A DNA stretch of 64,000 bases from Escherichia phage vB_EcoM_DE16, in the sequence record OP595145.1, one strand, 5' to 3'. This document shows positions 1 to 64,000 of the stretch, in pieces. The notes under the pieces were generated by a model that was given only the letters and a program-made list of their open reading frames with translations, did not search any database and had not been told where the DNA came from. Numbering within the stretch: position 1 is the stretch's first letter; every line of letters starts with the position of its first letter. The translations under genes were made by a program, and so were the position numbers.

Positions 1-1
1 T

Positions 2-784
2 GGAACCAAGTGGAGTGAGATTCCGGTAGTTGCAGCAGAGAAAGGATACAATCCTGTTGGTGTGGAGTCTATTACAGGGATATCTTCTACCTTTACAGGT
101 TATCTTGATAGTGGTAACTTCTATTCATTTTCCCCTGGTCGAGATGTTGAGACAGACGCAGAATTCCGCTCTCGTTTCAATGACAACGTTGACGAAGCTA
201 ACGCAGGGACACGAGCAGCTATTGTGAAAGCTCTGCTACTTACAGATGGTGTTACTAAGGTGAAGATTTATGATAACCCTACATTACATGATCAAGAACA
301 TGCTCCAGCTATGACTTTCCAGACTATAGTTTATGGTGGCAGTGCAGAAGAAATTGCAAATGTTATCTATAAAACCAAACCAATCAACACTTTGACACAC
401 GGAACAACTAACATAACAGTTACAACAGAAGATGGAGGACAAGAAATTATCCGCTTCTCTCCTGGTACTTCTGCTATGTATTCCGTAAAACTTGTTTATC
501 AAACTGTCAACGGAACAACTTTAAGTGGAACAGAAAAACAAAACATCGTAGAAGCTTTACAAAACCTGCAAGCTTACTTTGAGTTAGGTTCTTCAGTAAC
601 GAACGATCAAATCAAAGGTGTTATTTATGCAGCACTTGCTTTTGGACGCTTGACTTCTCTTCGTGTTTATGTTAAACTTAATACTGAGGATGACAGTAAA
701 TATACAGAGAATAATATAGTTCCTGCTTATAATGTTGTCCCTTCTTTTGACCTTGATAACATTTCTTACGAGTATGGAGTGTAA
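2..784 (+). CDS. baseplate wedge protein (gpJ/gp6-like), C-terminal part; 5' end lies outside the window
   Basis: Frame-2 ORF open from the window edge; first in-window start is an internal GTG at 62; sits directly upstream of a gpI-like gene and the tail fiber block. Confidence 0.45.
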   Translation, partial: GTKWSEIPVVAAEKGYNPVGVESITGISSTFTGYLDSGNFYSFSPGRDVETDAEFRSRFNDNVDEANAGTRAAIVKALLLTDGVTKVKIYDNPTLHDQEHAPAMTFQTIVYGGSAEEIANVIYKTKPINTLTHGTTNITVTTEDGGQEIIRFSPGTSAMYSVKLVYQTVNGTTLSGTEKQNIVEALQNLQAYFELGSSVTNDQIKGVIYAALAFGRLTSLRVYVKLNTEDDSKYTENNIVPAYNVVPSFDLDNISYEYGV

Positions 785-786
785 AA

Positions 787-1416
787 ATGGCAGTGAGTGT
801 TGACCATGTAACAACTTGGGCCAGTATCAATGAAGATGTTAAAAACCTTCTGATTGAAGATTTTAAATCTTCTCCTAACATTGTCAAGCTCCTCTACATC
901 GTATCCAGTGAAAAGCAAAAGATAGATCAGGCAATGATCTATCTTGCTAAACACCGCTTGATCTCTACAGCTACAGGCAAATACCTAGATATTCTAGGGG
1001 AAGAAATGGGGATCGAACGTAATGGCTCTGATGATGAAGAGTATAGAACAATATTAAAAATCAGGGCTTACCGCGTAGCCTCATCGGGGACTCGTGGTGA
1101 CATAATTGATATCTTCGCCCGTTTCACAGGAACAGAGCGTGAAACGCTTAATACTTACGTAGGTTTGAATAAAACCTTTGATGTGTTTTTCTACAACCTG
1201 TGTCTTCAATCTGATCAAGCTTTAGAGCAGTTGCTAAGTGTTTTCCCTATTATTAGTAGCTACCGTCTTGGAGCAAAAGCAGGATCAGCTTTTGGTTTTA
1301 GTTCTTATTATGCTACCAAACCGCCTCATGGTATTGGTGGTTTAGGTTCCCTGTACATGGAATCTACTGGGGATGAAACAGGACGCATGTGTACGCTTCT
1401 CAAGCAAATAGATTAA
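787..1416 (+). CDS. baseplate/tail protein, P2 gpI-like
   Basis: ATG 3 nt after the upstream stop; 209 aa; position between baseplate J-like and fiber genes; family assignment by pattern only. Confidence 0.4.
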   Translation: MAVSVDHVTTWASINEDVKNLLIEDFKSSPNIVKLLYIVSSEKQKIDQAMIYLAKHRLISTATGKYLDILGEEMGIERNGSDDEEYRTILKIRAYRVASSGTRGDIIDIFARFTGTERETLNTYVGLNKTFDVFFYNLCLQSDQALEQLLSVFPIISSYRLGAKAGSAFGFSSYYATKPPHGIGGLGSLYMESTGDETGRMCTLLKQID

Positions 1417-1425
1417 GGAGTTTAA

Positions 1426-2487
1426 ATGGCGAAGCCAATATATTATCCTGACTGGGCTACACAAACTGTAACGCTCCCAGGAACTTTAAACACAAACAAA
1501 ATTAGACCTAAAGAAACCATCCGCACAGTTGGTATGGATTATGGTCAAATCATGACTTGCGAAGAAATGAACTGGATTCTTAATAATATCGGTTTATGGA
1601 TTCGCTATTTGGTGGATGATTTTCTTCCAACTTTACCTAATACCTACTTGCCTTTAGTGGGAACTAAGATTACAATGGCAGGTGATGCTACTGGTGAGGC
1701 CACTTGGAACGGTAACAAAGAAGTTACTTTATCTATCCAAGTTCAAGATAACAGTCATAATCACTTGTCAGCAAACATTACAGATGCTACTAGTTCAACA
1801 GTAACACCAAACGTGTTGGTAAAACGTGATGCGGGTGGTGCTATTTATGGTGGTGATGTTTATGTTAACGGTACTTCCACAACAGATCCTGCAACACTGT
1901 TCTTCAAAAACTTTGCAGGACAAACAAATGGTGAGATTTCTGCCGAGTATCAAAGCGGAGGTCAGCTTTACATCTATCGTAGAAATCCTAACACAGGTAG
2001 TGTATTGGCAGGTGTTCGTTTATATGATGCAGGTTATGTTCTAATAGATAATCCAAGATCGAACAGTGGACAAGATACTTCTAACGGAAATGCTTTAGTT
2101 CGTTTAGATTATCTGAACTCTCGTTTGACTTCCCTTCAGAACACATTGCAGACGAATATTAACACTGTTCAAAACAACTTGAATAATGTTAACAACAACC
2201 TCTCTTCTCGTATAAACAATGTAGAAAGTAATCATCAAAGTCAGATTACAAATAACTACAACTATGCTAACGGAACCTTTGTAAGAGATATTCGTTATAC
2301 TAGCCAAGGTGTGTATTATCCGCCAGGGAACGAGGTTTCTTGGACTTATATCTGTTCTTCTGGTTATGTTCTTTCTGGTATTATCGTACAGGAAACAGGA
2401 CGTAGCTCTGCGGATAACATCGGTGGGGTTTACTTCAAACGCCTCCAGCGCAACGTTAACGGAAACTGGTACGATATTGGAGGCTAA
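1426..2487 (+). CDS. tail fiber-like protein
   Basis: AAGGAG RBS; 353 aa; Asn/Gln/Leu-rich heptad-like segment (NTLQTNINTVQNNLNNVNNNLSSRINNVESN) typical of fiber shafts. Confidence 0.45.
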   Translation: MAKPIYYPDWATQTVTLPGTLNTNKIRPKETIRTVGMDYGQIMTCEEMNWILNNIGLWIRYLVDDFLPTLPNTYLPLVGTKITMAGDATGEATWNGNKEVTLSIQVQDNSHNHLSANITDATSSTVTPNVLVKRDAGGAIYGGDVYVNGTSTTDPATLFFKNFAGQTNGEISAEYQSGGQLYIYRRNPNTGSVLAGVRLYDAGYVLIDNPRSNSGQDTSNGNALVRLDYLNSRLTSLQNTLQTNINTVQNNLNNVNNNLSSRINNVESNHQSQITNNYNYANGTFVRDIRYTSQGVYYPPGNEVSWTYICSSGYVLSGIIVQETGRSSADNIGGVYFKRLQRNVNGNWYDIGG

Positions 2488-3033
2488 ATGATATTTACAA
2501 ACTTTAAAAAATATATTCCTGAAGACCCTGAACTAAAAGAATTGGTAGAAGCAGAGAACATTCTTTTTCTTCGTTGCGATCAAGGTTACGACTGGTATGA
2601 TTTACGTAGCACAGAATTCAATAACGATAAAATGAAAGTCGTTTTTGATGATCAAAATCGTATTGTGTTTTGGAATACTGATCCTACACTACTTTGCCCT
2701 GAAGATCTTTCTATAGCACAAGTAGACTTTAATATAGATACTTTTGAGGATATTAGGAACAAGGTTCTGGATTTAGAAACCTTAACTCTTAAGGATAAAG
2801 AGTATTCCCGTGAAGAGTTGATGACACAAGCTAGTGCAAAAATTCGCTCTTTACAAGAAACAGCGGTAGCACTTATAACACCTTTACAGTATGCTAAAGA
2901 TTTAGAAATGGCTACTGAAGACGAATTAGCTTATCTTAAAAATCTTCAAGTTTATGTAGTTAAACTAAATCGTGTTCCGCTTCAAAAAGACTATCCTTAC
3001 GCTATAGATTGGCCTACATTACCGACAGAATAA
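2488..3033 (+). CDS. hypothetical protein, possibly tail fiber assembly/chaperone
   Basis: ATG overlaps upstream stop (TAAATG); GGAGG RBS; function inferred from position only. Confidence 0.3.
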   Translation: MIFTNFKKYIPEDPELKELVEAENILFLRCDQGYDWYDLRSTEFNNDKMKVVFDDQNRIVFWNTDPTLLCPEDLSIAQVDFNIDTFEDIRNKVLDLETLTLKDKEYSREELMTQASAKIRSLQETAVALITPLQYAKDLEMATEDELAYLKNLQVYVVKLNRVPLQKDYPYAIDWPTLPTE

Positions 3034-3042
3034 GGGATCACT

Positions 3043-3378
3043 ATGGAATTTCAAGAAGCATGGGGACTTGCAAAGGATGCAATAATCCCTTTAATCGGAG
3101 TCATCTGGTTCTTTTTCAAACAAAAAATGGATAAATTCGGCTCTGATCTTGAGGAAATGGAGGAGAAAAGTCGAGAGCTAGAGAAGAAGTTGGTCTTTGT
3201 TGAATCAACTTATGCAACTAAAGCCGAACTTACCCAGATGCTAAATCAAATTAACTCTACATTAATGGCAAATAATAACACCCTTGAGCAAAAAATTGAA
3301 AAGATTATGGACCTCAAGAATGCGACTATCCAAATGATGCTAGATGACATAGTTAAACGTACACAGAATAAGGGGTAA
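3043..3378 (+). CDS. small membrane-anchored coiled-coil protein
   Basis: N-terminal hydrophobic helix (IIPLIGVIWFFF) followed by charged coiled-coil-like region; 111 aa. Confidence 0.35.
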   Translation: MEFQEAWGLAKDAIIPLIGVIWFFFKQKMDKFGSDLEEMEEKSRELEKKLVFVESTYATKAELTQMLNQINSTLMANNNTLEQKIEKIMDLKNATIQMMLDDIVKRTQNKG

Positions 3379-3381
3379 TTA

Positions 3382-6300
3382 ATGGCAACATTCCCAACAT
3401 ATCCAGCAACGTCTCTCGAACAGGGCGTAGACCTGGTTATTTTCTCATCTAACCAACTCCATGATGTTATTAATGGAAGTGCTACAGAGAGTATTGAAAC
3501 AGAATCAGGGTTGATACCAACCCTGAGAAAAGCCCTTGTTGACAACTTTTTCTTTAAAAGCCCATTGGATTGGGCGCAAGGCACAAACGAAACAGTTTTT
3601 AACCAACTTCGTTATTTCCAGAATGGAGTATTGAGCGGTTATTACTATGCCCCTAACGCTACATTGGTTAACCCAATCCCTATGCAAGGGACTCCAGTAG
3701 GAGATAACAACTGGGTATTGTGGGGACTGAAAACAGAACAATTAGCAACAGAAGTCACCCCGTGGGTATACTCTGGTGCAACGGGTTATGAAACAGTAAT
3801 TAGTCCTCCTTACATCTTTGATAGTGCTATTGTTACGATCAATGGTGTTATTCAGGTTCTGGGGGAAGCTTTCCGTATAGAAGATAGTAAGATCATCTTA
3901 TCTGAACCTTTGGGACACGATCCTGCAACAGGACTACCAAACAAGCTTTTTGCTTATATTGGTAAAATCGTAGCTTCAGCAGATACAGATCCTAATCTAG
4001 AGAACCGTCTTGTTAGTTTAGAAACAAAAACGGAAGAACTAACAGAAAGCATGGATAAAGTCCCTCTGCAAACTATTGCTCGTAAATATGGTTTGTTAGA
4101 TGATGAGGTGGCTTACGCAACAGCAGGTCAATCGTTAACAGGGATTAAAGCTCTGTATGATCCAGTAGCACAGTCTTCCTACACATTACCTCCTAACATC
4201 ACAGGAACTTTAACATCCTTGTCTGTTTCTGGAGTAATGACTTATTCTGGGGGGTCTGTAGATCTTTCTGCACTAGCTGTTGAACGTGGACAGTTTGTTC
4301 ATTTGCCTACAAGCTTTGGTAATAACGTAACTCTGACAGCTAAAAATCAGACGATTGGACGTGGTGCTGGTCGTTATCGTTGGGCTGGAAGTTTACCAAA
4401 AAGTATTTTGGCTTCTGATACATTGGAGACAAGCGGTGGATTAGGTCCAAATGCATGGGTTCTGACCAATACAGAAGGACTGTTAACCCCTCGTGGTGGA
4501 ACATACAACGATTTATTCGATGTTGTCTACTTGTCAGAATTTGCTAACAACACAACAACATATACCACACCAGAAGCAGCTTTCCAAGCGGCACTGTTAG
4601 CAGCAAAAGCTTCGAAAAGCAAGATTCTCGATGCTTACGGTTGCGATATGACTTTCACGACAAGCTCTTTTGATATTCAAGGTATCACTTTGCGTGGGGG
4701 TGTGTTCCGTGGTCAACGCGACTATCGTGTGCAAAATGCTACAGTAGAAGGCACAACTTTCCGTAACTCTCGTGTTATGTATTGGGGTGGTGCTGTGCGC
4801 ATGTTCGATTGTTTGTGGGACGGTGCTCCTCGCGCAGGTCAAGTTGGTAGCTTGGTATTCCAAGGCAACCCAATATCAGGTACTTTTGAAATTGATAATT
4901 GTACTTTTAAAAACGGGTTATACGGCATCCTTCAACAAGGAACAGGGGAACCAGTAACACGTGGTGTCTTCCGTAACCTTACCTTCATGGACATGCAAGG
5001 TGATGCAATAGAACTGAACGTCATCAATAAACATTATGACGATGGTTGTGTGATTGAGAATATTTACCTGTCTAATATCGATGGAACTAATGCTCCTATT
5101 CCTCTGTCCAACTGGGGTATCGGTATTGGTGTAGCTGGTAAAGGACCATATGGTTACGGAATCCCTGATGATCAATATTGTAAGAATATTACAATTCGTA
5201 ACGTTTTTGCAAAACGTTGCCGTCAGATTGTCCACGTAGAAGTTGGTCGTAATATCTCTATCGAAAACATTCATGGCGATCCAGACCAGACTGTATCTGT
5301 TGGGACAGGTTTGGCAACTGGCGCAGTTGTAATGTATGGAAGTAAAGATTTTACGATTGATGGTGTTTATGGAGAGCCTAAAACAGACGGTAGCACACTT
5401 GCAAGTAATATCCGTATGATTTATTTGGAGTGGGGAACTAACGCAGTTCTGGACGAAGAGGGTAATCCGGTAGTTCCGGCACAGGGCAGACCTTCAAATC
5501 CATGCTTTAACTATTCTGTTCGTAACATTCACACCAAAACTGGGCGTGTTTTTGCGGGAGTTTCCGCTGGGCCAGGTTATGAAAACAGAGTTAGCTTTGA
5601 AAATATTCGTTGCGCTGCATTGCAGTTGTTCGGTATAGCTTCTTGGCTTTCAATGTCTAACATCACCTGTAATATCTTCGATTGTGTTGGTCAACCTGAA
5701 TCTGGTCCAGGGACATTTTATGATGGATTCTTCCGTAGAGAAAAATCTGTTCTTGAAATGGTTAACGTAAACTGTTACCCAGATGGCAAGACGATGGTTA
5801 CTGGTCGTCCACAGTGGAGCCGTTGCCGTTACTCGGATATTCATCGTGTCAACTGTAATGTTGAAGCTAATATGTATACCAATATCGCAGGTGGTATTGG
5901 AGCTATTGTAGGGACAACGGGCAAAGTTTATTACTTAGAGCCTAATCCTAGTCGAAACATTGATGGAATGCATTTCCCAACAGGGAAAGAGTTTGACAAA
6001 GGGGATATGATAGTCAAGGCGGATAATACGTTCTTCCTTGTAACAACAAGTGGGGCATATATTCCAGATATCCCAGCTTTCGGTATTCGAGCTACACAGG
6101 CAGGAGATACCTTCCTGACACAGAACTTGACTCCTAACGGGACAGCAACAAATGCTTCTTGGTTGTATCATTACCCTCTGTCAGCAGGGACACGTATCCG
6201 TATTCCTGGTGCTGGTGTAGGTGGAGCAGATTTGGACACAGTTATTACTCGTGCACCTTATCAAGATAATGATACGTGGACTAACCCAGTTAAAATAGAC

Positions 6301-6435
6301 ATTGCAGATCCAATTGTAACGCCTACAAGTGCTGGAGTTAGAATTAAAACCATACCTAATGATTCCAGTAATGTTTCTGTAGGTAATACTGCGGTTATTC
6401 GCCCAACGCCAGTAGTAGATGTGCCAACAACCTAA
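3382..6435 (+). CDS. tailspike/tail fiber protein with beta-helix-like repeat core (possible depolymerase)
   Basis: 1017 aa; AAGGGG RBS; recurrent N-I-x-I/V-x-N and Gly-rich turn motifs (NITIRNVFAKRC, NISIENIHGD) as in parallel beta-helix spikes. Confidence 0.5.
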   Translation: MATFPTYPATSLEQGVDLVIFSSNQLHDVINGSATESIETESGLIPTLRKALVDNFFFKSPLDWAQGTNETVFNQLRYFQNGVLSGYYYAPNATLVNPIPMQGTPVGDNNWVLWGLKTEQLATEVTPWVYSGATGYETVISPPYIFDSAIVTINGVIQVLGEAFRIEDSKIILSEPLGHDPATGLPNKLFAYIGKIVASADTDPNLENRLVSLETKTEELTESMDKVPLQTIARKYGLLDDEVAYATAGQSLTGIKALYDPVAQSSYTLPPNITGTLTSLSVSGVMTYSGGSVDLSALAVERGQFVHLPTSFGNNVTLTAKNQTIGRGAGRYRWAGSLPKSILASDTLETSGGLGPNAWVLTNTEGLLTPRGGTYNDLFDVVYLSEFANNTTTYTTPEAAFQAALLAAKASKSKILDAYGCDMTFTTSSFDIQGITLRGGVFRGQRDYRVQNATVEGTTFRNSRVMYWGGAVRMFDCLWDGAPRAGQVGSLVFQGNPISGTFEIDNCTFKNGLYGILQQGTGEPVTRGVFRNLTFMDMQGDAIELNVINKHYDDGCVIENIYLSNIDGTNAPIPLSNWGIGIGVAGKGPYGYGIPDDQYCKNITIRNVFAKRCRQIVHVEVGRNISIENIHGDPDQTVSVGTGLATGAVVMYGSKDFTIDGVYGEPKTDGSTLASNIRMIYLEWGTNAVLDEEGNPVVPAQGRPSNPCFNYSVRNIHTKTGRVFAGVSAGPGYENRVSFENIRCAALQLFGIASWLSMSNITCNIFDCVGQPESGPGTFYDGFFRREKSVLEMVNVNCYPDGKTMVTGRPQWSRCRYSDIHRVNCNVEANMYTNIAGGIGAIVGTTGKVYYLEPNPSRNIDGMHFPTGKEFDKGDMIVKADNTFFLVTTSGAYIPDIPAFGIRATQAGDTFLTQNLTPNGTATNASWLYHYPLSAGTRIRIPGAGVGGADLDTVITRAPYQDNDTWTNPVKIDIADPIVTPTSAGVRIKTIPNDSSNVSVGNTAVIRPTPVVDVPTT

Positions 6436-6441
6436 TGGAAT

Positions 6442-6466
6442 AGAGGGGGATTCCCCCTCTTCTTCC
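6442..6466 (+). terminator. rho-independent terminator-like hairpin
   Basis: AGAGGGGGA-TT-CCCCCTCT stem-loop followed by T-rich run, 7 nt after the stop. Confidence 0.55.
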
Positions 6467-6496
6467 AATAGAATGGTCTAATGATAGGAGAGATAA

Positions 6497-8521
6497 ATGA
6501 ATTTAACAAGACCTAATAGTGCGATAGCCGATCTGGTAGAAGCTACTTATCGAAAACGTCGCAGCTTTGAGGCAGGTTTTACATTACGTAATTCCCGTGA
6601 AGTTTTGCTGTTAGCAGCAGAAGGGAATTATTACCAATGGAAAGGAACTTTTCCTAAAGTTGTTCCAGCAAACTCTACGCCAGCCACCACAGGTGGTATT
6701 TCTTCCCTTGCATGGCAAAGTGTTGGGACCGCTGATGATATAGCAATTATCAATGCCAAGTTTACAGCAATGCAGCAACAGATTGATGATCTGTCGGAAA
6801 CAATACCTGAAGCTGGTAAATCGGCTTATCAGATCGCACTTGATAATGGTTTTGTTGGAACAGAAGCACAATGGCTTGCTTCTTTGAAAGGGGATACTGG
6901 TGCTCAACTTAATATTAAAGGATCATTAGCAAGCACTAGTGAACTACCATCCACAGGTAACGTTGCAGGGGATGGTTATATCGTAGGTGATGTAATCTAC
7001 GCTTGGGATGGTTCTGTTTGGAAACTTATTTCTTCTCTTGGGCCAGAAGGTAAATCAGCTTACGAGGTATGGTTGGCAGATGGTAATACAGGATCTGTTT
7101 ATGATTTTCTTACCTCTATAAAAGGTGATAAAGGTGATGTTGGTCCTACAGGGCCACAGGGAGCACCTGGTGTTAACGCCAACGGTTTTGATTATCGTGG
7201 GGATTTGCCTTCTACAAGTAACTTACCACAACCTAACTCTGAAAACGTAAGCCAAGCTTATTCTATCAATGGTAATCTTTATGTCTCTAATGGGACAGCT
7301 TGGGTCAACATGGGTAATATTGTTGGTCCTCAAGGTCCACAAGGTGAGGCAGGTAAAGACGGTCTTGATGGAACAGATGGAGATGAAGGGAAATCTGCAT
7401 ATCAAAGTTGGCTGGATGCTGGTAATGAAGGGACAGAAGTAGATTTTATTGCCTCACTTAAAGGTCCAAAAGGAGACAAGGGTGATCAAGGAGAGCGAGG
7501 TCCACAAGGTGAACTAGGTCCACAAGGACCAGTGGGTGCAACAGGATCAGGTTTAGAGATTATCGGGGTTCTGAACAGTGAAGCTGAACTTCCTCCTACT
7601 GGAGAAGTAGGTGATGCATATAAAATTAATAATGATTTGTATGTTTGGATTCAAGATGCTACGGAATGGATGAATGTTGGCAGTCTTGGAGGAACATCAA
7701 TTACAGCTAAAGGTCATGTTCCGAACAGTGAAGCTCTCCCTGTTTATAATAACTATGGTGATGCCTATTTAACTGAAGACACTAGTAATCTTTACATCTA
7801 TACCTACGATCAAGACACCAATTCCGCATCTTTTGTTGACATGGGAAGTATTAAAGGCGACAAAGGTGAAAAAGGGGATAAAGGAGATAAGGGTGATCCT
7901 GGAACAAACGGAACCAACGGTACTGATGGGACCAACGGTAAGGACGGCGCACAGTGGTTTGTAGCAACAACTAATCCAGTTGCAGGAGACGGTGTTATCA
8001 ATGATTACGCTTTCAACACTACCACTGGAGCAGTGTTTAAGAAAACAGATTCTTCTACATGGACACTTATAGGAACTCTTCCTAGTATACCAGAAGCACC
8101 TCAAGACGGCTTGACGTATGGTCGTTCTGATGGGAACTGGATCGAAATATCAGGATCAGATCCTACAGAAGCTATAACACCAACTAAAGTTACAGCAGGT
8201 TTCATGGAACTTGAAACAACTACTGCCAACTCTGGAGCATCTTGGACTCCTTCTGGAACTTCCAATATGTATGTTGTTACAGTAACTGACGCTCTGACAG
8301 TTGGAGCATGGCCTGGTGTCACTGGCTCTACAAAGCCTAAAGCGTTTTCAGCAATGATTTATTTGATTCAAGATACAACGGGACACACGGTTACACTAGA
8401 TGCGTCTTATGGAGCACTGAATGATACAGAAATAGCAACTACTGCTAACGCAGTAACAATTTTGCAATTAACGTATCCTGGTGTGGGTGATATCGTGGAC
8501 ATGGTTGTTGTAACACGATAA
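6497..8521 (+). CDS. tail fiber protein with collagen-like Gly-X-Y repeats
   Basis: 674 aa; several G-X-Y runs (GDKGDVGPTGPQGAPG; GPQGPQGEAGKDGLDGTDGDEGK; GPKGDKGDQGERGPQGELGPQGPVGATG; GDKGEKGDKGDKGDPGTNGTNGTDGTNGKDG). Confidence 0.6.
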   Translation: MNLTRPNSAIADLVEATYRKRRSFEAGFTLRNSREVLLLAAEGNYYQWKGTFPKVVPANSTPATTGGISSLAWQSVGTADDIAIINAKFTAMQQQIDDLSETIPEAGKSAYQIALDNGFVGTEAQWLASLKGDTGAQLNIKGSLASTSELPSTGNVAGDGYIVGDVIYAWDGSVWKLISSLGPEGKSAYEVWLADGNTGSVYDFLTSIKGDKGDVGPTGPQGAPGVNANGFDYRGDLPSTSNLPQPNSENVSQAYSINGNLYVSNGTAWVNMGNIVGPQGPQGEAGKDGLDGTDGDEGKSAYQSWLDAGNEGTEVDFIASLKGPKGDKGDQGERGPQGELGPQGPVGATGSGLEIIGVLNSEAELPPTGEVGDAYKINNDLYVWIQDATEWMNVGSLGGTSITAKGHVPNSEALPVYNNYGDAYLTEDTSNLYIYTYDQDTNSASFVDMGSIKGDKGEKGDKGDKGDPGTNGTNGTDGTNGKDGAQWFVATTNPVAGDGVINDYAFNTTTGAVFKKTDSSTWTLIGTLPSIPEAPQDGLTYGRSDGNWIEISGSDPTEAITPTKVTAGFMELETTTANSGASWTPSGTSNMYVVTVTDALTVGAWPGVTGSTKPKAFSAMIYLIQDTTGHTVTLDASYGALNDTEIATTANAVTILQLTYPGVGDIVDMVVVTR

Positions 8522-8525
8522 CAGA

Positions 8526-8549
8526 AGCCCCGAAAGGGGCTTTCTTTTT
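8526..8549 (+). terminator. rho-independent terminator
   Basis: AAGCCCC-GAAA-GGGGCTT hairpin followed by TTCTTTTT. Confidence 0.65.
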
Positions 8550-8562
8550 ATGGAGGGTTTAA

Positions 8563-11235
8563 ATGTTTCCAATTCCAATATTTACTATTATGACCAGCAC
8601 TGGTGTCGTTCCTCTGCCAGCAGGTATTGTTAAAAAAGTAATTACTTTAGATTACCCAGATAACGCTGGTAATTCTAACAGCAGTTTAGCAATTTTGCTT
8701 AATGATGGTAGATTGTTTACTCAAGGCGCAAACCTCTTTGGTGAGATTGCAGATGGAACTCGTAGTGCACGATTCAATAATTTCCACTTAGCTTCTACTG
8801 TAGTAGCAGATGTGTTTACCGCAGATCGTTGTTTTGTTATTAAAACTAACAGTGGGGGATGGCAATATTCAGGATTGACAGCAGGGTTGGTAGGATCTAT
8901 AGCAGCAGGTGGTACGGATGCATGTGTAACTACTTGGACCAGCTTTCCATCTGTAATAACAGGGACTATTTCTTTAGCCAATCTTAAAGAGGTTAAAGGA
9001 GGGTATAACAATACTCTCTGGTTAATGAATAGTGGTGTTCTTTATGGATCGGGTCAAAACACAGTAGGCAGTTTAGGTGCAAGCACTACTAACGAAGTTT
9101 CTACTCCTCGTCAGATAACAAGCGCAGCAGTTGCTTTTGATGCAGGTTACAACCAATGCTCTTATGTCAACAATGTGGGAACCTTGCGTGTTTGTGGAGC
9201 TAGTAAAGGTTTAGCAGGTAATAATAACACAACAACCGCTTTTGTCAATGCCAAGATATCCACTACTGAAACAGTGTATGTCAAAGATTACATCAATACA
9301 GTTTCCCAGACAATAGTTGTAGGAGATACCTCCGGTGGTACGGGTACGGTAAACTACTTATATGTTAGGTCTAATACAGAAACAACCTACACTAAACTGG
9401 ACACCTTTGCAGCAGGTTTCTCAACATGGAAGTTTCCACCAAGCCGCCACTCTTTTTTCGTTGGGATCAATAATTCCTTGTGGGCTATTGGTAAGAACTA
9501 CACTGCAAACTTAGGTTTGGGGTATGATTCTGCGAGCGGAGATCCGCTTCAAGTGGGAAAACCAGTTAAACCTGAAGGAGTGGGTTCCTGGGATATAAAC
9601 AAGCTCACAAGCGTTCATACGCTGAATATGGATGTTACTAACCAATTAGGTTATCAAGGAACCTTTTTCGTTTATAACGGGGATATGTATTATTCCGGTA
9701 TTTGGAAAGATGGGAAAGCCTCGTATCTGTTCAATAGTGGTTTAAACTATAATAAATTCACACCAATAGCAAGCTCTGTGATTACAGGGGATGTGCTGGC
9801 AACTAGCTTAACTACAGATTCTTTAGGAATTTGTATTGTAGGTGGAACTAAACAGTTGACGCATTCTGTTAGCCCAGAAGGAGGTAAACTTTTCAATATT
9901 AAATACACTTCTTCTGCCCCTGCAAACATGACAATATCATCTACTGGTTTAATGACTTTCCATGCAGAAGGTGGTTTTGATGCAGGTATGACAGCCTTAA
10001 ACGCTGAAGGAACAACTTTATCAGATACCTCTGGAGGATATGCTTCAACATTAAGTGTTTACACCCCTAGCTTATCTGCGATGGATGTAGGAACAACACA
10101 AACAATGGTAGCAGAAATAACGCCAACAGGGGCAGCAAGCTTACCTGGTATGGTTGTTGAGTATACAACTACAGATCCTAATGTTGCTACAGTAGATCCT
10201 ACAACTGGTGTAATAACTGGTGTTGGTGATGGTGGTTGTAGAATTGGTTGCACAGCTACGTATCAAGGTGTTGTTACCGCTTCTGATAGTTCTTATTTAA
10301 CGGTGAACGCTGTTGCGGGAAAGGAGTTAGCTCCATCTCCGAGTAGTAGTTTAACGGTTCTAAACGGATATTTCAACCACTCGGCAGATGGGGCAATCAC
10401 GTTCCCAATTTTATCGGGTACTGTCACACCAGCTAACTTTGTAGTTAAGGTGGATGACGTTGTAATACCTTCAAATAAAGTAATATTTAGAAATAAAGCT
10501 TTCTCTACAGTGGATAGTTATCCAGCAGGAGAATATAGACTGGCTATTGAATTTGCAAGTGCTTCAGTAGTGAATAGTGTTGATGTGTCTATGGAAGCAA
10601 ATCCAGATCTTTTAGAATTATGGGGCGGCAACAGAATTGGTTATTCTACAAGCCCAGCCTCACAATTCTTAAAAGGTTGTGCTAACTTAAGACGAATAAC
10701 TTCTGATTGTTTTAGTAACACATCTTACACCGGAACATCTATAAGTGGTATCTTCTCTGGCTGTACAAGTTTGACAGCTATCCCTGAAGGATTATTCAGT
10801 GATGCTTTATTTCCTTCAATGACAACAATGTCAAGCACGTTTGAAGGTTGTACATCTTTAACATCTATTCCTTCAGATTTATTTAAGAATCTGTCAAAAG
10901 TTACAAGATATTCTTACACCTTTAAAGATTGCACCTCTCTTGCAGAAGTTCCAGCAGGAATGTTTGATAATATTCCAACGAAAGTGACCTCTTTAACAGC
11001 TACATTCCAAGGTTGTTTAGCACTTACAGATTTTAATAAAATCTTTAATGACAATCCAGGGTTAACTGTTTGTGGTAAACGTGGATCATTATCTTCTTTC
11101 TTTAGTGGATGCACAAATCTTACAGGAACAGGAACAACATTAACAAATACATTAGGCGGAGTAGCTAATAGTTACCTATTCAGGTATTGCACAAAACTTT
11201 CTGATTATAATAATATTCCTTCGGGTTATAAATAA
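8563..11235 (+). CDS. tail fiber / receptor-binding protein with Ig-like segment and C-terminal BspA-type LRR-like repeats
   Basis: 890 aa; GGAGGG RBS; C-terminal ~200 aa carry at least 5 copies of F-x-G-C-T-S/N-L-T-x-I/V-P-x-x-L/M-F. Confidence 0.5.
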   Translation: MFPIPIFTIMTSTGVVPLPAGIVKKVITLDYPDNAGNSNSSLAILLNDGRLFTQGANLFGEIADGTRSARFNNFHLASTVVADVFTADRCFVIKTNSGGWQYSGLTAGLVGSIAAGGTDACVTTWTSFPSVITGTISLANLKEVKGGYNNTLWLMNSGVLYGSGQNTVGSLGASTTNEVSTPRQITSAAVAFDAGYNQCSYVNNVGTLRVCGASKGLAGNNNTTTAFVNAKISTTETVYVKDYINTVSQTIVVGDTSGGTGTVNYLYVRSNTETTYTKLDTFAAGFSTWKFPPSRHSFFVGINNSLWAIGKNYTANLGLGYDSASGDPLQVGKPVKPEGVGSWDINKLTSVHTLNMDVTNQLGYQGTFFVYNGDMYYSGIWKDGKASYLFNSGLNYNKFTPIASSVITGDVLATSLTTDSLGICIVGGTKQLTHSVSPEGGKLFNIKYTSSAPANMTISSTGLMTFHAEGGFDAGMTALNAEGTTLSDTSGGYASTLSVYTPSLSAMDVGTTQTMVAEITPTGAASLPGMVVEYTTTDPNVATVDPTTGVITGVGDGGCRIGCTATYQGVVTASDSSYLTVNAVAGKELAPSPSSSLTVLNGYFNHSADGAITFPILSGTVTPANFVVKVDDVVIPSNKVIFRNKAFSTVDSYPAGEYRLAIEFASASVVNSVDVSMEANPDLLELWGGNRIGYSTSPASQFLKGCANLRRITSDCFSNTSYTGTSISGIFSGCTSLTAIPEGLFSDALFPSMTTMSSTFEGCTSLTSIPSDLFKNLSKVTRYSYTFKDCTSLAEVPAGMFDNIPTKVTSLTATFQGCLALTDFNKIFNDNPGLTVCGKRGSLSSFFSGCTNLTGTGTTLTNTLGGVANSYLFRYCTKLSDYNNIPSGYK

Positions 11236-11237
11236 GA

Positions 11238-11266
11238 AAAGGAGCCATTTGGCTCCTTTCTTTTAT
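11238..11266. terminator. bidirectional rho-independent terminator between convergent gene blocks
   Basis: AAAGGAGCC-ATTT-GGCTCCTTT hairpin flanked by A-run and T-run; lies between plus-strand stop (11235) and minus-strand stop (11300). Confidence 0.65.
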
Positions 11267-11299
11267 TCAGCATTCAACCTCACACACTTGAAACAAACC

Positions 11300-12232
11300 T
11301 TAGAAGCAATGCAGGAAGTTTCGACCATATTGCAGTCCAATAGGAGCAAATGGAATATCATCGTCGAAGTCCATTGGAGGTTCTTCTTGATTACTTGGAG
11401 TTGGTTCTGGTTGTGGTTCAGGCTTCTTAACTTCTTTCTTCTCTTCTTTCTTAGGTTGTTCTGCGGAACCACGAATGGCAGCAGCAACTTTATCAGACAG
11501 AGCCAGAACTTTACGAGCAGAGTCAATCAGATCTTCTACAGATACAGTCTTAATGGTATGGTCTTTACAAGCATTGAGAATAGCGTGACCAACAGATGCC
11601 CCAAGATCATAATCATTAATATCAACGCCACGAGATTCAGCAATTTCCGATTTCAGCGTGACAGTTGCAGATTGAACAACCCCAGCGATATCGAAAGCAT
11701 CACCTTTAACACCATTACGAATCAGTTCCAGTGCACCATTTACTGCGTGACCAGTTTCCAGACCTACAGTATCACGTTTTTTATAGGACTGCTTAGGAGC
11801 AGCATCGTTGGAACCTTTATTGCCAGAAGATTTGTTAGACTTCTGAACACCATCGGTAGACAATACTGTAATACGAGATTTTTTAGTATTGTAGTAAGTT
11901 TTACCGCCTTTATTATCAACGCGATCAATATCAATACTTACTTCTACACCTTTTTCAATAGTGATCCAATTATCACCTTCTTTGACTTGCAGGTTTTCAT
12001 AACCTTCTTTCAGTTCAATGTCACCAAGAGAAATCCAAACACCTTTCTCATCTGGTTTAGCACCTTTCTCTTTCAGAACAAGAGAAGCTCGGTGAGTTGA
12101 AACAATCGTTTTTCCTTCCCAATGAAAAGTTTTAGGTTCAGCGAATTTATCCAGTTTAACGTAGTCTACGATACCAGTTGCATAAGTTACGGTTTTGCCT
12201 TTACGATCAGTTTCAGTATTAATTACGGACAT
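11300..12232 (-). CDS. SSB-like protein carrying an E. coli SSB C-terminal tip motif (PMDFDDDIPF) followed by a 15-aa extension
   Basis: 310 aa; AGAGGAG RBS; acidic Pro/Glu-rich linker then MDFDDDIPF; N-terminal domain not recognisable by eye. Confidence 0.45.
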   Translation of the reverse strand: MSVINTETDRKGKTVTYATGIVDYVKLDKFAEPKTFHWEGKTIVSTHRASLVLKEKGAKPDEKGVWISLGDIELKEGYENLQVKEGDNWITIEKGVEVSIDIDRVDNKGGKTYYNTKKSRITVLSTDGVQKSNKSSGNKGSNDAAPKQSYKKRDTVGLETGHAVNGALELIRNGVKGDAFDIAGVVQSATVTLKSEIAESRGVDINDYDLGASVGHAILNACKDHTIKTVSVEDLIDSARKVLALSDKVAAAIRGSAEQPKKEEKKEVKKPEPQPEPTPSNQEEPPMDFDDDIPFAPIGLQYGRNFLHCF

Positions 12233-12248
12233 TATTATCTCCTCTACA

Positions 12249-12641
12249 TTACATTAATTTTGCACAGAAAGAACGGAGTCTTTCCATATCATCTTGCTCT
12301 AACAGGTATTTACCTTTACCTATTCCAACTCCAATTTCACCATTAGGAAAATGAACTATTTGCACTGGGAAACCTCCGAGTTTAATTGTGGCAGCTTTGC
12401 CTTCTTCGTCTATAACGTTTCGGATTGTATCTTGCAGTGAAATGAATTCTTTGTTTGTAACGGTGGTTTCAATTATTTCAGATGTTTCAACACGAGCAGT
12501 TAGCTTCTTGTTTCCACCTTGAATAACCAAAATTTGAAAATAAAAAGAGTTGTCAAGACCTACAACATTTTTCTCAACTAGTGTCAAACTGGTATAGTTT
12601 CCATAAACAGTTTCAACAGCTATCTTAGAACGTTCAGTCAT
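12249..12641 (-). CDS. hypothetical protein
   Basis: 130 aa ORF with ATG start, tightly packed in the minus-strand operon. Confidence 0.4.
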   Translation of the reverse strand: MTERSKIAVETVYGNYTSLTLVEKNVVGLDNSFYFQILVIQGGNKKLTARVETSEIIETTVTNKEFISLQDTIRNVIDEEGKAATIKLGGFPVQIVHFPNGEIGVGIGKGKYLLEQDDMERLRSFCAKLM

Positions 12642-12686
12642 TGAATGCTATCCTATCATAAAATGTTTAATATTGTCAAGCTTTAA

Positions 12687-13280
12687 TTACCAAGGAATAT
12701 CATCTTCTTCCAATCTGGTATCTACTTGAGGTGGACGTGGAACCTTAACCTCTTTCACAAAACGAAGATATGGGAAACGTGTAGCAATTTTAATAACATG
12801 TTTGGCATCTTCTCTAACATCTTTGTGCAAGAAGCAGATCCCTGTTTCCAAGGTTGTTTCAAAATCTTCAGAATAATAACAATCCTTCCCATCAAATGCA
12901 GCCTGGCAGATGGACAGATCGAACTCATTTAGAAAGGTTGTCATTACGCTTGTTTCCATAATCATAAGGTTGCAAAGCTGACCATCACGTTCAAACTCAA
13001 AAACGTGTTTAAGACCAGTAACACCTTCATAATTGTCAGAAGCCTCTTTGTTTCCTAGTTTACGAATATTGGTTCCCATTAAAGCAGATGCAATTAATCC
13101 TTGTATTTGTTCTTCAGTCCGATGTGCAGGAAGGGATGTATAGAAATCCAGATCACGTCCAGCAATATCAAGAATACGCCAATCACGAACAGCACCGCCA
13201 GCCAAGACAGAATTAGGATCAGCGATCTTTAATACGGTAAGAATCTCTTTGGCAATATTGATTTGTTTTGATTTAGTCAT
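12687..13280 (-). CDS. nucleotidyltransferase-fold-like protein with SSB-tip-like acidic C-terminus (EEDDIPW)
   Basis: 197 aa; GG-x13-DLD arrangement (LAGGAVRDWRILDIAGRDLDF) compatible with pol-beta-type NTase; true C-terminus is ...LEEDDIPW. Confidence 0.4.
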   Translation of the reverse strand: MTKSKQINIAKEILTVLKIADPNSVLAGGAVRDWRILDIAGRDLDFYTSLPAHRTEEQIQGLIASALMGTNIRKLGNKEASDNYEGVTGLKHVFEFERDGQLCNLMIMETSVMTTFLNEFDLSICQAAFDGKDCYYSEDFETTLETGICFLHKDVREDAKHVIKIATRFPYLRFVKEVKVPRPPQVDTRLEEDDIPW

Positions 13281-13491
13281 TGATACGCTCCACAGTTACT
13301 TTTACAACATCGTCCATATTAATCTCATCCCCCAAGACCTCAATAACACCTTCCTCATAAAGTCGAGCACATTCTTCCCACACTTCAGCTTCCGTCATTC
13401 CACCTGCAATCTTATTTGCAAGACCTTTAATAACATCTTCATTTTGTTCATCAATAAGAATTGAAACATTAAAGCTCACTAATTTACGCAT
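13273..13491 (-). CDS. hypothetical protein
   Basis: 72 aa; AAGGAG RBS 6 nt upstream of ATG. Confidence 0.4.
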   Translation of the reverse strand: MRKLVSFNVSILIDEQNEDVIKGLANKIAGGMTEAEVWEECARLYEEGVIEVLGDEINMDDVVKVTVERIND

Positions 13492-13501
13492 TGTTTTCTC
13501 C

Positions 13502-13669
13502 TTATACTTCTAAACGGAAAGTTTCTTTAGATACAAAATCGTATCCACCTTTTTCAAGCCAGTCATTGTAAACCTCATCAGCTTGAGACTCTATCATAAA
13601 ATACCGAGTGGTAACTTCGTCTCCGACAATACGCACAATTTTATAGCAAATCATGATACCATTTCCCAT
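13502..13669 (-). CDS. hypothetical small protein (55 aa), not in supplied ORF track
   Basis: ATG overlaps upstream stop (TAATG); GAGGAAG RBS; translated by hand to MGNGIMICYKIVRIVGDEVTTRYFMIESQADEVYNDWLEKGGYDFVSKETFRLEV. Confidence 0.35.
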   Translation of the reverse strand: MGNGIMICYKIVRIVGDEVTTRYFMIESQADEVYNDWLEKGGYDFVSKETFRLEV

Positions 13670-13860
13670 TAATCTTCCTCCAGATCAATTTCATTATAAC
13701 AATGTATACAGAAACCATCATTGTGCATATGTTGTTCATAAGACATATCTTTACCACAAGACCAACAACGGATATCCCCATCGTCCCATTCACGTTCTTC
13801 TTCGCCTTCAAATTCATCTGGTAGGTAAGGCATACCAAAATAATCTAAATCGTAACTCAT
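13669..13860 (-). CDS. small zinc-ribbon protein (CxxC...CxxC)
   Basis: Track ORF 13669..13965 trimmed to the internal ATG at 13860 preceded by AGGAG; CWSCG...CIHC pairs; the longer version would run through the polymerase terminator hairpin. Confidence 0.4.
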   Translation of the reverse strand: MSYDLDYFGMPYLPDEFEGEEEREWDDGDIRCWSCGKDMSYEQHMHNDGFCIHCYNEIDLEED

Positions 13861-13873
13861 ATCTTCTCCTATA

Positions 13874-13891
13874 AAGGGGCAGAAGCCCCTT
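13874..13891 (-). terminator. intergenic GC hairpin after the DNA polymerase gene
   Basis: AAGGGGC-AGAA-GCCCCTT stem-loop; weak U-tract. Confidence 0.35.
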
Positions 13892-13909
13892 ATAAAACAA
13901 TACGTTAGA

Positions 13910-16507
13910 TCAATGACAGGATGCCCAGGAATTACCCACATCATATCCGGCAGTAAGCTGAACATTAAGATTGTAAAATTCTCCAGCCTTAGTAACAGCT
14001 AAGGCAGCAAGTTCACCTGCCCGACTATAGGCTGTAAACCATCCACCTTTGGGAGATTCATGAATGTTAGCCCAAATTTGCCCTGTCTCTTTTTCCTTAT
14101 TATGCTTCCATTCTTCGACTTTAGCAAGGCATTCTTTATCAATTTTCTTTTGTTCTTCAGGATCGTCTACTTTCTTCCAACCTAATGATTCAGGTGAAAA
14201 CCATTTGAATTCTACAAGGTTACGAGAAACTTCAAGCTGGGCTTCATCGTGGTATGCAATCATTTGTTGCACGAAGTCTTTATTCTTCCAATCATCTTTA
14301 AAGAAGTCAACACTTAGTCCTTCTTCTTCGATCATGTCGTCATAAATAACCATTGCACGTTTAGCACAGATAACCCCACCACTTTGGAACAGAGAGTTAA
14401 GAATCGCGTGAGCAGAACGAGTAGGAACCTTACGACCGTCAATACCCAAAACATATTGTTTACCAGTCTTAACCCAGAAATCGTTTAAACGTTCTTTAAG
14501 ACGCGCCAATGGGAATGCAGCTTCCCAGAAAGCATCGAACACCAATTGACCTGTAAACTTATCGCTACCAATTGTTTTAGCAACCTTGTCGGCTTGTGCA
14601 CCATAGGTAATACCATACTTAACAGATTTAGCAGGACTACGTTCAAATTTACGTCCAATAGTTTCAGTGATACGTTTTGCCATCATTGTGTGAACATCAT
14701 TAGGTTTCTCTAACAACAGGGCGTTACAATACTCGTGTGGCTCCGGCTCGTACCGCCAACAGTAGTGTGATTCAATTTTTGCTTCCAAAGAGTCGAAGTC
14801 GTAGCCGATCTGGAAGTATTTAGGAACCTCCACACCAAACAAGTTACGCATCTCCCATCCAAACAAAGATGTGACACGAGGAATATTAGCTACAGACCTA
14901 TGCTTCATACGCGAGGTTGCAGCATCACATGTAGCGGCTGGGGTAGGAATACGCCCATCCGCCCTTACTGCGGCTAAGAAACCTTTATCGTATTCTTGAT
15001 CTTCTTCATCTTCTTCCCAATCAGCACCGCCACCTAAAATAGAGTTCCTACGATGTTTATACGTTAAGTATTCTACAATCTGTGTAGCATAAGGGAATTT
15101 CTCACCCAAAGCTTGCAGGTTAGGACAGATTTCTTTTTCCTGACCTTTGGTAAAGCATGGGTTAGTCAATACTTTAAGACCGCGACCTTTACCTTTTGCT
15201 ATACGCTCTTGAATCTTCCTTTCCAAAGTTTCCGGTGTGCACTCCAGATGATCACAACGATCCTGACAAAAATTAGAAGATAGAGTTTGCTCAACGTAAG
15301 CTCGAATACCTTTCTGAAGTTCTTCCTCGCTCTTTTTAATCTTGGTGCCAGATTTAAGAGTCAAGTCTTTATCTTTATATTCAGACGGTACCCAACCTAA
15401 TCCTACAAGCCAGTTTTTAATATGGGTAGTATCGTTCAATGTTGCAGGGATGTTAGGATCACACAAAGGCTCATCTGCTGCAACTGGCAGTTTCCACTCT
15501 TTCCCCAACATCACTAACCACCAATCTCCATCCCTCTCTTCCAAATGACCATCATGTTTCTTAGCAAAATTGATCATATGGTTAGTTGGCTCTAAGTTCT
15601 TTTTAATTTGCAACTTAGGTGGAATAAAAGCCTTAAGATAACCTTTTGTTGCTGGTTTAGGTGGCAAAATAGGCTCAACGAGTAAACGAAGACGCTCCAT
15701 TTCTGCATCCAAAAAAGCAAGGTTCTCTTCTGCTTGCTTCATGTTAAAAGCAAACCCACGGTGTTCCTGGCGTGTAATAATGTCTGCTACACGTTGTTCA
15801 AGTTCAAATGGACCTTCCCATTTATCATAATCACCCCATTCTTCCATAAGGTAATTATATACGCTCGTATTGGCTTTGTTGTCATAGATACAGTAATAAA
15901 GCATATCAGCAGCAAAAGTCTTAAATCGATCTTCTTCTGGAATCTCTTTACGGAAATCTATTTTTACATCACCCCCTGCCTTTCGAGAAAGTGCTGCCAA
16001 ACTATGTCCTGATTTGCCTTCAATCTTTCGATCTGGGTTTAACACTTTACTCAAAATCAAGGAGTCAATAAGTTTTACCTTATTTTTGCCCCACGTATTA
16101 TATTTAACACTGTAATCTAAGCCATAAAACAGTTTTGTAGCCAACCAGTCATAGTTGATACCGTTGTGAGCCACAGCCATTTCAACCAGATATTCAGGCT
16201 TATCTTTAAAATAACCTTCATGATTAATAAAGTCTGGGAAATCTTTTAGTTGAAAATGTGTGTAATCTTGCGCCACATACTCTTTAAGAACATATGTGTA
16301 TTTACCATCTGACTCTTCATAAGGACGCCCATCAAAGATGTATTTAGGGCCATCGTGGAAAGCTACTATTTCTCCTGTTTCATGGTTCTCTAAGACAATA
16401 CAGTGCATTTGAAATGTGTCTTTGAGACGATAAGGACTAGCTAAATAATCGATAGTGTCATTATTCAACAATCCGTTTGCTTCAATATCCCATGTAAACT
16501 TACTCAC
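13910..16507 (-). CDS. DNA polymerase, family A, T7 gp5-like, with N-terminal 3'-5' exonuclease
   Basis: 865 aa; N-terminus MSKFTWDIEANGLL mirrors T7 gp5 MIVSDIEANALL (Exo I); motif B-like ERSPAKSVKYGITYG; motif C YHDE; C-terminus ...NSWASCH like T7 ...PNWAICH; GTG start after AGGAGG, overlapping upstream stop (TAGTG). Confidence 0.85.
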   Translation of the reverse strand: MSKFTWDIEANGLLNNDTIDYLASPYRLKDTFQMHCIVLENHETGEIVAFHDGPKYIFDGRPYEESDGKYTYVLKEYVAQDYTHFQLKDFPDFINHEGYFKDKPEYLVEMAVAHNGINYDWLATKLFYGLDYSVKYNTWGKNKVKLIDSLILSKVLNPDRKIEGKSGHSLAALSRKAGGDVKIDFRKEIPEEDRFKTFAADMLYYCIYDNKANTSVYNYLMEEWGDYDKWEGPFELEQRVADIITRQEHRGFAFNMKQAEENLAFLDAEMERLRLLVEPILPPKPATKGYLKAFIPPKLQIKKNLEPTNHMINFAKKHDGHLEERDGDWWLVMLGKEWKLPVAADEPLCDPNIPATLNDTTHIKNWLVGLGWVPSEYKDKDLTLKSGTKIKKSEEELQKGIRAYVEQTLSSNFCQDRCDHLECTPETLERKIQERIAKGKGRGLKVLTNPCFTKGQEKEICPNLQALGEKFPYATQIVEYLTYKHRRNSILGGGADWEEDEEDQEYDKGFLAAVRADGRIPTPAATCDAATSRMKHRSVANIPRVTSLFGWEMRNLFGVEVPKYFQIGYDFDSLEAKIESHYCWRYEPEPHEYCNALLLEKPNDVHTMMAKRITETIGRKFERSPAKSVKYGITYGAQADKVAKTIGSDKFTGQLVFDAFWEAAFPLARLKERLNDFWVKTGKQYVLGIDGRKVPTRSAHAILNSLFQSGGVICAKRAMVIYDDMIEEEGLSVDFFKDDWKNKDFVQQMIAYHDEAQLEVSRNLVEFKWFSPESLGWKKVDDPEEQKKIDKECLAKVEEWKHNKEKETGQIWANIHESPKGGWFTAYSRAGELAALAVTKAGEFYNLNVQLTAGYDVGNSWASCH

Positions 16508-17301
16508 TATTCCTCCTTTCTAATGTTCTCCAGAACCCACTGAAGTTCTTTTAAACTTAAACTTCTTACTCCCGCAGTTTTACTAGCTTCAGCTTTAAGT
16601 AACGGGTAAGCCTCAATGATACGCGTTTTAAGATCAGAAGTCAAGGCTTTTAAAAAATAGGTAGATGCTTCAGATAAAGAATCTTCTTCTGATAACACTT
16701 TACCTGCACTTGCTCCCGCTCTCCTAACGGCTATATCGTAGTCTTTACTGTTACCTAATACGAATAGTCGATTCTCTCCTAAAACAACGGGAGAACGCTT
16801 CTCGTTGCGTTTAATCCATATCTGGAATACACAAGGAACATCCCAAGGTTCTCCATGAAGAATAAAAGATCCTTTTGGACATTCTTCTTCGTAAAGAAGA
16901 TGCATATGGGGATTTAGTTTGTGTGCAAAAAAGATTTTTTGAAATGTGCGAGGCAAGATAAAACAAATACCACCTTCGTTATCCAGCATTTCAGCACAAT
17001 GGTTAAAGAATTTAATGGCAAGACTAGCATTTTTTCCAAATGGAGGATTACCGACAAAAGCAGTTACACTACCAACAGACTCAACAGATTGAGCTAAAAA
17101 ATCTGCCTCAATACAATCTTCAAACTTAGGGTCAATATCAAAAGAAGTTATGTTTTTAAAACAAGAAGAGAAAGCTCCTTCTCCCGCAGATGGTTCTACG
17201 TAGTTAGCTTCCTCTCCAAAAATTTCTTTGATCTTATCACATAAGAACCCCGCATAAGCGGGGTTAGTGTAATATTGATCAAGTGTGTTCAACTTGCTCA
17301 A
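16507..17301 (-). CDS. N6-adenine DNA methyltransferase-like protein
   Basis: 264 aa; motif I-like VEPSAGEGAF then motif IV GNPPFG; TTG start after AAGGAGG; stop overlaps polymerase start. Confidence 0.6.
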   Translation of the reverse strand: MSKLNTLDQYYTNPAYAGFLCDKIKEIFGEEANYVEPSAGEGAFSSCFKNITSFDIDPKFEDCIEADFLAQSVESVGSVTAFVGNPPFGKNASLAIKFFNHCAEMLDNEGGICFILPRTFQKIFFAHKLNPHMHLLYEEECPKGSFILHGEPWDVPCVFQIWIKRNEKRSPVVLGENRLFVLGNSKDYDIAVRRAGASAGKVLSEEDSLSEASTYFLKALTSDLKTRIIEAYPLLKAEASKTAGVRSLSLKELQWVLENIRKEE

Positions 17302-17310
17302 TAGTCCTCC

Positions 17311-17742
17311 TTAGTTGTTAGCGAACTCAATAGTGAGGTCCACTTTACCATCATCAGAAATAACCATGTTTTTGGTATTTTTAAAGATGATATCTACTTT
17401 ACCTTCACTTACACGACAGAATGCAACACCATCTGCAACTTTATCAATATAATATTTGTAAGAAAGAATACCCACTTTACTACGACCAGCACCTTTTGTG
17501 AAAGAAGGGCTTACATCGAAACGGAAACCTTTAGAAGAAACAACACGGTAAGAACGTCCAGTTGGGATATGTTCAATAACAGAGACATTGTTCTCAACAA
17601 CTTTTACAGCAAACTCTTCAGGATGATCCTCAACAATCATGTGCGGAATGGCAAATGCCAACGCTTGTTTGTGTTTAATAACACCAGCACCCAGAGCACC
17701 AGCAGCTTTAACTTTTGCATTCAGATCGATTGTCATACGCAT
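17311..17742 (-). CDS. hypothetical protein
   Basis: 143 aa; GAGGAG RBS before ATG. Confidence 0.4.
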   Translation of the reverse strand: MRMTIDLNAKVKAAGALGAGVIKHKQALAFAIPHMIVEDHPEEFAVKVVENNVSVIEHIPTGRSYRVVSSKGFRFDVSPSFTKGAGRSKVGILSYKYYIDKVADGVAFCRVSEGKVDIIFKNTKNMVISDDGKVDLTIEFANN

Positions 17743-17811
17743 TTTTACTTCTCCTCTTGTTTGGTTGATGAGACAAGTATAAGTCCCTTCCGCAAAGTTG
17801 TCAACAGGTAT

Positions 17812-17837
17812 TTTTAATAAAAGGGCCGAAGCCCTTA
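17812..17837 (-). terminator. rho-independent terminator after primase-helicase gene
   Basis: AAGGGC-CGAA-GCCCTT hairpin followed on the minus strand by TTTTATTAAAAAT; includes the stop codon. Confidence 0.6.
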
Positions 17838-19613
17838 ATAGTTGCTATCCGTAGGCAAATTAGCAGGATTGTTGAAATACTGCTCTTTGTCATGCAGAGT
17901 TGCAGTTCTAATGTCATAGTAAAACTGCCCTGCTGGACCAGTCTCTGAGAACTCACGGTTTTTTAGGATAAAGCAATGAGTCGTATTTCGTTCTACAGGG
18001 TCTTCAGCGGCTTTATCTCGTTCCAAAGCCAAGGTAATACCAGCACCTTTAGCCAAGAAACTACTACCCATTGCATCGTCCTCTGTTAAGTGTTCATTGC
18101 CACCATTAGCCGATTTCTTAACGTGTGAGATGACAATAATAGTTATAGCATACTCTTTCATGATGCGCTTCAACCATGTTGCTAACTCTTCCTGGGCTTG
18201 AACATCCATACCAGAAAGCAAATCAGAATAAGGGTCGATAACAAGAATTGTTACTCCAAAATAGATGATCATCTCCAAAACTTTTTCTTTGATAGACTCC
18301 ACATCTGCTCCACGATCATCACACACATAAAAACGTGGTGATCCATCTTCTCTTTCGTAAAAATCTAGGATTTTTTCTTTATTCTCTTCCAAGATTTGAA
18401 ATTTCTCTTCCGGTGTTTTCCTATGTAGAGGAATGTGCAGGAAAGAGGACAACAGGTTACGAGAATATTTCTTATAGGTTGCTTCCAATGACAGAATACC
18501 GAGGGTATGTTCTGGGTGTGCAACAATAATATGTTTGGTGATCTCGTTCACCATCAAAGTTTTACCGATACTGGTCTTTGCCAGGATGACTGTAATCTCT
18601 TCCTCTACTAAACCACCACCCAGCATATTTGCAGCAACACGCATAAAAGGAGGCAAGGTAATCATCTTGGATTCCAAACATTCTAATGCAGCTTCATACA
18701 AGACATTAGAAGCATAAACACCTGCTGGGGTGTATAGACGAGCACTCCAAAAAGCTTTTACGAAATCCTTTGCACGACCTTCTTCCAGATACTGATTGGC
18801 ATCCTTAAGATCCATCTGCATACGGTAGACTTTGTTACGAGGCAGCACCTTAACAATATTTTCAAATGCCTCATTACCCGCTTTGTCATTATCCATGCAA
18901 ACAATAATCTTCTTAAATTTTTCAAAGAAAGGATATTGTGCCTGAACTTGTTTATACATACTGGTTTCACCAGTTGTGCCACTTACTACTGCTGGAAGCT
19001 CATATTTGTTGTCCAAGTTTTCAGACAGCATTTGATAAGCTGCCAGAGCATCGTGTTCACCACCTGTAATTACCACAGTATGAGAACGATCTGCAAAACG
19101 AATTTGTCCAAAAAGATCTACATCTTTACCTACTTGACCAATAGGTTTACTGAAATCTTTAGGATGAATACGACGCTTAAAACCAACCAATTCTTTACCG
19201 ATGGTAGTCGGATATAAACAACTTTCTACTACCATCTGATCCCCTTCCTGACGGTATTCATAACGAACACCATAGAAAGATGAAACTTTTTCTTTAATGC
19301 CTCGATAACCACGTGGGTTGGTTGATGTTTCTTGAACAATTTTACGATGAATCTGTTTATTAAATTCCGAACCCACAATCTCCTCCTCTTCTTCTAAAAC
19401 TTCACCATTTTCTCGTAACCATTCTACGCTAGGAATAGTGTATTCACACGCAAAGCACTTAGCACCTTTATGCTCTCCATTAGAATCTAATCCATAAACC
19501 ATCAGGTTATTACGAGAGCGATCCTTGCCATTTTTCATGCAGCGCGGACAACCTGTATGCCCTTCCTTGCTAAGATCAACATCAAATCCATATTTAGTTA
19601 TAATGTGCGACAC
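17835..19613 (-). CDS. bifunctional DNA primase/helicase, T7 gp4-like
   Basis: 592 aa; N-terminal Cys4 zinc ribbon (CPRC...CFAC); TOPRIM-like GGEHDALAAYQ; DnaB-type helicase Walker A AKTSIGKT; GTG start after AGGAGAA. Confidence 0.8.
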   Translation of the reverse strand: MSHIITKYGFDVDLSKEGHTGCPRCMKNGKDRSRNNLMVYGLDSNGEHKGAKCFACEYTIPSVEWLRENGEVLEEEEEIVGSEFNKQIHRKIVQETSTNPRGYRGIKEKVSSFYGVRYEYRQEGDQMVVESCLYPTTIGKELVGFKRRIHPKDFSKPIGQVGKDVDLFGQIRFADRSHTVVITGGEHDALAAYQMLSENLDNKYELPAVVSGTTGETSMYKQVQAQYPFFEKFKKIIVCMDNDKAGNEAFENIVKVLPRNKVYRMQMDLKDANQYLEEGRAKDFVKAFWSARLYTPAGVYASNVLYEAALECLESKMITLPPFMRVAANMLGGGLVEEEITVILAKTSIGKTLMVNEITKHIIVAHPEHTLGILSLEATYKKYSRNLLSSFLHIPLHRKTPEEKFQILEENKEKILDFYEREDGSPRFYVCDDRGADVESIKEKVLEMIIYFGVTILVIDPYSDLLSGMDVQAQEELATWLKRIMKEYAITIIVISHVKKSANGGNEHLTEDDAMGSSFLAKGAGITLALERDKAAEDPVERNTTHCFILKNREFSETGPAGQFYYDIRTATLHDKEQYFNNPANLPTDSNY

Positions 19614-19625
19614 TTTGTTCTCCTG

Positions 19626-19904
19626 TTAAAATGGTTCGTTAGTCTCCATCATATATTCTGCTTCTAGTTCTTCCATGTGCTTTCTAAATTGGAAAGCAAT
19701 TTCTGCTACAGTTACATTTAAATCTTTTTCAAAAACTTCTGTAGAGCCTTCGTAAAAACGAATACCGTCAATTAAAAGCCCTCCGTGGTAATCCCAATCA
19801 CTTTCACGAGAAAGCGGGTTAGGCTCTTCATAATAGTAATCCACCTCCACGACTAAGGCTTTCCCGTTACGAGTGGTGTATTCAAAATCAAAAGTGTTAA
19901 TCAT
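19626..19904 (-). CDS. hypothetical protein
   Basis: 92 aa; ATG overlaps upstream stop. Confidence 0.4.
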   Translation of the reverse strand: MINTFDFEYTTRNGKALVVEVDYYYEEPNPLSRESDWDYHGGLLIDGIRFYEGSTEVFEKDLNVTVAEIAFQFRKHMEELEAEYMMETNEPF

Positions 19905-20848
19905 TATAGCTCCTCAAATAAAAGTCTACGACGCTCATTCAACACATCAATGTGATAATGAGTCCTGACATACTTAGCTAATGCTAATCCTTTCTCCATG
20001 CAAACATCGGGAGCACTTAATAAGTATTCCGTAATATCTTTCCACTCGGAAGGTGTTTCAGCAAAGAATAACAGATCTTTAAACTCTTGTGTATGATAAT
20101 TCTCACGAGGAGAACAAATCAAAGGTAAACCCTTAGCACCTGCCTCAAGAATTTTAAGATTGCTTTTTGCATTATTAAACACGTTATCAATCAATGGCGC
20201 AAGACTGACTTGATGACCATCGTAAGATTCCATGTAGTTGGCATATGGTCTTACACCTTCATAAACACAAGTTGGTGCTACATTTTCTCTGATTACAGAC
20301 CATTCACGACTACTTAAAACTTCAGAATCCCTACGAAAACCACATATTGTAAGATCTTTACCAAAATCGGGCAAGATAGCCAAATCTTGTTTATGTGTTT
20401 CACTTCCAGCCCAGACTAATGGAGTTTTGGAGTAGCGATCACGGGTCAACACAAATTGACCTTCATCGTAAGGAAGTCCATTAGGGATTATGTGCACATT
20501 ATCATTGTATTGTGAAAGTTCAACTTGCAAGGCAGGTGTCGTAGTTGTAACAAGGTCACTGTGCTCTAAAAACCATTTTAAATGTTCACGAATACCTGAT
20601 TCAAAAATACCTTCTAACATGTGTCCTTTTGGAATAACTAAAGAGTCATCCAAATCCATAACCATTTTAAAGCCTAGGTTTTTAAGGGCTAAAAAGCCCT
20701 CTTTACCTTTTGTTGGCACTCCGTTAAAAACGAAAACGTTGTGTTTAGGTTGTGAAGAGAACTGCCTTGAGTAAGGCAGCACTACCCTATGGAAATCGCA
20801 GACACTATAATTGATTCCGTTACGATTGTCAAGAATTATTTGTCCCAT
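19904..20848 (-). CDS. glycosyltransferase-like protein (paralog 1 of a tandem pair)
   Basis: 314 aa; shares CDFHRV, NN-x-KSNLKILEAGAKG-x-P and VRTHY blocks with the next gene. Confidence 0.5.
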   Translation of the reverse strand: MGQIILDNRNGINYSVCDFHRVVLPYSRQFSSQPKHNVFVFNGVPTKGKEGFLALKNLGFKMVMDLDDSLVIPKGHMLEGIFESGIREHLKWFLEHSDLVTTTTPALQVELSQYNDNVHIIPNGLPYDEGQFVLTRDRYSKTPLVWAGSETHKQDLAILPDFGKDLTICGFRRDSEVLSSREWSVIRENVAPTCVYEGVRPYANYMESYDGHQVSLAPLIDNVFNNAKSNLKILEAGAKGLPLICSPRENYHTQEFKDLLFFAETPSEWKDITEYLLSAPDVCMEKGLALAKYVRTHYHIDVLNERRRLLFEEL

Positions 20849-20855
20849 ACTTCAC

Positions 20856-21803
20856 CTACAAACTTTCAATAACCTGGCGTCGCAATTCGTTTGCATCTGC
20901 CAGATTATAATGTGTTCGAACATGTTCAGCCAAGAACAAGCCACGATCTTCCCGATAGTTTGGATTGCGAAGAAGCTTAACAATTTCGTAATGCCATTCT
21001 GCTTTATTCTCTGCGTAAGCAACAGCACGAGCATCTACAGGGTTAAAATAAGGTAACACCTTAGAACAAACAATCGGAATACCTTTTGCCCCAGCTTCCA
21101 GGATTTTGAGATTACTTTTGCAATTATTAAAATCATTATCTACCAAAGGAGCTATAGCAATAGCATGACTTTCGTAAACACTCATGTAATTATCTAAATC
21201 TTTTACAGCAGCTTTATATTTAGCGTTTGGTAAATTTCTGCGAATCTTAATCCACTCTTGTCCCGTGATGCTCTGTGATGCTTCATATCCCGCAATAGTA
21301 AGAAGTTCATCATCGAAAGTATTAGAGACTAGTCGTAAGTCGGGTTCGTGACTAGCACCGCCAGCCCATACAACAGGGGTACCGGATGAACGATCATTTG
21401 ACAAAGTGAATTGTCCACTATCAAAAGGAAGTGCATTTCGGATCACAACAACATTCCTATTTAAGTGACGGATCTTATATGCCAAGTATTCCGTAGTCAC
21501 AATAACCACATCAGCAAGCTTAACCATAGCCACAATAGCATGAGTGTTTGACTCGTATAAACTTGCCAAATAATGCTCTGGATTAAGTTGGTAAAAATCA
21601 TCTAAGTCTACAACAATCTTAACACCTTGACGTTTCAAAGATAAAACGTATTCTGCACCTTTAGAGTGGATACGGTTAAACACAACAACATCTTTCTTAG
21701 GTTGAATATTACTGTTGTTAAATGGTATAACAATACGATGATAGTCACAACCGCTGTGAGGTTTTGCATCAATTTTTAGTTTAGACCATTTTTTATTTGA
21801 CAT
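20856..21803 (-). CDS. glycosyltransferase-like protein (paralog 2 of a tandem pair)
   Basis: 315 aa; colinear similarity to 19904..20848 over the whole length (CDYHRI, NNCKSNLKILEAGAKGIPIV, HVRTHY). Confidence 0.5.
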   Translation of the reverse strand: MSNKKWSKLKIDAKPHSGCDYHRIVIPFNNSNIQPKKDVVVFNRIHSKGAEYVLSLKRQGVKIVVDLDDFYQLNPEHYLASLYESNTHAIVAMVKLADVVIVTTEYLAYKIRHLNRNVVVIRNALPFDSGQFTLSNDRSSGTPVVWAGGASHEPDLRLVSNTFDDELLTIAGYEASQSITGQEWIKIRRNLPNAKYKAAVKDLDNYMSVYESHAIAIAPLVDNDFNNCKSNLKILEAGAKGIPIVCSKVLPYFNPVDARAVAYAENKAEWHYEIVKLLRNPNYREDRGLFLAEHVRTHYNLADANELRRQVIESL

Positions 21804-22476
21804 GTGCTAGTGCCTCCTCATAGGAAATTCGGATTTTCCCATTTTTAATATCCTCTAAAGATGCTTTATATTCTTCCCAGTTAATCCCAATAGCAGCTTC
21901 TTTCTCTTCTTTTGTCAGGTTAGCAAAAGGCATAGGATTGTTTCCAAAAACATCGTCTGGGTGGATATAAGCCATGATACGAAGTGGACAAGGTGTTGCC
22001 TGAATACCATGATTCAAACCAGCAGCTTGCAAACGGTGTCCCCATTCAGCATCTTCAAAACCATAACCGTGAGTGTAAGGACGGAAATAACCCATCTTCT
22101 CAACAACGGCACGAGAATACATTGCAAATTGACACATTGCAAGTTCCCAGAGAATAACTTCTCCTTTGCTTCCAACAACTTTATCTTTGAAATACTCCGG
22201 CATACCAAAGAAATCCCATCCTCCAGAAACAGCCTGATCTACAAAGTATGTTTCCCATCCTTCCATGACTGGGTAGCAATCATCGTCAAAAATAAACCAA
22301 TAATCATAACCTTCTTCATAAAACTGGTGCATAAGTTCATTCCTGGCATAAGCTACACCTTTACGATCTGGATCGTTGAATACTCGAAAATCTGCACGTG
22401 GATCTGTTACAAGGTAGTCTTTAAGTGGACGGACACCTACAGTGATAACACCCACTCCGATTTTAATATTTTCCAT
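21793..22476 (-). CDS. glycosyltransferase, GT-A fold-like (DxD)
   Basis: 227 aa; GVAYARNELM...WFIFDDDCYP resembles a nucleotide-sugar transferase DxD region. Confidence 0.45.
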   Translation of the reverse strand: MENIKIGVGVITVGVRPLKDYLVTDPRADFRVFNDPDRKGVAYARNELMHQFYEEGYDYWFIFDDDCYPVMEGWETYFVDQAVSGGWDFFGMPEYFKDKVVGSKGEVILWELAMCQFAMYSRAVVEKMGYFRPYTHGYGFEDAEWGHRLQAAGLNHGIQATPCPLRIMAYIHPDDVFGNNPMPFANLTKEEKEAAIGINWEEYKASLEDIKNGKIRISYEEALAHVK

Positions 22477-22484
22477 TATCTCTC

Positions 22485-23048
22485 CTAAATAGTTTTACTG
22501 TGATCGTGACAGTGTAATAAATGATGTATAGACCGTTGAGGATTTGTTTGACCTAATCTGTAAATGTGGAACAGATACATTCCCCGCATCAATCCTAACC
22601 TTTTTCCTTTTTCGTGTAAAGTGCGAGAGAAAATTAAGTCAAATTGAATAGATTTTTCTTCGAAAGGAATTTCATTCCATAGTGATTTCCTAAAAAGCAA
22701 AAAGAAACCTGCCAGAGGTGTTCCGAAAGGAACTTCTTCAACACTCACTTTATGATATTCTCTTGCAATCTTAGCATATTCTATATGGTTTAGAATATCT
22801 GGATCATCGTTAATTTGGTTAGAGAAAAGCTGATAACCACTGCCTAACCTGTTACAAGTTGCACCTATTACATCAAAAGGCGGGTTTGACATAACAAGCT
22901 CTTCAAGCATAGATGGTTGATCAGGTAGGAGGAACATTGTATCGGTATCTCTTAAACACACCCAACTATCATCTGGAAGAACGGCAATGGCTTCATTGAT
23001 AGCCTTGCCGATATTTCCTGTCAGATAGGGAGTAATATAATAAATCAT
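22485..23048 (-). CDS. putative glycosyltransferase-like protein (DxD-type)
   Basis: 187 aa; WVCLRDTDTMF D-x-D-like motif; weak assignment. Confidence 0.3.
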   Translation of the reverse strand: MIYYITPYLTGNIGKAINEAIAVLPDDSWVCLRDTDTMFLLPDQPSMLEELVMSNPPFDVIGATCNRLGSGYQLFSNQINDDPDILNHIEYAKIAREYHKVSVEEVPFGTPLAGFFLLFRKSLWNEIPFEEKSIQFDLIFSRTLHEKGKRLGLMRGMYLFHIYRLGQTNPQRSIHHLLHCHDHSKTI

Positions 23049-23064
23049 TCTCCCCTCCGTTATA

Positions 23065-23256
23065 TTAACTGTCGGCTACAATCCCACGTTTAATCATTTC
23101 TTGTTGAATCTGGATCACACGATCTCGTGCTTCCATATATTCTTTAAAAGATTCTTGAAGATGGTCACGAGCTACGTCTCGTAGCTTAATCAGTTTGTCG
23201 TTTGTCACTTCTTGAAGAGAGATTTCGCCAGTTTCATTGGTCCCAAGCGTTTTCAT
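23065..23256 (-). CDS. hypothetical protein
   Basis: 63 aa charged helical ORF. Confidence 0.35.
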   Translation of the reverse strand: MKTLGTNETGEISLQEVTNDKLIKLRDVARDHLQESFKEYMEARDRVIQIQQEMIKRGIVADS

Positions 23257-23464
23257 TTACAACCTCCTTAATAGCTACTGCACAGTTCTTACAAATACAT
23301 TGACCTTTGTTCTTAGAAATTTCAATGTAAGGTTCATTTTCGTTTTCTCCGCGTCGTGAGTCGTATATTACTGTATTGAAGCAGACAACGCAAATGTTTT
23401 TAATAACGACATATTTTTGCACTTTCTGTTTAGTGCGAAAATTGACTTCAATGACTTCTCCCAT
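23234..23464 (-). CDS. small zinc-ribbon protein
   Basis: Track ORF trimmed to internal ATG (MGEVIEV...) with GGGGAG RBS and ATGA overlap with upstream stop; CVVC...CKNC. Confidence 0.35.
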   Translation of the reverse strand: MGEVIEVNFRTKQKVQKYVVIKNICVVCFNTVIYDSRRGENENEPYIEISKNKGQCICKNCAVAIKEVVNENAWDQ

Positions 23465-23748
23465 CAGTGAATCTCCCCTAAAATGTTGTTTTGAGACATT
23501 ACTGCGGAGCATTCTACAGCATCATGAGTCCTTGCAAAACGCTCCCACAACACAGCATCTACTTTAAGAACCATACAAGGATAAATACTGTCGTTGATCA
23601 TGTCAATGCTATATTTATCTACATCCTTTTCATCTTCCATAAACAAAGTAGCGTATGCTTCTAAATGCTTACGGGTGTAGTATACATCCTCCTCGGTAAG
23701 ACCGACAACCAGGTAACTTGCTACAACAACAGTATTATCTTCTTGCAT
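23464..23748 (-). CDS. hypothetical protein
   Basis: Track ORF trimmed to internal ATG (MQEDNTVV...) preceded by AGGGGAG, directly after the endolysin stop. Confidence 0.35.
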   Translation of the reverse strand: MQEDNTVVVASYLVVGLTEEDVYYTRKHLEAYATLFMEDEKDVDKYSIDMINDSIYPCMVLKVDAVLWERFARTHDAVECSAVMSQNNILGEIH

Positions 23749-23749
23749 T

Positions 23750-24271
23750 TTAACTCCCCTTTGGTAGATAGAAACCATGCACTTTATCTCGATAAACAAG
23801 ACGCATATCACGTTCCCAGTGTGTCCTTATATTCCGTTTCTTGAAGTATAGAGCACCTTTAGTAACATCTAAAACAGACCGCAATTCAGGAAAATGTTTC
23901 TCTAAATAAAGTAAACGCTCCGCTATTGCTTTTGCTTCCTGCCATTTATCTTTTTCTGTTACGTTAAAAGTTTTCGCATATGAGAATTGCCCTTTCTGGA
24001 ACAAAACTCCTCTGACTGTGTTAGGGAAGTAGGTATCATTTCTTCTGTTGATTACCACATTCCCAACGGCATTCATTCCTTTTTTACCCAGACCGCGACC
24101 TTCTGCGTAAATTGCACAAGCTAATAGAATTTTATCATTATATTGCTTTGTACATTTGTGAACTACTTTAGCGGTTTTTACGTTTGCAGCTTCGGCTTTC
24201 GCCACAACAGGTGTAAATGTAAAAGCAGTTAAGGATAGTAACGCAACTGTTACAAAGTTTTTTATCAGCAA
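23750..24271 (-). CDS. endolysin, SleB/CwlJ-type cell wall hydrolase with N-terminal signal peptide
   Basis: 173 aa; signal-like LLIKNFVTVALLSLTAFTFTPVVAKA; core LACAIYAEGRG...VGNVVINRRNDTYFPNTVRGVLFQKGQFS; TTG start after AAGGAGG. Confidence 0.6.
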   Translation of the reverse strand: MLIKNFVTVALLSLTAFTFTPVVAKAEAANVKTAKVVHKCTKQYNDKILLACAIYAEGRGLGKKGMNAVGNVVINRRNDTYFPNTVRGVLFQKGQFSYAKTFNVTEKDKWQEAKAIAERLLYLEKHFPELRSVLDVTKGALYFKKRNIRTHWERDMRLVYRDKVHGFYLPKGS

Positions 24272-24332
24272 ATTTTGCCTCCTTTTTAAGTTAACGAATT
24301 TCTAGTATAACACGATAGAGGCTTTATTGCAA

Positions 24333-24352
24333 GAGGGGGATTTCTCCCCCTC
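24333..24352 (-). other. intergenic GC hairpin
   Basis: GAGGGGGA-TTTC-TCCCCCTC stem-loop between TerD-like gene and endolysin; no clear U-tract. Confidence 0.35.
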
Positions 24353-24370
24353 AAAATCATTTGTTAATTA

Positions 24371-24973
24371 TTATGGACATTCATACCATTCTTTTTTACC
24401 ACCGAAGGCCATCACCACATCACAAATATCCAGACCAGCTTTACCTACACCATATGCTTTCAGCTTCCATTCTCCATCTTCACGAACCAAGGAAGCCACG
24501 TGGCAGATTGTGTTGCCAGCTACTTCAGGAGCCAGGAAGTCAAAATCCAGAATTTCCACATTGCGCTCGGAGTCGAAGATTTTAAGCATACCTTCAGAAG
24601 CATGACCAAAACGTTTCAGACCTGTATCATCATCAATGGTCAGAACAAAGGCAATCTCTTGTGCATCAGGAGAGATTTTAGCCAGAGTAATATCAATCTG
24701 CTCCATGCTGCCAGTTCCATCACGAACATCATCACCAGCGAAGGTAGAACGTTCAGGATCAAACTTGTTAGCATAGCAAACCAGATGACGTGCAGACAGC
24801 ATTTCAGGATTGCCAGCGGCATTGTGACGACAAACCAGTGCACTTACATCCAGGTCCAGTTTAGAATCAGATTTCCAAGAGAATTCCAGGCGCAGTTCTT
24901 TCAGAGCCGGAGCAACTTTCTTCAGGGAAATTTTTTCGCTAGAGCCTTTTTTCAGGGAAATTTTATCAGTCAT
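24371..24973 (-). CDS. terD: TerD-family protein
   Basis: 200 aa; N-terminal KISLKKGSSEKISLKK repeat, LDLDVSALV, GDDVRDGTGS, EIAFVLTIDD and GEWKLKAYGVG match the bacterial TerD pattern. Confidence 0.75.
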   Translation of the reverse strand: MTDKISLKKGSSEKISLKKVAPALKELRLEFSWKSDSKLDLDVSALVCRHNAAGNPEMLSARHLVCYANKFDPERSTFAGDDVRDGTGSMEQIDITLAKISPDAQEIAFVLTIDDDTGLKRFGHASEGMLKIFDSERNVEILDFDFLAPEVAGNTICHVASLVREDGEWKLKAYGVGKAGLDICDVVMAFGGKKEWYECP

Positions 24974-24988
24974 CTTTTGTCTCCTCTA

Positions 24989-25258
24989 TTATTTAAGTGT
25001 AATACCAGTTACAGTCAATTCTACTTCCAAAAGCTTAGATGTGTTTTGGATTGATACTAATTGTGCATGATGGTTTAGTTCTACAGCAGAATAATCATTC
25101 TCCCCATCATCTACTTTTAAATAAACAATAACTTCACTAAGGTCTAAACCATTTTCGTCAAATGCAGTTTCATAGACGAAAGTATCTCCTACATCCAAAT
25201 CTTTAATGGTAAGGCATCGTTTATTTACTTTTTGCTCATCAATTTCGAAGTTTAACAC
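24989..25258 (-). CDS. hypothetical protein (paralog A, C-terminus ...LEVELTVTGITLK)
   Basis: 89 aa; GTG start after AGGAGG; directly upstream of terD; paralog of 26280..26558. Confidence 0.4.
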   Translation of the reverse strand: MLNFEIDEQKVNKRCLTIKDLDVGDTFVYETAFDENGLDLSEVIVYLKVDDGENDYSAVELNHHAQLVSIQNTSKLLEVELTVTGITLK

Positions 25259-25487
25259 TTCTTCCTCCTAATGTTATCTCCGGTTTGTATATACGAAGAA
25301 TTATAGCATTTTCATTTTCTTTGTCAACCCATTCTTCATAATCGGGCCATACATGAATCTCTACTCTATTCGCAATATCTTCCATCCGCACAGTCCCAAT
25401 GAAATACTCTTTGAGACTGCGCATAATGAAAGCTTCTCTCTCGCGCCAATAATTTTCTACGACTTGAGAGGCAAGCTCGTCGATCAT
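25239..25487 (-). CDS. hypothetical protein
   Basis: 82 aa; ATGA overlap with upstream stop. Confidence 0.35.
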   Translation of the reverse strand: MIDELASQVVENYWREREAFIMRSLKEYFIGTVRMEDIANRVEIHVWPDYEEWVDKENENAIILRIYKPEITLGGRSVKLRN

Positions 25488-26278
25488 TTTTTAGCACCTA
25501 CTTTAACAACCCACTCTCCGAACTCTTCAGATAAGAGTTTGTCATAAAGCTCTGAATCTGTCAAGTCTAAATCTTTAATGCCAATAAAACCAACATTATC
25601 ATAAGCATTTGCCAGTTCTTTCAGGAAGCCAAACTTCTCATTACCAACGCCAACCATGAACCAATAGATAGGCTTATTCTTATTTTCTTCAATAAGACGA
25701 CGAACAGCACTAGGATCACCATTCTCACCATCTGTCTGGAAGAATACAACACCAGGGGTAACGTCAGCACCTGGTTCAGATACAGCTACAACCTTTTCAC
25801 GCTCTACAGACACTGTTTCAGTTTTACCAAGCAGACGATTAAAGAAGCCTTTCTTTGGAGCCTCCTCTTGTACCACTTGTTTAGTGGTAATATATTTGGT
25901 AACAGTGCCAAAATACTCATCGTAGATATCTGCCATTACAGGGGCGTAATTTGTTCCACCTCCGATACGAACATTACGCATACATTTACCAACATAGTCA
26001 TCGTAAACGTCTGCTGTTGCTGGAGTAAGCTCTTGAGAACTCGTATTGAAGGCCCACATGTCAATTTGTTCATTATCGTCGAACAGCATACCAAAAGGAA
26101 GCAGTTTACCTACAAAATCACTCACTACCCCACGAGCATATAGACTATGCATACTACCAGAAATATCTAGAGCACATGCTACACGAAGAACAATCTTACC
26201 TTCATTCAGGTTCTTATTCTTTTTCAGAGAGAAAGCAAGGTTTTCTTGACGTTTTTTCAGGCTGATTTTCTCGGACAT
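25484..26278 (-). CDS. von Willebrand factor A (vWA) domain protein with TerD-like N-terminal repeat (TerY-like)
   Basis: 264 aa; N-terminal MSEKISLKKRQENLAFSLKK; MIDAS motif ALDISGSM. Confidence 0.65.
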   Translation of the reverse strand: MSEKISLKKRQENLAFSLKKNKNLNEGKIVLRVACALDISGSMHSLYARGVVSDFVGKLLPFGMLFDDNEQIDMWAFNTSSQELTPATADVYDDYVGKCMRNVRIGGGTNYAPVMADIYDEYFGTVTKYITTKQVVQEEAPKKGFFNRLLGKTETVSVEREKVVAVSEPGADVTPGVVFFQTDGENGDPSAVRRLIEENKNKPIYWFMVGVGNEKFGFLKELANAYDNVGFIGIKDLDLTDSELYDKLLSEEFGEWVVKVGAKK

Positions 26279-26279
26279 A

Positions 26280-26558
26280 TTATTTCTCCTTCTTAAGTGT
26301 AATGTTGGTAACTTCTAAATCTACTTCCACCATATTTGTATCTGGTGGGATACAATGAGTATAGCCTCGTTGTGCTAGTGATCCATTAATACAAATCGCA
26401 CTGTTTGTGGAATTTTTAATGAACACCAAGTTACGGTAGGTATCCAACCCTGCGTCTTCATAGGCATCATAATACATGAATGTGGCCCCTATGCCAAGAT
26501 CTTCGAAAGCAATAGGCAAATCCTGACACTTTTCTTCTTGAATATTGAATCTAAACAC
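26280..26558 (-). CDS. hypothetical protein (paralog B, C-terminus ...VEVDLEVTNITLKKEK)
   Basis: Track ORF trimmed to GTG preceded by GAGGAGG; colinear with paralog A; directly upstream of the vWA gene. Confidence 0.35.
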   Translation of the reverse strand: MFRFNIQEEKCQDLPIAFEDLGIGATFMYYDAYEDAGLDTYRNLVFIKNSTNSAICINGSLAQRGYTHCIPPDTNMVEVDLEVTNITLKKEK

Positions 26559-27114
26559 GCATACCTCCTCTACCAATTTTGAAGCCCAAATCGTAAGCTT
26601 CCTTAGTGATCTTTTGTAACTCACTTATAGGAAGTGTTACAAGAGGATCATCTTCTTCAATTTCCATCTTGTCATCTTCTGTTTCAATGAGAGTATTATG
26701 CACTTTGTGATAAGGGTTGTCAACACGTTTAAACTTATTCTTTTCTGTGCTGAAAAAACAATCTGGATCTTCTTCACCATCACCCCAACCTTGGTTAGGA
26801 TCTCCGTCAGATTGTTCTGTAGGGATTTCACCTGTAAAGTACTCTTCCAGCACCATAGCAATACCGTCCCTTGGATTTGAGGAATGCATTAAATCACAAA
26901 CCTTACCCCAATCCATAGCCCATTCGAACCGTTCACGAACGCCATTTTCATCCTCCTTTCCAGAGAAAACACAACCATAACTATCATAGTTGCCATACAT
27001 CTCTTCAATAACAACACCATCCTTCAAAAGAAAGAGATAACAAGGTGATCCGTCGAAAGAAGTAGAAAGGGCAGCTTTGCCAGATTCCTTACACAAAAAA
27101 CTAAAACAACCCAT
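26551..27114 (-). CDS. hypothetical protein
   Basis: 187 aa; acidic, Cys-containing; ATG start. Confidence 0.4.
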   Translation of the reverse strand: MGCFSFLCKESGKAALSTSFDGSPCYLFLLKDGVVIEEMYGNYDSYGCVFSGKEDENGVRERFEWAMDWGKVCDLMHSSNPRDGIAMVLEEYFTGEIPTEQSDGDPNQGWGDGEEDPDCFFSTEKNKFKRVDNPYHKVHNTLIETEDDKMEIEEDDPLVTLPISELQKITKEAYDLGFKIGRGGMRV

Positions 27115-27317
27115 TACAAACCCTCCTTCAGATTATCAAGAGCTACAGTGGTTTCACAAAAGTCTCCATACGTTTTATGATGTTCCAGAAAAGCTTCGGG
27201 TCCACCCCAATCATTATCTTGTGTATTCCAGCCATCAATAAAAGCATCTTCAATGATTGTGATCAGTTCTTGTCGGGTTAACTGGATAATATCAGGATCG
27301 TTATCGTAGTTAAACAT
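27114..27317 (-). CDS. hypothetical protein
   Basis: 67 aa; start overlaps upstream stop. Confidence 0.35.
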   Translation of the reverse strand: MFNYDNDPDIIQLTRQELITIIEDAFIDGWNTQDNDWGGPEAFLEHHKTYGDFCETTVALDNLKEGL

Positions 27318-27483
27318 CTTCTTCCTCCTCTAAAATATGAAACCCGTAATTACAATAGTCCTGAAATGTTTCGTGTGCAAGATCTTCTATATCCTCTTGA
27401 GACATATCATCTTCAATTTCGATATCCACAACCTCATTGCATCCACACCAAGCAGTTTCAATATTCACTCGTAATATTTTCAT
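27310..27483 (-). CDS. hypothetical small acidic protein (57 aa), not in supplied ORF track
   Basis: AGGAGGAATA RBS plus ATG overlapping upstream stop; hand translation MKILRVNIETAWCGCNEVVDIEIEDD...; coordinates approximate. Confidence 0.3.
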   Translation of the reverse strand: MKILRVNIETAWCGCNEVVDIEIEDDMSQEDIEDLAHETFQDYCNYGFHILEEEEDV

Positions 27484-27680
27484 TATTCCTCCTCCTCGTT
27501 GAAGTCGATATCTGCAAGTAGTTGGAATTTACGGAAGTTACGACAACCTTCATAAATATAACAATCACGACAAACTGCTAGAACACTTGGGGGATATATG
27601 CCTCCCATCGGTGCGAATCGTTTTTCGTCATCATAACGGACACCAATGTCTTCATCAATTATATAGATACGGATTCTCAT
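27483..27680 (-). CDS. hypothetical Cys-containing small protein
   Basis: 65 aa; ATGA overlap with the TelA-like gene. Confidence 0.35.
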   Translation of the reverse strand: MRIRIYIIDEDIGVRYDDEKRFAPMGGIYPPSVLAVCRDCYIYEGCRNFRKFQLLADIDFNEEEE

Positions 27681-28789
27681 TTACCAAGCCCTCGTTTCAC
27701 AGCAGCTACCATCCCGTCTTCCAGAGATTGAACTTCATTAATATAATCAACACGAGCAGCACGGGCTTCCGTATTGATGCGGTTAGTTTCTTCCAACATC
27801 TTAACCAAGTTTTCCTGATCGTGACGCAGAGTTTCAATATCCAACACTTGACGGTTAGCCAGTGCTGCTGCTTCGATCTGATTCTGTGTGGCAAGATCGC
27901 TACCCAGTTTAATTGCCAGGTTAAATTCGTCAAGAACGTTATTCTGCGTCTCTGCTGCTTTCATTTGACGTAAGCTCTCGATATACATGGAGAAGTTAGC
28001 AGAGTAAGCAGGAATAACATTATTTACTATGTTACGCGCAGATCGCATTAAGCTTGCAGAAACTTTTTGCATACCTTGTACACGCGGTCCCATTTGGACA
28101 CACAGTAGGCGCAATGCTTTTAAATCTGCAATACGAATCTCCAGAAGATCCAAAGTATCTCGGATCACTTGTCGCTGTTCTACTGCATCTTCTGGAAGAG
28201 CAGCCAAAGCTTGTTCTTCTTTTTCATAGGTTGCTGTTAGAAGCTGCATATCTCGGTTCAAACTTGCAGCATATTGTCCAATAGCTTGATGTAGCTTTTC
28301 AAGATATACCAAGGAATCTTCTTCTTTGCGAATATCCATTTGAAGGTTCTTTACCAACTCTTCAATACGGTTATTAACATTATCAAACTCCCCAAACAGG
28401 TCTTCTTTCATACCCATAACTTTTTTAATGAGTTTAGTAATACCCTTGCTTTGTTTAATAGAGTTTGGATCAAGTTGTTTTGCCTGTTTAATCAAAGCTG
28501 TGAGTCGTTCACTCATCTGATCACCTTGATTACTACGTTGATGTTTTAATACCTCGGCATTCAAGGAACGCAAGGTTGTTCCTGCCTCTGCCCCGATTTC
28601 TTCGATTTCTTGCCTGGTCATAGAAGGCAAAGCTGGTACTTCTTGCGGTGCGGCTGGTGCATAAACAGGACTGGCATCTAACACGCTTGGAGCGAATACA
28701 GATTTACTGGCATCTGTTGTTGCAGCAAATACGCTCATTTCAGGCTTCTTCTGACCACCAGTAGCTGCTTTTAAAAATGGACTTGTCAT
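27677..28789 (-). CDS. TelA/KlaA-like toxic-anion-resistance family protein (predicted all-helical)
   Basis: 370 aa, helical/coiled-coil composition, size and neighbourhood (TerD, vWA, TerC) fit TelA; no sharp motif. Confidence 0.45.
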   Translation of the reverse strand: MTSPFLKAATGGQKKPEMSVFAATTDASKSVFAPSVLDASPVYAPAAPQEVPALPSMTRQEIEEIGAEAGTTLRSLNAEVLKHQRSNQGDQMSERLTALIKQAKQLDPNSIKQSKGITKLIKKVMGMKEDLFGEFDNVNNRIEELVKNLQMDIRKEEDSLVYLEKLHQAIGQYAASLNRDMQLLTATYEKEEQALAALPEDAVEQRQVIRDTLDLLEIRIADLKALRLLCVQMGPRVQGMQKVSASLMRSARNIVNNVIPAYSANFSMYIESLRQMKAAETQNNVLDEFNLAIKLGSDLATQNQIEAAALANRQVLDIETLRHDQENLVKMLEETNRINTEARAARVDYINEVQSLEDGMVAAVKRGLGK

Positions 28790-29376
28790 TCTTCATTCTC
28801 CTCTTCTGCATCTCTTATATATGGTGAAACACCGTACTCTTTAGCTACTTTAACCCAATCGTCCCATTTATACAACCATAATTTTCCTTCTGTCCCTTCT
28901 TTATCTGATTTCAACCACATATTAGGTTGCTTACCTGGGTACATGCGATTAGGTTTACGATTATAACCTCTAACACATCTTGTCGCAAACCTATCTACCA
29001 GAACAAGAACATATTTATATTCGTGGTTCAACGGCTCTTTGGAAGTGGCTTTAGGATTAGCCCCTAATTCTGCTGCCAGTTTTTGCCAATGAGCACCGTG
29101 CCTACTAAACTTACCCATACAACCATCAATAGCATGAGCAATTTCGTGCTTCATTGTATCTACGATCATATCTCTTGTGGAGTTCTTATGCAAGTGCCAA
29201 TTTACAACAACAATTTTATCTCGGTAGTTGCACCAACCGAAAGAGTTATTCACTTTGTTTCTAACACAAGCTTTATATCCTGCTTCACGTAACATGTTGT
29301 AGTAAACAGGAAAATCTTCTTTTATTTCCTGCATCACTTCCCACCACAAGAGTTGCAAGTCTCTCTCGGTATGCAT
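28786..29376 (-). CDS. SprT-like zinc metalloprotease domain protein
   Basis: 196 aa; HEIAH (HExxH) followed by GKFSRHGAHW. Confidence 0.5.
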   Translation of the reverse strand: MHTERDLQLLWWEVMQEIKEDFPVYYNMLREAGYKACVRNKVNNSFGWCNYRDKIVVVNWHLHKNSTRDMIVDTMKHEIAHAIDGCMGKFSRHGAHWQKLAAELGANPKATSKEPLNHEYKYVLVLVDRFATRCVRGYNRKPNRMYPGKQPNMWLKSDKEGTEGKLWLYKWDDWVKVAKEYGVSPYIRDAEEENEE

Positions 29377-29379
29377 AAC

Positions 29380-29973
29380 TTACACCTTAAAAGCGAAATG
29401 TGTGGTCGTGGCTTCAAAATCAGGGCCAGATAAACTTGCACTGAAATCTGAAATATTTGTAATTAAAAAGCTTTTATGCATACCTAACACAGCCACGCTT
29501 TCAATATCTTCTACTAACATTTCAATCATGTTAGAAACATGGCTGAACGTATAGTTTTGTTTTTTGATGGTGTAGAAAGAAAGACTCCCACCTGCTGTAT
29601 AAGATACCTCTTCAAAATCTTTAATCGTATATTGTGTGCCATCAGTAAAGAAAATGGTAGCTTTATTAGTAGCACGTTTCTTGTTTTTTGGTCCTTTTTT
29701 ACGTTTACTGCGAGTAGGCAAACCATTTGGAAATACCGTAGCTACAAATTCTTCAGGAGAAACCTCCTTACCGAAATCATAACCGTAAGAAACAGCGTCT
29801 ATAAACTCGTCGTCTTCATTTTTAAAATAATGAAAATAGGGCCAATTTGAGAGATTATCGAGCATCTTGTGCTCATCCACAGCAGAGAACGTATCCCTCA
29901 AAGCACGTGTGATTTGCAAAGCATTAGGCAAACTTTTAACACCTGTAATGGAAGTACGAATAGAAATTGTCAT
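29380..29973 (-). CDS. hypothetical protein
   Basis: 197 aa ORF with ATG start. Confidence 0.4.
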   Translation of the reverse strand: MTISIRTSITGVKSLPNALQITRALRDTFSAVDEHKMLDNLSNWPYFHYFKNEDDEFIDAVSYGYDFGKEVSPEEFVATVFPNGLPTRSKRKKGPKNKKRATNKATIFFTDGTQYTIKDFEEVSYTAGGSLSFYTIKKQNYTFSHVSNMIEMLVEDIESVAVLGMHKSFLITNISDFSASLSGPDFEATTTHFAFKV

Positions 29974-29987
29974 TGTTTTTCTCCTTA

Positions 29988-30425
29988 TTAACGTCGCTTG
30001 CTACGAGATGAACTCTTTTTACTTAAAGGGCTATTGTAAGATTTACGAGTTGTATAGCTACTATTTGTTTTAAAAGTTTGTCTCGGCTTTTCATAAGTTT
30101 TTATCTCTTGTTTAGGCTTACCATAAAAATTAGTTTTCGGTTTAGGTGTATTATAATGCTTATTAATAATCGTTCTGTTATCGTTATAATCTCCACTGCT
30201 ACGATTACTACCGCCACTCATCATATGCCCTAACAACATACCTGTAGCAAACTCACCAACACCGCTACTACTAGAACCGCCACCATTGTTGATAATAGTT
30301 GTATCTCCGTCAGATCCTTGTTGAGCGTATTGTTGAGGAGGTTGTTGGTATTGTGCAGGATTTGTTTCATCCTCGCAAGCTGTTAAAAAGATACAACCAA
30401 TTAAAATCAGGGCTAGTTTTTTCAT
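29988..30425 (-). CDS. lipoprotein (lipobox LTAC), Gly/Ser-rich with basic C-terminus
   Basis: Track ORF trimmed to ATG (MKKLALILIGCIFLTAC...) preceded by GAGGAAAG; signal peptidase II lipobox. Confidence 0.45.
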   Translation of the reverse strand: MKKLALILIGCIFLTACEDETNPAQYQQPPQQYAQQGSDGDTTIINNGGGSSSSGVGEFATGMLLGHMMSGGSNRSSGDYNDNRTIINKHYNTPKPKTNFYGKPKQEIKTYEKPRQTFKTNSSYTTRKSYNSPLSKKSSSRSKRR

Positions 30426-30612
30426 ATTTGCTTTCCTCGTTTTGGCTATTAATACATCTGTGTTTGAAATCTCCAGAGAAGCAATAAAGTTGCTCTCCAT
30501 CTCGGTATAAACTCACTTTACTGCCGTTGATTATGCTTGTCAATACAAAAATTACAACAAACAACCCTATTGCAAAACAGATATTTTCAAACACAACCAA
30601 CAAGTATTTCAT
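30367..30612 (-). CDS. small membrane protein whose 3' end overlaps the lipoprotein gene
   Basis: 81 aa; N-terminal TM helix; ATGA coupling to upstream gene; 59-nt out-of-frame overlap with lipoprotein start. Confidence 0.35.
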   Translation of the reverse strand: MKYLLVVFENICFAIGLFVVIFVLTSIINGSKVSLYRDGEQLYCFSGDFKHRCINSQNEESKYEKTSPDFNWLYLFNSLRG

Positions 30613-30959
30613 TTTAAAAATACCTCATCATCAGTTTCATTATCCCAGAAGAACAAATCCCAACCACTTGGATCATTCCATTTGGCTGCTGGAGAAGTCC
30701 ATATTTGCTCAATATCAATATTCAAAACTTCACCGTTTCGTTTTGAAACAGCTTTAGTTAATTCCCAACGGGATACAGGCTCCACTTCCCCTGAACCACT
30801 CCCACAACAAGCTACAACATTAGGAGGCAAATTAATTGGATCTTTGGTCACAATCATAACGCTTACCCCAGGGTAAACTTTTGAAAGATAATCTGAAATA
30901 TAATCCACATCACCAGATAAATCCCAAACAAGTTCTTGAATTTCATCAAAATTATTCAT
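30609..30959 (-). CDS. hypothetical protein
   Basis: 116 aa acidic ORF. Confidence 0.4.
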   Translation of the reverse strand: MNNFDEIQELVWDLSGDVDYISDYLSKVYPGVSVMIVTKDPINLPPNVVACCGSGSGEVEPVSRWELTKAVSKRNGEVLNIDIEQIWTSPAAKWNDPSGWDLFFWDNETDDEVFLK

Positions 30960-31001
30960 AAGTCTCTCCTATAAAATAGCCTCCCGAAGGAGGCTCATCT
31001 A

Positions 31002-31976
31002 TTAAACAGCAGCTTCTTCTTTTTCAGGGAAGATAAAGCTTGCAATAACACCAAGAGCTAATGTGCCTAGAACAATCATCAGACTTACGTTAGGGGAAAT
31101 ATCATGCGGGAGGAATGACCACTTGGCATGAAGTGTTTCACCGAACGGGTGATACATAAGTTTAGCACCAACAAACACCAGAACCACAGCAACAGCTTTC
31201 TCTAAGTGAACCAGATATTTCACAGCTACACTTAACACAAAGAAAAGTGCACGTAAACCAAGAACAGCCATCAGCATTGCAGAATAAACTAGCAGAGGTT
31301 CTTGTGTCACCCCGATCACAGCCGGAACTGAATCAAAAGAGAAGACAATATCTGTAAGCTCAATAACAAACACACAAAGAAGAGCAGGAGTTGCATATTT
31401 AATACCATTCTTAATGGTAATGAACTTTTCACCATCTAGTGCATTGTGCACAGGCAGAACTTTACCTACTAAACGAACAGCCCAATGCTTAGAGTAATCA
31501 ATATCCTCTTCTTCGTCACCACCTTTGATGATAGCCACGGCAGACCAAGCTACAATCAAACCGAACAACACTTGGACCGACCAATGAAGGTTAAACAAAG
31601 CGGTCCCTGCTGCAACAAAAATACCTCGGAAGACAATGGCTCCTGCAATCCCCCAAAGTAAAATCTTATGTTGGAGATGTGTGCTCTTAATTCCAAAGCT
31701 TGCAAAAATTGCCATGAACACCATCAGGTTATCTACAGAAAGACTCTTTTCCAACACATAACCACTTAGGAAAAGCGCGGCAAACTCTTTACCATGTTCT
31801 ACCCAAATGAATGCGTAATATCCTAAAGCTAAAGCAATCCAAAAAACAGACCAAAGCAAAGCAGATTTAATTCCAATTTCTTTATTCTCTTTATGACCAA
31901 AGAAATCGATACCAATAGACAATGCCAAAATACCAACTAAAACAACTACATCAATAATTGGGAAACCGAGTTGCAT
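31002..31976 (-). CDS. terC: TerC-family integral membrane protein
   Basis: 324 aa multi-pass membrane protein; SLSVDNLMVFMAIF and FSFDSVPAVIGVTQEPLLVYSAMLMAVLGLRALFF match TerC signatures. Confidence 0.75.
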   Translation of the reverse strand: MQLGFPIIDVVVLVGILALSIGIDFFGHKENKEIGIKSALLWSVFWIALALGYYAFIWVEHGKEFAALFLSGYVLEKSLSVDNLMVFMAIFASFGIKSTHLQHKILLWGIAGAIVFRGIFVAAGTALFNLHWSVQVLFGLIVAWSAVAIIKGGDEEEDIDYSKHWAVRLVGKVLPVHNALDGEKFITIKNGIKYATPALLCVFVIELTDIVFSFDSVPAVIGVTQEPLLVYSAMLMAVLGLRALFFVLSVAVKYLVHLEKAVAVVLVFVGAKLMYHPFGETLHAKWSFLPHDISPNVSLMIVLGTLALGVIASFIFPEKEEAAV

Positions 31977-32055
31977 TCTTTTCTCCTCTCTTTGCGGGGA
32001 ACTATTCCCCGCTTCATGTGATATATCTTACTCTTTTTAAGAACTATGTCAACAC

Positions 32056-32277
32056 TTATTTTGTTGAATGAGAGGAAAAGATTCCTCGTAATACCGCCAG
32101 AATAAACGAAACACAAACCACGGTCCAGAAGGTTACTGGGACAGTGATATCTGCATGACCCATAACTTCAGCAACATAGTTGTAAGCCAGCAACAGTAAC
32201 CAAGCTGGAATCAAACTAAGCATAAAAGCAATAACAAAAAAGCTTACCACTGCAACAATACCTGCAAAAACACCCAT
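32056..32277 (-). CDS. small two-helix membrane protein
   Basis: 73 aa; two hydrophobic segments. Confidence 0.4.
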   Translation of the reverse strand: MGVFAGIVAVVSFFVIAFMLSLIPAWLLLLAYNYVAEVMGHADITVPVTFWTVVCVSFILAVLRGIFSSHSTK

Positions 32278-32289
32278 ACTAATCTCCTC

Positions 32290-32763
32290 TTAAAGTTTAT
32301 AAATAGTCACATCGTGACCTGTTTTTACTAAAGTTTCTTCAATCATCACTTGGATGATAGCCCAATTACCTCCGGCATGTCCCGCTCCAATCATAGGTAA
32401 ACCGATCTTACATTTTTGGTCACGGAGAAGCAAATCATTAGCCATAGCTATTAGTGCATCGTATAGGGCATCATAGTCCAACTGACGACCTTTAGCATTA
32501 TATCCGTAACGGTATTGCCCGTATAGATTATATACCAAAGGGTCTGATTGTTCGTCTGGCACCCCTAAACTAAAAGAACCTAACTTACTTTGATCACCAG
32601 CCATTGTGTCTAAATCTGCCGCATATGCATAAGGGAATGCTCGTTTAATTTGCGGAGCAATTCCTGCCCCCATATTACACATACAATTGCAACAATGAGC
32701 AATAACAGTTACTTCACCTGCTTTAGCGGCATCAATAAGATTACCTGTTTTCATTTTAAGCAT
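32290..32763 (-). CDS. macro-domain-like protein (ADP-ribose binding/processing fold)
   Basis: 157 aa; VIAHCCNCMCNMGAGIAPQI and IGLPMIGAGHAGGNW resemble the macro-domain N-x6-GGG and G-x-G-x-G loops. Confidence 0.5.
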   Translation of the reverse strand: MLKMKTGNLIDAAKAGEVTVIAHCCNCMCNMGAGIAPQIKRAFPYAYAADLDTMAGDQSKLGSFSLGVPDEQSDPLVYNLYGQYRYGYNAKGRQLDYDALYDALIAMANDLLLRDQKCKIGLPMIGAGHAGGNWAIIQVMIEETLVKTGHDVTIYKL

Positions 32764-32775
32764 TTTAGCTCCTTA

Positions 32776-33603
32776 TTACAGAATGTGTTGTTTTGTGTAA
32801 CGATCCAAGAATTCAAAGTTTTCAGCATACTTTGAAATTCGGTTGTAACCTTCTCCCAAACATCCGAAGAAAAGTTGCTCTACATAGTAGTGTGGCAATT
32901 GGCTAAGAATGATTTTGAAGTCTTCGTGATTTTGGCCCATAAGATACTTAATAGGACGAACAAGACACTGTGCATCACGTTCTTCATTAATCATTTTAAC
33001 AAACGCTTCTGGTGTATTAATATAATTAAAATTCAGTTTAGCTTCGGTATCTGCTTGATTACCTTCATATTTTGCAAAATACAAGAAGTAAACATCATTT
33101 TTAACTTGATTTTCATCAAGGATCTCAATCAGTTTGTCTTCATGAGTTCCAGTGATATTTACATCATCAATAAACACAAGCTTCTTATCACCCCAGAATT
33201 CTTTGTTGCAGTAGAATGTATCCCCATCGATAAGTTTCTTACGACTAGCTTTATCCAAGAAACCATAATCGTTGATATAGCTAACTTTACGATGAATAAT
33301 ATCCAGTTCTGCTGAACGACCTTGATCATATTGTGATTGCAACATATTAAAGTAATTAATAAAATGATCTGTCATCATTGTTGCAGCATTATGCACATGG
33401 TTGTAAGGAGAAGGAATGATAACAAATTGTTCCCCAATATGTTTCATTGCCACTTGAGCAAAAAACTGAAGTGCCAATTCTTTACCCATACGACGCGCAG
33501 CCTGGTTACTACCAAATTTCAATTTTGAATAATCTTGGATATCAAAAGTAGCAGTTTCCAGGTCATCAAATTTATTTGCAAAAATTTGAGTTTGATTACG
33601 CAT
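32776..33603 (-). CDS. type I phosphoribosyltransferase-like protein
   Basis: 275 aa; PRPP-loop-like KLVFIDDVNITGTH. Confidence 0.5.
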   Translation of the reverse strand: MRNQTQIFANKFDDLETATFDIQDYSKLKFGSNQAARRMGKELALQFFAQVAMKHIGEQFVIIPSPYNHVHNAATMMTDHFINYFNMLQSQYDQGRSAELDIIHRKVSYINDYGFLDKASRKKLIDGDTFYCNKEFWGDKKLVFIDDVNITGTHEDKLIEILDENQVKNDVYFLYFAKYEGNQADTEAKLNFNYINTPEAFVKMINEERDAQCLVRPIKYLMGQNHEDFKIILSQLPHYYVEQLFFGCLGEGYNRISKYAENFEFLDRYTKQHIL

Positions 33604-34252
33604 TTACAATTTCTCCTCTTTTAAGTTTCTCTAGTAAGTCGTTAGGGTTCTTAATATGACAGAAGTTAATCCCTATGTCAACACATTTACCATCAAATTC
33701 TTCGCTGTCCCCAACATGTAAAATCTCTTCAGCCTTCAAAGGAATGCTTGAATATGTGGCGGTCCTAACAAAGAATCTAGGATCTGGTTTACACAACAGA
33801 TGTTCGTCTGAAAAATGCATAAATTCAAAACAATTCCAACTGTCGAACATACAAGCACGACGCAAAATATCCCCAGATATAAAATTAGTATTGCTTTTAA
33901 TACTAAGATCATATTTACCAGACAAGTATAGCAAACAAACTGGCAAATCTAAAGCAATATGTGGAGGAAATTTAAGAAACCATTGCTCACACTCAAAACG
34001 CATTTGTGCAGATTCTACAGGGGTTAAACCTATCTTTCTTCCCAACATATTCCATGCATATGCTACACCTTCTGCACACCCATTTAGTGCAGCATTATCC
34101 ATAATTTCTTTGGCATCTTTATATGCTTCTTTTGCCGCACGTTCAGACATTCTACCATATGTAGCAATAGTGTGCGTACGTGCATCTGCATAGTTTTGAT
34201 TGGCAGAAATAAGAGTATTCCATACATCAAAAGAGATATGTTTTATTGTCAT
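33596..34252 (-). CDS. HAD-superfamily hydrolase (phosphatase)-like protein
   Basis: Track ORF trimmed to ATG after GGTGGG; motif I-like FDVWNTL, conserved Lys (CKPDPRFF), motif IV-like HVGDSEEFD. Confidence 0.5.
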   Translation of the reverse strand: MTIKHISFDVWNTLISANQNYADARTHTIATYGRMSERAAKEAYKDAKEIMDNAALNGCAEGVAYAWNMLGRKIGLTPVESAQMRFECEQWFLKFPPHIALDLPVCLLYLSGKYDLSIKSNTNFISGDILRRACMFDSWNCFEFMHFSDEHLLCKPDPRFFVRTATYSSIPLKAEEILHVGDSEEFDGKCVDIGINFCHIKNPNDLLEKLKRGEIVNA

Positions 34253-34253
34253 A

Positions 34254-34859
34254 CTAGGCCCACCATGCATCAAGATTTAAGTTACTGTCTACCACAACTT
34301 GTTCTATGTGGTAGCCTTTTATCTGTATGCCACTGTTCAAGAGCATATCATATGCTTCATTGAAACGCAACTTATCTTCTGCGGAATATAAGCGAGCATT
34401 ATAAAATCGGTAATCAATTTCTTCAGCATTAGAAGAAATACGGAAGAAGTTTGTTTCTACTTCGGGATCACTTGCTGAAGTCTTAATGTGAACTTCTCCA
34501 TAATTTTCTTTACTTAGATCCATGAAAAGAACACAGGCAACATGTTTAAACATTCGTTCCAGTTTGTAACGAACAACATTGAAACCTGCATTCTCAAGTT
34601 TTTCTACACACTGCAACATTAAAGTAGTGTCGAGATCGCTTTGATACTTTGTTAACATACGATCACGTTGAGACTTTGTATCCCGATGTAAATCAATTGT
34701 TGTGCATTTTGCACCAATAATCTTAGCTGCTTTCATCAACTCTTCAGAACTAACGTTAGATAAAGTAAGATGAAAATGGGCTTTCCACACTTTTTTAGCA
34801 GGGACACCAAAAGATTTATCCCCACTATTCGGCATGTTGACTACTACACTATGTTGCAT
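34254..34859 (-). CDS. hypothetical protein (one H-x-T-x motif, weak 2H-phosphoesterase-like hint)
   Basis: 201 aa; HFHLTL motif; second motif not clear. Confidence 0.35.
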   Translation of the reverse strand: MQHSVVVNMPNSGDKSFGVPAKKVWKAHFHLTLSNVSSEELMKAAKIIGAKCTTIDLHRDTKSQRDRMLTKYQSDLDTTLMLQCVEKLENAGFNVVRYKLERMFKHVACVLFMDLSKENYGEVHIKTSASDPEVETNFFRISSNAEEIDYRFYNARLYSAEDKLRFNEAYDMLLNSGIQIKGYHIEQVVVDSNLNLDAWWA

Positions 34860-34874
34860 TACTTATCTCCTCAC

Positions 34875-35066
34875 TTAAAATGGAAGTCTTTGAAGTTCAT
34901 CTCCTCCGATATCAAGTAATTTAGCAACATCTCGATCAGAAAGCAACTCTTTTCTTTGTAAAATATCCACAAGGGTTGCAAGAATGTCCTTAACGTCCCG
35001 ATCACTGTTCTTCAAAAGTTCTCCTGCCGTCCCTACTTTATCTCCTACAGCAAAATATGTAACCAT
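34875..35066 (-). CDS. hypothetical small protein
   Basis: Track ORF trimmed to ATG after AGGAGG; 63 aa. Confidence 0.3.
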   Translation of the reverse strand: MVTYFAVGDKVGTAGELLKNSDRDVKDILATLVDILQRKELLSDRDVAKLLDIGGDELQRLPF

Positions 35067-35079
35067 GAAACCTCCTAAG

Positions 35080-35550
35080 TTAATCTGATTGCCAACCACT
35101 TGCCGTTTTGGTCCATAATCTTTGATTATCTGACCCTCTGAAAGGTTTTGTAGTTGGATTGTTTATTTCATACTTTCCGTCTACAATAATGTCAACAAGA
35201 TTTTTAATATATAAAGGCACTTCCTCAAAAGTATATCCTGTATACACCATTATATCTTTGCTTGACCCATAAACGTCTCTAACCTTTTCTATAAGGCTTT
35301 TAACATTGTAAATATTCTGCGGATCTAATGGTTCTCCTCCTAAAATTGTTAAACCTTTTACAAACGGTCTTGACAAATCTTTTAAAACTTGCTCTACATT
35401 TTCGTGAGTAAATGGTTTCCCGTAAGAATAAGACCAGGCTTTCTGGTTAAAACAGCCACGACAACCGTGGCTACAACCACTAACCCAGAGGGAGCACCTA
35501 ACTCCCTCACCATTAATAAGATCTACAGGTTCATATCCTGCAAAATTCAA
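35080..35550 (-). CDS. nrdG: anaerobic ribonucleoside-triphosphate reductase activating protein (radical SAM)
   Basis: 156 aa; CxxxCxxC cluster (GCSHGCRGC); colinear with T4 NrdG including C-terminal RGSDNQRLW. Confidence 0.85.
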   Translation of the reverse strand: MNFAGYEPVDLINGEGVRCSLWVSGCSHGCRGCFNQKAWSYSYGKPFTHENVEQVLKDLSRPFVKGLTILGGEPLDPQNIYNVKSLIEKVRDVYGSSKDIMVYTGYTFEEVPLYIKNLVDIIVDGKYEINNPTTKPFRGSDNQRLWTKTASGWQSD

Positions 35551-37361
35551 AGATGTTTCTCCCTTTGCAAAACTTCCTGCATTTTACCTTTGTTATAAGG
35601 CCGTGAATTAGGGGCAGAAAGATACCCTGATACACGTCTAACTACAGAAATAGTTTCTTCTTCATGGTTGCCACAATCAGGGCACTCAAACCCTTTAGCC
35701 GTTGCCTTAAATTCTCCATGAAAACCACACTTAAAGCATTGATCCACGGGCTGATTAATACCAAAATAGTGAATATGTTCATAAGCGTAGTCTACTAAAG
35801 TCTCCAAAGCTTCTAAGTTATTCTTTAAGTTTGGTGTTTCGACATAACTTATGTTACCACCATTGCTAATCTGTGCAAAACCTGCTTCATAATCCCATTT
35901 TTCAAAAGGATTTGTTACCAACCATACAGGTTGATGAAAAGAGTTGGTAAGATAGTCTCTTTCTACCAAACCTGGGTATTTTTCATTTAAAGCTGTTGCA
36001 AACTTATAGCACAAGGATTCTGCTGGAGTTCCATAGAGACTAAACGCCAGTTTAGATCGTTCTTTAAACACAGCACACACATCTTTCATATGTTGCAGAA
36101 TGTTTTTACCAAGTTCCTTTTTATCTTTTTCTTCTGGATAAAGGATTTCCAAAGCTTCAGCAAGACCTACATAACCAATACTAATAGAAGCATAACCATC
36201 TTCAAACAAAACACCAATTTCATCGTTGGCATTTAAACGCGCTAAAGCCCCTTCCATGAAAAGAATAGGGTTTTCAGATGCTTTGGTATGTCTAATACGG
36301 TTTACACGTAGCATGTGAGCATCATAGGCTATCTCCATATGCTTATTAAGAAGATCGGTGAAAGATTCTCCTTTGCTTCTCGCTTCCGCAGCAATCAGAG
36401 GCAAGTTGATAGAAACTACTCCAAGGTTGAATCGTCCATCATATTTTTCTCCTTGTTCTGTGGCATAGTACGACAAAAAGGAACGACAGCCCATACTCGT
36501 AACGGTACCATCTGCTGATCCCGTAACTTCTTTGTTCAAAGGAACAGAAATAAAATCTGGATAAATACGATCAGCACAACATGCCAAAGCTTGTTGCTTA
36601 AGGTCATAGTTAGGATCACTAGGTTTCATGTTAACACCTTCTTGTAAAAAGAAAATAACTTTAGGGAATACAGGCGTTACATGATCTTTGCCTAGACCAT
36701 TACTATGCACTTTAAGATAGTTAGCTGTGATCATTCTGCCAAAAACAGAGGTATCCAGACCCATACTGATTGTAATAAAAGGAGATTGTCCATTTACACT
36801 CATTAAAGTATTAACCTGATACAAGAGAGTTTGCATAGCATCATATACATCTTGTTCAGTCATTTCTAGGGCTTCTTTCCTTGCATAACAACCGTAGCGA
36901 CGTTTGGTTATCTCCATGTTTTTAAGGAAACTAGCTTCAACATAAGGACTAAGACCTTTATCAATGTGCGCACACGTCTGACCGCCATACTGACTGGAGG
37001 CAACAGCTTGGATGATTTGAGTTAGCACTGTAGTAGCTACTCCAATAGATTTTGGTTTTTCTATCTGTGCAGCACCGATCTTAAAACCATTCTCTAACAT
37101 ATCTTGATAATTAACAAGACAACAGTTTGTAAGAGGAGAGAGTAGATAATCCAAGTCGTGAATATGTCCAAAACCTTCTGTATGCCATTCTGACAAGTTT
37201 TTTGGCAGTATCTGTGTCATTGCCATATGTTTGCTTAAAATCCCCGCCAAGAGATCCCTGTGCGTGTTAACGAGGTGGGAAGGTTTGTTTGCATTCTCTC
37301 TAGTGTATGTTTCTGAAGTGCGATCTAAAAAAGAAAAAACATCTTGGTACAAATCTTTCAT
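35547..37361 (-). CDS. nrdD: anaerobic ribonucleoside-triphosphate reductase (glycyl radical enzyme)
   Basis: 604 aa; N-terminal ENANKPSHLVNTHRDLLAGILSKH close to T4 NrdD; C-terminal Zn ribbon CFKCG...CPDCG and glycyl-radical motif RRVSGY. Confidence 0.9.
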   Translation of the reverse strand: MKDLYQDVFSFLDRTSETYTRENANKPSHLVNTHRDLLAGILSKHMAMTQILPKNLSEWHTEGFGHIHDLDYLLSPLTNCCLVNYQDMLENGFKIGAAQIEKPKSIGVATTVLTQIIQAVASSQYGGQTCAHIDKGLSPYVEASFLKNMEITKRRYGCYARKEALEMTEQDVYDAMQTLLYQVNTLMSVNGQSPFITISMGLDTSVFGRMITANYLKVHSNGLGKDHVTPVFPKVIFFLQEGVNMKPSDPNYDLKQQALACCADRIYPDFISVPLNKEVTGSADGTVTSMGCRSFLSYYATEQGEKYDGRFNLGVVSINLPLIAAEARSKGESFTDLLNKHMEIAYDAHMLRVNRIRHTKASENPILFMEGALARLNANDEIGVLFEDGYASISIGYVGLAEALEILYPEEKDKKELGKNILQHMKDVCAVFKERSKLAFSLYGTPAESLCYKFATALNEKYPGLVERDYLTNSFHQPVWLVTNPFEKWDYEAGFAQISNGGNISYVETPNLKNNLEALETLVDYAYEHIHYFGINQPVDQCFKCGFHGEFKATAKGFECPDCGNHEEETISVVRRVSGYLSAPNSRPYNKGKMQEVLQREKHL

Positions 37362-37424
37362 TATTAATCCTTATTTTGTGAGTAGAACTATTATTCTACC
37401 TCTTTCAACCGAAAAAAGCTTTGA

Positions 37425-37455
37425 GGGAAATCAAAAAAGGCGCAAAGTGCGCCTT
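37425..37455 (-). terminator. rho-independent terminator after the 449-aa gene
   Basis: Minus-strand AAGGCGC-ACTTT-GCGCCTT hairpin followed by TTTTTTGATTT. Confidence 0.65.
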
Positions 37456-37461
37456 TAAGTT

Positions 37462-38811
37462 TTATCGTTTGGAGAGGAATTGTCTTCCCATGATCTTACC
37501 ATTCTTTACAGCGGTCCCATCATGTCCATTATAATCCCAAGTTCCGTCGATATTACGCAAGAAACTATCACGAACAGTGTAGGCTTTACCGTTCTCTACT
37601 TTACTTTCTTCCACAATGATCGCCATAACAAGCTTATTTTCAATTTCGGTAGTAACCGATTCTTTGATACCCTCTGTAACTTCACGATCATATTGGATAT
37701 AAACTCGCTCCTCAGTCACTTGCACGTCTACCACATTTTTAAATGTGTAGGTCTGTTGTGTAGTGTAGAGGACACGAACGACACTCTTCTTACCTACTGG
37801 CGGCTTCTGACGACGTTTGCGGTAACGTGGAGACGGGTTAAGTTTAATATAGCCTACAATGTCTGATCCATCTCCAGAGTGGCTCCAATAAAGTGTCTCT
37901 GCCAACAAACCTTTTCCTTGGTCCCCATTTCGAAAAAGAACATCAACAGGACCATCACAAGGGCGTTTACCTCCGATGTGGGCTTGGTATTTTGCTGTTC
38001 TTGGGAGAACAAAATATTCTTCAATCTGCCATTCACTATCGTATTTCTCCCACTCAAAGTGGTTGGCTTTGCATACTTCTAAAACACCATTTTTGTAACG
38101 GACTTGAACAAAGTCCTCACAAGGTTGAATACCTGTATTAGGAATATAGGTAGGCTCTGTGTCTTCTGGTTCAAAAGTCTCTTTTTGTTGTTCCACATCT
38201 TCCACTTTTCTTACATGCTTAGTATAAAACATATCTTTAAACTCCTGTGCTTCAACCTCAACTGCAAATTCATGTTCTCTGACAGCCGGAGGCACAAGGC
38301 TTCCACACTCAAGATGTAGAGCATCCAGACCTGCCATTTTATCGTAAAAGATAACTTTTCGATACTTCTTACCGTCTTCTGGAATAGCAGGGTCTACTCG
38401 TTTAAGACGGGAAGCATCGCTTTTAGTCCAAAAACTCTTCCCTGTTGTATTATTGAAAGTAGTAATCATTTCTCCAATTTCTTCTTCAGAAAGGTTACTA
38501 GTGTCTGTGTAAACATCTTCAATTTTTAGCATTTTAGTTTTCTTAAAAATTAAATCTAGCATTGCATCTCCTGTAAAACGTAGTTCATTATCTCCTACTG
38601 TCGGCTCTCCAGTAAATTCATCGGTCCCGACTGTGTGACAGATGTATGGAAAATTTGTGCAACCGTGTAAAAGAGCATATTGTCCTGTAAGTTTAGGATC
38701 TGTCTCTTTAGTCCAACCATATGCAATCTCAATAGCTTTGCAAAGCTTATCGAACAAGCCCCGATTGTTTGCCGCTGTTACCAAATCTTGCTTATGTGCA
38801 TATACATTCAT
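37462..38811 (-). CDS. hypothetical protein (449 aa)
   Basis: Long ORF with ATG start and own terminator; no motif recognised. Confidence 0.45.
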   Translation of the reverse strand: MNVYAHKQDLVTAANNRGLFDKLCKAIEIAYGWTKETDPKLTGQYALLHGCTNFPYICHTVGTDEFTGEPTVGDNELRFTGDAMLDLIFKKTKMLKIEDVYTDTSNLSEEEIGEMITTFNNTTGKSFWTKSDASRLKRVDPAIPEDGKKYRKVIFYDKMAGLDALHLECGSLVPPAVREHEFAVEVEAQEFKDMFYTKHVRKVEDVEQQKETFEPEDTEPTYIPNTGIQPCEDFVQVRYKNGVLEVCKANHFEWEKYDSEWQIEEYFVLPRTAKYQAHIGGKRPCDGPVDVLFRNGDQGKGLLAETLYWSHSGDGSDIVGYIKLNPSPRYRKRRQKPPVGKKSVVRVLYTTQQTYTFKNVVDVQVTEERVYIQYDREVTEGIKESVTTEIENKLVMAIIVEESKVENGKAYTVRDSFLRNIDGTWDYNGHDGTAVKNGKIMGRQFLSKR

Positions 38812-39362
38812 AATAACCCTCCTCGTTTTATTGCAATAGATGCCCTAGGCTCTGCGATACCAGTGGCGTATAAATATGGATGACCTTGTGGAGAAGTTCT
38901 CATCCCAAACGAACCTAATTCTAACCCATACATATCTTCCACGTCAAGACCAATATCTGTCTCTATGATTTGAGTTTGAACTTTGTAATACGTCCAAAAG
39001 AAATAGCGCATAGTTTCGGCATATTCTTTGACGGACGCTCCTGGATAAAACTCAATAATTTCCAACTTTAAGAAAATGTTAAAATGAGCATCATCCAATT
39101 CTTCTTCTGTTCGGTAGCAAGGTGTTAGAGCCATATAAGGATGATCTGTTGAAAATTCAAACCCATCTTTCTCCATCTGGAGGAAAGACTGCTCTGCACT
39201 GGCTACGTAGAACTTACCATTAGGATGCCCCAAGGGGCGATCCTCTTTACCTTCTGGTAATGTATATGCAAGGATATCCGCATCTACAAGATAAGGGACT
39301 TCCAACATCTCCGCAAATCGCCCGTAGTAATCAATAGCTTGAGCAATAACAGCTACGTTCAT
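38808..39362 (-). CDS. hypothetical protein
   Basis: 184 aa; ATGA overlap with downstream gene. Confidence 0.4.
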   Translation of the reverse strand: MNVAVIAQAIDYYGRFAEMLEVPYLVDADILAYTLPEGKEDRPLGHPNGKFYVASAEQSFLQMEKDGFEFSTDHPYMALTPCYRTEEELDDAHFNIFLKLEIIEFYPGASVKEYAETMRYFFWTYYKVQTQIIETDIGLDVEDMYGLELGSFGMRTSPQGHPYLYATGIAEPRASIAIKRGGLL

Positions 39363-39610
39363 GATCTTCCTCCTGTGCGGAAAGCGCGTTTAGTAATGTT
39401 GGACATAATGATTAAATCTTGTAAAGTCATATCTGGGAACTGTTGTTCTAAAACTCCCTCAACAGCACCTATAATATCTGACAATTCAACAAGTTGCATT
39501 ATTTTGCAATCCTGTTCAACAGCATCAAAAAGTTCTTCTACTTCCTCTTTAATCTTTTCTATGCTGCCATAAGGTTGTTTCTTAATGTCTGTTATGTGAT
39601 ACCCCGCCAT
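39359..39610 (-). CDS. hypothetical protein, possibly MazG-like helical NTP pyrophosphohydrolase
   Basis: 83 aa; EEVEELFDAVEQD...ELSDIIGAVEGVL pattern. Confidence 0.3.
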   Translation of the reverse strand: MAGYHITDIKKQPYGSIEKIKEEVEELFDAVEQDCKIMQLVELSDIIGAVEGVLEQQFPDMTLQDLIIMSNITKRAFRTGGRS

Positions 39611-41203
39611 TTAACGATCCTCTCTGATTTGATTAATCTTACGAGCAAGGGCAGCTATAAGCTTATCTTCTTCGGATACAGGAGCCGTGCTCTTACCTAA
39701 ACGATGCATGTCTAGAATCTCTTGAACAGTCCGGTTCCATTGTAGACATTTAATACAACGTGTATGTGCAACATACAGAAGATTTCGTTCTGATTCTTCA
39801 AGACCTACCCACTCACCCTTCTTATCATAATTAGAAGGGAAGTCATTTGCAACAATAACCTGATCCCATTCCAAACCTTTTGATTTGTGGGCTGTAGTTA
39901 AAGTAACTTTAGCCGTTGGAGAGTTACGGTGCATACGTAAAGTGTATGCAATATTATTAGCTTTACCAGAAACAACAATGTTTAAAAGTCGTTTTGCATC
40001 AGGATCTGATTCTGCACACTCTACAAATTCTTCCCAAGAAGTGTAAGGTAGAACTGTCTCATGCTTAACTTTGTCCAAATCACCTCTACGTAAAGCATTA
40101 ACACTATCAACCATAGAAATGAAATCTTTGGTATCTACGTTAATAATAATCTCTTCTCCGTTAGCGATTCGGTCCATAGCTTCGAGCAACAGGGTCAAAT
40201 TCTTACGGAAAATAATGGTGTAAGGTTTACTATAATCTACCACATCAGAATGAAAACTTCCAGTGACAGTATCATAACCTTTCCCTACCAGCGGATGCTT
40301 CAGAGGTGAGCGATCAGAAAGGATCGCATTAGCAATGTCCGCAACTTTAGGACCAAAGCGAAAACAAGCTGTCAGAGGCAACTCAACCCCATATGTAGCC
40401 GTTTGCTTCATCATGTTCTGGCTTCCACGGAACTGATAAATACTCTGAAACTCATCACCCACAACAACAATACGTTTAGCCGATTTAGCATTGCGAAGGA
40501 TAGACAGGAATGCAGGGTTAACATCCTGGAATTCATCTCCAAAAATAATATCGTATCCTAAATCTTCTTTACTCAATTCAAAGAGTTTCACATAGGTGTC
40601 ATGAGTCATAATGGTTTCTGATTTAGGATCAATACGCTCACGCCAAAGTTGCTTCGCATATTTAACAACTTCGTTAATAAGTTTTTGTTCGTTGATGTTC
40701 TTACGTTTAAGATCTGACATATGCACTTTAGGAAAATGTTTATGTCCAATATGTTCATCGTCAGAAAACTCGTATTTAGCTAAAGTTTGTTTTACCATTA
40801 ACCCGATCATTGCACGAGTCAGTAGCACTTTACCATTCTTATCGATCAAGTTCTGAATCTTGAATTTTTTAGCAATCTCACTACCAGTTCCAGCTACGTT
40901 AACATATTGACCTTCTGGACGAGACAATTTGTGTCGAAGGTTTTGTGGAAGACGCTGGTAGCAGATAGAATGTAGCGTTCGGCACATAACATTAGGCGGC
41001 ATTTTACGTCGAGCTTCCTCTGCCATACTTTTGTTAAACGCCAAGTATAGAATACTATCATTTGTGCCATTAGCCAACATATACAGTGTTGACGTTTTAC
41101 CTGATCCAGATTTAGCTTGAATTGTAACGAAACGATTTTCTTTATACCCGCTTTCAATAGCGTATTGTTCCTCGGTAGGTGTAAAACTCAATTGTGTAGA
41201 CAC
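39611..41203 (-). CDS. SF1 DNA helicase, UvrD/Rep-like
   Basis: 530 aa; Walker A AKSGSGKTSTL; motif II GDEFQDVN; motif III VVGDEFQSIYQFRGS; motif VI TAHKSKGLEWD. Confidence 0.75.
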   Translation of the reverse strand: MSTQLSFTPTEEQYAIESGYKENRFVTIQAKSGSGKTSTLYMLANGTNDSILYLAFNKSMAEEARRKMPPNVMCRTLHSICYQRLPQNLRHKLSRPEGQYVNVAGTGSEIAKKFKIQNLIDKNGKVLLTRAMIGLMVKQTLAKYEFSDDEHIGHKHFPKVHMSDLKRKNINEQKLINEVVKYAKQLWRERIDPKSETIMTHDTYVKLFELSKEDLGYDIIFGDEFQDVNPAFLSILRNAKSAKRIVVVGDEFQSIYQFRGSQNMMKQTATYGVELPLTACFRFGPKVADIANAILSDRSPLKHPLVGKGYDTVTGSFHSDVVDYSKPYTIIFRKNLTLLLEAMDRIANGEEIIINVDTKDFISMVDSVNALRRGDLDKVKHETVLPYTSWEEFVECAESDPDAKRLLNIVVSGKANNIAYTLRMHRNSPTAKVTLTTAHKSKGLEWDQVIVANDFPSNYDKKGEWVGLEESERNLLYVAHTRCIKCLQWNRTVQEILDMHRLGKSTAPVSEEDKLIAALARKINQIREDR

Positions 41204-41217
41204 GTATTTCTCCTCTC

Positions 41218-41733
41218 TTAATAAAAACTCTTGACAATCCTCATCATTTCCTTAGCTCTGCTGGCATAAGGTTCTTTTAGATTAGGTGGCAAATGTGCAT
41301 TAATGTACCCCATTTGTTTTTCCCATGTCCACTTATCTTTAAATCTTGGCATGGTGTCTCCTGCTAAACTGTTTTCTTTTCGTGTTTGAATAATCCAATT
41401 ACATGGAAAATGCACACCACCTTTACGGAAGGGAATATAATGTCCCAATGTGAATGCCTTATTGTTCTTTAAACGTCCAGCTAAATTAAGATTAACAATA
41501 AGACTACGAAACACGTAGTATTGATAAAGATTGTCAACAGTATATACAGAGTAGTATGCTCTAAGTGCATTATCTCGACTAAGATTACCAACATCCAAAC
41601 TGCACCAGTTTAAATTACTTGGATCGTAGTTGTGATTATCAATCCATTCTTCTCTTTCCTCAAATTCTGCATTAACAGCGGATTGCCCTGCTGTAGATAC
41701 AAAAAGAGAATTTGCATCAAAGAACATACTCAC
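41218..41733 (-). CDS. hypothetical protein
   Basis: 171 aa ORF. Confidence 0.4.
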   Translation of the reverse strand: MSMFFDANSLFVSTAGQSAVNAEFEEREEWIDNHNYDPSNLNWCSLDVGNLSRDNALRAYYSVYTVDNLYQYYVFRSLIVNLNLAGRLKNNKAFTLGHYIPFRKGGVHFPCNWIIQTRKENSLAGDTMPRFKDKWTWEKQMGYINAHLPPNLKEPYASRAKEMMRIVKSFY

Positions 41734-41741
41734 TCCCCCTT

Positions 41742-42095
41742 TTAGTTTACATCGTTTAGAGCATTACCAATCTTTAAGATAATAACATCGTTAAGAGCTT
41801 CTTCTCCATTAAGGCCAGAGAAAGCAGGAGTAACGAAAGTTACCATATAATAATGGTCTTCTTGTAGGATTGCGATAACGCCGTCTAGTTTAACATCTCC
41901 TGTGAAACGAAAAACTTTCAACTTTTGTTCTAAAGGAAGATCTCCTTCAACATTTAAAACCATATCTCCGACACCAAACTTTTCTGCCCCGATGTAGATG
42001 TAAGCTTGGTCCTCTTTTTTATGGTAATACAATGTTGCTTGTTTGTCTTGTAGTGTTGTGATACCAAACACATCTACATCAATAATATTTTTCAA
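41742..42095 (-). CDS. hypothetical protein
   Basis: Track ORF trimmed to TTG after GGGAGGAG (TTGA overlap with upstream stop); untrimmed version would overlap upstream gene by 60 nt. Confidence 0.3.
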   Translation of the reverse strand: MKNIIDVDVFGITTLQDKQATLYYHKKEDQAYIYIGAEKFGVGDMVLNVEGDLPLEQKLKVFRFTGDVKLDGVIAILQEDHYYMVTFVTPAFSGLNGEEALNDVIILKIGNALNDVN

Positions 42096-42460
42096 AAATT
42101 CTCCTCCCAAATCCAATAATTGTCTACATAAGTAGGATGCCTTTTGTCCCACTCTTTTCTAGCCCAGGCCACGGCTGCTACCAATACATCTCCATGACAA
42201 GGTTGAGGGGAGCAGAAGCAAACTAAATCTTTCCCTTCTAACTCTAATAAATCTTCAAGAGTGATCTTACCACAACGAATTTGCTCCCACAACCACTCTT
42301 TATACCTTTGTATAGTTGATCCTCGTGGTTCATCATCTTTTAACTTAAAAGGGTTTGCAAACTTAGAGGCTTTTAGTCCCATATGTGGCATTGCTCTACC
42401 AATATAAACAGCACCATCTGGGATTGTTTTGCCTAAATGGTAAAAGTTTAATACCTTCAT
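42092..42460 (-). CDS. hypothetical protein with C-x-C-x5-C-H-G-D motif
   Basis: 122 aa; VCFCSPQPCHGDVL. Confidence 0.4.
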   Translation of the reverse strand: MKVLNFYHLGKTIPDGAVYIGRAMPHMGLKASKFANPFKLKDDEPRGSTIQRYKEWLWEQIRCGKITLEDLLELEGKDLVCFCSPQPCHGDVLVAAVAWARKEWDKRHPTYVDNYWIWEENF

Positions 42461-42461
42461 A

Positions 42462-42824
42462 TTAACCTAAACACATACGTGCGATCAGACCTTGGATGAG
42501 TTTATCTGCTTCTTCACGATCATAGTCGGTATCTTCTATACCACCATCTTCGTCACGATAAACTTTACCTTCCAGGTACCCAGCATCGATCAAACCAATA
42601 ATCAAATCAAACTGCCAGCAAGAGTTACCGAAAGGGCGTTTTCCACTGAAACTGTCTTCTTCTTCCCAAAGTGTAGAGAGCAGTCGTCTGAAATATTCAC
42701 GCACAGTAACAGTGCCAAGATCATCGTCTTCAAAAACAACATCTAAAGCATCTGGTTCAGCTTTCTCTACAACAGGCACATAACGTTGACCATTAATAAC
42801 AACATCTACGATTGTTTCTCTCAT
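42462..42824 (-). CDS. hypothetical acidic protein
   Basis: 120 aa ORF. Confidence 0.4.
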   Translation of the reverse strand: MRETIVDVVINGQRYVPVVEKAEPDALDVVFEDDDLGTVTVREYFRRLLSTLWEEEDSFSGKRPFGNSCWQFDLIIGLIDAGYLEGKVYRDEDGGIEDTDYDREEADKLIQGLIARMCLG

Positions 42825-43183
42825 TTTTCCTCCTTTTTGTATTCAATGAACATATCTGCATAGTAAGCTTTACGTTCTTCAAATTTAGCAGGGTTTACCA
42901 CAATGAACAACACCTTTCTGTTGTCTTGTGGTTCTTTGACTGTAATATATAAATCTTTTGTGCAATAGAAACCTGTGGCTTTGTAAGCGTCACCCCAATT
43001 ATCCACTCCACGATCTATACGATCAAACTTACAGTTATACTTTTTATCATCCACCTGGTAGACAGCTTCACCACCATACCAAGTGAAGAATTGGCTACCT
43101 TCCACCCCAATCTTGAAACCATCACGGGCAGCTGTAGCATTGGTGGCAATCATCAACATCAGGACACAAAGTAGCCTTTTCAT
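42821..43183 (-). CDS. secreted/periplasmic protein (signal peptide)
   Basis: 120 aa; N-terminal MKRLLCVLMLMIATNATAA. Confidence 0.4.
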   Translation of the reverse strand: MKRLLCVLMLMIATNATAARDGFKIGVEGSQFFTWYGGEAVYQVDDKKYNCKFDRIDRGVDNWGDAYKATGFYCTKDLYITVKEPQDNRKVLFIVVNPAKFEERKAYYADMFIEYKKEEK

Positions 43184-43489
43184 TTAGAATTCCTCTTCAG
43201 TCTTCTGTCGGTTTTTGAAGAATACTACGTCATATACCTCTCCGTAACCATCATTTACACAAAACATAATAAAACGATCATCTTCTGCTGTTGGTGCACG
43301 ATGTTCAAGTTCAAAACTTTCAATAAAACCGCGTGAATTTACGTAGTAGATTTCATCCTCACCAGAGAACATCCAATCCCTGTCTATCAGATAGAAAGCT
43401 AAACTCACAGGCGACAACTCATCCTTCACAGAATCATTGTACAGCATGTGGGCTGCAACTGCCAAGCTTAAAGTCGGATTATACAACAT
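43184..43489 (-). CDS. hypothetical protein, tandem paralog 1
   Basis: 101 aa; shares DEIYY..., ELEHR..., DDRFIMFCVNDGYGEVYDVVFFK with the upstream gene; GAGGAGG RBS and TAATG coupling. Confidence 0.4.
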   Translation of the reverse strand: MLYNPTLSLAVAAHMLYNDSVKDELSPVSLAFYLIDRDWMFSGEDEIYYVNSRGFIESFELEHRAPTAEDDRFIMFCVNDGYGEVYDVVFFKNRQKTEEEF

Positions 43490-43797
43490 TACACCTCCTC
43501 GTCAGACTCATCTGCTTTAGAGAATACAACATTAAACGTTTCACCGCAACCATTATTTACGAAATACATGATAAAGTTTTCATCTTCGTCTACAGGGCCA
43601 CGGTATTCCAGTTCGTAGCTATACAGAGAACTATCGCTTGTGGCTCCCTGCGGATACCAGAAATAGATCTCATCGAAAGATTTAACCCACTTCAAACCTG
43701 TACGATCCTCAAACACTAATGAGGAAGGATTGTCAGCATCTTTGACAGCTTCTTCATAATCCTGGTGGAACTTGACTGCTGTTGATAATGTGCTCAT
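43489..43797 (-). CDS. hypothetical protein, tandem paralog 2
   Basis: Track ORF (GTG-initiated) trimmed to ATG after GAGGAGG; 102 aa; ...ENFIMYFVNNGCGETFNVVFSK. Confidence 0.4.
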   Translation of the reverse strand: MSTLSTAVKFHQDYEEAVKDADNPSSLVFEDRTGLKWVKSFDEIYFWYPQGATSDSSLYSYELEYRGPVDEDENFIMYFVNNGCGETFNVVFSKADESDEEV

Positions 43798-43970
43798 TAT
43801 GCCTCCTCGTAATGTTTGCAAACAACGTGTCTCCACGTCTTCTTATAATGTTCTCGCTTCGTCATAGCTTCTTGATAAGAGGGAATACGCTGTAACAGAA
43901 GTCTCCATTCGCAGTCTACGCCCATACGTCCGTACAAAGCATAACGAACATTGTTTTTCTTGTCTTGCAT
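43797..43970 (-). CDS. hypothetical small basic protein (57 aa), not in supplied ORF track
   Basis: GGAGGG RBS plus ATG; stop overlaps downstream ATG (TAATG). Confidence 0.3.
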   Translation of the reverse strand: MQDKKNNVRYALYGRMGVDCEWRLLLQRIPSYQEAMTKREHYKKTWRHVVCKHYEEA

Positions 43971-43989
43971 ACTCCCTCCGATCAGTTAA

Positions 43990-44187
43990 TTAAACTTTTT
44001 CCCAAGTACCAAAAGCACAGGAAGGGTAGATTCCAACTTGAGGGTTTCCGTTATCATCTTTGAAAGTAAAACTGTTGTTGTCTTTATCAAGAACTGTAGA
44101 ATAAATCTTACCAACAGTAACGCAGTTGGAAGCTTGACCCAGTTCAGTGAGAGTAAGACATTTCATTTTCTGTTTCTTTGTAGCCAT
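43990..44187 (-). CDS. hypothetical protein
   Basis: 65 aa ORF with ATG. Confidence 0.35.
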   Translation of the reverse strand: MATKKQKMKCLTLTELGQASNCVTVGKIYSTVLDKDNNSFTFKDDNGNPQVGIYPSCAFGTWEKV

Positions 44188-44269
44188 TTATAAAATCTCC
44201 TTAGTAAGTGAATCTTTATTCTACACAAAGAGCTTTGCACATGTCAAGTAACTCTTTGTCAGATTAGTC

Positions 44270-44539
44270 TTAATGATTAGTGATGTTGATGACAATCTTA
44301 GTTTCAACCTTAGCCCAACAGTAGTCTGCTTCATTAAAACGACTAGTCACAATGTATTCTCCTGCACGAGAACCTGTTAAGCACACTGCACCTGTATCTG
44401 TAGCTAAGTAGTAGTCCCGTTCTTGTTCACTTACTTCTGAATCGTAGTAGTAGAAAACAGACATAGGTTCAATTTCATCTAAACGATATAATTTTGGAAC
44501 AGGGGATTTCTCGATAAACTCGATAGAAGTCTTACTCAT
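44270..44539 (-). CDS. hypothetical protein
   Basis: 89 aa ORF. Confidence 0.35.
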   Translation of the reverse strand: MSKTSIEFIEKSPVPKLYRLDEIEPMSVFYYYDSEVSEQERDYYLATDTGAVCLTGSRAGEYIVTSRFNEADYCWAKVETKIVINITNH

Positions 44540-44733
44540 TTGTTTTCTCCTAGATCTAAACTAATTAAGAAGTCACGAAGGATGATCATTTGTTCTGTAG
44601 ATAATGATAATACACCTTCTCCATAAATATCACCAGACCATTCAGCAGTCAGATCTAGTGTACCAGTACCAGGAAACCAATCAATAGTGATCTGATTACC
44701 ATTAGAGTCAGGTAGTATTTCACTAACTAACAT
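44536..44733 (-). CDS. hypothetical protein
   Basis: Track ORF trimmed to ATG after AGGAGAG; 65 aa. Confidence 0.3.
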   Translation of the reverse strand: MLVSEILPDSNGNQITIDWFPGTGTLDLTAEWSGDIYGEGVLSLSTEQMIILRDFLISLDLGENK

Positions 44734-44910
44734 AACACACTCTCCTATTATTGTTCTTGATCTTACGATCATCTACCGATAAGAACAAGTACTTAAATCT
44801 CTGTTCTTCGAACATCTAACGATAGAGATTAATCTATTACATAATCTATACTCGCTATCGCTCGACCCTTCGGGGTTAGGGTAGCATATTTTTTTGAAAA
44901 AAGTCAACAT

Positions 44911-45228
44911 TTATTTTTTGGTAAGTAGATAAATCAATTGTTCACCTGCTTCTGGTGCATATAGTGATTTAGTATCGGAGTCAAAGAAGTGAGTGACCCC
45001 TGTTACTTTGGATACCTGAATAGATAATCGTGCAAGCTTAAGCAGATTATCCATTTCCGCAATCTTTGCACGAAATACTGCACGTGTAGCGTCAAAAGCT
45101 GCATGTGGCATGTATTTACGATTTAGACTACTACGTTTAAATTTACGATAATCTGCAATGATCCTGTTACGTTCTTTGTTCAAGTACTCTACCAGTGCAG
45201 TATATACGTGTGGTTCTTTGTTAGCCAT
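44911..45228 (-). CDS. hypothetical protein
   Basis: Track ORF trimmed to ATG (MANKEPHVY...) after AGGAGA. Confidence 0.35.
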   Translation of the reverse strand: MANKEPHVYTALVEYLNKERNRIIADYRKFKRSSLNRKYMPHAAFDATRAVFRAKIAEMDNLLKLARLSIQVSKVTGVTHFFDSDTKSLYAPEAGEQLIYLLTKK

Positions 45229-45433
45229 TGTTAATCTCCTCTTCATATGTTGGTAGTGCATGGTATGCGATCACAGGTGCCAAGTCAAAATAAAAATGAC
45301 CATTGATAACAGCTATCGTTCCATTGCGTGTTTTGTTAACTTCACAGAATCCCTTCTTGCCGTTTGCCATGATTACAAGCCACTCTCCGATAGGAACATC
45401 CTCAGTACCAGATACTTTAATCCATCCACTCAC
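45221..45433 (-). CDS. hypothetical protein
   Basis: 70 aa ORF. Confidence 0.35.
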   Translation of the reverse strand: MSGWIKVSGTEDVPIGEWLVIMANGKKGFCEVNKTRNGTIAVINGHFYFDLAPVIAYHALPTYEEEINNG

Positions 45434-45690
45434 TTTACTTCCCCTTTGTAATCGGACACTATACCAGGTCTTACTTTTGCCTTAAGATGTTTCAACTCTG
45501 CCATAGGAGTTGCCACTTGTATAAGGTTAATAATTTCAACCTCGTAGATAGTATACTCATAACCCGCATACTTCCCGATGGAATGCAGGTATTTGATAGC
45601 ATGTTCAGGTGAATCTGCTTCAACATACCCCAAATCTTTTGTAGTGCGGCCTTCACAGTCGCCTTCTGTAGTTACGTGATAAAGTGTCAT
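45430..45690 (-). CDS. hypothetical protein
   Basis: Track ORF trimmed to ATG (MTLYHVT...) after GAGGAGG. Confidence 0.35.
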   Translation of the reverse strand: MTLYHVTTEGDCEGRTTKDLGYVEADSPEHAIKYLHSIGKYAGYEYTIYEVEIINLIQVATPMAELKHLKAKVRPGIVSDYKGEVK

Positions 45691-45836
45691 AAAACCTCCT
45701 CGTAGTAAGGCAAAGCTTTGATTAACTGTTCTGAAGTGCCATTCTCTGTCCATGTAACCCCGTTGTCAAGAGAAACAAACCCTTTCTTATCGATAAATTT
45801 ACGGAGACAACCAGTGAACTTGTTTTTGTAGATCAT
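45687..45836 (-). CDS. hypothetical small protein (49 aa), not in supplied ORF track
   Basis: ATGA coupling at both ends; AAGGAAAG RBS; alternative to the 5' extension of track ORF 45430..45753. Confidence 0.3.
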   Translation of the reverse strand: MIYKNKFTGCLRKFIDKKGFVSLDNGVTWTENGTSEQLIKALPYYEEVL

Positions 45837-46267
45837 TTCTTCTTTCCTTTCTTTAATTTGTTGTGACCTTTACCCTTATAAAGCTTGTGATTACGAGCAG
45901 ACGGGTTATTTTGGTTCTCCAGTCGGCTAACAGGTGTATTCCAAAGGTTTCCTGCTACAAAAGATGCTGCCACAAGTTCTTCCAGGTATACAAAATCCAA
46001 AGCAGGTATCTTTGTTTCCCTCATCTCGCGTTCTACATTAGACAACACGCCTTCTTCCTTACTGTCTTCTTTTTCAATTACAGACCAACCCTCTTCCTGC
46101 CAAGCTTCCCCTCTGAACCAAGTTTCCATGTTATAACCTTGTTCGTCGAGAATAACACCATCTCGCATCTCAAACCATTCGCCACCACAAAAATGGCGGT
46201 GCTCAACACGTCTACCTTCCTTCATTGCTTCTTTAGCTTCGGGCCAAGTCAGTTTGATGTTTTGCAT
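45833..46267 (-). CDS. hypothetical protein with N-terminal region resembling DUF2829 (Tad2-like) proteins
   Basis: 144 aa; first gene of the leftward operon; N-terminal LTWPEAKEAMKEGRRV...GEWFEM; Lys-rich C-terminus; assignment tentative. Confidence 0.35.
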   Translation of the reverse strand: MQNIKLTWPEAKEAMKEGRRVEHRHFCGGEWFEMRDGVILDEQGYNMETWFRGEAWQEEGWSVIEKEDSKEEGVLSNVEREMRETKIPALDFVYLEELVAASFVAGNLWNTPVSRLENQNNPSARNHKLYKGKGHNKLKKGKKK

Positions 46268-46328
46268 TTGTTTTCTCCTTTTGTTTGGTAGGAGTTGATC
46301 TTAACAAGATTAAAAAGTATGTCAATAC

Positions 46329-46356
46329 TTGATCTGAAATTATTTTCAGGTATCAT
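46329..46356 (+). promoter_or_regulatory. candidate sigma70-like promoter for the rightward early operon
   Basis: TTGATC, 16-nt spacer, TATCAT; about 25 nt upstream of the first plus-strand early gene. Confidence 0.35.
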
Positions 46357-46381
46357 GTATGAACATTAACAAGAGAGGTAG

Positions 46382-46675
46382 ATGATGAACATTACTTTAG
46401 CAACTAAGAATATTTCTGAAACAATTAACGGTTTTGGTGTGATTGTAGCCTTGCACGGTAACAATGAGAAATGGTTGGCTTCTTTTGAAGAGGATCGTCA
46501 ACACAACATTATTTTAGATGCCCCTATAAAAGTTATGCATATCGTTGGTGAAAGCAAAGTGCTCACTTCCTCCCGTTCAAAAGAACAAATTACAAATGAA
46601 TTAGTAAAACTGCTTGACAATGTTCTTAACATGTTTGATAATGCACCCATCGATACAAAACGTGTCTTAATGTGA
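46382..46675 (+). CDS. hypothetical early protein
   Basis: 97 aa; AGAGAGG RBS. Confidence 0.4.
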   Translation: MMNITLATKNISETINGFGVIVALHGNNEKWLASFEEDRQHNIILDAPIKVMHIVGESKVLTSSRSKEQITNELVKLLDNVLNMFDNAPIDTKRVLM

Positions 46676-46687
46676 GAGGAGAACAAA

Positions 46688-46975
46688 ATGTACTATTCAC
46701 AAGACGAAGTAGCAAACATTAAACTGGCAGTGGGAGATCTTATTGTGTCACCTAACTACTATTGGGATAACACAGATTTGGTTGAAGTAGTAACCCATGT
46801 TGGAGTTGAAGGTATTGTGCTCTACACACTAGGTGGAGGTGTTGTTGGGGAAATGGAACGTTATACGACAACGAAGAAACTGGTAAGCTCTTATCACATG
46901 TTTTTACACCAAGGTTCGGAAGAGTATACAGCTTTCTTGTTGAAATTAGATGCAGATCGGGAGAAGGCACGATGA
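46688..46975 (+). CDS. hypothetical early protein
   Basis: 95 aa; GAGGAG RBS. Confidence 0.4.
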   Translation: MYYSQDEVANIKLAVGDLIVSPNYYWDNTDLVEVVTHVGVEGIVLYTLGGGVVGEMERYTTTKKLVSSYHMFLHQGSEEYTAFLLKLDADREKAR

Positions 46976-47328
46976 AAATTGTACACGATGAAATTCAAAT
47001 AGAAGAAAGTGACCTGATGGATTTGGATGCAGCTTTGGGGAAGGTAATCTATGCAGGAATTAAAGCCTTCCGTGAGAAGGCAAACAATAGCACGTTTGTC
47101 ATGATCCCCACTAAACTGATGCGTGTTTTGTATCCAAATAGAAGTGCGCCGTATACAGATGAAGAAGAGGAGACAGGTAGAAGAGAGTGGTTAAATATTT
47201 TAGAAAAGATGGAGAATGCTTTTATTGATAGTGGTAATCCAGAAATCGTGTATGCTCAAGATCAAAGGAAGGCACGATTAGAGGGCCGTCTTTTATTCGC
47301 TAGTTATTTTGATAATCTTTGGAGCTAA
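46972..47328 (+). CDS. hypothetical early protein
   Basis: 118 aa; ATGA overlap with upstream gene. Confidence 0.4.
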   Translation: MKIVHDEIQIEESDLMDLDAALGKVIYAGIKAFREKANNSTFVMIPTKLMRVLYPNRSAPYTDEEEETGRREWLNILEKMENAFIDSGNPEIVYAQDQRKARLEGRLLFASYFDNLWS

Positions 47329-47330
47329 AT

Positions 47331-47507
47331 ATGTCTGAATTCTTCACAATGGTTTTCTTAGGGATCTATCTGATTATTAGTGCTGTTGGCTTAATCATGT
47401 CTCTAATAGAGGAAATGGGAATTAAGTGGAATTGTGCATTCGGTATAGCTCTTATGCTCACTCCAGTTTGGATCTACATTTGCAAATCGGTTGAACTAAT
47501 TGGTTAA
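47331..47507 (+). CDS. small membrane protein
   Basis: Track ORF trimmed to ATG; 58 aa; two hydrophobic helices. Confidence 0.35.
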   Translation: MSEFFTMVFLGIYLIISAVGLIMSLIEEMGIKWNCAFGIALMLTPVWIYICKSVELIG

Positions 47508-47517
47508 TGGAGGTAAT

Positions 47518-47856
47518 ATGTTTAGTAAAGAAATGAGAGAGGTGATCGCTACTCTGGTAGTTGATCATGGTGTTGAAGTTGAGCGTCACGTTTGGAAAGA
47601 TGAGCCTCCTTTCTTTGATTTGGCATCACGGGCTAAAAGTCACATGTATCTCCTTGAAGATGATAAGGATTTTATTCTGCGTATGCGTTATGATCGAGAG
47701 TTTAGAATTCCTCTTGACACAGATCCTGATGATGTAGTATTGTGGTTGGCAGAGCATTTCGCATTTAACGCTCTACATGGAAGAAGTTTTGGTAATGAAC
47801 GTTGGGATACCATTTGTCGTAAACATAATATTGAACCAGAATACGGGAGTATGTAA
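47518..47856 (+). CDS. hypothetical early protein
   Basis: Track ORF (TTG) trimmed to ATG after GGAGG. Confidence 0.4.
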   Translation: MFSKEMREVIATLVVDHGVEVERHVWKDEPPFFDLASRAKSHMYLLEDDKDFILRMRYDREFRIPLDTDPDDVVLWLAEHFAFNALHGRSFGNERWDTICRKHNIEPEYGSM

Positions 47857-48107
47857 TGTTAAGTATCAAACCTAAAATGATTACTGAAGATCAAAAAGAT
47901 TACATTTATAAATGTGGTCGGGTGTGGAAAGAATACACTAAAGGTAATGAAGTTATTGTAGTTACGGAACATACTATTTCTTTATCAGATCTTTTTGGGG
48001 ATTATTTGCAAGTCATTAAAATTGGTATTGACAGAGGTTTGGTGCAGGTGTTAACATTATCCCAAGTTGAAGCAGAACACTTAGACAAAATCATTGTCGA
48101 GTTCTAA
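47856..48107 (+). CDS. hypothetical early protein
   Basis: 83 aa; TAATG coupling. Confidence 0.4.
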   Translation: MLSIKPKMITEDQKDYIYKCGRVWKEYTKGNEVIVVTEHTISLSDLFGDYLQVIKIGIDRGLVQVLTLSQVEAEHLDKIIVEF

Positions 48108-48120
48108 GAGGAGAAAGAAT

Positions 48121-48285
48121 ATGATCTCTTTAGAATCAATAGCTTTTAAGAAGGGGTATACCGCAGGGTTCAAGTTTGGTATGTTTAATAAAGTAAATCC
48201 ATATTGTCCAATGACACACAAAAAGGAATTCGAAGAATGGGAAGATGGATTTTCTAAAGGCTATCAGGCAAAAGGTTGGTTGTAA
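48121..48285 (+). CDS. hypothetical small protein
   Basis: Track ORF trimmed to ATG after AAGAGGAG; 54 aa. Confidence 0.35.
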   Translation: MISLESIAFKKGYTAGFKFGMFNKVNPYCPMTHKKEFEEWEDGFSKGYQAKGWL

Positions 48286-48294
48286 GGAGAGAAT

Positions 48295-48459
48295 ATGATT
48301 TTAAACTTCATCATCAACTTGTGTTTGACATTGGGATTACTCTGTGCAATAGTATCCCCTCTGGTTGGTGAATATTGTTCTGAACTGGCGATGTTTATAG
48401 TTCTTGGTGCGGCTATTGCTAATATGTTTGTCGCTGCGATTTGTATGTTGTGGGAATAG
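48295..48459 (+). CDS. small membrane protein (54 aa), not in supplied ORF track
   Basis: TAAGGAGAG RBS; two hydrophobic segments. Confidence 0.35.
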   Translation: MILNFIINLCLTLGLLCAIVSPLVGEYCSELAMFIVLGAAIANMFVAAICMLWE

Positions 48460-48470
48460 GAGGGAAGTTT

Positions 48471-48827
48471 ATGAAAAAACTAATCTTAGCCACATTGCTG
48501 GCTACCGTAAGCTTCACCACTTACGCTCAAAAATTTGTAGCAGTTAAAACGGATATTGGTAAAGATGTTGTGATCACAGGCAACAAATTTTACTATACAC
48601 CTGGAAATGGTGTTCTAGAAGAGTGCAAAGATGTTGAGGCATATACAGGAAAAGAAGATAACACGGAACGTCCTTTTTATTCGATTATAGCTACTTGCAA
48701 AAATGAAATAGTAGCTATTAAACAATACAAAGATGCCCCTGGAGGAGAGTACTTATTAGTCAAGAATATTAAGAGTGAAAAAACTGCAAAGTTTACAGTA
48801 ATTATTTTAAAAGGAGAAACGTTCTAA
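48471..48827 (+). CDS. secreted protein with signal peptide
   Basis: Track ORF trimmed to ATG after GGAGGGAAG; MKKLILATLLATVSFTTYAQ. Confidence 0.4.
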   Translation: MKKLILATLLATVSFTTYAQKFVAVKTDIGKDVVITGNKFYYTPGNGVLEECKDVEAYTGKEDNTERPFYSIIATCKNEIVAIKQYKDAPGGEYLLVKNIKSEKTAKFTVIILKGETF

Positions 48828-49966
48828 TGAAATACACTATTTTTGGAGATGTAGCTGTTGTAAATAAGGAATATGGCGTTGAAGCTAATAAACTTCCTGC
48901 TGGAGTTTGGGTTGTCAACTGCGATCCGCACGGTAACTACTCTTTAGCGCGTGGCGAAAGTTTCTCTCTTCCGAACACTCTTTATGGGGAAACTAAAGAT
49001 CGCGCCGCACATGTTATTAAAACATTTGCTCGTCGTAGTAAAGAAGGTAAAAATACTGGGGTGTTACTGACAGGCACAAAAGGTAGTGGTAAGACGATGT
49101 TAGCTAAACTAATTAGCATGTCCCTAATGTCCACAGAAGGTTTAGGTATTCCAACCATTTTGGTTACACAGCCTTACACAGATGCTGGATTCTTAGAATT
49201 TATGAGTAAAATTACAGATCGTGCTGTTGTTTTATTTGACGAATTTGATAAAGTGTATGCTAAGAAAGAAGATCAGGAAGCACTGTTGACCTTGTTGGAT
49301 GGAACAGGAAGTGGGAATAAACTTTACATCCTCACTAAAAATAGTGGCTATATCTCGGAATATTTTGTAAACCGTCCTAGTCGTATTTATTACAGTTTCA
49401 ATTACGATAAACTGTCTAGTGAAACTATGTTAGATTACTTGGATAAGAACTTGGTAAATAAAAAGCACGTAGATAACTTCCAACGTTTATGGGATGTTAG
49501 CACAGAGCTGTCTTTCGATGTTATTCAAGGCATTGTAGAAGAATTGAATTTCTATCCAAAAATGACTTTTAAAGAATGTCTTGAAATGATGGGTATTTCT
49601 TTAGGCAACGATGCTAAATGGAATGTGGCTTCTATCGTAGCTAATGGCAAAACCCTGAAGGTGAATTGGATCAATAACTGGCACGACTTCACCCCTACTA
49701 AGTTTTTGTCGGGTTCTTGTTCCCTGAACATCTATCTGCAAAGCTTGAAAGATGATGAAGTGGAAGCAATGGAAACCAACAGTTATGTTATCCTGGATGA
49801 AGATGGCGATCCACATATTGATCTGTGTGCAACTGCTGATGGTCTAACTTGTGATCTGATTGAAGGTGGTAAGATTCTGGTGATGAGCACTACACCAGGA
49901 AACACTCTGCGAGTGGTGCTGGAGCCTGTAACACAACGTTCCACTACACTGGGTAGCGTGTTCTGA
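48827..49966 (+). CDS. AAA+/P-loop ATPase
   Basis: 379 aa; Walker A GTKGSGKT; Walker B VVLFDEFD. Confidence 0.55.
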   Translation: MKYTIFGDVAVVNKEYGVEANKLPAGVWVVNCDPHGNYSLARGESFSLPNTLYGETKDRAAHVIKTFARRSKEGKNTGVLLTGTKGSGKTMLAKLISMSLMSTEGLGIPTILVTQPYTDAGFLEFMSKITDRAVVLFDEFDKVYAKKEDQEALLTLLDGTGSGNKLYILTKNSGYISEYFVNRPSRIYYSFNYDKLSSETMLDYLDKNLVNKKHVDNFQRLWDVSTELSFDVIQGIVEELNFYPKMTFKECLEMMGISLGNDAKWNVASIVANGKTLKVNWINNWHDFTPTKFLSGSCSLNIYLQSLKDDEVEAMETNSYVILDEDGDPHIDLCATADGLTCDLIEGGKILVMSTTPGNTLRVVLEPVTQRSTTLGSVF

Positions 49967-49982
49967 TACAGCACAAATAACT

Positions 49983-50008
49983 AAACCCGCTTCGGCGGGT
50001 TTTGTTAT
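49983..50008 (+). terminator. rho-independent terminator
   Basis: AAACCCGC-TTCG-GCGGGTTT hairpin followed by TGTTAT. Confidence 0.7.
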
Positions 50009-50046
50009 ATTGACTTCAGACTTATAGGGAGAGAGGATAGATAAAG

Positions 50047-51249
50047 ATGGCGAAGACGTTAGAACAGTATATAGGAGAATGTAAACCAATAGCGGAAGCT
50101 AAAGGATATGAGATTATAGGGATTGTAGAGCCATTTAAAGGTGTGCACACGAAGATGATCAACTTCTGCCCTAATCATGGGGAGTGGAGAACATCCACAT
50201 TTGCCAATTTTAAACGTGGTAAGTCTGGTTGCCCTGGGTGCAAAAATGAGAAAGCAAGACAAGACAACAGTAAAAACCTAGATTATTACCTTTCGGAATG
50301 TAAGCCTATTGCTGAAGCTAAGGGAATCGAGATTTTAGGCATTAATGGAGAGTTTATAGGTGTACATACAAAGATGATCAACCTTTGTCCTGAGCACGGG
50401 GAATGGCGAACATTAACATTTCATAATCTTAAGGGTGGTAGTGGTTGTCCTAAATGCGGTAACAAAAGATCTAGGAATTCTAAAATACTCCCAGACGATC
50501 AGCACATACAAGACTTCATTAATACAGGAAAGTTTAAAGAGGGTACAATCTTCACTAAAACAGATAAAAAACGAGGCCGCGATTCTTTATGGTGTGTAGA
50601 GTGTCCTACCTGCTCTCACGATGAGTATGTGCAAGCTGGGGTGTGTGATGGTAAGTTTTATGTCGCAGGGAATGACCTTAAACAAGGGAAGATTCCTTGC
50701 CGTTGTGCAACTAACTGTCATTACACAGAAGCCCAGATTACCTATAGGGTAAAAAAGGCAGTAGAAAGGAAAGGGTATATCTGGGTAGGTTGGATCGGGA
50801 AACCGTCTGTAAGATTAGGTAAGTTTAAATATGGATGTAAGAAACATGGGGTACAAATAGGACGTGCCAGTGGTTTGTTAAATCATGGCACTGGTTGTCC
50901 GCAATGTGCTAACCAGACACAACAACAATGTTACATTAACCACATTCATGATGAACAAGGTATTCTCTGTGCTTTGAAATTTGGAATTGCCAATAATAGT
51001 GATCGCCGTATCAAAAAACAAAATAGTCGTAATGTGTTTACTATGAAACAGGTCCAAGTGTGGCACTTCCCTACTGTGAAGCAATGCAAAGATGCAGAGA
51101 AGCGTTGTAAGCGTGTCCTTCACACGGAAGCAGTGAGCAAATATGCTATGCCAGATGGCTACACAGAAACAGTAGAGTTATCTTGCATGGCCTCAATACA
51201 AAACATTTATAAACTTTATGGTGGAACATTACAGGAGGAAACATGTTAG
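50047..51249 (+). CDS. Cys/His-rich protein with tandem ~55-aa zinc-ribbon-like repeats
   Basis: 400 aa; two near-identical modules (ECKPIAEAKG...GVHTKMIN-x-CP-x-HGEWRT-x-TF...GCP-x-CxN) plus further CxxC/CP-x-C pairs. Confidence 0.5.
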   Translation: MAKTLEQYIGECKPIAEAKGYEIIGIVEPFKGVHTKMINFCPNHGEWRTSTFANFKRGKSGCPGCKNEKARQDNSKNLDYYLSECKPIAEAKGIEILGINGEFIGVHTKMINLCPEHGEWRTLTFHNLKGGSGCPKCGNKRSRNSKILPDDQHIQDFINTGKFKEGTIFTKTDKKRGRDSLWCVECPTCSHDEYVQAGVCDGKFYVAGNDLKQGKIPCRCATNCHYTEAQITYRVKKAVERKGYIWVGWIGKPSVRLGKFKYGCKKHGVQIGRASGLLNHGTGCPQCANQTQQQCYINHIHDEQGILCALKFGIANNSDRRIKKQNSRNVFTMKQVQVWHFPTVKQCKDAEKRCKRVLHTEAVSKYAMPDGYTETVELSCMASIQNIYKLYGGTLQEETC

Positions 51250-51608
51250 TTGACGTTCAAATTATGCGCAATGAAAGGATGGATTTCTTTGAAGCAGTAG
51301 AGGAACATCTGATTCGATGGGATTATGAATTTGTTCCTGCTGGATGTGGACCAGTAGAGCATTTAGCGGAAGACGATGATGTATACATGATCATTCGTCA
51401 AGTGTACCAGACAGACCAGTGTGAAGAAACTCCCGAACTGATTTTGTTTGAGTGTAAAGATCTTGCAAAATATTTTGACTATGGCGGAAAAGAGGGTCAT
51501 AATCTCTCCAGATACAATAAACGTCTACTTATCTTAGACTACATGCGGAACAACAAACACAAACTCATCGACGCAGACGCAGTTTATGGCTACTGGTGGA
51601 TGGACTAA
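51243..51608 (+). CDS. hypothetical early protein
   Basis: 121 aa; start overlaps upstream gene. Confidence 0.4.
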   Translation: MLVDVQIMRNERMDFFEAVEEHLIRWDYEFVPAGCGPVEHLAEDDDVYMIIRQVYQTDQCEETPELILFECKDLAKYFDYGGKEGHNLSRYNKRLLILDYMRNNKHKLIDADAVYGYWWMD

Positions 51609-51621
51609 CAAAGGAGAAATT

Positions 51622-51801
51622 ATGGCACGTTTAGCAGATCATGAAATCTTTAAACCTATTCTGAACCACTATGATGAACTTAAAGCAGTGTTGGATTGTT
51701 ATAGAGAGGATGAAGAACGTTTGGAAGTCAATCTTAAGATAGTTCTGATGAAAGCTTTTCAAGACGGGCAAGCTAAAGTTTTAGAAGGCATGAAAAAATG
51801 A
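51622..51801 (+). CDS. hypothetical small protein
   Basis: Track ORF trimmed to ATG after AAAGGAG; 59 aa. Confidence 0.35.
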   Translation: MARLADHEIFKPILNHYDELKAVLDCYREDEERLEVNLKIVLMKAFQDGQAKVLEGMKK

Positions 51802-52340
51802 GAATAACTGATGAATATGTATTCTTCTTTTCACATAAAGATGTGTTTAGTAATTGGTATATTGCACCCTTTACAGAAACTGAACCAGGTTACAATGAGA
51901 CTTTCTGTTGTGTTGAGCAATATATGATGTGGCGTAAGGCTTTGCTGTTCAAGGATCATGCGATTGCAGCAGCTATCCTTGATCACTCGACTATACGTGA
52001 CAACGAGAGGAAACAAGCTTATTACAAACGTATGGGTAGGGCAGTGTCGGATTTTGATAACAACGTATGGGAAGAGAACCGTGAGCGTATTGTTATGCGA
52101 GGTTTATGCTTGAAATATGTACAGAATCCAGATTTGTATGCAGACTTACACCTTTACCAATACAAAACGTTTGTTGAAGCAAGCCCCTACGATAAGGTTT
52201 ACGGAATTGGAATGGGGATGTATGAACCAGGGGTGCTAAACCCTGCCACCTGGAAAGGGCAGAATCTTTTAGGCAAATATCATAATAAACTGATCGAAAT
52301 ACTTTTCCCAGACAAAATACCGCAAAGACGATATTTGTGA
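51798..52340 (+). CDS. NADAR (YbiA-like) domain protein
   Basis: 180 aa; FFFS...FSNWY, FCCVEQYMMWRKALLF, ASPYDKVYGIGMG follow the NADAR pattern. Confidence 0.55.
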   Translation: MRITDEYVFFFSHKDVFSNWYIAPFTETEPGYNETFCCVEQYMMWRKALLFKDHAIAAAILDHSTIRDNERKQAYYKRMGRAVSDFDNNVWEENRERIVMRGLCLKYVQNPDLYADLHLYQYKTFVEASPYDKVYGIGMGMYEPGVLNPATWKGQNLLGKYHNKLIEILFPDKIPQRRYL

Positions 52341-52395
52341 TATTTTAACTTTTTTCATTTTTAGAACAAAGGTGTCACTTTGTAGCACAGAAATA

Positions 52396-52430
52396 AGGCT
52401 CCTACAGCACCGTAGAGAGCCTATTATTTT
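52396..52430 (+). terminator. terminator-like hairpin after the NADAR gene
   Basis: AGGCTCCTAC-AGCACC-GTAGAGAGCCT imperfect stem followed by ATTATTTT. Confidence 0.45.
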
Positions 52431-52581
52431 GTCCTATACAAACCTTGTCTTTTTCAGTTTGCATCACTAGGATTCGATCTGAGTGGGTTCCTGAAGGTCT
52501 GCCAATAAGATTAAAGGTTATCTCAAATTCCCATTACCTATTATCTCAAAAATCCCTCAAATTATTTAAACTTTTTAAGAA

Positions 52582-52758
52582 TTTACAAAAGTGAAAGTTG
52601 AAAACCAAAATTTAAAGTTTAGGAAAATTATCTTAAAATGTTAGATACAAAACAAAACTCAAAAGTCAAGGAAAATTTTAAAAATTTTGCGCGCCCACAG
52701 TATTTAAAGTTTTTTTGCTTTTACAAAAATGAAAGTACAAAAGCAAAATTTAAAGTTT
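52582..52758. repeat. AT-rich direct repeats (two ~39-bp copies) with embedded TTTAAAGTTT near-palindromes
   Basis: TTTACAAAAGTGAAAGTTGAAAACCAAAATTTAAAGTTT (52582-52620) vs TTTACAAAAATGAAAGTACAAAAGCAAAATTTAAAGTTT (52720-52758). Confidence 0.6.
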
Positions 52759-52807
52759 ACAAAAATTTATGCAGGTGGGAATGAGAAGAGTTCTCATGTG
52801 GAAATGC

Positions 52808-52886
52808 AAATGATAATGATTCGCATTTAGGTTTATAAATGAGATTGATTCTTATTCAATAAGGTAAATGATAATCATTCTCATTT
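52808..52886. promoter_or_regulatory. two Fur-box-like palindromic operators
   Basis: AAATGATAATGATTCGCATTT (52808-52828) and AAATGATAATCATTCTCATTT (52866-52886) vs Fur consensus GATAATGATAATCATTATC; also palindrome AATGAGAAGAGTTCTCATG at ~52779-52797. Confidence 0.45.
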
Positions 52887-53117
52887 AGAGAATGACGCGC
52901 AGGGGCGGTGTTTGTCTCGCGCTCCCGTGTCCCCTCGCCATGTAATAAGAATAACAGATCCAGCCAGGAAAGCAAGCGATTATTTTATCTTTACATTTCT
53001 TTACAAATATATAGCGCCCAGCCTACCGGCGATCAACCTTCCAACCAGCGCCCTGGTATGTTAGCCCCGCCTTTACGCCGTGGGGTGGCGCTTCCTCTTC
53101 TGTATGTAAAACAGTAT

Positions 53118-53160
53118 AAGCCCGATCCCTGGGCTTGTCAAGATTATTTTTTGTTTTCTT
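53118..53160 (+). terminator. terminator-like hairpin at the end of the GC-rich island
   Basis: AAGCCC-GATCCCT-GGGCTT stem then TTTTTTGTTTTCTT 10 nt downstream. Confidence 0.3.
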
Positions 53161-53519
53161 GCCAGGATAGGACACCTAACCAAAAATGCATATCGCCCCG
53201 CGCCCCTGGTGGGATCTTGCTTTCCCCGCCGCCACTGCAAGCCCATAAATAACCATCAGCGAACGGATCAAAGTTTTCTATTTCTTCCACCTTATGATCG
53301 CCCAGGTTGAGAACGGTTTCAACCTTTAAGCCCGTTGCGCTTGCTACCTGGTGCACCGTGCCGCCTTGCCAGCCCAATGAGTGCATAAGGTGTAATGTAG
53401 TATTTGTCATGGTATCGCCCTTTCTTTGTTGTGCGCCCTGGTTGGCGCGGTAGAAAGATGATAGCCGTTTCCTTCATATACAGCAAGCAAAAAGAAAATA
53501 AAAAAGATTGAAAAAGTGG

Positions 53520-53548
53520 TTGACGTTCCTCACCTGGTAGCGTAGTAT
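53520..53548 (+). promoter_or_regulatory. sigma70-like promoter with long leader
   Basis: TTGACG, 17 nt, TAGTAT; ~135-nt leader before ATG 53683. Confidence 0.4.
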
Positions 53549-53682
53549 TCATCTTGTCGAGGGGGCGCGGCACAACGACAATAAACAACAGGAGGGCGCA
53601 ATGTAGGACGGGCAAAGGTGAGGATCTCCATAATCCACCGTCCACCAACAAAAAACATCATTCATCACCTGGAGTTAAAATC

Positions 53683-53880
53683 ATGGCAACATTGCACATA
53701 GTAGCGAAAGCAGGACAAATCAGCGTCGTGGTAAACGGTTTTACTGAGTTCAGTCATCCCCAGGATGATCATGAAACGGTTTTATCTTTTATTGATTCCT
53801 TGTTAGAAATGGGAGTCATTACAGAAGACCAGCACGCTACAAAATGCAAGCGCGTTAATCAAATTGCAGGGATAGAATAA
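53683..53880 (+). CDS. hypothetical early protein
   Basis: Track ORF trimmed to ATG after GGAG; 65 aa. Confidence 0.35.
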   Translation: MATLHIVAKAGQISVVVNGFTEFSHPQDDHETVLSFIDSLLEMGVITEDQHATKCKRVNQIAGIE

Positions 53881-53886
53881 AAAGTA

Positions 53887-53946
53887 TTGACAACAAACAA
53901 CAACCTGATAAGATGTATCACATAGGGCGGGAAGTGGTTTCCCGCT
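53887..53946 (+). promoter_or_regulatory. promoter plus 5'UTR stem-loop cassette
   Basis: TTGACA, 16 nt, TAAGAT; hairpin GGGCGGGAA-GTGG-TTTCCCGC; then AGAGAGATTATCATC-ATG. Confidence 0.5.
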
Positions 53947-53970
53947 CGTAACAGAAGAGAGATTATCATC

Positions 53971-54243
53971 ATGGCATCATATAGCGCAACAATGATCGTA
54001 GCTGGCACAACTGGTAAACCTATGAGCGGTGGCGGATCTTTCGCTAATATCAATATTGACGGGCGTTTATCCCTGGACGCAGCGATTGCCATTGCACGGG
54101 AAACATTTAAAAAAGAATGTAATTTCAATAAGCAAGATTATTTAGGTTTCGCTATTGAAAAAACCGCGCGCTTTGTTGATTATAAAAGCCCGAAAATGAT
54201 CGACACTACACTAAAAGCGCAAGATGTAGCGTTTTTGCTTTAA
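53971..54243 (+). CDS. hypothetical early protein
   Basis: 90 aa; cassette-supplied RBS and ATGGC start. Confidence 0.45.
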   Translation: MASYSATMIVAGTTGKPMSGGGSFANINIDGRLSLDAAIAIARETFKKECNFNKQDYLGFAIEKTARFVDYKSPKMIDTTLKAQDVAFLL

Positions 54244-54246
54244 GGC

Positions 54247-54302
54247 TTGACATTAACGAATAATTTGTTAATATGTTACATAAAGCGGGAATAGTTCCCG
54301 CT
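54247..54302 (+). promoter_or_regulatory. promoter plus 5'UTR stem-loop cassette
   Basis: TTGACA, 16 nt, TAATAT; hairpin AGCGGGAA-TAG-TTCCCGCT. Confidence 0.5.
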
Positions 54303-54319
54303 ATTTGTAAGGTGGTAGA

Positions 54320-54577
54320 ATGTTTTACATCAAATTAAAAGGTCACGTGATCGCGTTCAAAGATAACGCTTTTTACAGATTAGCAAAATATGCGTTAATA
54401 CATCCCCACTATGTTTATATAAGGGGGCGTGATGAAATAAATATCTTTGATCAAACAACATGCGAGAACATCGAGATCCGCAAGGTTGGCGTACGTGACT
54501 ATCGTACATCTTTCTACCCTTGCAAGGATTCAGCAAGTCTTTTTAAAGTATGCCAATTGTTGAAAAAAGGTGGTTAA
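54320..54577 (+). CDS. hypothetical early protein
   Basis: 85 aa; GGTGG RBS. Confidence 0.4.
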   Translation: MFYIKLKGHVIAFKDNAFYRLAKYALIHPHYVYIRGRDEINIFDQTTCENIEIRKVGVRDYRTSFYPCKDSASLFKVCQLLKKGG

Positions 54578-54578
54578 T

Positions 54579-55136
54579 ATGGGCCGCGAATATGTGATCC
54601 AGTCTTGGGTAAAACATGAAGCAGATGATCCGCGCATCATTCCCGATCATCTTATCGATGAATCCACGGGATATAGCGGTGAGCAAATAGGTAACAGATT
54701 AGCACGTAGTAACGGCAACGTAAAAGCGCGTTATGTGCGCCCTGGCTGGCTGGCAAATGGTAACGCTGATTTATCCAGTGCGGAAGATGCGAGCGACGGC
54801 GCGAAAGATAATCCTTTGTACAAAATTGATCCGGCTTTTCGTGTCCTGGATGAATACCCCAGCAAGATAGCGGCGCTCGATCAGGCCCTGGAAAGTAAGC
54901 GCATCACCTGGACCGCTTACAACATGGCAAAAAACGTACTTGATGGTAAATTGATTCAAGCTGAAAGAAAATTAGCCAAAATTGCAGCCATAGCCCAGGA
55001 GGAAGACGAGGAGACAACGGAAGAGGAAGAGTACGAAGAGATCCCGCCGTTGTTGTGTGTTGATGCTTTTCCTGATTATCAGCCGACAGAGGAAGAAAAA
55101 AGGATCGCACTAGAAAACTTTGAAAATAGTCTTTGA
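54579..55136 (+). CDS. hypothetical protein with acidic C-terminal region
   Basis: Track ORF trimmed to ATG after AAAGGTGG; 185 aa. Confidence 0.4.
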   Translation: MGREYVIQSWVKHEADDPRIIPDHLIDESTGYSGEQIGNRLARSNGNVKARYVRPGWLANGNADLSSAEDASDGAKDNPLYKIDPAFRVLDEYPSKIAALDQALESKRITWTAYNMAKNVLDGKLIQAERKLAKIAAIAQEEDEETTEEEEYEEIPPLLCVDAFPDYQPTEEEKRIALENFENSL

Positions 55137-55189
55137 CATATCGCCGCCACTGGCATAATATTTACCACGTAGGGCGGCAATGGTGCCGC
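55134..55189 (+). promoter_or_regulatory. promoter plus 5'UTR stem-loop cassette
   Basis: TTGACA, CATAAT/TAATAT; hairpin GGCGGCA-ATGG-TGCCGC. Confidence 0.5.
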
Positions 55190-55218
55190 TCATAGTGAAA
55201 TTATGCAAGAGGCTTACA

Positions 55219-55314
55219 ATGATTAATAAAGAAAATAGCTTGACGGTTGGAACGATTAACGCTATCATTCTAGCCGTTCCATTTTGGGTTGTAGTAGCGG
55301 CTATTATTTTCTAA
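55219..55314 (+). CDS. small membrane peptide (31 aa), not in supplied ORF track
   Basis: CAAGAGG RBS; MINKENSLTVGTINAIILAVPFWVVVAAIIF. Confidence 0.3.
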   Translation: MINKENSLTVGTINAIILAVPFWVVVAAIIF

Positions 55315-55322
55315 AAATATTC

Positions 55323-55383
55323 TTGACAACGTTTTTTAATCTGATAAGATGTATCACATAGGGCGGCGGAATACTTCCCCGCC
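55323..55383 (+). promoter_or_regulatory. promoter plus 5'UTR stem-loop cassette
   Basis: TTGACA, 16 nt, TAAGAT; hairpin GGGCGGCGGAA-TAC-TTCCCCGCC. Confidence 0.5.
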
Positions 55384-55406
55384 AAAACAAAAAAAAGGGT
55401 AACACA

Positions 55407-55769
55407 ATGAGCAAGCAAATCAATACTATCATGTTTAATCTGGTATCTTTCCGCGATGATATGAAAAATTTACCACGTGAAACGGTTGATATCCATGTTT
55501 CAGCTTATCGCGCCCTTATTGATATGTTACCGCTAAAACGTGATCAACATGCCGCTAATATGATGCTTAATGCTATGCTTAAAAAGATGATTCAAACGGA
55601 TCTTACTCTGGCGTATGAGTATCAAGGGCGCTTATATGCGACTTACAACAAAGCGGTACCTGGTCTGGGAAGTACCGAAGAGTTGCACGGCTTAAACCTG
55701 GATCAAAACACTTGGGATAGTATGCGCCGCGTTATGGTATGGGCCGAAAGCGGTAAAATTTACGAATAA
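55407..55769 (+). CDS. hypothetical early protein
   Basis: 120 aa. Confidence 0.45.
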   Translation: MSKQINTIMFNLVSFRDDMKNLPRETVDIHVSAYRALIDMLPLKRDQHAANMMLNAMLKKMIQTDLTLAYEYQGRLYATYNKAVPGLGSTEELHGLNLDQNTWDSMRRVMVWAESGKIYE

Positions 55770-55775
55770 AAACGG

Positions 55776-55832
55776 TTGACACTGTTTAAACTTCTGGTAT
55801 AGTTTATCACGTAGGGCGGCAATGGTGCCGCC
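55776..55832 (+). promoter_or_regulatory. promoter plus 5'UTR stem-loop cassette
   Basis: TTGACA, 16 nt, TATAGT; hairpin GGCGGC-AATGG-TGCCGCC. Confidence 0.5.
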
Positions 55833-55852
55833 AACAATAAAAGGTTAACATC

Positions 55853-56032
55853 ATGGCTATCATTGCAAAAACTGAGATTATAGGTTTAGATTCGATCCTC
55901 CTGGCTTATGAGGAAACTTTAAAAATGTATGTAGTGACCTATGGTGATTATGTGCGTGAATACGAATACATTGATCTTGCTTTCGAATGTTACATTCGCC
56001 AGGTCAATAAAGCCTATAACGATTATCGTTAA
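55853..56032 (+). CDS. hypothetical small protein (59 aa), not in supplied ORF track
   Basis: AAAGG RBS; ATGGCT start as in other cassette genes. Confidence 0.35.
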   Translation: MAIIAKTEIIGLDSILLAYEETLKMYVVTYGDYVREYEYIDLAFECYIRQVNKAYNDYR

Positions 56033-56051
56033 AAGTTTTAGTCTTATACTA

Positions 56052-56103
56052 TTGACAATGAGTGATAGTATAAGCATAATAACTTTTATCGGGAATACTT
56101 CCC
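56052..56103 (+). promoter_or_regulatory. promoter plus short 5'UTR stem-loop cassette
   Basis: TTGACA, 17 nt, CATAAT; hairpin GGGAA-TAC-TTCCC. Confidence 0.45.
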
Positions 56104-56129
56104 ACTAACCAAAAAGAGAGATTATCATC

Positions 56130-56495
56130 ATGGCTATTAATATCAATGTTTCCGCTTATGCTACCCTGGCTAACACGGCTAAAATTGAATTATCCAGCAT
56201 TGAAGCGGTGCACATTAGCGCCCGTCGCTGGTTTCAACAGTCCTACGGTAACACATATTTTTCTTTAATGGTTGACGTTGAGATCGGCGGTAAACTGATC
56301 GAGGTGGTTAACGTTCCGTTTCAATATGGCTATGGTGATCATTTTGATACCGTCGCCCTGGAAGAATTTAGCAAGGTTATTAATATGGAAGGTAAAGAGT
56401 TTTCACGCGGCGCGTATCTTTCCCGTTTTTGCCGTGACAATGGGATCACTGTATACAGTCATGCGAGCGATGTTAAACGTAAAAAAGATTTATAA
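56130..56495 (+). CDS. hypothetical early protein
   Basis: 121 aa; AGAGAGATTATCATC-ATGGCT. Confidence 0.45.
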   Translation: MAININVSAYATLANTAKIELSSIEAVHISARRWFQQSYGNTYFSLMVDVEIGGKLIEVVNVPFQYGYGDHFDTVALEEFSKVINMEGKEFSRGAYLSRFCRDNGITVYSHASDVKRKKDL

Positions 56496-56501
56496 AAAGC
56501 A

Positions 56502-56560
56502 TTGACAGCACGAATAAAAAGAGTAAACTGTATTACATAGAGAGCGGGAATACTTCCCGC
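56502..56560 (+). promoter_or_regulatory. promoter plus 5'UTR stem-loop cassette
   Basis: TTGACA, 16 nt, TAAACT; hairpin GCGGGAA-TAC-TTCCCGC. Confidence 0.5.
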
Positions 56561-56584
56561 CTCACTGAAAAAGAGATTAATATC

Positions 56585-56824
56585 ATGGCTAAATCAAAAA
56601 TGTTCTTAGGTCACAAAAATAAAACTCATTGGAATGTAAGCCTTTGGATTAATAATGACGAATCATTATATCGGTTGGCGAAAGAATTTATCGCCGCTAA
56701 TACTAATCGTAATGATGCTGCCCGTGATATGATGTTATTCCTGGAACAAACTGGACAAGATAAAACTCCAGACGGTTTCAAGTATAGCACTACAGCGATC
56801 CGCGCCGCGATGGTTGGAATGTAA
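56585..56824 (+). CDS. hypothetical early protein
   Basis: 79 aa. Confidence 0.45.
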   Translation: MAKSKMFLGHKNKTHWNVSLWINNDESLYRLAKEFIAANTNRNDAARDMMLFLEQTGQDKTPDGFKYSTTAIRAAMVGM

Positions 56825-56833
56825 TAAAAACAG

Positions 56834-56893
56834 TTGACAACGTTTAAAATTAGTGTAAGATGTATCACATAGGGCGGGAAGTGGTTTCCCGCC
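56834..56893 (+). promoter_or_regulatory. promoter plus 5'UTR stem-loop cassette
   Basis: TTGACA, 16 nt, TAAGAT; hairpin GGGCGGGAA-GTGG-TTTCCCGCC (same as the 53887 copy). Confidence 0.5.
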
Positions 56894-56914
56894 AAAACAG
56901 AGAGATTAAAGATT

Positions 56915-57142
56915 ATGGCTATCAATATTGTTCGCGTATCCGGCACCGTTGGCACTTCCCAGGTTATTGCAGTTGTAACAAACAAAAAGATTAATGATGT
57001 ATGTGAGATCTTGAATAAGTGGGCTGTTGCTAATTTTGGGGAATATGCAAGCGTCGAGTACATCGAATCCTACCAGGTGCCAACCATCAGCCTAACCGAT
57101 CTCAACGTTGATCGCCTGTTATGCCTGGATGAATTAATCTGA
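56915..57142 (+). CDS. hypothetical early protein
   Basis: 75 aa. Confidence 0.45.
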   Translation: MAINIVRVSGTVGTSQVIAVVTNKKINDVCEILNKWAVANFGEYASVEYIESYQVPTISLTDLNVDRLLCLDELI

Positions 57143-57151
57143 AAAAGATTG

Positions 57152-57207
57152 TTGACACGGGAAAGAAAAAGAGTAAACTGTATTACGTAGGGCGGCAATA
57201 GTGCCGC
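57152..57207 (+). promoter_or_regulatory. promoter plus 5'UTR stem-loop cassette
   Basis: TTGACA, 16 nt, TAAACT; hairpin GGCGGCA-ATAG-TGCCGC. Confidence 0.5.
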
Positions 57208-57232
57208 TCACAACAGAAGAGAGATTATCACG

Positions 57233-57448
57233 ATGGCTAATATCCGTACACTGTTAAAAAATGCAAGTCAAGTTTTATTTTCAGATGACGAGTATTTCAA
57301 TAAAGACATTACAGGCGTAAAAAATCTTAAAGATGTAAAGGATGTGATAGGTATTCGCGGATCTTTACGTAAAGGTGACTACTACGGCAATAAAGTACAA
57401 TATAAATTAAATCAGTCTTATGATTTTACTTTGACAATTATTTCATAA
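57233..57448 (+). CDS. hypothetical early protein
   Basis: 71 aa. Confidence 0.45.
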   Translation: MANIRTLLKNASQVLFSDDEYFNKDITGVKNLKDVKDVIGIRGSLRKGDYYGNKVQYKLNQSYDFTLTIIS

Positions 57449-57454
57449 AACCGC

Positions 57455-57516
57455 TTGCAATCTTAATAAAATAAAGTAAACTGTATTACATCAAGGCGGC
57501 GGAATGGTCCACCGCC
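57455..57516 (+). promoter_or_regulatory. promoter plus 5'UTR stem-loop cassette
   Basis: TTGCAA, 16 nt, TAAACT; hairpin GGCGGCGGA-ATGG-TCCACCGCC. Confidence 0.45.
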
Positions 57517-57540
57517 TAACAAAGAGAAGAGGAAAACACC

Positions 57541-57708
57541 ATGATCACTTTCGCTACCCGTGAAGCCGCTCGCAACGTTGCCCGTAAAGTTAACGCCGCC
57601 AACCTGGGCGCTACGTTTAAAGCACCTGTAAAAGATGAATCAGGGAAATGGATCTTCCCTGGTCTGCGTCATGCTGACAAGTTAGGTACTTTAAGCCTTA
57701 AAAAATAA
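57541..57708 (+). CDS. hypothetical small basic protein (55 aa), not in supplied ORF track
   Basis: AGAGGAAAA RBS; MITFATREAARNVARKVNAANLG... Confidence 0.35.
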   Translation: MITFATREAARNVARKVNAANLGATFKAPVKDESGKWIFPGLRHADKLGTLSLKK

Positions 57709-57711
57709 TCG

Positions 57712-57749
57712 TTGACTTTTCGTTATAGCGCCTTATAATGGGCGCTATA
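57712..57749 (+). promoter_or_regulatory. sigma70-like promoter with -10 box inside a perfect palindrome
   Basis: TTGACT, 16 nt, TATAAT; inverted repeat TATAGCGCC / GGCGCTATA brackets the -10. Confidence 0.45.
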
Positions 57750-57782
57750 GAGAAGAGAAACCACTACTAACAAGGAAACATC

Positions 57783-58004
57783 ATGATCACTTTCGCTATT
57801 GTCGCCGTTGTCGCTGGTCAGGTTTACGTAAACGATACATTCACCACAGAAGACAAGGCCGCAGGAGACATAACCGCCGTTTACAATAAGTGCAAGGCAG
57901 TAGAAAGGATGTTAGCGCCTTGTATGTTAATGAGTGAACGCCAGGACGGGATAACAGTGTTTACTAACATTGAAACAGGGTACCAAATGGTAGTAACAAA
58001 ATAA
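57783..58004 (+). CDS. hypothetical early protein
   Basis: 73 aa; hydrophobic N-terminus MITFAIVAVVAG. Confidence 0.4.
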   Translation: MITFAIVAVVAGQVYVNDTFTTEDKAAGDITAVYNKCKAVERMLAPCMLMSERQDGITVFTNIETGYQMVVTK

Positions 58005-58007
58005 AGC

Positions 58008-58065
58008 TTGACACGGATTTAATTTTCAGTAAACTGTTACACGTAGGGCGGGAATAGTTCCCGCT
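58008..58065 (+). promoter_or_regulatory. promoter plus 5'UTR stem-loop cassette
   Basis: TTGACA, 16 nt, TAAACT; hairpin GGGCGGGAA-TAG-TTCCCGC. Confidence 0.5.
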
Positions 58066-58082
58066 AAAAAGAGAGAAAGACC

Positions 58083-58436
58083 ATGAAAGCACAAAATGCA
58101 ATTAAAGAGTACATCCTTGCCGCTATCGATTTTAATGATTACGGTATTACAACCGAAAAAGAGAAGATCGCGGAATTGATGCGCCGTTTTAATTCAGAGT
58201 ACTGGTACCCTGATAACCAATCACGTTTTAATTATAGTATTGTTAAAGCACTTGCATCATGGTTACAAGGTTTGCCATCAGATATCAATATCGCTTTCGA
58301 ATATTGGGAAATTGATCGCTTGTTAACATCCTGGGGATACATTAAAGAGAATAGCAACGATGATAAAATCCAACGAGAAAGGGAAAATTATTGGCTTTAT
58401 ATTGCAGGCGTGATCCTTGCTTGCTCTTATGAATGA
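58083..58436 (+). CDS. hypothetical early protein
   Basis: 117 aa. Confidence 0.45.
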   Translation: MKAQNAIKEYILAAIDFNDYGITTEKEKIAELMRRFNSEYWYPDNQSRFNYSIVKALASWLQGLPSDINIAFEYWEIDRLLTSWGYIKENSNDDKIQRERENYWLYIAGVILACSYE

Positions 58437-58442
58437 TAAACC

Positions 58443-58496
58443 TTGACAATTTTACAAAACAGTTTAAATTAACAATATAGCGGCAATGGTGCCGCT
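58443..58496 (+). promoter_or_regulatory. promoter plus 5'UTR stem-loop cassette
   Basis: TTGACA, 16 nt, TAAATT; hairpin AGCGGCA-ATGG-TGCCGCT. Confidence 0.5.
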
Positions 58497-58515
58497 CATA
58501 TGAAGAGGAAACAAA

Positions 58516-58662
58516 ATGAATACATCTAATCGCGCAGAAAAAATTCAATCTTCCAAGATCCGCAAGGCCTGGAACGAGGAAGTGATCCGCAAAGGCGACA
58601 AGCGCAATAAAACAAAGCGCGGGAAGAGTGACAAATATAATTGGATGGATTTAGAGGATTAA
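58516..58662 (+). CDS. hypothetical small basic protein (48 aa), not in supplied ORF track
   Basis: GAAGAGGAAA RBS; followed by a strong terminator. Confidence 0.35.
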   Translation: MNTSNRAEKIQSSKIRKAWNEEVIRKGDKRNKTKRGKSDKYNWMDLED

Positions 58663-58668
58663 CATAAC

Positions 58669-58696
58669 AAGGGCGCACCAAGCGCCCTTTCTTTTT
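58669..58696 (+). terminator. rho-independent terminator
   Basis: GGGCGC-ACCAA-GCGCCC hairpin followed by TTTCTTTTTAT. Confidence 0.7.
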
Positions 58697-58717
58697 ATAT
58701 GTAGAGGATAAACAAAG

Positions 58718-58903
58718 ATGACTTTAAACGAGCTTAAAACAGCCTACAACGCAACGTTAAAAATAGCCGTGCGTTACCGTGATGCGTACGGTTTTATCGC
58801 GCAGGGCGTGATCCTGGGCTTTTCTGACGATGGTTTGATCTATGTTGATGCACATCATAACAAGGTAAAACCTGAAAACGTCATTAGCATAAAATATCTT
58901 TAA
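58718..58903 (+). CDS. hypothetical early protein
   Basis: 61 aa; GAGGA RBS. Confidence 0.4.
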   Translation: MTLNELKTAYNATLKIAVRYRDAYGFIAQGVILGFSDDGLIYVDAHHNKVKPENVISIKYL

Positions 58904-58909
58904 AAGTGG

Positions 58910-58969
58910 TTGACACCATAACCGGACCTGTTAAACTGTATTACATCAGGCGGGGAATAGTTCCCCACC
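58910..58969 (+). promoter_or_regulatory. promoter plus 5'UTR stem-loop cassette
   Basis: TTGACA, 16 nt, TAAACT; hairpin GGCGGGGAA-TAG-TTCCCCACC. Confidence 0.5.
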
Positions 58970-58988
58970 ATACAAAAAGGTAAATATT

Positions 58989-59195
58989 ATGATCACAACA
59001 AAACAAGAAAAAATTATTACAGACATTGCCGCAGTAGCCGCTATTGCTATTATTGGTACCTACTATGACACCGCGCGTCCTTCCTCCTTGCATGAGGTCG
59101 CCGCCGTTGCATCAGTTGGCGTACTGTTTTACGTTGGTAAACGCTATTTATCACCAATGATTAACAAGCTGACACCGTGGAAAAATAAAGGTTGA
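58989..59195 (+). CDS. small membrane protein
   Basis: 68 aa; two hydrophobic segments. Confidence 0.4.
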   Translation: MITTKQEKIITDIAAVAAIAIIGTYYDTARPSSLHEVAAVASVGVLFYVGKRYLSPMINKLTPWKNKG

Positions 59196-59250
59196 TCCTG
59201 TTTTATATTGTGTTATAGTTATCGTGTAGGGCGGCAATGGTGCCGCGCCC
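59192..59250 (+). promoter_or_regulatory. promoter plus 5'UTR stem-loop cassette
   Basis: TTGATC, 16 nt, TATAGT; hairpin GGCGGCA-ATGG-TGCCGC then GCCCTTTT. Confidence 0.45.
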
Positions 59251-59266
59251 TTTTGAGGATGCAATC

Positions 59267-59551
59267 ATGAGTAAAGCTAACACCGTGTTAATGTTTTCCC
59301 TAGTTAATGATGCCGCTCACTTGTCCAACATGACGCAGGAGGGTAACACATTAACGGCAACATTCACCAATAAGCTTGACCGAGTGATCATCATCTCACT
59401 GAAAACAGTTAGTAAAGGCTTTTACTCGTTAGCTTATCATTGGATCACCGATACCGATGAGACAAGCCAGGACTATAGCGCCCCTTTCCCTGAATCAATG
59501 GCACGGGAGATCATCGCCGCCGTTGTAAATGATGGTTTGTTTACTGCATAA
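59267..59551 (+). CDS. hypothetical early protein
   Basis: Track ORF trimmed to ATG after GAGGA; 94 aa. Confidence 0.4.
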   Translation: MSKANTVLMFSLVNDAAHLSNMTQEGNTLTATFTNKLDRVIIISLKTVSKGFYSLAYHWITDTDETSQDYSAPFPESMAREIIAAVVNDGLFTA

Positions 59552-59566
59552 AAATTTAGAAAAGGC

Positions 59567-59623
59567 TTGCAATAATTTTGAGATAGTGTATATTTAATTC
59601 ATAGGGCGGCGGGAATAGTTTCC
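59567..59623 (+). promoter_or_regulatory. promoter plus degenerate 5'UTR stem-loop cassette
   Basis: TTGCAA, 16 nt, TATATT; decayed hairpin GGGCGGCGGGAATAGTTTCC. Confidence 0.4.
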
Positions 59624-59646
59624 AAAGCAAACGAGAGGATTACACG

Positions 59647-59766
59647 ATGAGCAAGTACACAGTAGAATACACGGTAGAAAATCCGGCAGTATCCGAAGGT
59701 AAAAAGATGACATTTGCCATCAGTATAATCGCTTTCGTTGTCACTATCTTATCAATCATCTTATAA
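59647..59766 (+). CDS. small membrane peptide (39 aa), not in supplied ORF track
   Basis: GAGAGGA RBS; C-terminal TM segment; coordinates approximate. Confidence 0.3.
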   Translation: MSKYTVEYTVENPAVSEGKKMTFAISIIAFVVTILSIIL

Positions 59767-59776
59767 GGTGCACACC

Positions 59777-59938
59777 ATGAAAACAACAGACATTATCAAA
59801 GAGATCGCCCTTGCCGCTGGCGTTGAAGTCGAGGAAGTGATCGCGCTCAATCTTACAGAAAACGATCTGCGCAACTATGAAGCGGAAAGCGTGAAAGCAA
59901 GCGGCGCGGTCCTGGTATATGATCCGGCTAACAAGTAA
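59777..59938 (+). CDS. hypothetical small protein
   Basis: Track ORF trimmed to ATG after AGGTG; 53 aa. Confidence 0.35.
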   Translation: MKTTDIIKEIALAAGVEVEEVIALNLTENDLRNYEAESVKASGAVLVYDPANK

Positions 59939-59947
59939 GGGGATAAC

Positions 59948-60058
59948 ATGAATCCGAAAGATATGCAAGCATGGAAAGGGTACGACGATCTAAGCGCCTT
60001 GCGCAATAAGTCAAGCCGTAACCTTAGACGGTTGGAAGCAAAGAAAAAGAAAAAATAG
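59948..60058 (+). CDS. hypothetical small basic peptide (36 aa), not in supplied ORF track
   Basis: AAGGGG RBS; Lys-rich C-terminus. Confidence 0.3.
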   Translation: MNPKDMQAWKGYDDLSALRNKSSRNLRRLEAKKKKK

Positions 60059-60059
60059 T

Positions 60060-60115
60060 TTGACAAGTCCGCCTAGTCTGATAATATATATCTTGTAGGG
60101 CGGCAATGGTGCCGC
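60060..60115 (+). promoter_or_regulatory. promoter plus 5'UTR stem-loop cassette
   Basis: TTGACA, 17 nt, TAATAT; hairpin GGGCGGCA-ATGG-TGCCGC. Confidence 0.5.
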
Positions 60116-60136
60116 TCACAAGAAGAGAGAAAAATC

Positions 60137-60421
60137 ATGAAAATCACAAAAAGCCTAACTAATTATGCAGCACGTCGCGGATTATGTTTAACCGTTGAAA
60201 ACTTAGGGAAAGAAGACTTTTTGTGTTTTTGGGAGCTTGAAAATGATTGCGAGTGGATGTTTTCTTATTCTATCTGCGAAGATCAAAACGGTTGTTTGTT
60301 AACCTGGCGCGGTAATATCTATTTACCGGAAGAAATTAAAGAAGAGTTACCAGGTACGATCATGACAGAGAGACAGCTTAAGGAAATGATTAATTTTGTA
60401 GGGCAAAACATTAAAAAATAA
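60137..60421 (+). CDS. hypothetical early protein
   Basis: 94 aa. Confidence 0.45.
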   Translation: MKITKSLTNYAARRGLCLTVENLGKEDFLCFWELENDCEWMFSYSICEDQNGCLLTWRGNIYLPEEIKEELPGTIMTERQLKEMINFVGQNIKK

Positions 60422-60422
60422 T

Positions 60423-60483
60423 TTGACAGCACGCAAACAACGTAGTAAAGTTTACCACATAGGGCGGCGGAATGGTCCACCGC
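60423..60483 (+). promoter_or_regulatory. promoter plus 5'UTR stem-loop cassette
   Basis: TTGACA, 17 nt, TAAAGT; hairpin GGCGGCGG-AATGG-TCCACCGC. Confidence 0.5.
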
Positions 60484-60506
60484 TCACAACAGAAGAGAAA
60501 CAAATC

Positions 60507-60677
60507 ATGATCCCGACTATGTTTTATGTATCGCGCAAAGGTCACAATATTTTTTGGTCTGAAGATTTAAATGAAGCTATGACGTTTGCCCGTGATCGTG
60601 TTGCTATCGGTGGCGTTAACATCACCGTAACCGATGAAAACGGCATTGAATACTATAACGGCGACAATGAAGAGTAA
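60507..60677 (+). CDS. hypothetical small protein
   Basis: Track ORF trimmed to ATG downstream of the cassette; 56 aa. Confidence 0.4.
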   Translation: MIPTMFYVSRKGHNIFWSEDLNEAMTFARDRVAIGGVNITVTDENGIEYYNGDNEE

Positions 60678-60684
60678 TCAACAA

Positions 60685-60702
60685 GGCGGGATTAATCCCG
60701 CC
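60685..60702 (+). other. intergenic palindromic hairpin without promoter boxes
   Basis: GGCGGGAT-TA-ATCCCGCC perfect palindrome. Confidence 0.4.
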
Positions 60703-60721
60703 TGTATTAAAGGGTAATATA

Positions 60722-60859
60722 ATGAAAACTTTCAACGCAACAGCCTCGACAATTGGTTATATTATTACAGTGCAAGCCGTTGACCTGGTAGCGGCAGCAA
60801 ACAAGATTAAAAAGATGATCCCAACAGGCAGCGAATTTTCCGTTTGGGAAGTAAAATAA
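60722..60859 (+). CDS. hypothetical small protein (45 aa), not in supplied ORF track
   Basis: AAAGGG RBS; MKTFNATASTIGYIITVQAVDL... Confidence 0.3.
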   Translation: MKTFNATASTIGYIITVQAVDLVAAANKIKKMIPTGSEFSVWEVK

Positions 60860-60862
60860 AGC

Positions 60863-60923
60863 TTGACAATAATTTGTTATCTAGTAAAGTGTATTACGTA
60901 GGGCGGGGCAATGGTGCAACGCC
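60863..60923 (+). promoter_or_regulatory. promoter plus degenerate 5'UTR stem-loop cassette
   Basis: TTGACA, 15 nt, TAAAGT; hairpin GGGCGGGGCAATGGTGCAACGCC. Confidence 0.4.
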
Positions 60924-60942
60924 TACTAATGAGGGTAGAATC

Positions 60943-61047
60943 ATGTTAGAGAAAATTTTCACGGTTGCAGTGGTTGGCCTGGCGTTATCGGTTGGAGTAG
61001 TTGCAACTATGGCTAATATGATCCTATCTTCCCACGGTATCGGTTAA
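60943..61047 (+). CDS. small membrane peptide
   Basis: Track ORF trimmed to ATG after GAGGG; 34 aa hydrophobic. Confidence 0.3.
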   Translation: MLEKIFTVAVVGLALSVGVVATMANMILSSHGIG

Positions 61048-61048
61048 G

Positions 61049-61273
61049 GTGAAACAAATGATCACGAATAAGACAGGTAAAACGGAATTTTTACGCAGCT
61101 TGCAAGTTGGTAAACCTGAGATTTGGCATTGTACTAAATCCGCGCATAATGAAATGAAAGATTTTACCGCTACTTTACAACGTGTTAAAATATCTATCAC
61201 ACAGAAAAAAGCCTTGTTAGTAGTAGAAAACGAGATCCCGCAAACTATTATTATTGTCGAGCGTACAGCATGA
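61049..61273 (+). CDS. hypothetical early protein
   Basis: 74 aa; AAGGTG RBS. Confidence 0.4.
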   Translation: MKQMITNKTGKTEFLRSLQVGKPEIWHCTKSAHNEMKDFTATLQRVKISITQKKALLVVENEIPQTIIIVERTA

Positions 61274-61656
61274 AAACAGAAATCATTATTGAAATCATCA
61301 ACGGCTATAAAGAAGCCTTTATTTTTGCTGAATCAGCAAGGGATCATGAAGGTAATTTTATTGATAACTTAGACGATTATGATTTTTCTCCTAGCGCAGA
61401 TCAACGGATCGCCCAGGATGTAACAGCCTTTATTAATGCTAATCTTGCCGCTATCTCTGAGGCAATGAGCGACGGCGCAACAGCCAACCAGATCGGGAAT
61501 GATTTACATTTTACCCGTAACGGTCACGGCGTAGGCTTTTGGGATCGCCCTGAAATATACACCACTAACACAGCCAACCGCCTAACCAATGCAGCTAAGT
61601 TTATGCCGAACGTGTCGGCTTACATTGGTGAAGATAATTTGATTTATATTGAATAA
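61270..61656 (+). CDS. hypothetical early protein
   Basis: 128 aa; ATGA coupling. Confidence 0.45.
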   Translation: MKTEIIIEIINGYKEAFIFAESARDHEGNFIDNLDDYDFSPSADQRIAQDVTAFINANLAAISEAMSDGATANQIGNDLHFTRNGHGVGFWDRPEIYTTNTANRLTNAAKFMPNVSAYIGEDNLIYIE

Positions 61657-61662
61657 AAAGTA

Positions 61663-61718
61663 TTGACACAGATCGCCAGTGTGCTAATATTTACCACGTA
61701 GGGCGGCAATGGTGCCGC
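61663..61718 (+). promoter_or_regulatory. promoter plus 5'UTR stem-loop cassette
   Basis: TTGACA, 16 nt, TAATAT; hairpin GGGCGGCA-ATGG-TGCCGC. Confidence 0.5.
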
Positions 61719-61739
61719 TCCCCGAAAAAGGTAAACATT

Positions 61740-61931
61740 ATGAAAACCATCTCCTACCTGGAATCGAATAACATGTTTTTTGCGCCCGTTGATGAAATCA
61801 TCGAAGCATTAAACAACGAGGAAGGGATCAAAGGTTTATCTTATAGCCAACTTTTAGGAATGGTTGCAGCAAATGAAGAGCTTGCTTACTATGTTGAAAA
61901 TTTTGATGAAGCTGTAATCTTTACAAAATAA
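61740..61931 (+). CDS. hypothetical early protein
   Basis: 63 aa. Confidence 0.4.
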   Translation: MKTISYLESNNMFFAPVDEIIEALNNEEGIKGLSYSQLLGMVAANEELAYYVENFDEAVIFTK

Positions 61932-61934
61932 TCC

Positions 61935-61991
61935 TTGATCTAATCTCTTAGATAACTTATATTTAATGCGTAGGGCGGCAATGGTGCCGCC
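61935..61991 (+). promoter_or_regulatory. promoter plus 5'UTR stem-loop cassette
   Basis: TTGATC, 17 nt, TATATT; hairpin GGGCGGCA-ATGG-TGCCGCC. Confidence 0.5.
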
Positions 61992-62009
61992 GATAATGAG
62001 GAAAGTAAA

Positions 62010-62309
62010 ATGGAAACTATCGCTATTGTTACCGTAGAAAAACTGGTTGTTGGTGATGTATTCGCGTTAATGGTGCCTAACAGTAGCAAGCTGGGCGCTT
62101 ATGAAGTGATGGATCATAAAAATGAATCATTTGGCGACGGTTGCACAATGGCGGTAAAATCTTTAAAGGATGGAATCATCCGTCAAGCTAATTGGCACAA
62201 AGGGAATCAAGTCGGATTAATATCAGCTAATTTCTTGCCAGAAGAGCAAACGTTAGACCAACTATCAGGCGGTAAGACGTTAGCCGAACTACTGGAAACA
62301 GCGATCTAA
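62010..62309 (+). CDS. hypothetical early protein
   Basis: 99 aa. Confidence 0.45.
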   Translation: METIAIVTVEKLVVGDVFALMVPNSSKLGAYEVMDHKNESFGDGCTMAVKSLKDGIIRQANWHKGNQVGLISANFLPEEQTLDQLSGGKTLAELLETAI

Positions 62310-62317
62310 TCAACAAA

Positions 62318-62333
62318 GGGGCGGCAACGCCCC
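62318..62333 (+). other. intergenic GC hairpin (second family), no promoter boxes
   Basis: GGGGCG-GCAA-CGCCCC. Confidence 0.4.
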
Positions 62334-62353
62334 ACATCAGAAAGGAAAAGATT

Positions 62354-62590
62354 ATGAGTATTGCAACAGTATTAACCGCCGTTAAAACCGCTGAATCATC
62401 CGGCTTGCATGTTGAGCTTATAGATCAACCAGGTGGCGATCTCCTTGTCCAGGTTTACCCGCCGAAAGTAGGAGATGATTATTATTGGTGCTATTCTGAT
62501 ACGTTCGAACAAGTAGACACGAAAGCGATCACAGCTTTTATTTTAAAAGCCATTGAAGAAAATAACTTTCATCATAACATCAAGCAATAA
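62354..62590 (+). CDS. hypothetical early protein
   Basis: 78 aa. Confidence 0.45.
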   Translation: MSIATVLTAVKTAESSGLHVELIDQPGGDLLVQVYPPKVGDDYYWCYSDTFEQVDTKAITAFILKAIEENNFHHNIKQ

Positions 62591-62599
62591 ACCATAAGC

Positions 62600-62615
62600 G
62601 GGGCGGTAACGCCCC
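62600..62615 (+). other. intergenic GC hairpin (second family), no promoter boxes
   Basis: GGGGCG-GTAA-CGCCCC. Confidence 0.4.
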
Positions 62616-62645
62616 ATTAAACGCAATAGGAAGAGGCTAGAAAGC

Positions 62646-62930
62646 ATGAAAAAGATGATCGCAGTAGTTGCCCTGGTTGTTGGTATTAACGCGCCTGTAA
62701 TGGCTAATGAGTTGCCTGAATCCATCACGTTAACCGATATCAACGCAATAAACCGGATCGGTGTTAATTATCGCCTATGCCTTGCCGCTAAAACTTTCCA
62801 GGATGGCACGACAGAATACCACGGATTCGAGGGTATCCGCTGCGGTGAGCTTGCACGCGACCTTAAGGAAGATCCAGACCTTGAGGCCATACCGATGACC
62901 GTAAACGGTAAAGCCCAGGTAAACCGCTAA
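62646..62930 (+). CDS. secreted protein with signal peptide
   Basis: 94 aa; MKKMIAVVALVVGINAPVMA. Confidence 0.45.
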   Translation: MKKMIAVVALVVGINAPVMANELPESITLTDINAINRIGVNYRLCLAAKTFQDGTTEYHGFEGIRCGELARDLKEDPDLEAIPMTVNGKAQVNR

Positions 62931-62932
62931 CC

Positions 62933-63067
62933 ATGAGAAAGGTAATCATCACAATGGGGATCGTAGTAGCAACGCTGGCGCTTATTCCCTTCCTGGTTGA
63001 ATATGTGCTGATTAATGTTGTCCTGGTAGTCAGTGACCTATTGGAAACGGTTGGCAACTGGTTTTAA
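62933..63067 (+). CDS. small membrane peptide (44 aa), not in supplied ORF track
   Basis: ATG 2 nt after upstream stop; two hydrophobic segments. Confidence 0.3.
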   Translation: MRKVIITMGIVVATLALIPFLVEYVLINVVLVVSDLLETVGNWF

Positions 63068-63075
63068 GATAAATA

Positions 63076-63105
63076 AACAGGGCTTGTTTTTGTCCTGTTT
63101 TTTGT
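63076..63105 (+). terminator. weak terminator-like hairpin
   Basis: AACAGG-(12-nt loop)-CCTGTT then TTTTTTG. Confidence 0.3.
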
Positions 63106-63242
63106 TATACTTATTGAACGGGCGGCACCTGGGAGCAGGTGAAGATAATCACCGGACGACCCCGCTATATATTGATAGCTAACATCTATCAAACAACAAA
63201 ACATCAAAGGAATAAACTATCAAATCTTTACAATCCTACCTA

Positions 63243-63301
63243 TTGACACCGGATCACGCTTACATTATCATTTATCACGTAGGGCGGGAATGTTTCCCGC
63301 C
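63243..63301 (+). promoter_or_regulatory. promoter plus 5'UTR stem-loop cassette
   Basis: TTGACA, 15 nt, CATTAT; hairpin GGGCGGGAA-TGT-TTCCCGCC. Confidence 0.5.
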
Positions 63302-63319
63302 TGATTTAGGAGTCATATC

Positions 63320-63553
63320 ATGATCGAACAAATTAAAAGCACTAAACCAAATGTTAACGGTAATGTTTCTCACTTTATCGGGGATAATGAAAGAGGTACA
63401 CCGTACGCCGCCGTAACCGTTCAACCGAACGGGGATTATTGGTTTACCGTGTACGGATCTTACTCTTTTGGACGTTCGGCACATGATAAGATCTTGCAAG
63501 TGGTTAAGCCTACTGGGAAGAATATCACAGCAGAAAAATTTTATAAAAAATAA
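63320..63553 (+). CDS. hypothetical early protein
   Basis: 77 aa; AGGAG RBS. Confidence 0.45.
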   Translation: MIEQIKSTKPNVNGNVSHFIGDNERGTPYAAVTVQPNGDYWFTVYGSYSFGRSAHDKILQVVKPTGKNITAEKFYKK

Positions 63554-63554
63554 C

Positions 63555-63615
63555 TTGCTTTATAGCTCTTGTTAACTTATAGTTATTGCGTAGGGCGAGC
63601 AATACAGCAAGCCCA
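63555..63615 (+). promoter_or_regulatory. promoter plus degenerate 5'UTR stem-loop cassette
   Basis: TTGCTT, 17 nt, TATAGT; decayed hairpin GGGCGAGCAATACAGCAAGCCC. Confidence 0.35.
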
Positions 63616-63631
63616 CAAAGAGGAAAAGAAG

Positions 63632-64000
63632 ATGAGCAAATCAGCAATTAAAGCAGTTGAAAAAGCGCAAGAAGTGATCGCAACGTCAACCACTGGCGCA
63701 AAGGTTAATCTCGTTGGTTATCTGACAGATGAAACTATCCGTAAAAATTGGCATAATGCTGATTTACTGGCTTGCTTATTGATTAATAGTGTCGCTAATG
63801 CTTTCCAGTGTGAAACAGCCGAGAGCCTGGAGGAAAACTTGTTTGATAATATGGATCAAGCCATTGAAACCTATATACAATCAAACCTGGATAGCTGGAA
63901 CAGTAAAACATGGCCCGACAATTTACGCGATACAACTGATCAACTGATCCGCCTTGCCCTGATGGTTGAACGCGATAACGTTCACAACCGCACAAAGTAA
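63632..64000 (+). CDS. hypothetical early protein
   Basis: Track ORF trimmed to ATG after AGAGGAAAAG; stop at window end. Confidence 0.4.
   Translation: MSKSAIKAVEKAQEVIATSTTGAKVNLVGYLTDETIRKNWHNADLLACLLINSVANAFQCETAESLEENLFDNMDQAIETYIQSNLDSWNSKTWPDNLRDTTDQLIRLALMVERDNVHNRTK

Follow-up and report, generated by a model that had tools for sequence, protein, structure and literature searches.

A mobile three-family glycosyltransferase module in a Phapecoctavirus coliphage, with a possible role in virion protein glycosylation

Four consecutive glycosyltransferase (GT) genes of Escherichia phage vB_EcoM_DE16 (OP595145.1) belong to a conserved module of three families (GT4-like, GT3-like and GT-B) that is mobile among unrelated phages, and we propose, with a probability of about 0.5, that they form a cassette for O-glycosylation of virion proteins. 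The most likely recipients of the sugars are capsid and tail proteins of the phage itself, not its DNA. In the lytic cycle, each enzyme would contribute one sugar to a short oligosaccharide attached to Thr/Ser at the very C-terminal end of abundant particle-surface proteins. At least one donor would be a 6-deoxyhexose nucleotide, i.e. dTDP-L-rhamnose supplied by the phage rmlBACD genes or by the host, and the duplicated GT-B enzyme could provide a fourth sugar or a second linkage. The glycan coat might shield or alter the particle surface by analogy with mycobacteriophages, which glycosylate capsid and tail-tube C-termini with their own GTs according to PMC12619734 and PMC12363180, which cite Freeman 2023. 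If true, this would bear on how immune systems see therapeutic phages. No experiment on glycosylated virions of any Stephanstirmvirinae phage was found in the literature searched.

The gene block and its four enzymes

The window (the whole 64,000-nt stretch that was analysed) comes from a Phapecoctavirus (phAPEC8-like coliphage), and all four genes are already labelled "glycosyltransferase" in RefSeq. The block is on the minus strand and begins with the GT4-like gene (22485-23048, 187 aa), followed by the GT3-like gene (21793-22476, 227 aa), GT-B paralog 1 (20856-21803, 315 aa) and its tandem duplicate, paralog 2 (19904-20848, 314 aa). The genes are packed as in an operon: 8 nt separate the GT4-like from the GT3-like gene, the GT3-like gene overlaps the start of paralog 1 by 11 nt, 7 nt separate the two paralogs, and paralog 2 overlaps the next ORF by 1 nt; no minus-strand terminator was found within the block. 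Directly upstream is a conserved 63-aa ORF (23065-23256, minus strand, phrog_5932 match) and directly downstream a conserved 92-aa ORF (19626-19904, minus strand, phrog_4240 match), both of which may be module members. In 8 large-phage loci, including the distant loci L009, L021 and L022, 67-aa homologues of the former immediately precede the GT4-like gene; homologues of the latter directly follow GT-B genes in 6 loci, and L009 carries an 85-aa ORF in the matching position. An earlier note on this DNA had placed four consecutive GT-like genes at 19904-23048, between the primase-helicase and the lysis gene. All four ORFs were found there on the minus strand, flanked by the primase-helicase (17835-19613) and a SleB-type cell-wall hydrolase (23750-24271).

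The products of the four genes, two distinct GT-A enzymes plus the GT-B paralogs, are soluble and cytoplasmic; membrane segments are absent from all four proteins and three of the four are net acidic. This division into a GT-B pair and two DxD-type GT-A proteins had been read by the earlier note from short motifs, and profile matches and AlphaFold/Foldseek comparisons agree with it. The tandem paralogy likewise stands, with 124/303 identical residues (41%, E 2e-77). The motifs themselves (CD(F/Y)HR, NNxKSNLKILEAGAKGxP, (Y/H)VRTHY, FIFDDDCYP and CLRDTDTMF) are present, with a majority of their positions invariant across the family alignments.

The GT4-like protein is a minimal GT-A enzyme (AlphaFold pLDDT 92.7) in which D34 and D36 of the DxD motif (D34-T-D36) are invariant across the family alignment. 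It matches phrog_14179 (E 8.5e-113) and no Pfam family, and its best Foldseek match in the PDB is the catalytic domain of polypeptide GalNAc-T2 (E 4e-4, TM 0.52), with RmlT, COLGALT1 and SpsA as further GT-A matches. The GT3-like protein was assigned as a putative GT-A enzyme from its profile matches (phrog_2456, E 1.2e-78; phrog_1579, E 5.9e-13; weak, sub-cut-off Pfam matches to TAGT, Glyco_transf_7C and GT2) and its invariant F-D-D-D motif (D64-D66); its prophage homologues (38-43% identity) always have a GT-B homologue just downstream. Both GT-B paralogs match phrog_7162 (E 1.3e-148 for paralog 1 and 3e-145 for paralog 2) and belong to a family of 789 cluster representatives (E<=1e-30), in whose alignment paralog 2 retains all invariant columns. 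Paralog 1 scores under the cut-off for Pfam Glyco_trans_1_4 and Glyco_trans_1_2; its model (pLDDT 95.5) has a GT-B fold of the GT4-like group, with sucrose-phosphate synthase, PglA, BshA, MshA, TarM and SdgB as best Foldseek matches (E ~1e-9). The duplication is found in Phapecoctavirus and Justusliebigvirus and is missing from the listed Klebsiella relatives.

Protein O-glycosyltransferases are among the best fold matches, i.e. ppGalNAc-T2 for the GT4-like protein and SdgB and GtfC for GT-B, but they match no better than small-molecule or lipid-linked GTs, which counts against virion glycosylation. The GT-B matches to small-molecule enzymes (sucrose-phosphate synthase, BshA, MshA, GlgM, SenB, tetrahydrobiopterin glucosyltransferase) fit a soluble acceptor of another kind, such as a free oligosaccharide or glycoside, a small metabolite (e.g. 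a Ter/PRTase product), or a host or non-structural phage protein, a reading to which we give rather low odds. The BASEL annotation "putative disaccharide synthase" points to the free oligosaccharide; however, three GT families in series are better suited to an oligosaccharide on a defined acceptor than to disaccharide synthesis. A TerD/TelA/TerC/PRTase cluster 1.3 kb upstream of the block in the window also favors a soluble acceptor, but among the carriers of the module this cluster is confined to Stephanstirmvirinae-type loci.

The module in unrelated phages

Including the window, 41 loci were found in which GT-B genes (B) adjoin GT3-like (a3) and/or GT4-like (a4) genes, in the arrangements a3-B, a4-a3-B, a3-B-a4, a4-a3-B-B, a4-B-B and others, on backbones ranging from 150-kb myoviruses to 40-kb prophages. 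Three gene orders were seen in small phages: holin - GTs - terminase - portal - capsid, endolysin - dehydratase - GTs - terminase - capsid, and terminase - portal - protease - major capsid - GTs - head completion - tape measure. The module is often located within the head/tail operon, and in one lineage it lies directly 3' of the major capsid gene. A dTDP-glucose-4,6-dehydratase-like gene is often its neighbour, as in L007 and L009, and the RmlB, A, C and D proteins of the present phage (encoded outside the window) all score above equivalog cut-offs. Chromosomal homologues in Burkholderia and Trinickia adjoin an invasin/intimin-type adhesin gene; this neighbourhood hints that a protein other than a virion component is glycosylated in those bacteria, and lends some support to such an acceptor here as well.

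From the location in the replication operon, the earlier note had favored DNA base glycosylation as in T4, while leaving the choice among DNA base, host envelope and phage protein open. The positional argument fails because in other phages this module directly follows the major capsid gene or separates the lysis genes from the terminase. We consider it very improbable that the enzymes protect phage DNA from nucleases by glycosylating a hydroxylated or hydroxymethylated base, with rhamnose or another sugar, in the manner of T4 Agt/Bgt, even though the block adjoins primase-helicase, DNA polymerase and adenine-methyltransferase-like genes and rhamnosylation of hydroxymethylated nucleotides was suggested by Olsen et al. 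2020 (PMC7552041). The Pfam T4 alpha- and beta-glucosyltransferase families do not match any of the four GTs, and the 50 best matches to solved or viral structures include neither Agt nor Bgt. The GT3-like protein does match a TET-associated glycosyltransferase family (weakly, E 1e-3) and a beta-glucosyl-HMC alpha-glucosyltransferase PHROG (E 7.6e-6), each over ~37 residues only, around the DxD motif. The annotation of a near-identical complete genome lists neither a ThyA-type hydroxymethylase nor a TET/5mYOX gene. The divergence of that genome's ThyX-like gene (31 bits vs a cut-off of 88) would suit a modified base, but such a gene occurs in more than 1000 phages, including the GT-less FV3, PAK_P1-like phages and ICP1. 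HincII cuts Phapecoctavirus and Justusliebigvirus DNA, whereas three T-even isolates in that study resist (PMC10269720), and phi92-like phages that share all four genes are described as "exceptionally susceptible" when faced with restriction-modification systems (PMC8594841); the phi92-like phage PaulScherrer carries the GT block. ThyS or 5mYOX genes accompany the known DNA GTs, whose GT-B representatives show matches to T4 beta-GT (bioRxiv 10.1101/2023.12.21.572611); neither holds for this block. The small prophages that carry the module without a nearby base-modifying gene, and the acidity of three of the four proteins, also argue against a DNA substrate.

A host acceptor would be a lipid-linked glycan (LPS core/O-antigen, enterobacterial common antigen, colanic acid or capsule) extended or altered in infection, which could block superinfection or keep progeny off debris and, in prophages, could cause serotype conversion. 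We regard this as unlikely, although it accounts for several observations. The interval between lysis genes and terminase is a known site of lysogenic-conversion genes in lambdoid phages, and all three families are classed by PHROGs under "moron, auxiliary metabolic gene and host takeover". Rhamnose is common among O-antigen sugars; PglA, TarM and PimB, GT-B enzymes of the GT4-like group, act on lipid-linked or wall glycans; and the receptors of these phages are enterobacterial common antigen and LPS, many of their fibres being glycan-degrading (PMC8594841). Against an envelope target, the GTs have no membrane segments, and a flippase, polymerase or Gtr-type partner was not found in any module context examined. 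The prophage genes are co-directional with the late genes and often overlap them, no promoter- or terminator-like sites were found flanking the GTs in L040, and the module is also carried by strictly lytic 150-kb phages.

C-terminal Thr-Thr and candidate acceptors

In four deeply divergent lineages that carry the GT4-like gene, Thr-Thr (…PTT) forms the C-terminus of major capsid and major tail proteins, which would be the acceptors in siphovirus-type carriers; none of 115 capsid homologues without the full module has such an end. In the L029 capsid lineage the capsids of all six module-bearing loci end in …APTT, …VATT or …TQAT, compared with 0/73 module-less homologues ending in TT. The L007 lineage has two module-bearing capsids, with the ends …ANTTT or …ANPTT, and 0/42 homologues without the full module ending in TT. 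Because the module-bearing members of each capsid lineage are closely related, the independent events number about four, fewer than the raw counts suggest. The signature was replicated via the GT4-like family in L235 (head …FTITT, tail …TPVTT) and L233 (head …TLETT). The TT-ending capsids fall into four groups with <=31% identity between groups, and the TT-ending tail proteins also into four. An unbiased count of ORFs ending in TT gave 11/549 in cassette loci vs 7/1702 in control loci (p 9.5e-4), and for PTT 5/549 vs 0/1702 (p 8.5e-4). The 11 ORFs encode four major capsid, four major tail, one head-closure and two unidentified proteins. TT ends also occur in three major tail proteins of control loci, where the module may lie beyond the DNA covered. 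No TT termini were found in lineages with only GT3-like and GT-B genes (E217-like); both observations weaken the case for virion glycosylation. An envelope glycan as acceptor leaves the …TT ends that accompany the full module unexplained, and so does a soluble acceptor.

For virion protein glycosylation in the present phage, the best candidate acceptors would be the major capsid protein (…KLTTA) and the head decoration protein (…VVFTS), whose genes are outside the window, and the lateral tail fibre/colanidase-like protein (3382-6435, plus strand, 1017 aa, ending …RPTPVVDVPTT). The fibre is the only structural protein with a PTT end in the window. Its C-terminal extension is lineage-specific, since it is shared only within Phapecoctavirus and with the closely related phiWec190, the alignment with all other homologues breaking off 26-35 residues earlier; those of Justusliebigvirus and Seunavirus end in …VTVNNA and …VYSERT, and the missing PTT tail in Justusliebigvirus counts against virion glycosylation. 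The capsid and decoration ends are kept in both GT-bearing genera; the GT-less rV5 has …KVTLKNGG and …QTLGEE at these positions. Two further observations count against it in the present phage: the capsid ends in TTA and not TT, and the block sits in the replication module, ~40 kb from the capsid gene.

Comparison with known glycosylation systems

T4 Agt/Bgt and other phage DNA GTs are likewise phage-encoded, Bgt and Agt are of the GT-B type, and the block too has a replication-type neighbourhood. The block differs in having no sequence or preferential structural similarity to them, and in that the genome has no annotated hydroxymethyl- or hydroxy-pyrimidine synthase and Phapecoctavirus DNA can be cut by a restriction enzyme. 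The paralogs share the two-Rossmann GT-B fold with retaining enzymes of the CAZy GT4 type (SdgB, GtfC, PglA, BshA, MshA and TarM; Foldseek E ~1e-9, TM 0.55-0.65), and in alignment their LEAGAKG-P segment resembles the GT4 nucleotide-sugar-binding loop. They differ in that Pfam GT1/GT4-type models score under the gathering cut-offs, a PDB relative is not detectable by sequence profile, the invariant N-terminal C-D-x-H-R is confined to their family, and they are short (~315 aa). GtrABC-type O-antigen conversion also uses phage-borne GTs in prophages of Enterobacteriaceae. The Gtr systems consist of membrane proteins expressed in the lysogen from genes near the attachment site, whereas the GTs described here are soluble, lie in late or replication operons and are also found in strictly lytic phages.

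Among the closest known systems are mycobacteriophages, which also carry several GTs in a row (Che8 gp108-110, Corndog gp38, Myrna) according to PMC12363180, PMC12619734 and PMC11256854, which cite Freeman et al. 2023. The GT3-like protein has distant GT-A similarity to the cluster F GTs and to Che8 gp108. Among the validated Che8 enzymes gp108 alone is matched, and weakly (147 aa at 23% identity, pairwise E 8e-4), which counts against virion glycosylation; no Che8 counterpart of the GT-B and GT4-like families was detectable. The Che8 capsid and tail proteins end in a common GS, whereas the predicted acceptor end here is Thr-Thr. The present module also differs in its Gram-negative hosts and in its link to dTDP-6-deoxyhexose synthesis, and its role is a computational prediction. 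The chlorovirus PBCV-1 also has virus-encoded cytoplasmic GT-A enzymes (e.g. A064R). It is a eukaryotic virus with N-linked glycans at internal sites, and its GTs build a rhamnose-containing glycan on the major capsid protein.

The four glycosyltransferase genes and their predicted folds

The window belongs to a phAPEC8-like myovirus (Phapecoctavirus, Stephanstirmvirinae), and 64 deposited genomes match its region 19600-23300 at 98-99% identity. The four ORFs, for which GT1 to GT4 are gene handles, lie head to tail on the minus strand in the order GT4 (22485-23048, 187 aa), GT3 (21793-22476, 227 aa), GT2 (20856-21803, 315 aa) and GT1 (19904-20848, 314 aa), with gaps or overlaps of 8, -11 and 7 nt; the terminator scan found no minus-strand terminator inside the block, and the promoter and terminator scans were otherwise uninformative. 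The block adjoins the primase-helicase gene, not virion morphogenesis genes. None of the four proteins has a membrane segment and three are net acidic. The earlier note's observation of four genes was confirmed, including the tandem paralog pair (GT1 and GT2 are 41% identical, E 2e-77), and all the motifs it quoted were found, the majority of their residues being invariant in family alignments. The genes themselves are already known and annotated ("glycosyltransferase (x4)" in RefSeq records).

Two promoter-like sites were seen on the minus strand in or near this region. One is a perfect sigma-70 consensus (TTGACA, 16 nt, TATAAT, with an upstream TG) at 25327-25300, which falls within a co-directional gene run, and the other an 11/12 match at 20832-20804, inside the start of the GT1 gene. 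The GC skew of the window changes sign twice, from positive (1-10 kb) to negative (12-46 kb) and back to positive past 46 kb, tracking three transcription-direction blocks (plus-strand tail fibres, minus-strand replication/metabolism, then a plus-strand block).

GT1 and GT2 gave Pfam matches of the GT1/GT4 clan (here family names, not gene handles) just under the cut-off: 24.2 and 20.4 bits against 25 for Glyco_trans_1_2, and 22.8 and 14.1 bits against 27 for Glyco_trans_1_4. Some homologs do reach the clan cut-offs. The family is a divergent branch and a large one; at E<=1e-30 it counts 789 cluster representatives (clustering at 50% identity). The AlphaFold model of GT2 (pLDDT 95.5) has a two-Rossmann-domain GT-B fold, as had been suspected for the paralog pair, and 306 PDB structures match it at E<=1e-3, with CAZy GT4-family enzymes best (sucrose-phosphate synthase, PglA, BshA, MshA, TarM, SdgB and GtfC). 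The suggestion that the other two genes encode DxD-type GT-A-like proteins also held. The gene GT4 product, which has no Pfam match, was modelled (pLDDT 92.7) as a minimal GT-A fold with D34 and D36 of the DxD motif invariant in the family alignment; its fold matches are headed by polypeptide GalNAc-transferase catalytic domains, followed by RmlT, COLGALT1 and SpsA. GT3 is a putative GT-A-type enzyme, assigned from weak GT-A profile matches in Pfam and an FDDD motif in which D64-D65-D66 are invariant. In PHROGs the four proteins fall in three phage glycosyltransferase families, and sequence-profile searches of PDB chains with all three families returned chance-level matches only.

DNA bases as candidate acceptors

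The position of the block in the replication operon had led the earlier note to raise DNA base glycosylation on the model of the T4 alpha- and beta-glucosyltransferases. No Pfam match to either T4 family was obtained at E<=0.1, and both T4 enzymes are absent from the best 50 PDB and the best 50 viral (BFVD) matches of the GT-B model. The rest of the genome was covered by reading the annotations of phage tuntematon, a complete Phapecoctavirus genome (~98% identical), in which no ThyA-type hydroxymethylase/hydroxylase or 5mC dioxygenase is annotated. Its sole thymidylate-synthase-like gene (115302-116300, outside the window; L003 43403-44401), annotated "FAD-dependent thymidylate synthase", is ThyX-like and divergent (31 bits in a partial alignment against a ThyX equivalog cut-off of 88). 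This family is common to more than 1000 phages, including the GT-less Vequintavirus, PAK_P1-like phages and ICP1; its distribution does not follow the GT block, and on that ground the gene was rejected as a hidden base-modifying enzyme.

Published restriction data point the same way. Five isolates of Phapecoctavirus and three of Justusliebigvirus (phi92-like) were cut by HincII and could be typed by RFLP, while the three T-even isolates resisted (PMC10269720), and the phi92-like BASEL phages, which bear the same four genes as the window, were described as "exceptionally susceptible" to restriction-modification "despite a putative dTDP glycosylation machinery" (PMC8594841). The DNA-modifying GT-B enzymes of Pyle et al. 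match T4 beta-GT, and their genes cluster with those for thymidylate-synthase-like proteins or 5mC dioxygenases (bioRxiv 10.1101/2023.12.21.572611); the window GT-B, in contrast, gave no T4 beta-GT match in the Pfam and top-50 structure searches above. With several independent lines contradicting it, DNA base glycosylation by the four enzymes is highly improbable, and the lesson for annotation is that a glycosyltransferase gene close to replication genes need not encode a DNA-modifying enzyme.

Two other features of the replication region were recorded. Between the DNA polymerase and primase-helicase regions, a 264-aa protein (16507-17301, minus strand) named "putative DNA N6-adenine methyltransferase" in RefSeq has weak adenine-methyltransferase similarity only (phrog_5172; Eco57I-like, E 0.017). 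The DNA polymerase of the Justusliebigvirus PaulScherrer (L239 41715-45029) is annotated with an intein, and the window polymerase gene (13910-16507) is without one.

A mobile three-family module and C-terminal Thr-Thr ends

The block is a mobile module of three families, GT4-like (a4), GT3-like (a3) and GT-B (B, with GT1 and GT2 as the window members). Phapecoctavirus and Justusliebigvirus retain all four genes, and a single GT-B is present in some Klebsiella relatives. The GT-B profile gave at least 578 viral matches in IMG/VR, and the "bacterial" homologs of GT2 proved to lie in prophages. A GT3 homolog overlaps a GT2 homolog just upstream of terminase and capsid genes in prophages of Pseudomonas silvicola (GT3 homolog 43% identical) and of Enterobacter huaxiensis (38%), the latter with dTDP-glucose-4,6-dehydratase-like and GT4-like genes alongside. 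Mapping by six-frame HMM found a3-B at 11 loci, a4-a3-B at eight, a3-B-a4 at seven, a4-a3-B-B at six (window included), a4-B-B at three, B-a4 at two, B-a3 at one, and B alone at 50, the last mostly from a more distant branch (31-35% identity). The module adjoins the terminase or comes directly after the capsid gene in many carriers; one lineage reads terminase, portal, prohead protease, major capsid, [GT3-like, GT-B, GT4-like], head completion and, further on, tape measure. A further large phage has an arrangement like that of the window (dehydratase-like, GT3-like, GT-B, small ORF, primase-helicase, polymerase). Three IMG/VR contigs (L016-L018) whose GT-B is 73% identical to the window's carry a GT4-like gene and then two GT-B genes without a GT3-like gene, so that some close relatives can do without GT3.

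The window also carries, a short way upstream of the lysis gene, a Ter-type cluster (24371-34859, minus strand), a "tellurite-resistance-like" stress/metabolite system in a lytic phage. It comprises TerD (24371-24973), a vWA-TerF-like protein (25484-26278), TelA (27677-28789), an SprT-like protein (28786-29376), TerC (31002-31976) and a ComF-like PRTase_3 (32776-33603), all on the minus strand with unannotated ORFs interspersed. As a source of an acceptor metabolite this cluster was rejected, since outside the subfamily it does not accompany the module.

In module-bearing phages, capsid or major tail proteins repeatedly end in ...AAPTT, ...THPTT, ...ANPTT, ...ANTTT, ...LEPTT, ...GEATT or ...TWTTT. 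Among 79 complete homologs of one capsid type (L029-type), all six from module-bearing phages end in ...APTT, ...VATT or ...TQAT, and TT ends occur in 0/73 homologs without the module, where ...TP or ...AP is usual; in an unrelated protease-capsid fusion lineage, the ends are ...ANTTT and ...ANPTT in the two members with the module, and a TT end is absent from all 42 homologs that lack the full set, the module-bearing members being close relatives inside each lineage. In a count over every called ORF of 80 aa or more, TT termini were found in 11/549 ORFs of module loci against 7/1702 of control loci (Fisher p 9.5e-4), where three major tail proteins likewise end in TT, and PTT termini in 5/549 against 0/1702 (p 8.5e-4). 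The 11 TT-ending ORFs comprise four major capsid, four major tail and one head-closure protein and two unknowns. An independent set, fetched through the GT4-like family with a narrow profile, yielded four new lineages, two with a visible capsid gene, and these loci replicate the pattern: the major head and major tail proteins of one (L235) end in ...FTITT and ...TPVTT, and the major head protein of the other (L233) in ...TLETT. The TT-ending capsids form four groups at most 31% identical to one another, and the tail proteins likewise four groups. The signature is confined to loci with a GT4-like gene and is absent from the two-gene E217-like lineage. TT/PTT ends on capsid and major tail proteins track the full module in four divergent lineages, an indirect signature of the predicted C-terminal glycans.

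Five IMG/VR loci (L172, L173, L177, L189 and L191) have capsid homologs without the full module and a lone GT3-like gene at most 10 kb away. Their capsids end in ...GSGQGS, ...SSGQTS, ...VTAGS or ...AIGS, which recalls the C-terminal GS common to capsid and tail proteins of mycobacteriophage Che8; the capsids of L174-L176 and L178 have similar ends, yet a GT was not detected there.

We propose, at a probability of about one half, that surface proteins of the virion carry a short O-glycan containing deoxyhexose on their C-terminal Thr/Ser residues, and that the four enzymes assemble it. Remodelling of host envelope glycans would suit the ecology of these glycan-targeting phages, but it has no membrane or export partner and leaves the TT association unexplained, and we regard it as unlikely. 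Less probable again is a small-molecule or other protein acceptor, the former suggested by some fold matches and the latter by chromosomal homologs beside invasin-like genes in Burkholderia and Trinickia. These GT-B homologs (41-45% identical) in Burkholderia dolosa (L006 3025-8440) and Trinickia symbiotica (L012 4742-11026) are found downstream both of a gene for an invasin/intimin-type inverse autotransporter and of an unknown of 555-571 aa, and may mark an adhesin-glycosylation locus.

Acceptors, sugar supply and known glycosylation systems

For O-glycosylation of virion proteins in the window's own myovirus, we infer the enzymology, order of action, donors and acceptors alike. In Phapecoctavirus and Justusliebigvirus, both GT-positive, the capsid ends in ...ELVVKLTTA and the decoration protein in ...EKVVFTS; in the GT-less relative rV5 the corresponding ends are ...KVTLKNGG and ...QTLGEE. 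A colanidase-like lateral tail fibre (3382-6435, 1017 aa) has a C-terminal extension ending in ...VVDVPTT, which is confined to Phapecoctavirus and the closely related phiWec190 and absent in Justusliebigvirus and Seunavirus homologs; with the tail so limited, this fibre was ruled out as a subfamily-wide acceptor. The PaulScherrer tail sheath (L239 10170-11576) has a Ser-rich C-terminus 11 residues longer (...NSQNSNSSTVSS) than its Phapecoctavirus ortholog, which ends in ...LTNRTAN without that tail; the Justusliebigvirus sheath tail may be a further acceptor tail restricted to one lineage.

The genome has a complete RmlB/A/C/D set, all members reaching equivalog cut-offs. Together with the dehydratase-like gene that adjoins the module elsewhere and RmlT among the fold matches of GT4, this set offers circumstantial support for dTDP-L-rhamnose as donor. 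Phage ESCO37 keeps the four GTs and is missing rmlA and rmlB, so host pools probably substitute there. The proposed function offers a role for the puzzling dTDP-rhamnose pathway of these genomes.

More tentatively, and at somewhat less than even odds, these genes may represent a large, previously unrecognised virion O-glycosylation system in phages of Gram-negative hosts, in which a mobile three-family module would recognise a minimal tag, Thr-Thr and often Pro-Thr-Thr, at the C-terminus of major capsid, major tail and some fibre proteins and coat the particle with a 6-deoxyhexose-containing glycan; widely used therapeutic coliphages of the phAPEC8 and phi92 groups would then be glycoprotein particles. 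Our literature searches on Phapecoctavirus, Stephanstirmvirinae or phi92 and glycosylation turned up no functional study. Phapecoctavirus and Justusliebigvirus rank among the broad-host-range coliphages isolated most often, and therapy cocktails commonly include them; a phage-made glycan coat, if present, would influence recognition by antibodies, half-life in serum, stability and possibly adsorption. The proposal, computational in its basis, would be a specific and cheap-to-test prediction relevant to therapeutic phages: the predicted tag is just two or three C-terminal residues, and is therefore directly testable and could serve to glyco-engineer capsids.

Effects of that kind have been reported for glycosylated mycobacteriophages, whose virion glycans are described as lying on the C-termini of capsid and tail-tube subunits and as shielding the particle from antibodies (Freeman et al. 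2023, as cited in PMC12363180, PMC12619734 and PMC11256854). GT3 is distantly similar to mycobacteriophage cluster F glycosyltransferases: it matches Che8 gp108 weakly (23% identity over 147 aa, pairwise E 8e-4), and by tblastn its residues 26-155 match 327 Mycobacterium phage records at about E 1e-8. GT3 gave no matches to Che8 gp109 or gp110, and GT1, GT2 and GT4 none to gp108-110. The link to Che8 rests on weak BLAST/tblastn similarity because the Che8 glycosyltransferases were missed by HMMs built on alignments of close homologs. The Che8 capsid (...FNKTGS) and major tail protein (...QYSDGS) have a common C-terminal GS, and the TT tag of module carriers follows the same logic of a short tag shared by capsid and tail. 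In relation to the mycobacteriophage system, many module carriers have the genes located with morphogenesis genes, while in the window the block lies beside the primase-helicase instead. The proposed function would carry phage virion glycosylation, itself recently discovered, over to Gram-negative phages, and would differ from the virion glycosylation known so far in its enzyme set and in its different, very short acceptor tag.

What the first reader, a model, noticed from the sequence alone, without database searches (positions are those of the whole stretch)
24371..34273. Phage-borne Ter-type module (TerD, TerD-N/vWA, TelA-like, TerC) co-clustered with PRTase, HAD phosphatase, macro-domain and SprT-like genes
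Within about 10 kb of a virulent-phage replication operon lie, co-directionally: a canonical TerD (24371-24973), a vWA protein with a TerD-like N-terminus (25484-26278), a 370-aa helical TelA-sized protein (27677-28789), an HExxH SprT-like protein (28786-29376), a TerC membrane protein (31002-31976), a macro-domain-like protein (32290-32763), a type I phosphoribosyltransferase-like protein (32776-33603) and a HAD-like hydrolase (33596-34252), interleaved with unknown ORFs. In bacteria, ter loci are known to associate with PRTase/HAD enzymes proposed to make a nucleoside-like metabolite, and TerC proteins are linked to Mn export. The same logic packaged into a lytic phage, next to T4-like nrdDG, suggests the phage imports a host stress or metal-homeostasis signalling system, or an ADP-ribose/nucleotide-processing pathway, for takeover or counter-defense. 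I know of no characterised phage system with this composition, but I cannot check that here.
Basis: partly seen in the sequence, partly recalled or inferred. Interest (0 to 1): 0.9.

Follow-up and report, generated by a model that had tools for sequence, protein, structure and literature searches.

The report
Phage-borne Ter stress-response gene cluster
A lytic E. coli phage of the phAPEC8/phi92 group carries a cut-down copy of the bacterial "tellurite resistance" (Ter) membrane system plus two small-molecule enzymes; the genes are real and travel together in many unrelated phages, but the cluster is already annotated and discussed in the literature, and nobody has shown by experiment what it does.

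Summary
All eight named genes exist at the stated coordinates on the minus strand, and profile matches are strong for TerD, vWA-TerF-like, TelA, TerC and PRTase_3, but weak for Macro and HAD. The window is a Phapecoctavirus, 98.5% identical to Escherichia phage nieznany. Sixty-one phage records carry at least 80% of the region, so it is not a chimera.

Comparing loci in phage genomes, viral contigs, metagenomes and one plasmid splits the region in two:
- **Six-gene core:** TerC/Alx-type exporter, TerD, vWA-TerF-like, TelA, and an adjacent HAD-then-PRTase_3 pair. These recur together, in shuffled orders, in several unrelated phage lineages.
- **Lineage-specific neighbours:** the macro domain (TARG1/DarG class), the SprT-like protease and the 201-aa ORF.

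No ATP-grasp or aldolase was found in the two proteins modelled.

The kind is known. Iyer et al. 2021 describe phage Ter systems with PRTase and HAD enzymes. The phi92, PhiPsa374 and PhiKp34 papers or records name the ter genes.

The most likely role is inferred, not shown: an early-expressed membrane and metal-homeostasis module that protects the infected cell and excludes rival phages, coupled to an unknown ribosylated metabolite.

Interest is modest. Its value is as a tractable minimal Ter system in a coliphage.

The parts
24371..24973 (-). TerD (200 aa), core component
   Evidence: Pfam TerD E 3e-28. Matches Klebsiella TerD 2kxt at 1.5e-15. The canonical Ca-binding loop GDN.TG.G.GDDE is degenerate here (GDDVR--DGTGSME) but intact in the TerDs of CcrColossus, L007 and L008.
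25484..26278 (-). Standalone vWA-TerF-like protein (264 aa), core component
   Evidence: Pfam PF10138 E 8e-38. The MIDAS motif DISGS is present and conserved as DxSGS in 5 phage lineages. The first ~20 residues mirror the N-terminus of the TerD of the same phage in each lineage.
27677..28789 (-). TelA-like protein (370 aa), core component
   Evidence: Pfam TelA E 3e-33. AlphaFold model has pLDDT 72 and is all-helical with a long hairpin. No specific solved match.
31002..31976 (-). TerC/Alx-subfamily inner-membrane cation exporter (324 aa), core component
   Evidence: Pfam TerC E 3e-40. NCBIfam TIGR03718 TerC/Alx 319 bits against a cut-off of 246. 32% identical to E. coli Alx, with E86, D92, E213, D216 and D222 all invariant (residues from PMC10197570).
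32776..33603 (-). PRTase_3 (ComF-like phosphoribosyltransferase, 275 aa), core component
   Evidence: Pfam PF15610 E 2e-41. The PRPP loop DDVxITGxH is invariant in 8 orthologues. 156 phage records carry a homologue.
33596..34252 (-). HAD-fold hydrolase (218 aa from the ATG; the ORF runs from a TTG at 34273), core component paired with PRTase_3
   Evidence: Profile match to 2om6 at 1.5e-21. Invariant nucleophile Asp, Ser/Asn, Lys and GDxxxD, but an invariant Trp at the Asp+2 position. It lies directly upstream of PRTase_3 in 19 of 21 viral loci.
32290..32763 (-). Macro domain protein (157 aa), a lineage-specific neighbour and not core
   Evidence: Pfam Macro 23.0 bits against 22. DarG HMMs at 4.5e-9 and 1.6e-10. 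Nearest solved: SCO6735 5e3b at 1e-12, then BT1257, T. aquaticus DarG and TARG1. Adjacent to the pair only in Stephanstirmvirinae-like loci.
28786..29376 (-). SprT-like HExxH metallopeptidase (196 aa) whose stop overlaps the TelA start; lineage-specific
   Evidence: Pfam SprT-like E 4e-9. Absent from phi92. Found in only 2 of 21 viral loci.
34254..34859 (-). 201-aa protein of unknown function, overlapping the HAD start; lineage-specific
26551..27114 (-). 187-aa protein of unknown function, conserved with the cluster inside the subfamily only
   Evidence: phrog_14928. 76% identical in phi92. Seen only in Stephanstirmvirinae-like loci.
24989..25258 (-). Small ORF (89 aa), paralogue of the ORF at 26280-26624
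   Evidence: tblastn of h89 hits the phi92 homologue of h114. DNA repeats D1 and D4 are spaced ~1300 nt apart.
26280..26624 (-). Small ORF (114 aa as listed; annotated as 92 aa in Shigella phage SF1-1), paralogue of 24989-25258
30978..30995 (-). Terminator-like hairpin just after terC
   Evidence: 7-bp stem with 5 G-C pairs and a T-rich tail. Pattern match only.
25300..25327 (-). Perfect sigma-70 consensus (TTGACA-16-TATAAT, with TG) upstream of the 89-aa ORF and terD
   Evidence: Pattern match only.
32025..32052 (-). Sigma-70-like site (10 of 12) in the gap upstream of terC
   Evidence: Pattern match only.

Best explanation
This is a virus-encoded, reduced Ter system.

**Six-gene core**
- TerC, an Alx-type inner-membrane divalent-cation exporter.
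- TerD, a beta-sandwich protein.
- A standalone vWA-TerF-like protein with an intact MIDAS metal site.
- TelA, a long helical protein.
- An adjacent HAD-fold hydrolase then PRTase_3 pair.

**Shown**
- The family memberships.
- Conservation of the Alx export residues, the MIDAS motif, the PRPP loop and the HAD nucleophile.
- Recurrence of these six genes as a neighbourhood, in different orders, in unrelated phages.

**Inferred**
- The genes are expressed from host-type promoters in the early/replication region.
- TerC moves Mn2+ or a related cation across the inner membrane.
- TerD, vWA and TelA assemble with TerC under the membrane in a metal-dependent way.
- PRTase_3 joins PRPP to an unknown base-like acceptor, and the HAD enzyme processes the product into a nucleoside-like molecule that serves as signal or cofactor.
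- The net effect is to keep the envelope and ion balance of the infected cell stable and to shut out secondary invaders (other phages, colicins). Plasmid and chromosomal Ter systems do this in bacteria.

The macro, SprT-like and 201-aa genes are separate accessory genes that sit in the same region.
For: **Family identity:**

**Active-site conservation**
- The five Alx acidic residues are invariant in four phage TerCs (the residues were defined by mutagenesis in PMC10197570).
- DxSGS MIDAS motif.
- DDVxITGxH PRPP loop.
- HAD motifs I-IV.

**Linkage**
- The HAD ORF lies directly upstream of PRTase_3 in 19 of 21 IMG/VR loci.
- Ter genes are contiguous with the pair in L016, L020, L021, L023, L024 and L029, in different orders, as well as in the 5 Stephanstirmvirinae-like loci.
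- Metagenomic phage contigs L007 and L008 read TerC-x-TerD-x-vWA-HAD-PRTase_3.
- CcrColossus has a compact TelA-vWA-DUF475-TerD operon and carries the pair 25 kb away.
- phi92 keeps all six genes at 47-81% identity while losing SprT-like and the 201-aa ORF.

**Function by analogy**
- Deleting Klebsiella terC lowers Te, Zn and Mn resistance and enlarges phage plaques. Insertions in terC, terD or terZ of plasmid R478 abolish phage inhibition and colicin resistance (PMC12054061).
- TerC proteins export Mn or metalate exoenzymes (PMC10197570, PMC10550928).
- Iyer et al. 2021 proposed the same reading for jumbo phages.
Against: - No experiment on any phage Ter gene was found in the held library. 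PhiPsa374's authors state that the function is unknown.
- The parts also occur apart. TelA, but neither TerD nor PRTase_3, was found by these BLAST searches in listed RaK2/121Q-like jumbo phages. The HAD-PRTase_3 pair occurs alone, within the flanks fetched, in Rhizobium phages, in 10 of 21 viral loci and on Rhizobium plasmid pRL10.
- In the window the genes are interleaved with about 12 unknown ORFs and split by a terminator-like site.
- The Ca-binding loop of this TerD is degenerate.
- The HAD enzyme has Trp where phosphatases have the general acid Asp, so 'nucleotide phosphatase' is not assured.
- No yybP-ykoY riboswitch precedes terC.
Confidence: 0.5

Rival explanations
1. Metal management for the phage's own benefit, not exclusion. 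TerC, with TerD, vWA and TelA as regulators, adjusts cytoplasmic or periplasmic Mn, Zn or Ca during infection. This would keep phage metalloenzymes correctly loaded, or metalate exported phage proteins such as the adjacent endolysin. The metabolite pair would serve an unrelated nucleotide function.
For: - The phage TerC meets the Alx subfamily cut-off and keeps all Mn-export residues.
- TerC proteins metalate exported enzymes in Bacillus (PMC10550928).
- The cluster lies between an endolysin (23750-24271) and nrdDG.
Against: - It does not explain why the HAD-PRTase_3 pair is repeatedly contiguous with Ter genes.
- There is no Mn riboswitch or other metal-sensing element.
- Adjacency to the endolysin and nrdDG is not conserved in distant phages.
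Confidence: 0.2
2. Macro, PRTase_3, HAD and neighbouring genes form an ADP-ribose, NAD or nucleotide-processing pathway that disarms host immunity, and the Ter proteins counter membrane-targeting abortive-infection effectors.
For: - The macro domain is of the TARG1/DarG class.
- The window also encodes a NADAR protein (51798-52340) and a DUF4326 protein (42092-42460).
- NAD-salvage genes lie near the pair in some phages: an NMNAT/Nudix gene in RHph_TM2_3B, and PnuC and AAA_28 genes in L008.
Against: - The macro gene is adjacent to the pair only in Stephanstirmvirinae-like loci. It scores far below the DarG equivalog cut-off, 36 bits against 250.
- PRTase_3, HAD, TerD, TelA, TerC and vWA hit no PADLOC model.
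- The ADP-ribose genes are scattered across the window, not clustered.
Confidence: 0.15
3. There is no system. The region is a mosaic of independently acquired accessory genes that lie together only because non-essential genes collect in this part of the genome.
For: - Many interleaved unknown ORFs, internal promoter-like and terminator-like sites, and turnover of neighbours between phi92 and this phage.
- TelA or the HAD-PRTase_3 pair occur alone in some phages and plasmids.
Against: - The same six families recur together in several unrelated phage lineages with shuffled gene order, which is the classic sign of functional coupling.
- TerD homologues were found in only 148 of 50,697 phage records and PRTase_3 homologues in 156, yet they co-occur in Stephanstirmvirinae, Caulobacter and Brevundimonas phages, XaC1 and several uncultured lineages.
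Confidence: 0.1

Closest known systems
Phage Ter systems described by Iyer, Anantharaman, Krishnan, Burroughs & Aravind 2021 (Acinetobacter phage vB_AbaM_ME3; Caulobacter jumbo phages)
   Same: TerD, TerC, TerF-type vWA and TelA, with PRTase and HAD 'signal biosynthesis' enzymes, carried by virulent phages. The authors proposed a role in competition with superinfecting phages (PMC7824862). CcrColossus was checked here and has a TelA-vWA-DUF475-TerD operon plus the HAD-PRTase_3 pair.
   Different: - This phage is about 150 kb, not a jumbo phage.
- Its genes are spread over 10 kb and interleaved with other ORFs.
- Its TerC is Alx-type, not DUF475-type.
- Its TerD has a degenerate Ca loop.
Ter genes of phi92, PhiPsa374 and PhiKp34 as annotated or noted in their records and papers
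   Same: phi92 gp172, gp173, gp178, gp182, gp186 and gp187 are orthologues at 47-81% identity. They are annotated as stress protein, toxic anion resistance, tellurium resistance membrane protein, PRTase and hydrolase. PhiPsa374 has terC, terD, terF and telA, as does PhiKp34.
   Different: - Those sources list the genes and leave the function open.
- No PRTase is mentioned among the ter genes that the PhiPsa374 and PhiKp34 passages list.
Bacterial terZABCDEF systems (IncHI2 plasmid R478, E. coli O157, Klebsiella plasmids)
   Same: TerC, TerD-family and TerF-type vWA proteins. Phenotypes are tellurite, Zn and Mn resistance, phage inhibition and colicin resistance (PMC12054061).
   Different: - The phage has one TerD instead of the TerZ/A/D/E/F paralogues.
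- It has no TerB.
- Its vWA protein is standalone, not fused to a full TerD domain.
- TelA is present, whereas it belongs to a separate telAB/kilA system on plasmids (my knowledge).
E. coli Alx (TerC family Mn2+ exporter)
   Same: Same NCBIfam subfamily. 32% identity. All five export-critical acidic residues are kept.
   Different: - No yybP-ykoY riboswitch lies upstream.
- There is no DNA similarity to host alx, so this is not a recent host capture.
TARG1/DarG/SCO6735-class macrodomains
   Same: The best profile and solved-structure matches of the 157-aa macro protein fall in this class.
   Different: - It scores far below the DarG equivalog cut-off.
- It has no DarG C-terminal domain.
- No DarT gene is nearby among the annotated genes.
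P. horikoshii PH0253 (PDB 2om6), a HAD protein of unknown function
   Same: Best solved relative of the phage HAD (1.5e-21). It shares the unusual FDVWNTL motif I.
   Different: It is archaeal, from structural genomics, with no known substrate and no PRTase partner known to me.

Membership tests
TerD (PF02342) | Profile match above the curated cut-off over the whole domain | tested here: met
   98.9 bits against 25.3, residues 5-179. Klebsiella TerD 2kxt at 1.5e-15.
TerD (PF02342) | Canonical Ca2+-binding loop GDN.TG.G.GDDE | tested here: not met
   The window and phi92 have (A)GDDVR--DGTGSME, with a 2-residue deletion and loss of the GDDE cluster. CcrColossus, L007 and L008 keep the motif. 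The DLDxSA strand is kept.
TerC / Alx subfamily (PF03741, TIGR03718) | Profile match above the curated cut-offs | tested here: met
   Pfam 138 bits against 27.8. TIGR03718 319 bits against 246.
TerC / Alx subfamily (PF03741, TIGR03718) | Transmembrane acidic residues required for Mn2+ export (Alx E86, D92, E213, D216, D222) | tested here: met
   All five are invariant in the alignment of E. coli Alx with four phage TerCs. The residues come from PMC10197570.
TerC / Alx subfamily (PF03741, TIGR03718) | yybP-ykoY Mn riboswitch in the leader, as in E. coli alx | tested here: not met
   No Rfam match at E up to 1 in 20000-45000.
vWA-TerF-like (PF10138) | Profile match and MIDAS motif | tested here: met
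   131 bits against 29.4. DISGS motif, conserved as DxSGS in five lineages.
TerF architecture (TerD domain fused to vWA) | Full N-terminal TerD domain | tested here: not met
   No TerD Pfam hit on the 264-aa protein. Only ~20 N-terminal residues resemble TerD.
TelA (PF05816) | Profile match above the cut-off over the whole length | tested here: met
   115.7 bits against 30, residues 59-361 on profile positions 13-327 of 332. All-helical model.
PRTase_3 (PF15610; type I phosphoribosyltransferase) | Profile match and PRPP-binding loop | tested here: met
   142.5 bits against 28.7. VFIDDVNITGTH, with DDVxITGxH invariant in 8 orthologues.
PRTase_3 (PF15610; type I phosphoribosyltransferase) | PRPP-dependent transferase activity and acceptor identity | not testable with these tools
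   No solved or characterised relative was found by sequence.
HAD superfamily phosphatase | Four HAD motifs with a nucleophile Asp | tested here: met
   D9, S117/S120-N121, K155 and G181-D182...D187 are invariant in 8 orthologues. Profile match to 2om6 at 1.5e-21. Pfam and NCBIfam scores of the single sequence fall below the cut-offs.
HAD superfamily phosphatase | General acid/base Asp at nucleophile+2 (DxD), typical of phosphatases | tested here: not met
   Invariant Trp (FDVWNTL), as in 2om6. An aromatic residue at this position is a trait of haloacid dehalogenases (my knowledge); 1jud matches the profile at 1.8e-6.
Macro domain / DarG antitoxin | Macro profile above the cut-off | tested here: met
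   23.0 bits against 22, which is marginal. Supported by 5e3b at 1e-12.
Macro domain / DarG antitoxin | DarG equivalog score, and a DarT partner | tested here: not met
   36 bits against a cut-off of 250. No DarT gene is listed among the annotated neighbours.
SprT-like (PF10263) | Profile match and HExxH motif | tested here: met
   36.7 bits against 25.6. HEIAH is present in the sequence.
Ter system (functionally linked gene set in the sense of Anantharaman et al. 2012) | Conserved neighbourhood of TerC, TerD, vWA and TelA with PRTase and HAD across unrelated genomes | tested here: met
   six viral loci outside this phage subfamily plus two metagenomic contigs, with differing gene orders.
Ter system (functionally linked gene set in the sense of Anantharaman et al. 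2012) | Other components of the full bacterial system (TerB, ATP-grasp, C-C lyase, further PRTases) | tested here: not met
   None was found among the ORFs of 20-42 kb scanned, or among 44 other ORFs of the window scanned.
Ter system (functionally linked gene set in the sense of Anantharaman et al. 2012) | Tellurite, metal, phage or colicin resistance phenotype | not testable with these tools
   Needs experiments.

The most novel reading that the evidence does not exclude
The HAD(Trp+2)-PRTase_3 pair is a mobile two-gene synthase shared by phages and rhizobial plasmids, and it makes a still unknown ribosylated small molecule. In phages that also carry TerC, TerD, vWA and TelA, that molecule is the ligand switching a metal-dependent sub-membrane complex which closes the infected cell to further phage DNA entry. 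That would be a virus-encoded, small-molecule-gated exclusion device. The matched N-terminal hairpins of TerD and vWA would be the shared docking element. Finding the molecule would finally say what Ter systems do.
Probability: 0.12. Interest if true: 0.75.

Novelty: already known. Interest (0 to 1): 0.3.

Why it matters
Ter systems are widespread in bacteria, plasmids and phages, and the held literature still describes their physiological function as unclear (PMC12054061). This coliphage group offers a minimal version in a lytic phage of E. coli K-12: one TerC, one TerD, one vWA protein, one TelA and a two-enzyme metabolite pair. Members were isolated on MG1655. That makes gene-by-gene deletion, metabolite discovery and exclusion assays practical.

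Three things added here are useful for designing such work:
- A clear core of six genes, separated from the accessory genes around it.
- Evidence that the HAD-PRTase_3 pair is an autonomous unit.
- An active-site audit: the Alx residues are kept, the TerD Ca loop is lost, and the HAD enzyme lacks the phosphatase general acid.

As a discovery, though, the cluster is already annotated and interpreted in print.

Tried and rejected
2. **Search for missing ATP-grasp or aldolase components.** No Pfam hit for 26551-27114, 29380-29973, 34254-34859, 37462-38811 or 38808-39362. PHROG labels ('ribonucleotide reductase', 'histidyl tRNA synthetase') were not followed up.
3. **TelA as a relative of PspA/ESCRT-III or ClyA-type proteins.** The model has moderate confidence (pLDDT 72, pTM 0.45), and Foldseek returned only generic helical bundles at E of 5.7e-3 or worse. 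No claim is made.
4. **Mn riboswitch before terC.** None found.
5. **Recent capture of host alx.** No DNA match in 5,426 E. coli genomes.
6. **PRTase_3 as a ShosT-, PsyrT- or retron-type toxin.** No PADLOC hit.
7. **Solved relatives of PRTase_3.** None, apart from the PRPP loop.
8. **The ~400-aa protein of L007, L008 and L024 as a divergent TelA.** hhalign gives E 1.5e-3 but probability 17%, so this is inconclusive.
9. **Anantharaman et al. 2012** (PMC4104200) is not held, so it is cited only through other papers and from memory.
10. **Scans not run.** A scan of bacterial genomes for the PRTase_3 context was not run because of its cost. Bacterial context rests on one Rhizobium plasmid and on the literature.

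Full report
**1. What is there**

Genes between 19.9 and about 45 kb of the window run on the minus strand.

| Gene | Coordinates | Result |
|---|---|---|
| TerD | 24371-24973 | Pfam E 3e-28 |
| vWA-TerF-like | 25484-26278 | Pfam E 8e-38 |
| TelA | 27677-28789 | Pfam E 3e-33 |
| SprT-like | 28786-29376 | Pfam E 4e-9, HEIAH motif |
| TerC | 31002-31976 | Pfam E 3e-40 |
| Macro | 32290-32763 | 23.0 bits against a cut-off of 22 |
| PRTase_3 | 32776-33603 | Pfam E 2e-41 |
| HAD-like | 33596-34252 | Pfam E 1.4e-3 only |

The HAD assignment becomes firm with a profile of eight orthologues, which matches the solved HAD protein 2om6 at 1.5e-21. NrdG and NrdD follow at 35080-37361. A helicase, a primase/helicase and a DNA polymerase lie nearby in the annotated relatives.

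**2. Where it comes from**

- The region is 98.5% identical to Escherichia phage nieznany and 96-98% identical to dozens of other Phapecoctavirus genomes. Sixty-one records carry at least 80% of it.
- G+C is uniform across the window.
- The terC DNA matches nothing in 5,426 E. coli genomes.
- So this is genuine phage DNA, not a chimera and not a recent host capture.
- GenBank records already label these genes as TelA-like, tellurite resistance, integral membrane protein TerC, VWA domain protein, putative orotate phosphoribosyltransferase, phosphatase and hydrolase. The phi92 record does the same.

**3. Core and accessory genes**

*Comparison with phi92.* phi92 belongs to Justusliebigvirus, a different genus of the same subfamily.
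- It keeps TerD (81%), vWA (67%), TelA (79%), TerC (71%), Macro (49%), PRTase_3 (65%) and HAD (47%). It also keeps the 187-aa ORF and some small ORFs.
- It lacks SprT-like, the 197-aa ORF, the lipoprotein, the 116-aa ORF and the 201-aa ORF.

*Distribution in phage records.* tblastn against 50,697 phage records gave these counts.

| Protein | Records with a match | Found in |
|---|---|---|
| PRTase_3 | 156 | Stephanstirmvirinae, Rhizobium, Brevundimonas and Caulobacter phages, Xanthomonas phage XaC1 |
| TelA | 224 | The above except Rhizobium phages, plus PhiPsa374-like and RaK2/121Q-like phages |
| TerD | 148 | Stephanstirmvirinae, Brevundimonas, Caulobacter, one Acinetobacter phage, XaC1 (weak) |

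*The HAD-PRTase_3 pair.* In every distant phage inspected, a HAD gene lies directly upstream of PRTase_3 and is orthologous to the window's HAD at 30-41% identity.

*Scan of IMG/VR.* A scan with the PRTase_3 alignment returned 21 viral loci. HMMs built here from the phage proteins show the following.
- HAD lies directly upstream of PRTase_3 in 19 of 21 loci.
- Five loci are Stephanstirmvirinae-like and carry the full set.
- Six of the other sixteen have Ter genes contiguous with the pair, in different orders:
  - L016 and L020: TelA-vWA ... DUF475-HAD-PRTase_3-TerD.
  - L021: TelA-HAD-PRTase_3-vWA ... DUF475-TerD.
  - L023: TerC-vWA-TerD-TerD-TelA-HAD-PRTase_3.
  - L024: TerC-x-TerD-x-vWA-HAD-PRTase_3.
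  - L029: TerD-TerD-DUF475-HAD-PRTase_3.
- Two metagenomic phage contigs repeat the L024 layout.
- CcrColossus has a compact TelA-vWA-DUF475-TerD operon and carries the pair 25 kb away.

Recurrence with shuffled order across unrelated phages is the standard sign of functional coupling.

*Genes that do not travel with the core.* Macro is adjacent to the pair only in Stephanstirmvirinae-like loci. SprT-like appears in 2 of 21 loci and the 201-aa ORF in 3 of 21. I therefore treat these three as neighbours, not parts.

*The pair on its own.* The pair also occurs alone in 10 viral loci, in Rhizobium phages and on Rhizobium plasmid pRL10. It is therefore an autonomous unit that is often, but not always, combined with Ter proteins.

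**4. Active-site audit**

- **TerC.** It belongs to the Alx subfamily (319 bits against a cut-off of 246). It is 32% identical to E. coli Alx. All five acidic residues that mutagenesis showed to be needed for Mn2+ export (E86, D92, E213, D216, D222; PMC10197570) are invariant in four phage TerCs. No Mn riboswitch precedes the gene.
- **vWA.** The MIDAS motif DxSGS is conserved.
- **TerD.** The window and phi92 proteins have lost the canonical GDN.TG.G.GDDE calcium loop. The TerDs of CcrColossus, L007 and L008 keep it.
- **PRTase_3.** The PRPP loop DDVxITGxH is invariant. No solved or characterised relative exists by sequence.
- **HAD.** The nucleophile Asp and motifs II-IV are invariant. The Asp+2 general acid typical of phosphatases is an invariant Trp (FDVWNTL). 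The uncharacterised archaeal protein 2om6 has the same motif, and haloacid dehalogenases have an aromatic residue at this position (my knowledge). Phosphatase activity on a nucleotide is therefore plausible but not assured.
- **TelA.** The model is an elongated all-helical protein with no specific structural match.

**5. The neighbours**

- **Macro.** Its best matches are the DarG models, SCO6735, BT1257, T. aquaticus DarG and TARG1. That class removes ADP-ribose from proteins or DNA. The score is far below the DarG equivalog cut-off. The window also encodes a NADAR protein (51798-52340) and a DUF4326 protein (42092-42460). This suggests a scattered anti-ADP-ribosylation toolkit, not a Ter component.
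- **201-aa ORF.** Homologues occur only on what look like phage contigs, judged by their lengths of about 145-155 kb. The model is confident (pLDDT 83) and shows a tandem ferredoxin-like fold with no solved relative. It matches two PADLOC 'AbiEi' models. It is neither an ATP-grasp nor an aldolase.

**6. Mechanism**

*Shown.* Family membership, conserved catalytic and binding motifs, and conserved linkage of six genes.

*Inferred.*
- The genes sit in the early/replication region and have sigma-70-like sites upstream. One is a perfect consensus at 25327-25300, before terD (pattern match only).
- TerC exports Mn2+ or a related cation.
- TerD, vWA and TelA form a metal-dependent assembly at the membrane.
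- PRTase_3 and HAD make a ribosylated small molecule that signals to, or is used by, that assembly.

*Supporting analogy.*
- In bacteria, Ter genes confer phage inhibition, colicin resistance and metal resistance (PMC12054061).
- Iyer et al. 2021 proposed that phages use Ter against superinfecting rivals.

I adopt that reading at about 0.5. Identity is about 0.95 and the specific function about 0.35. The rivals are metal management for phage enzymes (0.2), a counter-defence pathway (0.15) and coincidence (0.1).

**7. Novelty**

- The kind is known and this very cluster is annotated in public records.
- No experimental work on any phage Ter gene was found in the held library. PhiPsa374's authors say the function is unknown.
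I give 0.3, for the value of a minimal and tractable Ter system.

Noticed in passing
window 24947-24985 vs 26252-26290, and 24993-25029 vs 26293-26329; also L005, L006, L007, L008: In five phage lineages, the first ~10-20 residues of the standalone vWA protein mirror those of the TerD of the same phage. Examples are MTDKISLKK/MSEKISLKK in the window, VTDTINLTK/MSDVINLAK in CcrColossus and MDFDLDKGD/MNFDLEKAT in L008. In the window the similarity extends to the DNA: 77% over 39 nt, including the ribosome-binding site. It also extends to the 3' ends of the small paralogous ORFs upstream of both genes. This points to a duplicated junction, gene conversion or a shared docking motif.
   Followed up: partly
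window 34254-34859 (-): A 201-aa protein confined to Phapecoctavirus-like contigs. The predicted fold is confident (pLDDT 83) and tandem ferredoxin-like, with invariant HxHxT, RxKxE and ExHxK strands. It has no solved relative, yet matches two PADLOC 'AbiEi' models over their full length (4.7e-13). It may be a phage copy of an antitoxin-like protein.
   Followed up: partly
window 51798-52340 (+), 42092-42460 (-), 32290-32763 (-): The window encodes three separate ADP-ribose-related proteins: NADAR (1.8e-35), DUF4326 (8.6e-22) and the TARG1/DarG-class macro domain. They are scattered, not clustered.
   Followed up: partly
L009 (Rhizobium johnstonii plasmid pRL10) 9346-10819; L003 4519-6034: The HAD-then-PRTase_3 pair occurs as a lone two-gene cassette on large rhizobial plasmids (17 plasmid records match) and in Rhizobium phages. 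No Ter genes were found within the flanks fetched.
   Followed up: partly
window 38808-39362 (-) and 39359-39610 (-): A 184-aa protein has class II aminoacyl-tRNA-synthetase-like motifs (PHROG 'histidyl tRNA synthetase', no Pfam hit). It is followed by an 83-aa MazG/PRA-PH-like protein. Both are conserved in phi92, at 82% and 75%.
   Followed up: no
window 19904-23048 (-): Four consecutive glycosyltransferase genes, as annotated in Shigella phage SF1-1 and phi92, lie just downstream of the endolysin and Ter region.
   Followed up: no
window 29988-30500 (-): An ORF with an internal start gives MKKLALILIGCIFLTAC, a lipoprotein signal with a lipobox, followed by a low-complexity Gly/Ser/Asn-rich region. 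It lies between SprT-like and TerC and is absent from phi92.
   Followed up: no
L007 4603-5772 and 7094-8029; L008 5392-6600 and 7311-8486; L024 5009-6211 and 6889-7800: Two conserved unknown proteins (~400 and ~300-390 aa) sit between TerC, TerD and vWA in three uncultured phage contigs that lack a recognisable TelA. The ~400-aa one aligns collinearly with TelA, but only at hhalign E 1.5e-3 and probability 17%.
   Followed up: partly
phage records MG065650, MG065656, MG065639: Records named 'Campylobacter phage' B15, C3 and A150 match the window's ter-region genes like the E. coli phages of this subfamily do: B15 at 96.6% DNA identity over the whole region, C3 and A150 at the same protein identities as phi92-type phages (65-81%). 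The host labels look doubtful.
   Followed up: no
window 37436-37456 and 30978-30995 (-): Terminator-like hairpins follow the 449-aa ORF and terC. They suggest that nrdD through terC form one transcription unit, and the 116-aa ORF through terD another.
   Followed up: no

Follow-up and report, generated by a model that had tools for sequence, protein, structure and literature searches.

The window, by which we mean the whole 64,000-nucleotide stretch of DNA analyzed here, comes from a phAPEC8-like coliphage (Phapecoctavirus): between 23.7 and 29.4 kb, its identity to some 64 coliphages of this type (genus Phapecoctavirus, subfamily Stephanstirmvirinae) is 98–98.6%. The minus strand carries all genes between 20 and 38 kb. 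Transcription runs from a HAD-like hydrolase through PRTase_3, a Macro domain, TerC, several unknown ORFs, an SprT-like protein, and TelA to three tiny ORFs, a 187-aa ORF, small protein B, and a vWA-TerF-like protein, and then on to an 82-aa ORF, small protein A, TerD, and a SleB-type hydrolase. In this order, the genes and two promoter-like motifs lie as follows (names beginning with L denote relatives compared with the window):

33596-34273, minus strand: HAD-like hydrolase, a weak match (E = 0.0014, under the Pfam cut-off)
32776-33603, minus strand: PRTase_3, a putative Ter-associated metabolite gene
32290-32763, minus strand: Macro domain, a putative Ter-associated metabolite gene
31002-31976, minus strand: TerC-family membrane protein of the Ter module (PF03741, E = 3e-40)
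28786-29376, minus strand: SprT-like metallopeptidase, conserved beside TelA (PF10263, E = 4e-9)
27677-28789, minus strand: TelA-like protein of the Ter module (PF05816, E = 3e-33)
26695-26723, minus strand: promoter-like site TTGACA-17-CATAAT (11/12, a consensus match only)
26551-27114, minus strand: 187-aa acidic ORF (phrog_14928), directly upstream of the pre-vWA small gene
26280-26558, minus strand: small protein B, 92 aa, the pre-vWA paralogue (GTG start, phrog_11278)
25484-26278, minus strand: stand-alone vWA-TerF-like protein, 264 aa (PF10138, E = 8e-38)
25300-25327, minus strand: σ70-type promoter consensus TTGACA-16-TATAAT with TGn (12/12, a consensus match only)
25239-25487, minus strand: 82-aa ORF (phrog_22387; dN/dS 0.29 against the L010 orthologue)
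24989-25258, minus strand: small protein A, 89 aa, the pre-TerD paralogue (GTG start, phrog_11278)
24371-24973, minus strand: TerD-domain protein, 200 aa, with the N terminus KISLKKGSSEKISLKK (PF02342, E = 3e-28)
23750-24271, minus strand: SleB-type cell-wall hydrolase downstream of TerD (PF07486, E = 2e-17)

Iyer et al. (2021) discuss phage-borne Ter systems of this kind, and the present cluster is a nearly complete example. TerC, TelA, TerD, and a TerF-type vWA protein, the genes by which such a system is recognized, are co-located with PRTase and HAD genes, the HAD match lying under the Pfam cut-off. In phage SF1-1, the annotations of the HAD-like, PRTase_3, and Macro trio (32290-34273) read phosphatase, PRTase, and hydrolase. 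The Ter gene order of the window recurs in L009–L012, where the SprT-like gene again stands next to TelA, and the SleB-type hydrolase forms a conserved boundary of the block, being found at the same place in those relatives whose contigs reach that far (L002–L012). In phi92 and L009–L012, the 187-aa ORF likewise directly precedes the pre-vWA small gene, and the 82-aa ORF occurs only in phages that also have the pre-TerD small copy. At E ≤ 0.01, the small proteins, vWA, TerD, TelA, and TerC are all without a match in PADLOC-DB.

Small proteins A and B are true, diverged paralogues of one phage family. A BLASTP alignment of the two contains 28 identities in 89 positions (31%) and no gaps (E = 3e-13), and each is a match to phrog_11278 along its entire length (A, residues 1–89, E = 4.2e-44; B, residues 1–92, E = 5.2e-49). 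The similarity spans 89 aa rather than a few residues, and the colinear paralogy that a sequence-only reading of this DNA had proposed for the two ORFs is borne out. Orthologues of both are annotated CDSs in related phages. The orthologues P0015, P0021, and P0047 are 46–51% identical to protein A. Purifying selection is indicated for B by a dN/dS of ~0.19 against the phi92 and L010 orthologues and for A by a pN of 0.37 compared with a pS of 0.78, the latter value being saturated. All homologues start with M-[FL]-x-F, and the invariant or near-invariant positions of the family are M1, F4, G24, T26, F27, G37-L38-(D39), K48, A54, and L81. The whole family is acidic (pI 4.3–5.3), with isoelectric points of 4.3 for A and 4.5 for B.

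Both genes are tightly packed with their neighbors. The GTG starts of B (26558) and A (25258) are preceded by ribosome-binding sites of the GGAGG type. B overlaps the upstream 187-aa ORF by 8 nt at its start and stops 1 nt ahead of the ATG of the vWA gene. A overlaps the 82-aa ORF by 20 nt, that ORF itself overlapping the vWA stop by 4 nt, and A stops 15 nt ahead of the TerD ATG, with GAGGAG within the spacer.

The sequence-only reading had placed each small gene just before a TerD-type gene, which holds for A but not for B. The gene downstream of A encodes a bona fide TerD protein (PF02342, E = 3.2e-28, profile positions 3–177 of 187) that is 81% identical to phi92 gp172. The product of the gene that follows B (25484-26278) gives no PF02342 match at E ≤ 0.1 and is instead vWA-TerF-like, with a PF10138 score of 131 bits against a cut-off of 29.4. 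Residues 4–257 of this protein align to the C-terminal half of Escherichia coli TerF (tblastn), and the alignment to the C-terminal vWA domain of TerF and to a stand-alone vWA protein of Caballeronia begins at residue 4 or 5. Its MIDAS DxSxS motif is intact (D37-I-S-G-S41), as are the GGT in GGTNYAPV and the D in FFQTDGEN, residues that are conserved in the alignment.

Both downstream products begin with M-x-x-KISLKK. In this respect the shared Ser/Lys-rich start described earlier stands, but its assignment to the TerD type does not, the motif being found throughout the vWA family. This common start, the ITLK ends of the two small genes just upstream, and a weak similarity between TerD and vWA that is limited to the ~55 N-terminal residues (residues 2–53, 57 columns, BLASTP E = 0.001) are the observations that favor duplication of a gene pair. 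In that scheme, an ancestral small-TerD unit doubled and one TerD later gained or was replaced by a vWA domain, with the small protein as an obligate partner or chaperone of TerD-type proteins. However, the vWA protein has no TerD domain, its 264 aa being accounted for by PF10138, and the ISLxK...SLxK motif is also present in vWA-TerF-like proteins of bacteria and phages that have no small gene. An hSLxK...hSLxK N terminus was seen in nine of nine phage vWA proteins examined, with or without a preceding small gene, and also in those of unrelated phages (Klebsiella phage KP13-16, CcrColossus, Bacillus WH1, and phiPsa374). The stand-alone vWA protein of the Caballeronia plasmid starts with ITLEKR..VSIVLEK, and TerF of the E. 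coli IncHI2 plasmid carries the motif in the linker ahead of its vWA domain (ARISLEKK...SVSLTK). Across the sequences compared, then, the ISL[K/E]K...SLxK N terminus is a family-wide feature of vWA-TerF-like domains and not the trace of a local duplication. For the serine in KISLKK, vWA uses AGC and TerD uses TCC; since these belong to different codon families, they speak against a recent DNA duplication or gene conversion of the two 5′ ends.

There is nevertheless a feature of this motif that follows the small gene. In loci with a small gene, the motifs of TerD and vWA have an SLKK doublet ([IVL]SLKK), the exception being the first vWA motif of Klebsiella phage 05F01 (ISLQK), whereas Ter loci without a small gene have SL[E/D/S/T/A]K at the SLKK position. 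The N-terminal 20–24 residues are unusually basic, with net charges of +3.5 in TerD and +4.5 in vWA, in proteins that are otherwise acidic. Because all carriers of the small gene may form one phage clade, the correlation between SLKK and the small gene is confounded by phylogeny.

The DNA between the genes was also considered. The 11-mer TTAAGTGTAAT is found at the ends of both small genes and had been taken as shared junction DNA. On the coding strand it reads ATTACACTTAA, which encodes I-T-L-K, the final codons of both small proteins. Since orthologues end in ITLR, ITLT, IKLK, or ISVK, it is not a conserved DNA element, and a role as regulatory junction DNA can be set aside. The promoter-like motifs recur in relatives. 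The motif at 25300-25327 falls within the 3′-terminal part of the 82-aa ORF, ahead of the small A-TerD pair, and L010 and L012 have it at the corresponding position. The motif at 26695-26723 lies within the 187-aa ORF, 165 nt upstream of small gene B, and its hexamers occur at an identical offset in phi92 and L010. Similar promoter-like motifs are located ahead of TerD in phi92 and ahead of the small gene in L004 and L005.

In every locus read, the small gene is found next to vWA and/or TerD, with a copy number and position that vary as follows:

phi92 (Justusliebigvirus): 187-aa ORF, small, vWA, TerD
Klebsiella phage 05F01: small, vWA, TerD
metagenomic contigs L004–L008 and L013: vWA, small, TerD
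L014 (a short contig): only small and TerD visible
L009–L011 and IMG/VR L021: the window layout, with two small copies and an 80-aa ORF
L012: small, small, vWA, 80-aa ORF, small, TerD

The small gene is thus present once, twice, or three times, whereas the vWA-TerD pair that it accompanies is invariant and single. In phi92 and 05F01, the single small gene is ahead of vWA, and TerD directly follows vWA with no small gene ahead of it. The small proteins of L004–L008 are just 21–35% identical to those of the window, and the vWA protein of L004, the sole one of these five compared, is 51% identical to that of the window.

The family has been seen only in phage-type loci. By tblastn, it is present in 125–126 phage database records, 64 to 69 of which have two copies, the figures varying with the paralogue used as query, and when 1.84 billion representative proteins were searched exhaustively with a profile, only ~14 single-domain clusters of 87–93 aa were recovered. 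Scans of IMG/VR with sub-alignments added one further locus only. A vWA-TerF-like gene is present in 212 phage records, 80 of them at <60% identity. When the small-family HMM was run against six other Ter loci (KP13-16, CcrColossus, Bacillus WH1, phiPsa374, the Caballeronia plasmid, and the IncHI2 ter operon), nothing better than E = 2 was found; the four phages in this set belong to the more distant group of 80 records. The other Ter loci that were read function without the small protein, a point that counts against regarding it as an accessory.

These distributions bear on the proposal that the small protein is an obligate partner of TerD-type proteins in general. The TerD of phi92-like phages has no small gene ahead of it, the HMM finds nothing in the six Ter loci, and the 125–126 records with a small gene compare with 212 that have a vWA-TerF-like gene. 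As judged from gene content, the idea must be narrowed to that of a clade-specific accessory that is a candidate partner.

Because the number and position of the small gene vary around an invariant vWA-TerD pair, we conclude that duplication, which happened more than once, involved the small gene by itself and not a gene pair, the vWA-TerD pair remaining stable. In a neighbor-joining tree, the copies fall into groups that reflect their position: a pre-vWA clade, a pre-TerD clade that goes with the 80/82-aa ORF, and the forms from vWA-small-TerD loci. The ancestral place of the small gene was probably before TerD; in the more distant phages, the layout is vWA-small-TerD. A second small copy would then have arisen ahead of vWA within the Stephanstirmvirinae lineage. 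Phapecoctaviruses would have retained both copies, phi92-like and 05F01-like phages would have retained the pre-vWA copy only, with probable loss of the pre-TerD copy, and L012 carries a further copy in tandem. As the tree was built from ~90 alignment columns and carries no support values, we can only infer this order of duplication and loss.

For the small protein, the predicted fold is a small β-barrel that contains one helix and is at most weakly SH3-like. The AlphaFold2 model of protein B (pLDDT 84.2, pTM 0.71) consists of five to six β-strands plus one helix, and confidence is low at its N terminus. An alignment of 18 diverse sequences was used for this model (pLDDT 84), and one of 8 close sequences, which gave a pLDDT of 54, was discarded. 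A Foldseek search of the PDB with the model returned no significant match. In BFVD, the top viral match to the B model was the phAPEC8 orthologue of A, as expected if both copies have the same predicted fold, followed by generic small phage proteins. The nearest known folds would be SH3-like small β-barrels (the C-domain of ribosomal L2, FeoA, the C-terminal domain of DtxR/IdeR, HspQ, KOW, and Tudor), to which the likeness is at most weak.

Sequence searches with the small proteins in Pfam, PADLOC, and the PDB gave nothing usable, a DUF5006 match at E = 0.049 being disregarded. Two possible relationships were considered and rejected. Homology of the small family to TerD is ruled out by hhalign, which assigns a probability of 0.1% to the match between the two family alignments. 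Kinship with DUF11/CARDB-like repeats (PF01345) is likewise ruled out as a motif-level artifact: the matches to giant DUF11-repeat surface proteins are sums of short stretches over a G-[DE]-T-F-x-Y motif, and they are regarded as spurious because an ankyrin protein is among them and the fold neighbors of the model are different.

What might an acidic barrel encoded at this position do? The close linkage of the small genes to TerD and vWA makes it reasonable to hypothesize that their products work together, and a physical partnership of the small protein with vWA and/or TerD is plausible. On balance, we lean toward the view that this family is an accessory, specific to one lineage, of the phage vWA-TerF-like/TerD core, with a gene that is duplicated by itself and an acidic barrel that would serve as an adaptor or subunit. 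The barrel would bind the vWA and/or TerD proteins and would help to assemble or tune a sub-membrane TelA/vWA/TerD complex. The most plausible contact would be the basic N-terminal [IV]SLKK...SLKK segment that TerD and vWA have in common in exactly this clade. Alternatively, the invariant G-L-D loop could be an acidic ligand of the MIDAS metal of the vWA domain, as vWA ligands typically supply an acidic residue to that metal. The phage would deploy the complex during infection, as has been proposed for superinfection exclusion or envelope protection.

Conserved adjacency is confounded by common descent if, as may be the case, all carriers are one clade of related phages, and for the same reason it is a live, if minority, possibility that the small genes are passengers. 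Such genes, with roles in host takeover or anti-defense for example, would owe their place to shared ancestry and would be connected to vWA or TerD neither physically nor functionally. The narrow distribution of the family is what one would expect of passengers, as are the lack of a family annotation, a PADLOC match, or a match to a PDB sequence, the abundance of such small ORFs in phage genomes, and the generic small phage proteins that are the structural neighbors in BFVD. Less easily explained by this reading is the finding that copies have repeatedly landed or stayed beside vWA or TerD, in three positions, among phages whose small proteins are only 23–35% identical. The tight packing with the downstream gene (1 and 15 nt) and the promoter-like motifs conserved upstream of each pair of small and downstream genes also argue against it.

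A more specific form of the accessory reading, which we regard as rather unlikely as it stands, is that the small barrels are dedicated adaptors that recognize the basic [IV]SLKK...SLKK segment of TerD and vWA, with one paralogue per client. Capping or bridging of these segments would time and place the assembly of a Ca2+/metal-sensing TerD-vWA-TelA complex under the membrane. If this proposal is correct, the hSLxK motif of the whole TerD/TerF-vWA superfamily would be an interaction handle, and a contact between proteins of a Ter system would be defined for the first time. It is very improbable that the small β-barrels are RNA-binding regulators of the Sm/KOW/L2 type that control how the adjacent vWA and TerD messages are translated or how stable they are, a role that is disfavored by their strongly acidic composition. 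Least credible of all is the duplication of a small-TerD pair followed by gain of a vWA domain, with which the missing TerD domain, the differing Ser codons, the one, two, or three small copies beside a vWA-TerD pair that remains single, the phi92 TerD with no small gene before it, and the absence of the small family from the bacterial Ter loci read are all at odds.

Ter systems occur widely among bacteria, plasmids, and phages, and their association with resistance to tellurite, colicins, and phages is long-standing. Phage-encoded Ter (tellurite-resistance-like) systems were reportedly described by Anantharaman, Iyer, and Aravind in 2012. In the sections of Iyer et al. (2021, PMC7824862) available to us, phage Ter systems are proposed to serve phage-phage competition, a role in superinfection exclusion or an envelope stress response is put forward, and TelA and TerF-type vWA proteins are proposed to form sub-membrane structures. 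The systems described in those sections resemble that of the window in having TerC, TelA, a stand-alone TerF-type vWA protein, TerD, PRTase, and a HAD-like gene (a weak match in the window) in a virulent tailed phage; the same sections mention no small β-barrel component, whereas the window has a predicted one.

Overall, the small family represents a lineage-specific add-on to a known system and not a new kind of system. What sets loci of the window type apart from other Ter loci is a gene for a 90-aa acidic protein, present in one to three copies among the vWA and TerD genes; this arrangement is confined to Stephanstirmvirinae-like phages and some few metagenomic relatives. The terZABCDEF cluster of IncHI2 and the TelA-vWA-TerC-like-TerD operons of bacteria and plasmids encode homologues of the vWA-TerF-like and TerD proteins, and these share the N-terminal hSLxK...SLxK motif. 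However, TerF is a fusion of TerD and vWA there, whereas the vWA protein of the window stands alone; the HMM search finds no small-protein homologue in the two plasmid loci covered, and their motifs read SL[E/S/T]K, not SLKK as in the window. For phrog_11278, no function is recorded, and its link to vWA and TerD and its variation in copy number are described here.

Taken alone, an uncharacterized family of accessory ORFs from a group of phages that is well sampled is of modest immediate importance. A practical correction does follow, in that the KISLKK repeat should be read as a motif common to TerD and TerF-type vWA proteins and not as the trace of a local duplication. More broadly, a small, clade-specific protein that always accompanies the vWA-TerD pair, and for which nature provides zero, one, two, or three copies, offers a simple handle, both genetic and biochemical, on the assembly or regulation of vWA and TerD.

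Where a phage encodes the small acidic protein (phrog_11278), the N-terminal repeat of both its TerD and its vWA protein takes the form [IVL]SLKK, with a lysine doublet. The segments concerned, compared across Ter loci L002-L020, are in the window:

24914-24973, minus strand, N-terminal repeat segment of TerD
26207-26278, minus strand, N-terminal repeat segment of the vWA protein

The one exception to SLKK is found in phage 05F01, where one vWA motif reads ISLQK. In Ter loci without the small protein, the repeat is SL[E/D/S/T/A]K. The isoleucine/valine switch occurs jointly in TerD and the vWA protein, giving KISLKK in Stephanstirmvirinae and KVSLKK in a metagenomic group.

Each of the two small genes has a promoter-like motif upstream of it:

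25300-25327, minus strand, predicted sigma70 promoter, a perfect consensus match (TTGACA-16-TATAAT) with an extended -10, within the 82-aa ORF, at its 3' end
26695-26723, minus strand, predicted sigma70-like promoter, an 11/12 consensus match, within the 187-aa ORF

Each motif is kept at an unchanged offset in diverged relatives, the first in L010 and L012 and the second in phi92 and L010, and the vWA-TerD spacer of phage phi92 (locus L002) contains a promoter-like TTGACT-16-TAAAAT. Locus L012 (7001-8855 of a 56-kb Logan contig, SRR12532581) is a single Ter block with three small-gene copies, two of which (encoding P0012 and P0005) lie in tandem ahead of the vWA gene and the third ahead of TerD.

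Profile searches with the small family also gather summed weak matches on giant repeat proteins of 2,000-5,700 aa (among P0013-P0044), which arise because of a G-[DE]-T-[FV]-x-Y...G motif; four proteins that were checked, of ~500-1,000 aa, are rich in DUF11, DUF7507, and DUF7619 repeats. The motif matches are probably convergent β-strand motifs, and summed matches of this kind give misleading E-values for short β-rich queries.

The module is also present in records labeled as Campylobacter phages (B15, C3, and A145), Acinetobacter phage vB_AbaM_ABPW7, Pseudomonas phage PsgM04F, and Serratia phage KKP_3264. The B15 record is 98.3% identical to the window across 5.7 kb, and the ABPW7 small proteins are ~96% identical to those of the window. 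Some of the host labels look doubtful.

Further genes belong to the Ter cluster or adjoin the small gene that precedes the vWA gene:

26551-27114, minus strand, very acidic 187-aa protein (pI 4.4), phrog_14928
32290-34273, minus strand, Macro domain, PRTase_3, and HAD-like hydrolase (weak match), part of the Ter cluster

The 187-aa protein has a Cys-rich N terminus (MGCFSFLCKESG...) and no family assignment beyond phrog_14928. It is conserved in phi92 (76% identity) and L009-L012, where its gene likewise directly precedes the small gene ahead of vWA, and it may be a further clade-specific component of the Ter module. The Macro-domain protein, encoded between a ComF-like PRTase_3 and TerC, is barely over the Pfam cut-off (E=8e-5), and the HAD-like hydrolase match is weak. 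Together, the Macro, PRTase_3, and HAD-like genes are consistent with the proposed nucleoside-like metabolite branch of Ter, the metabolite of which possibly contains an ADP-ribose-type moiety.
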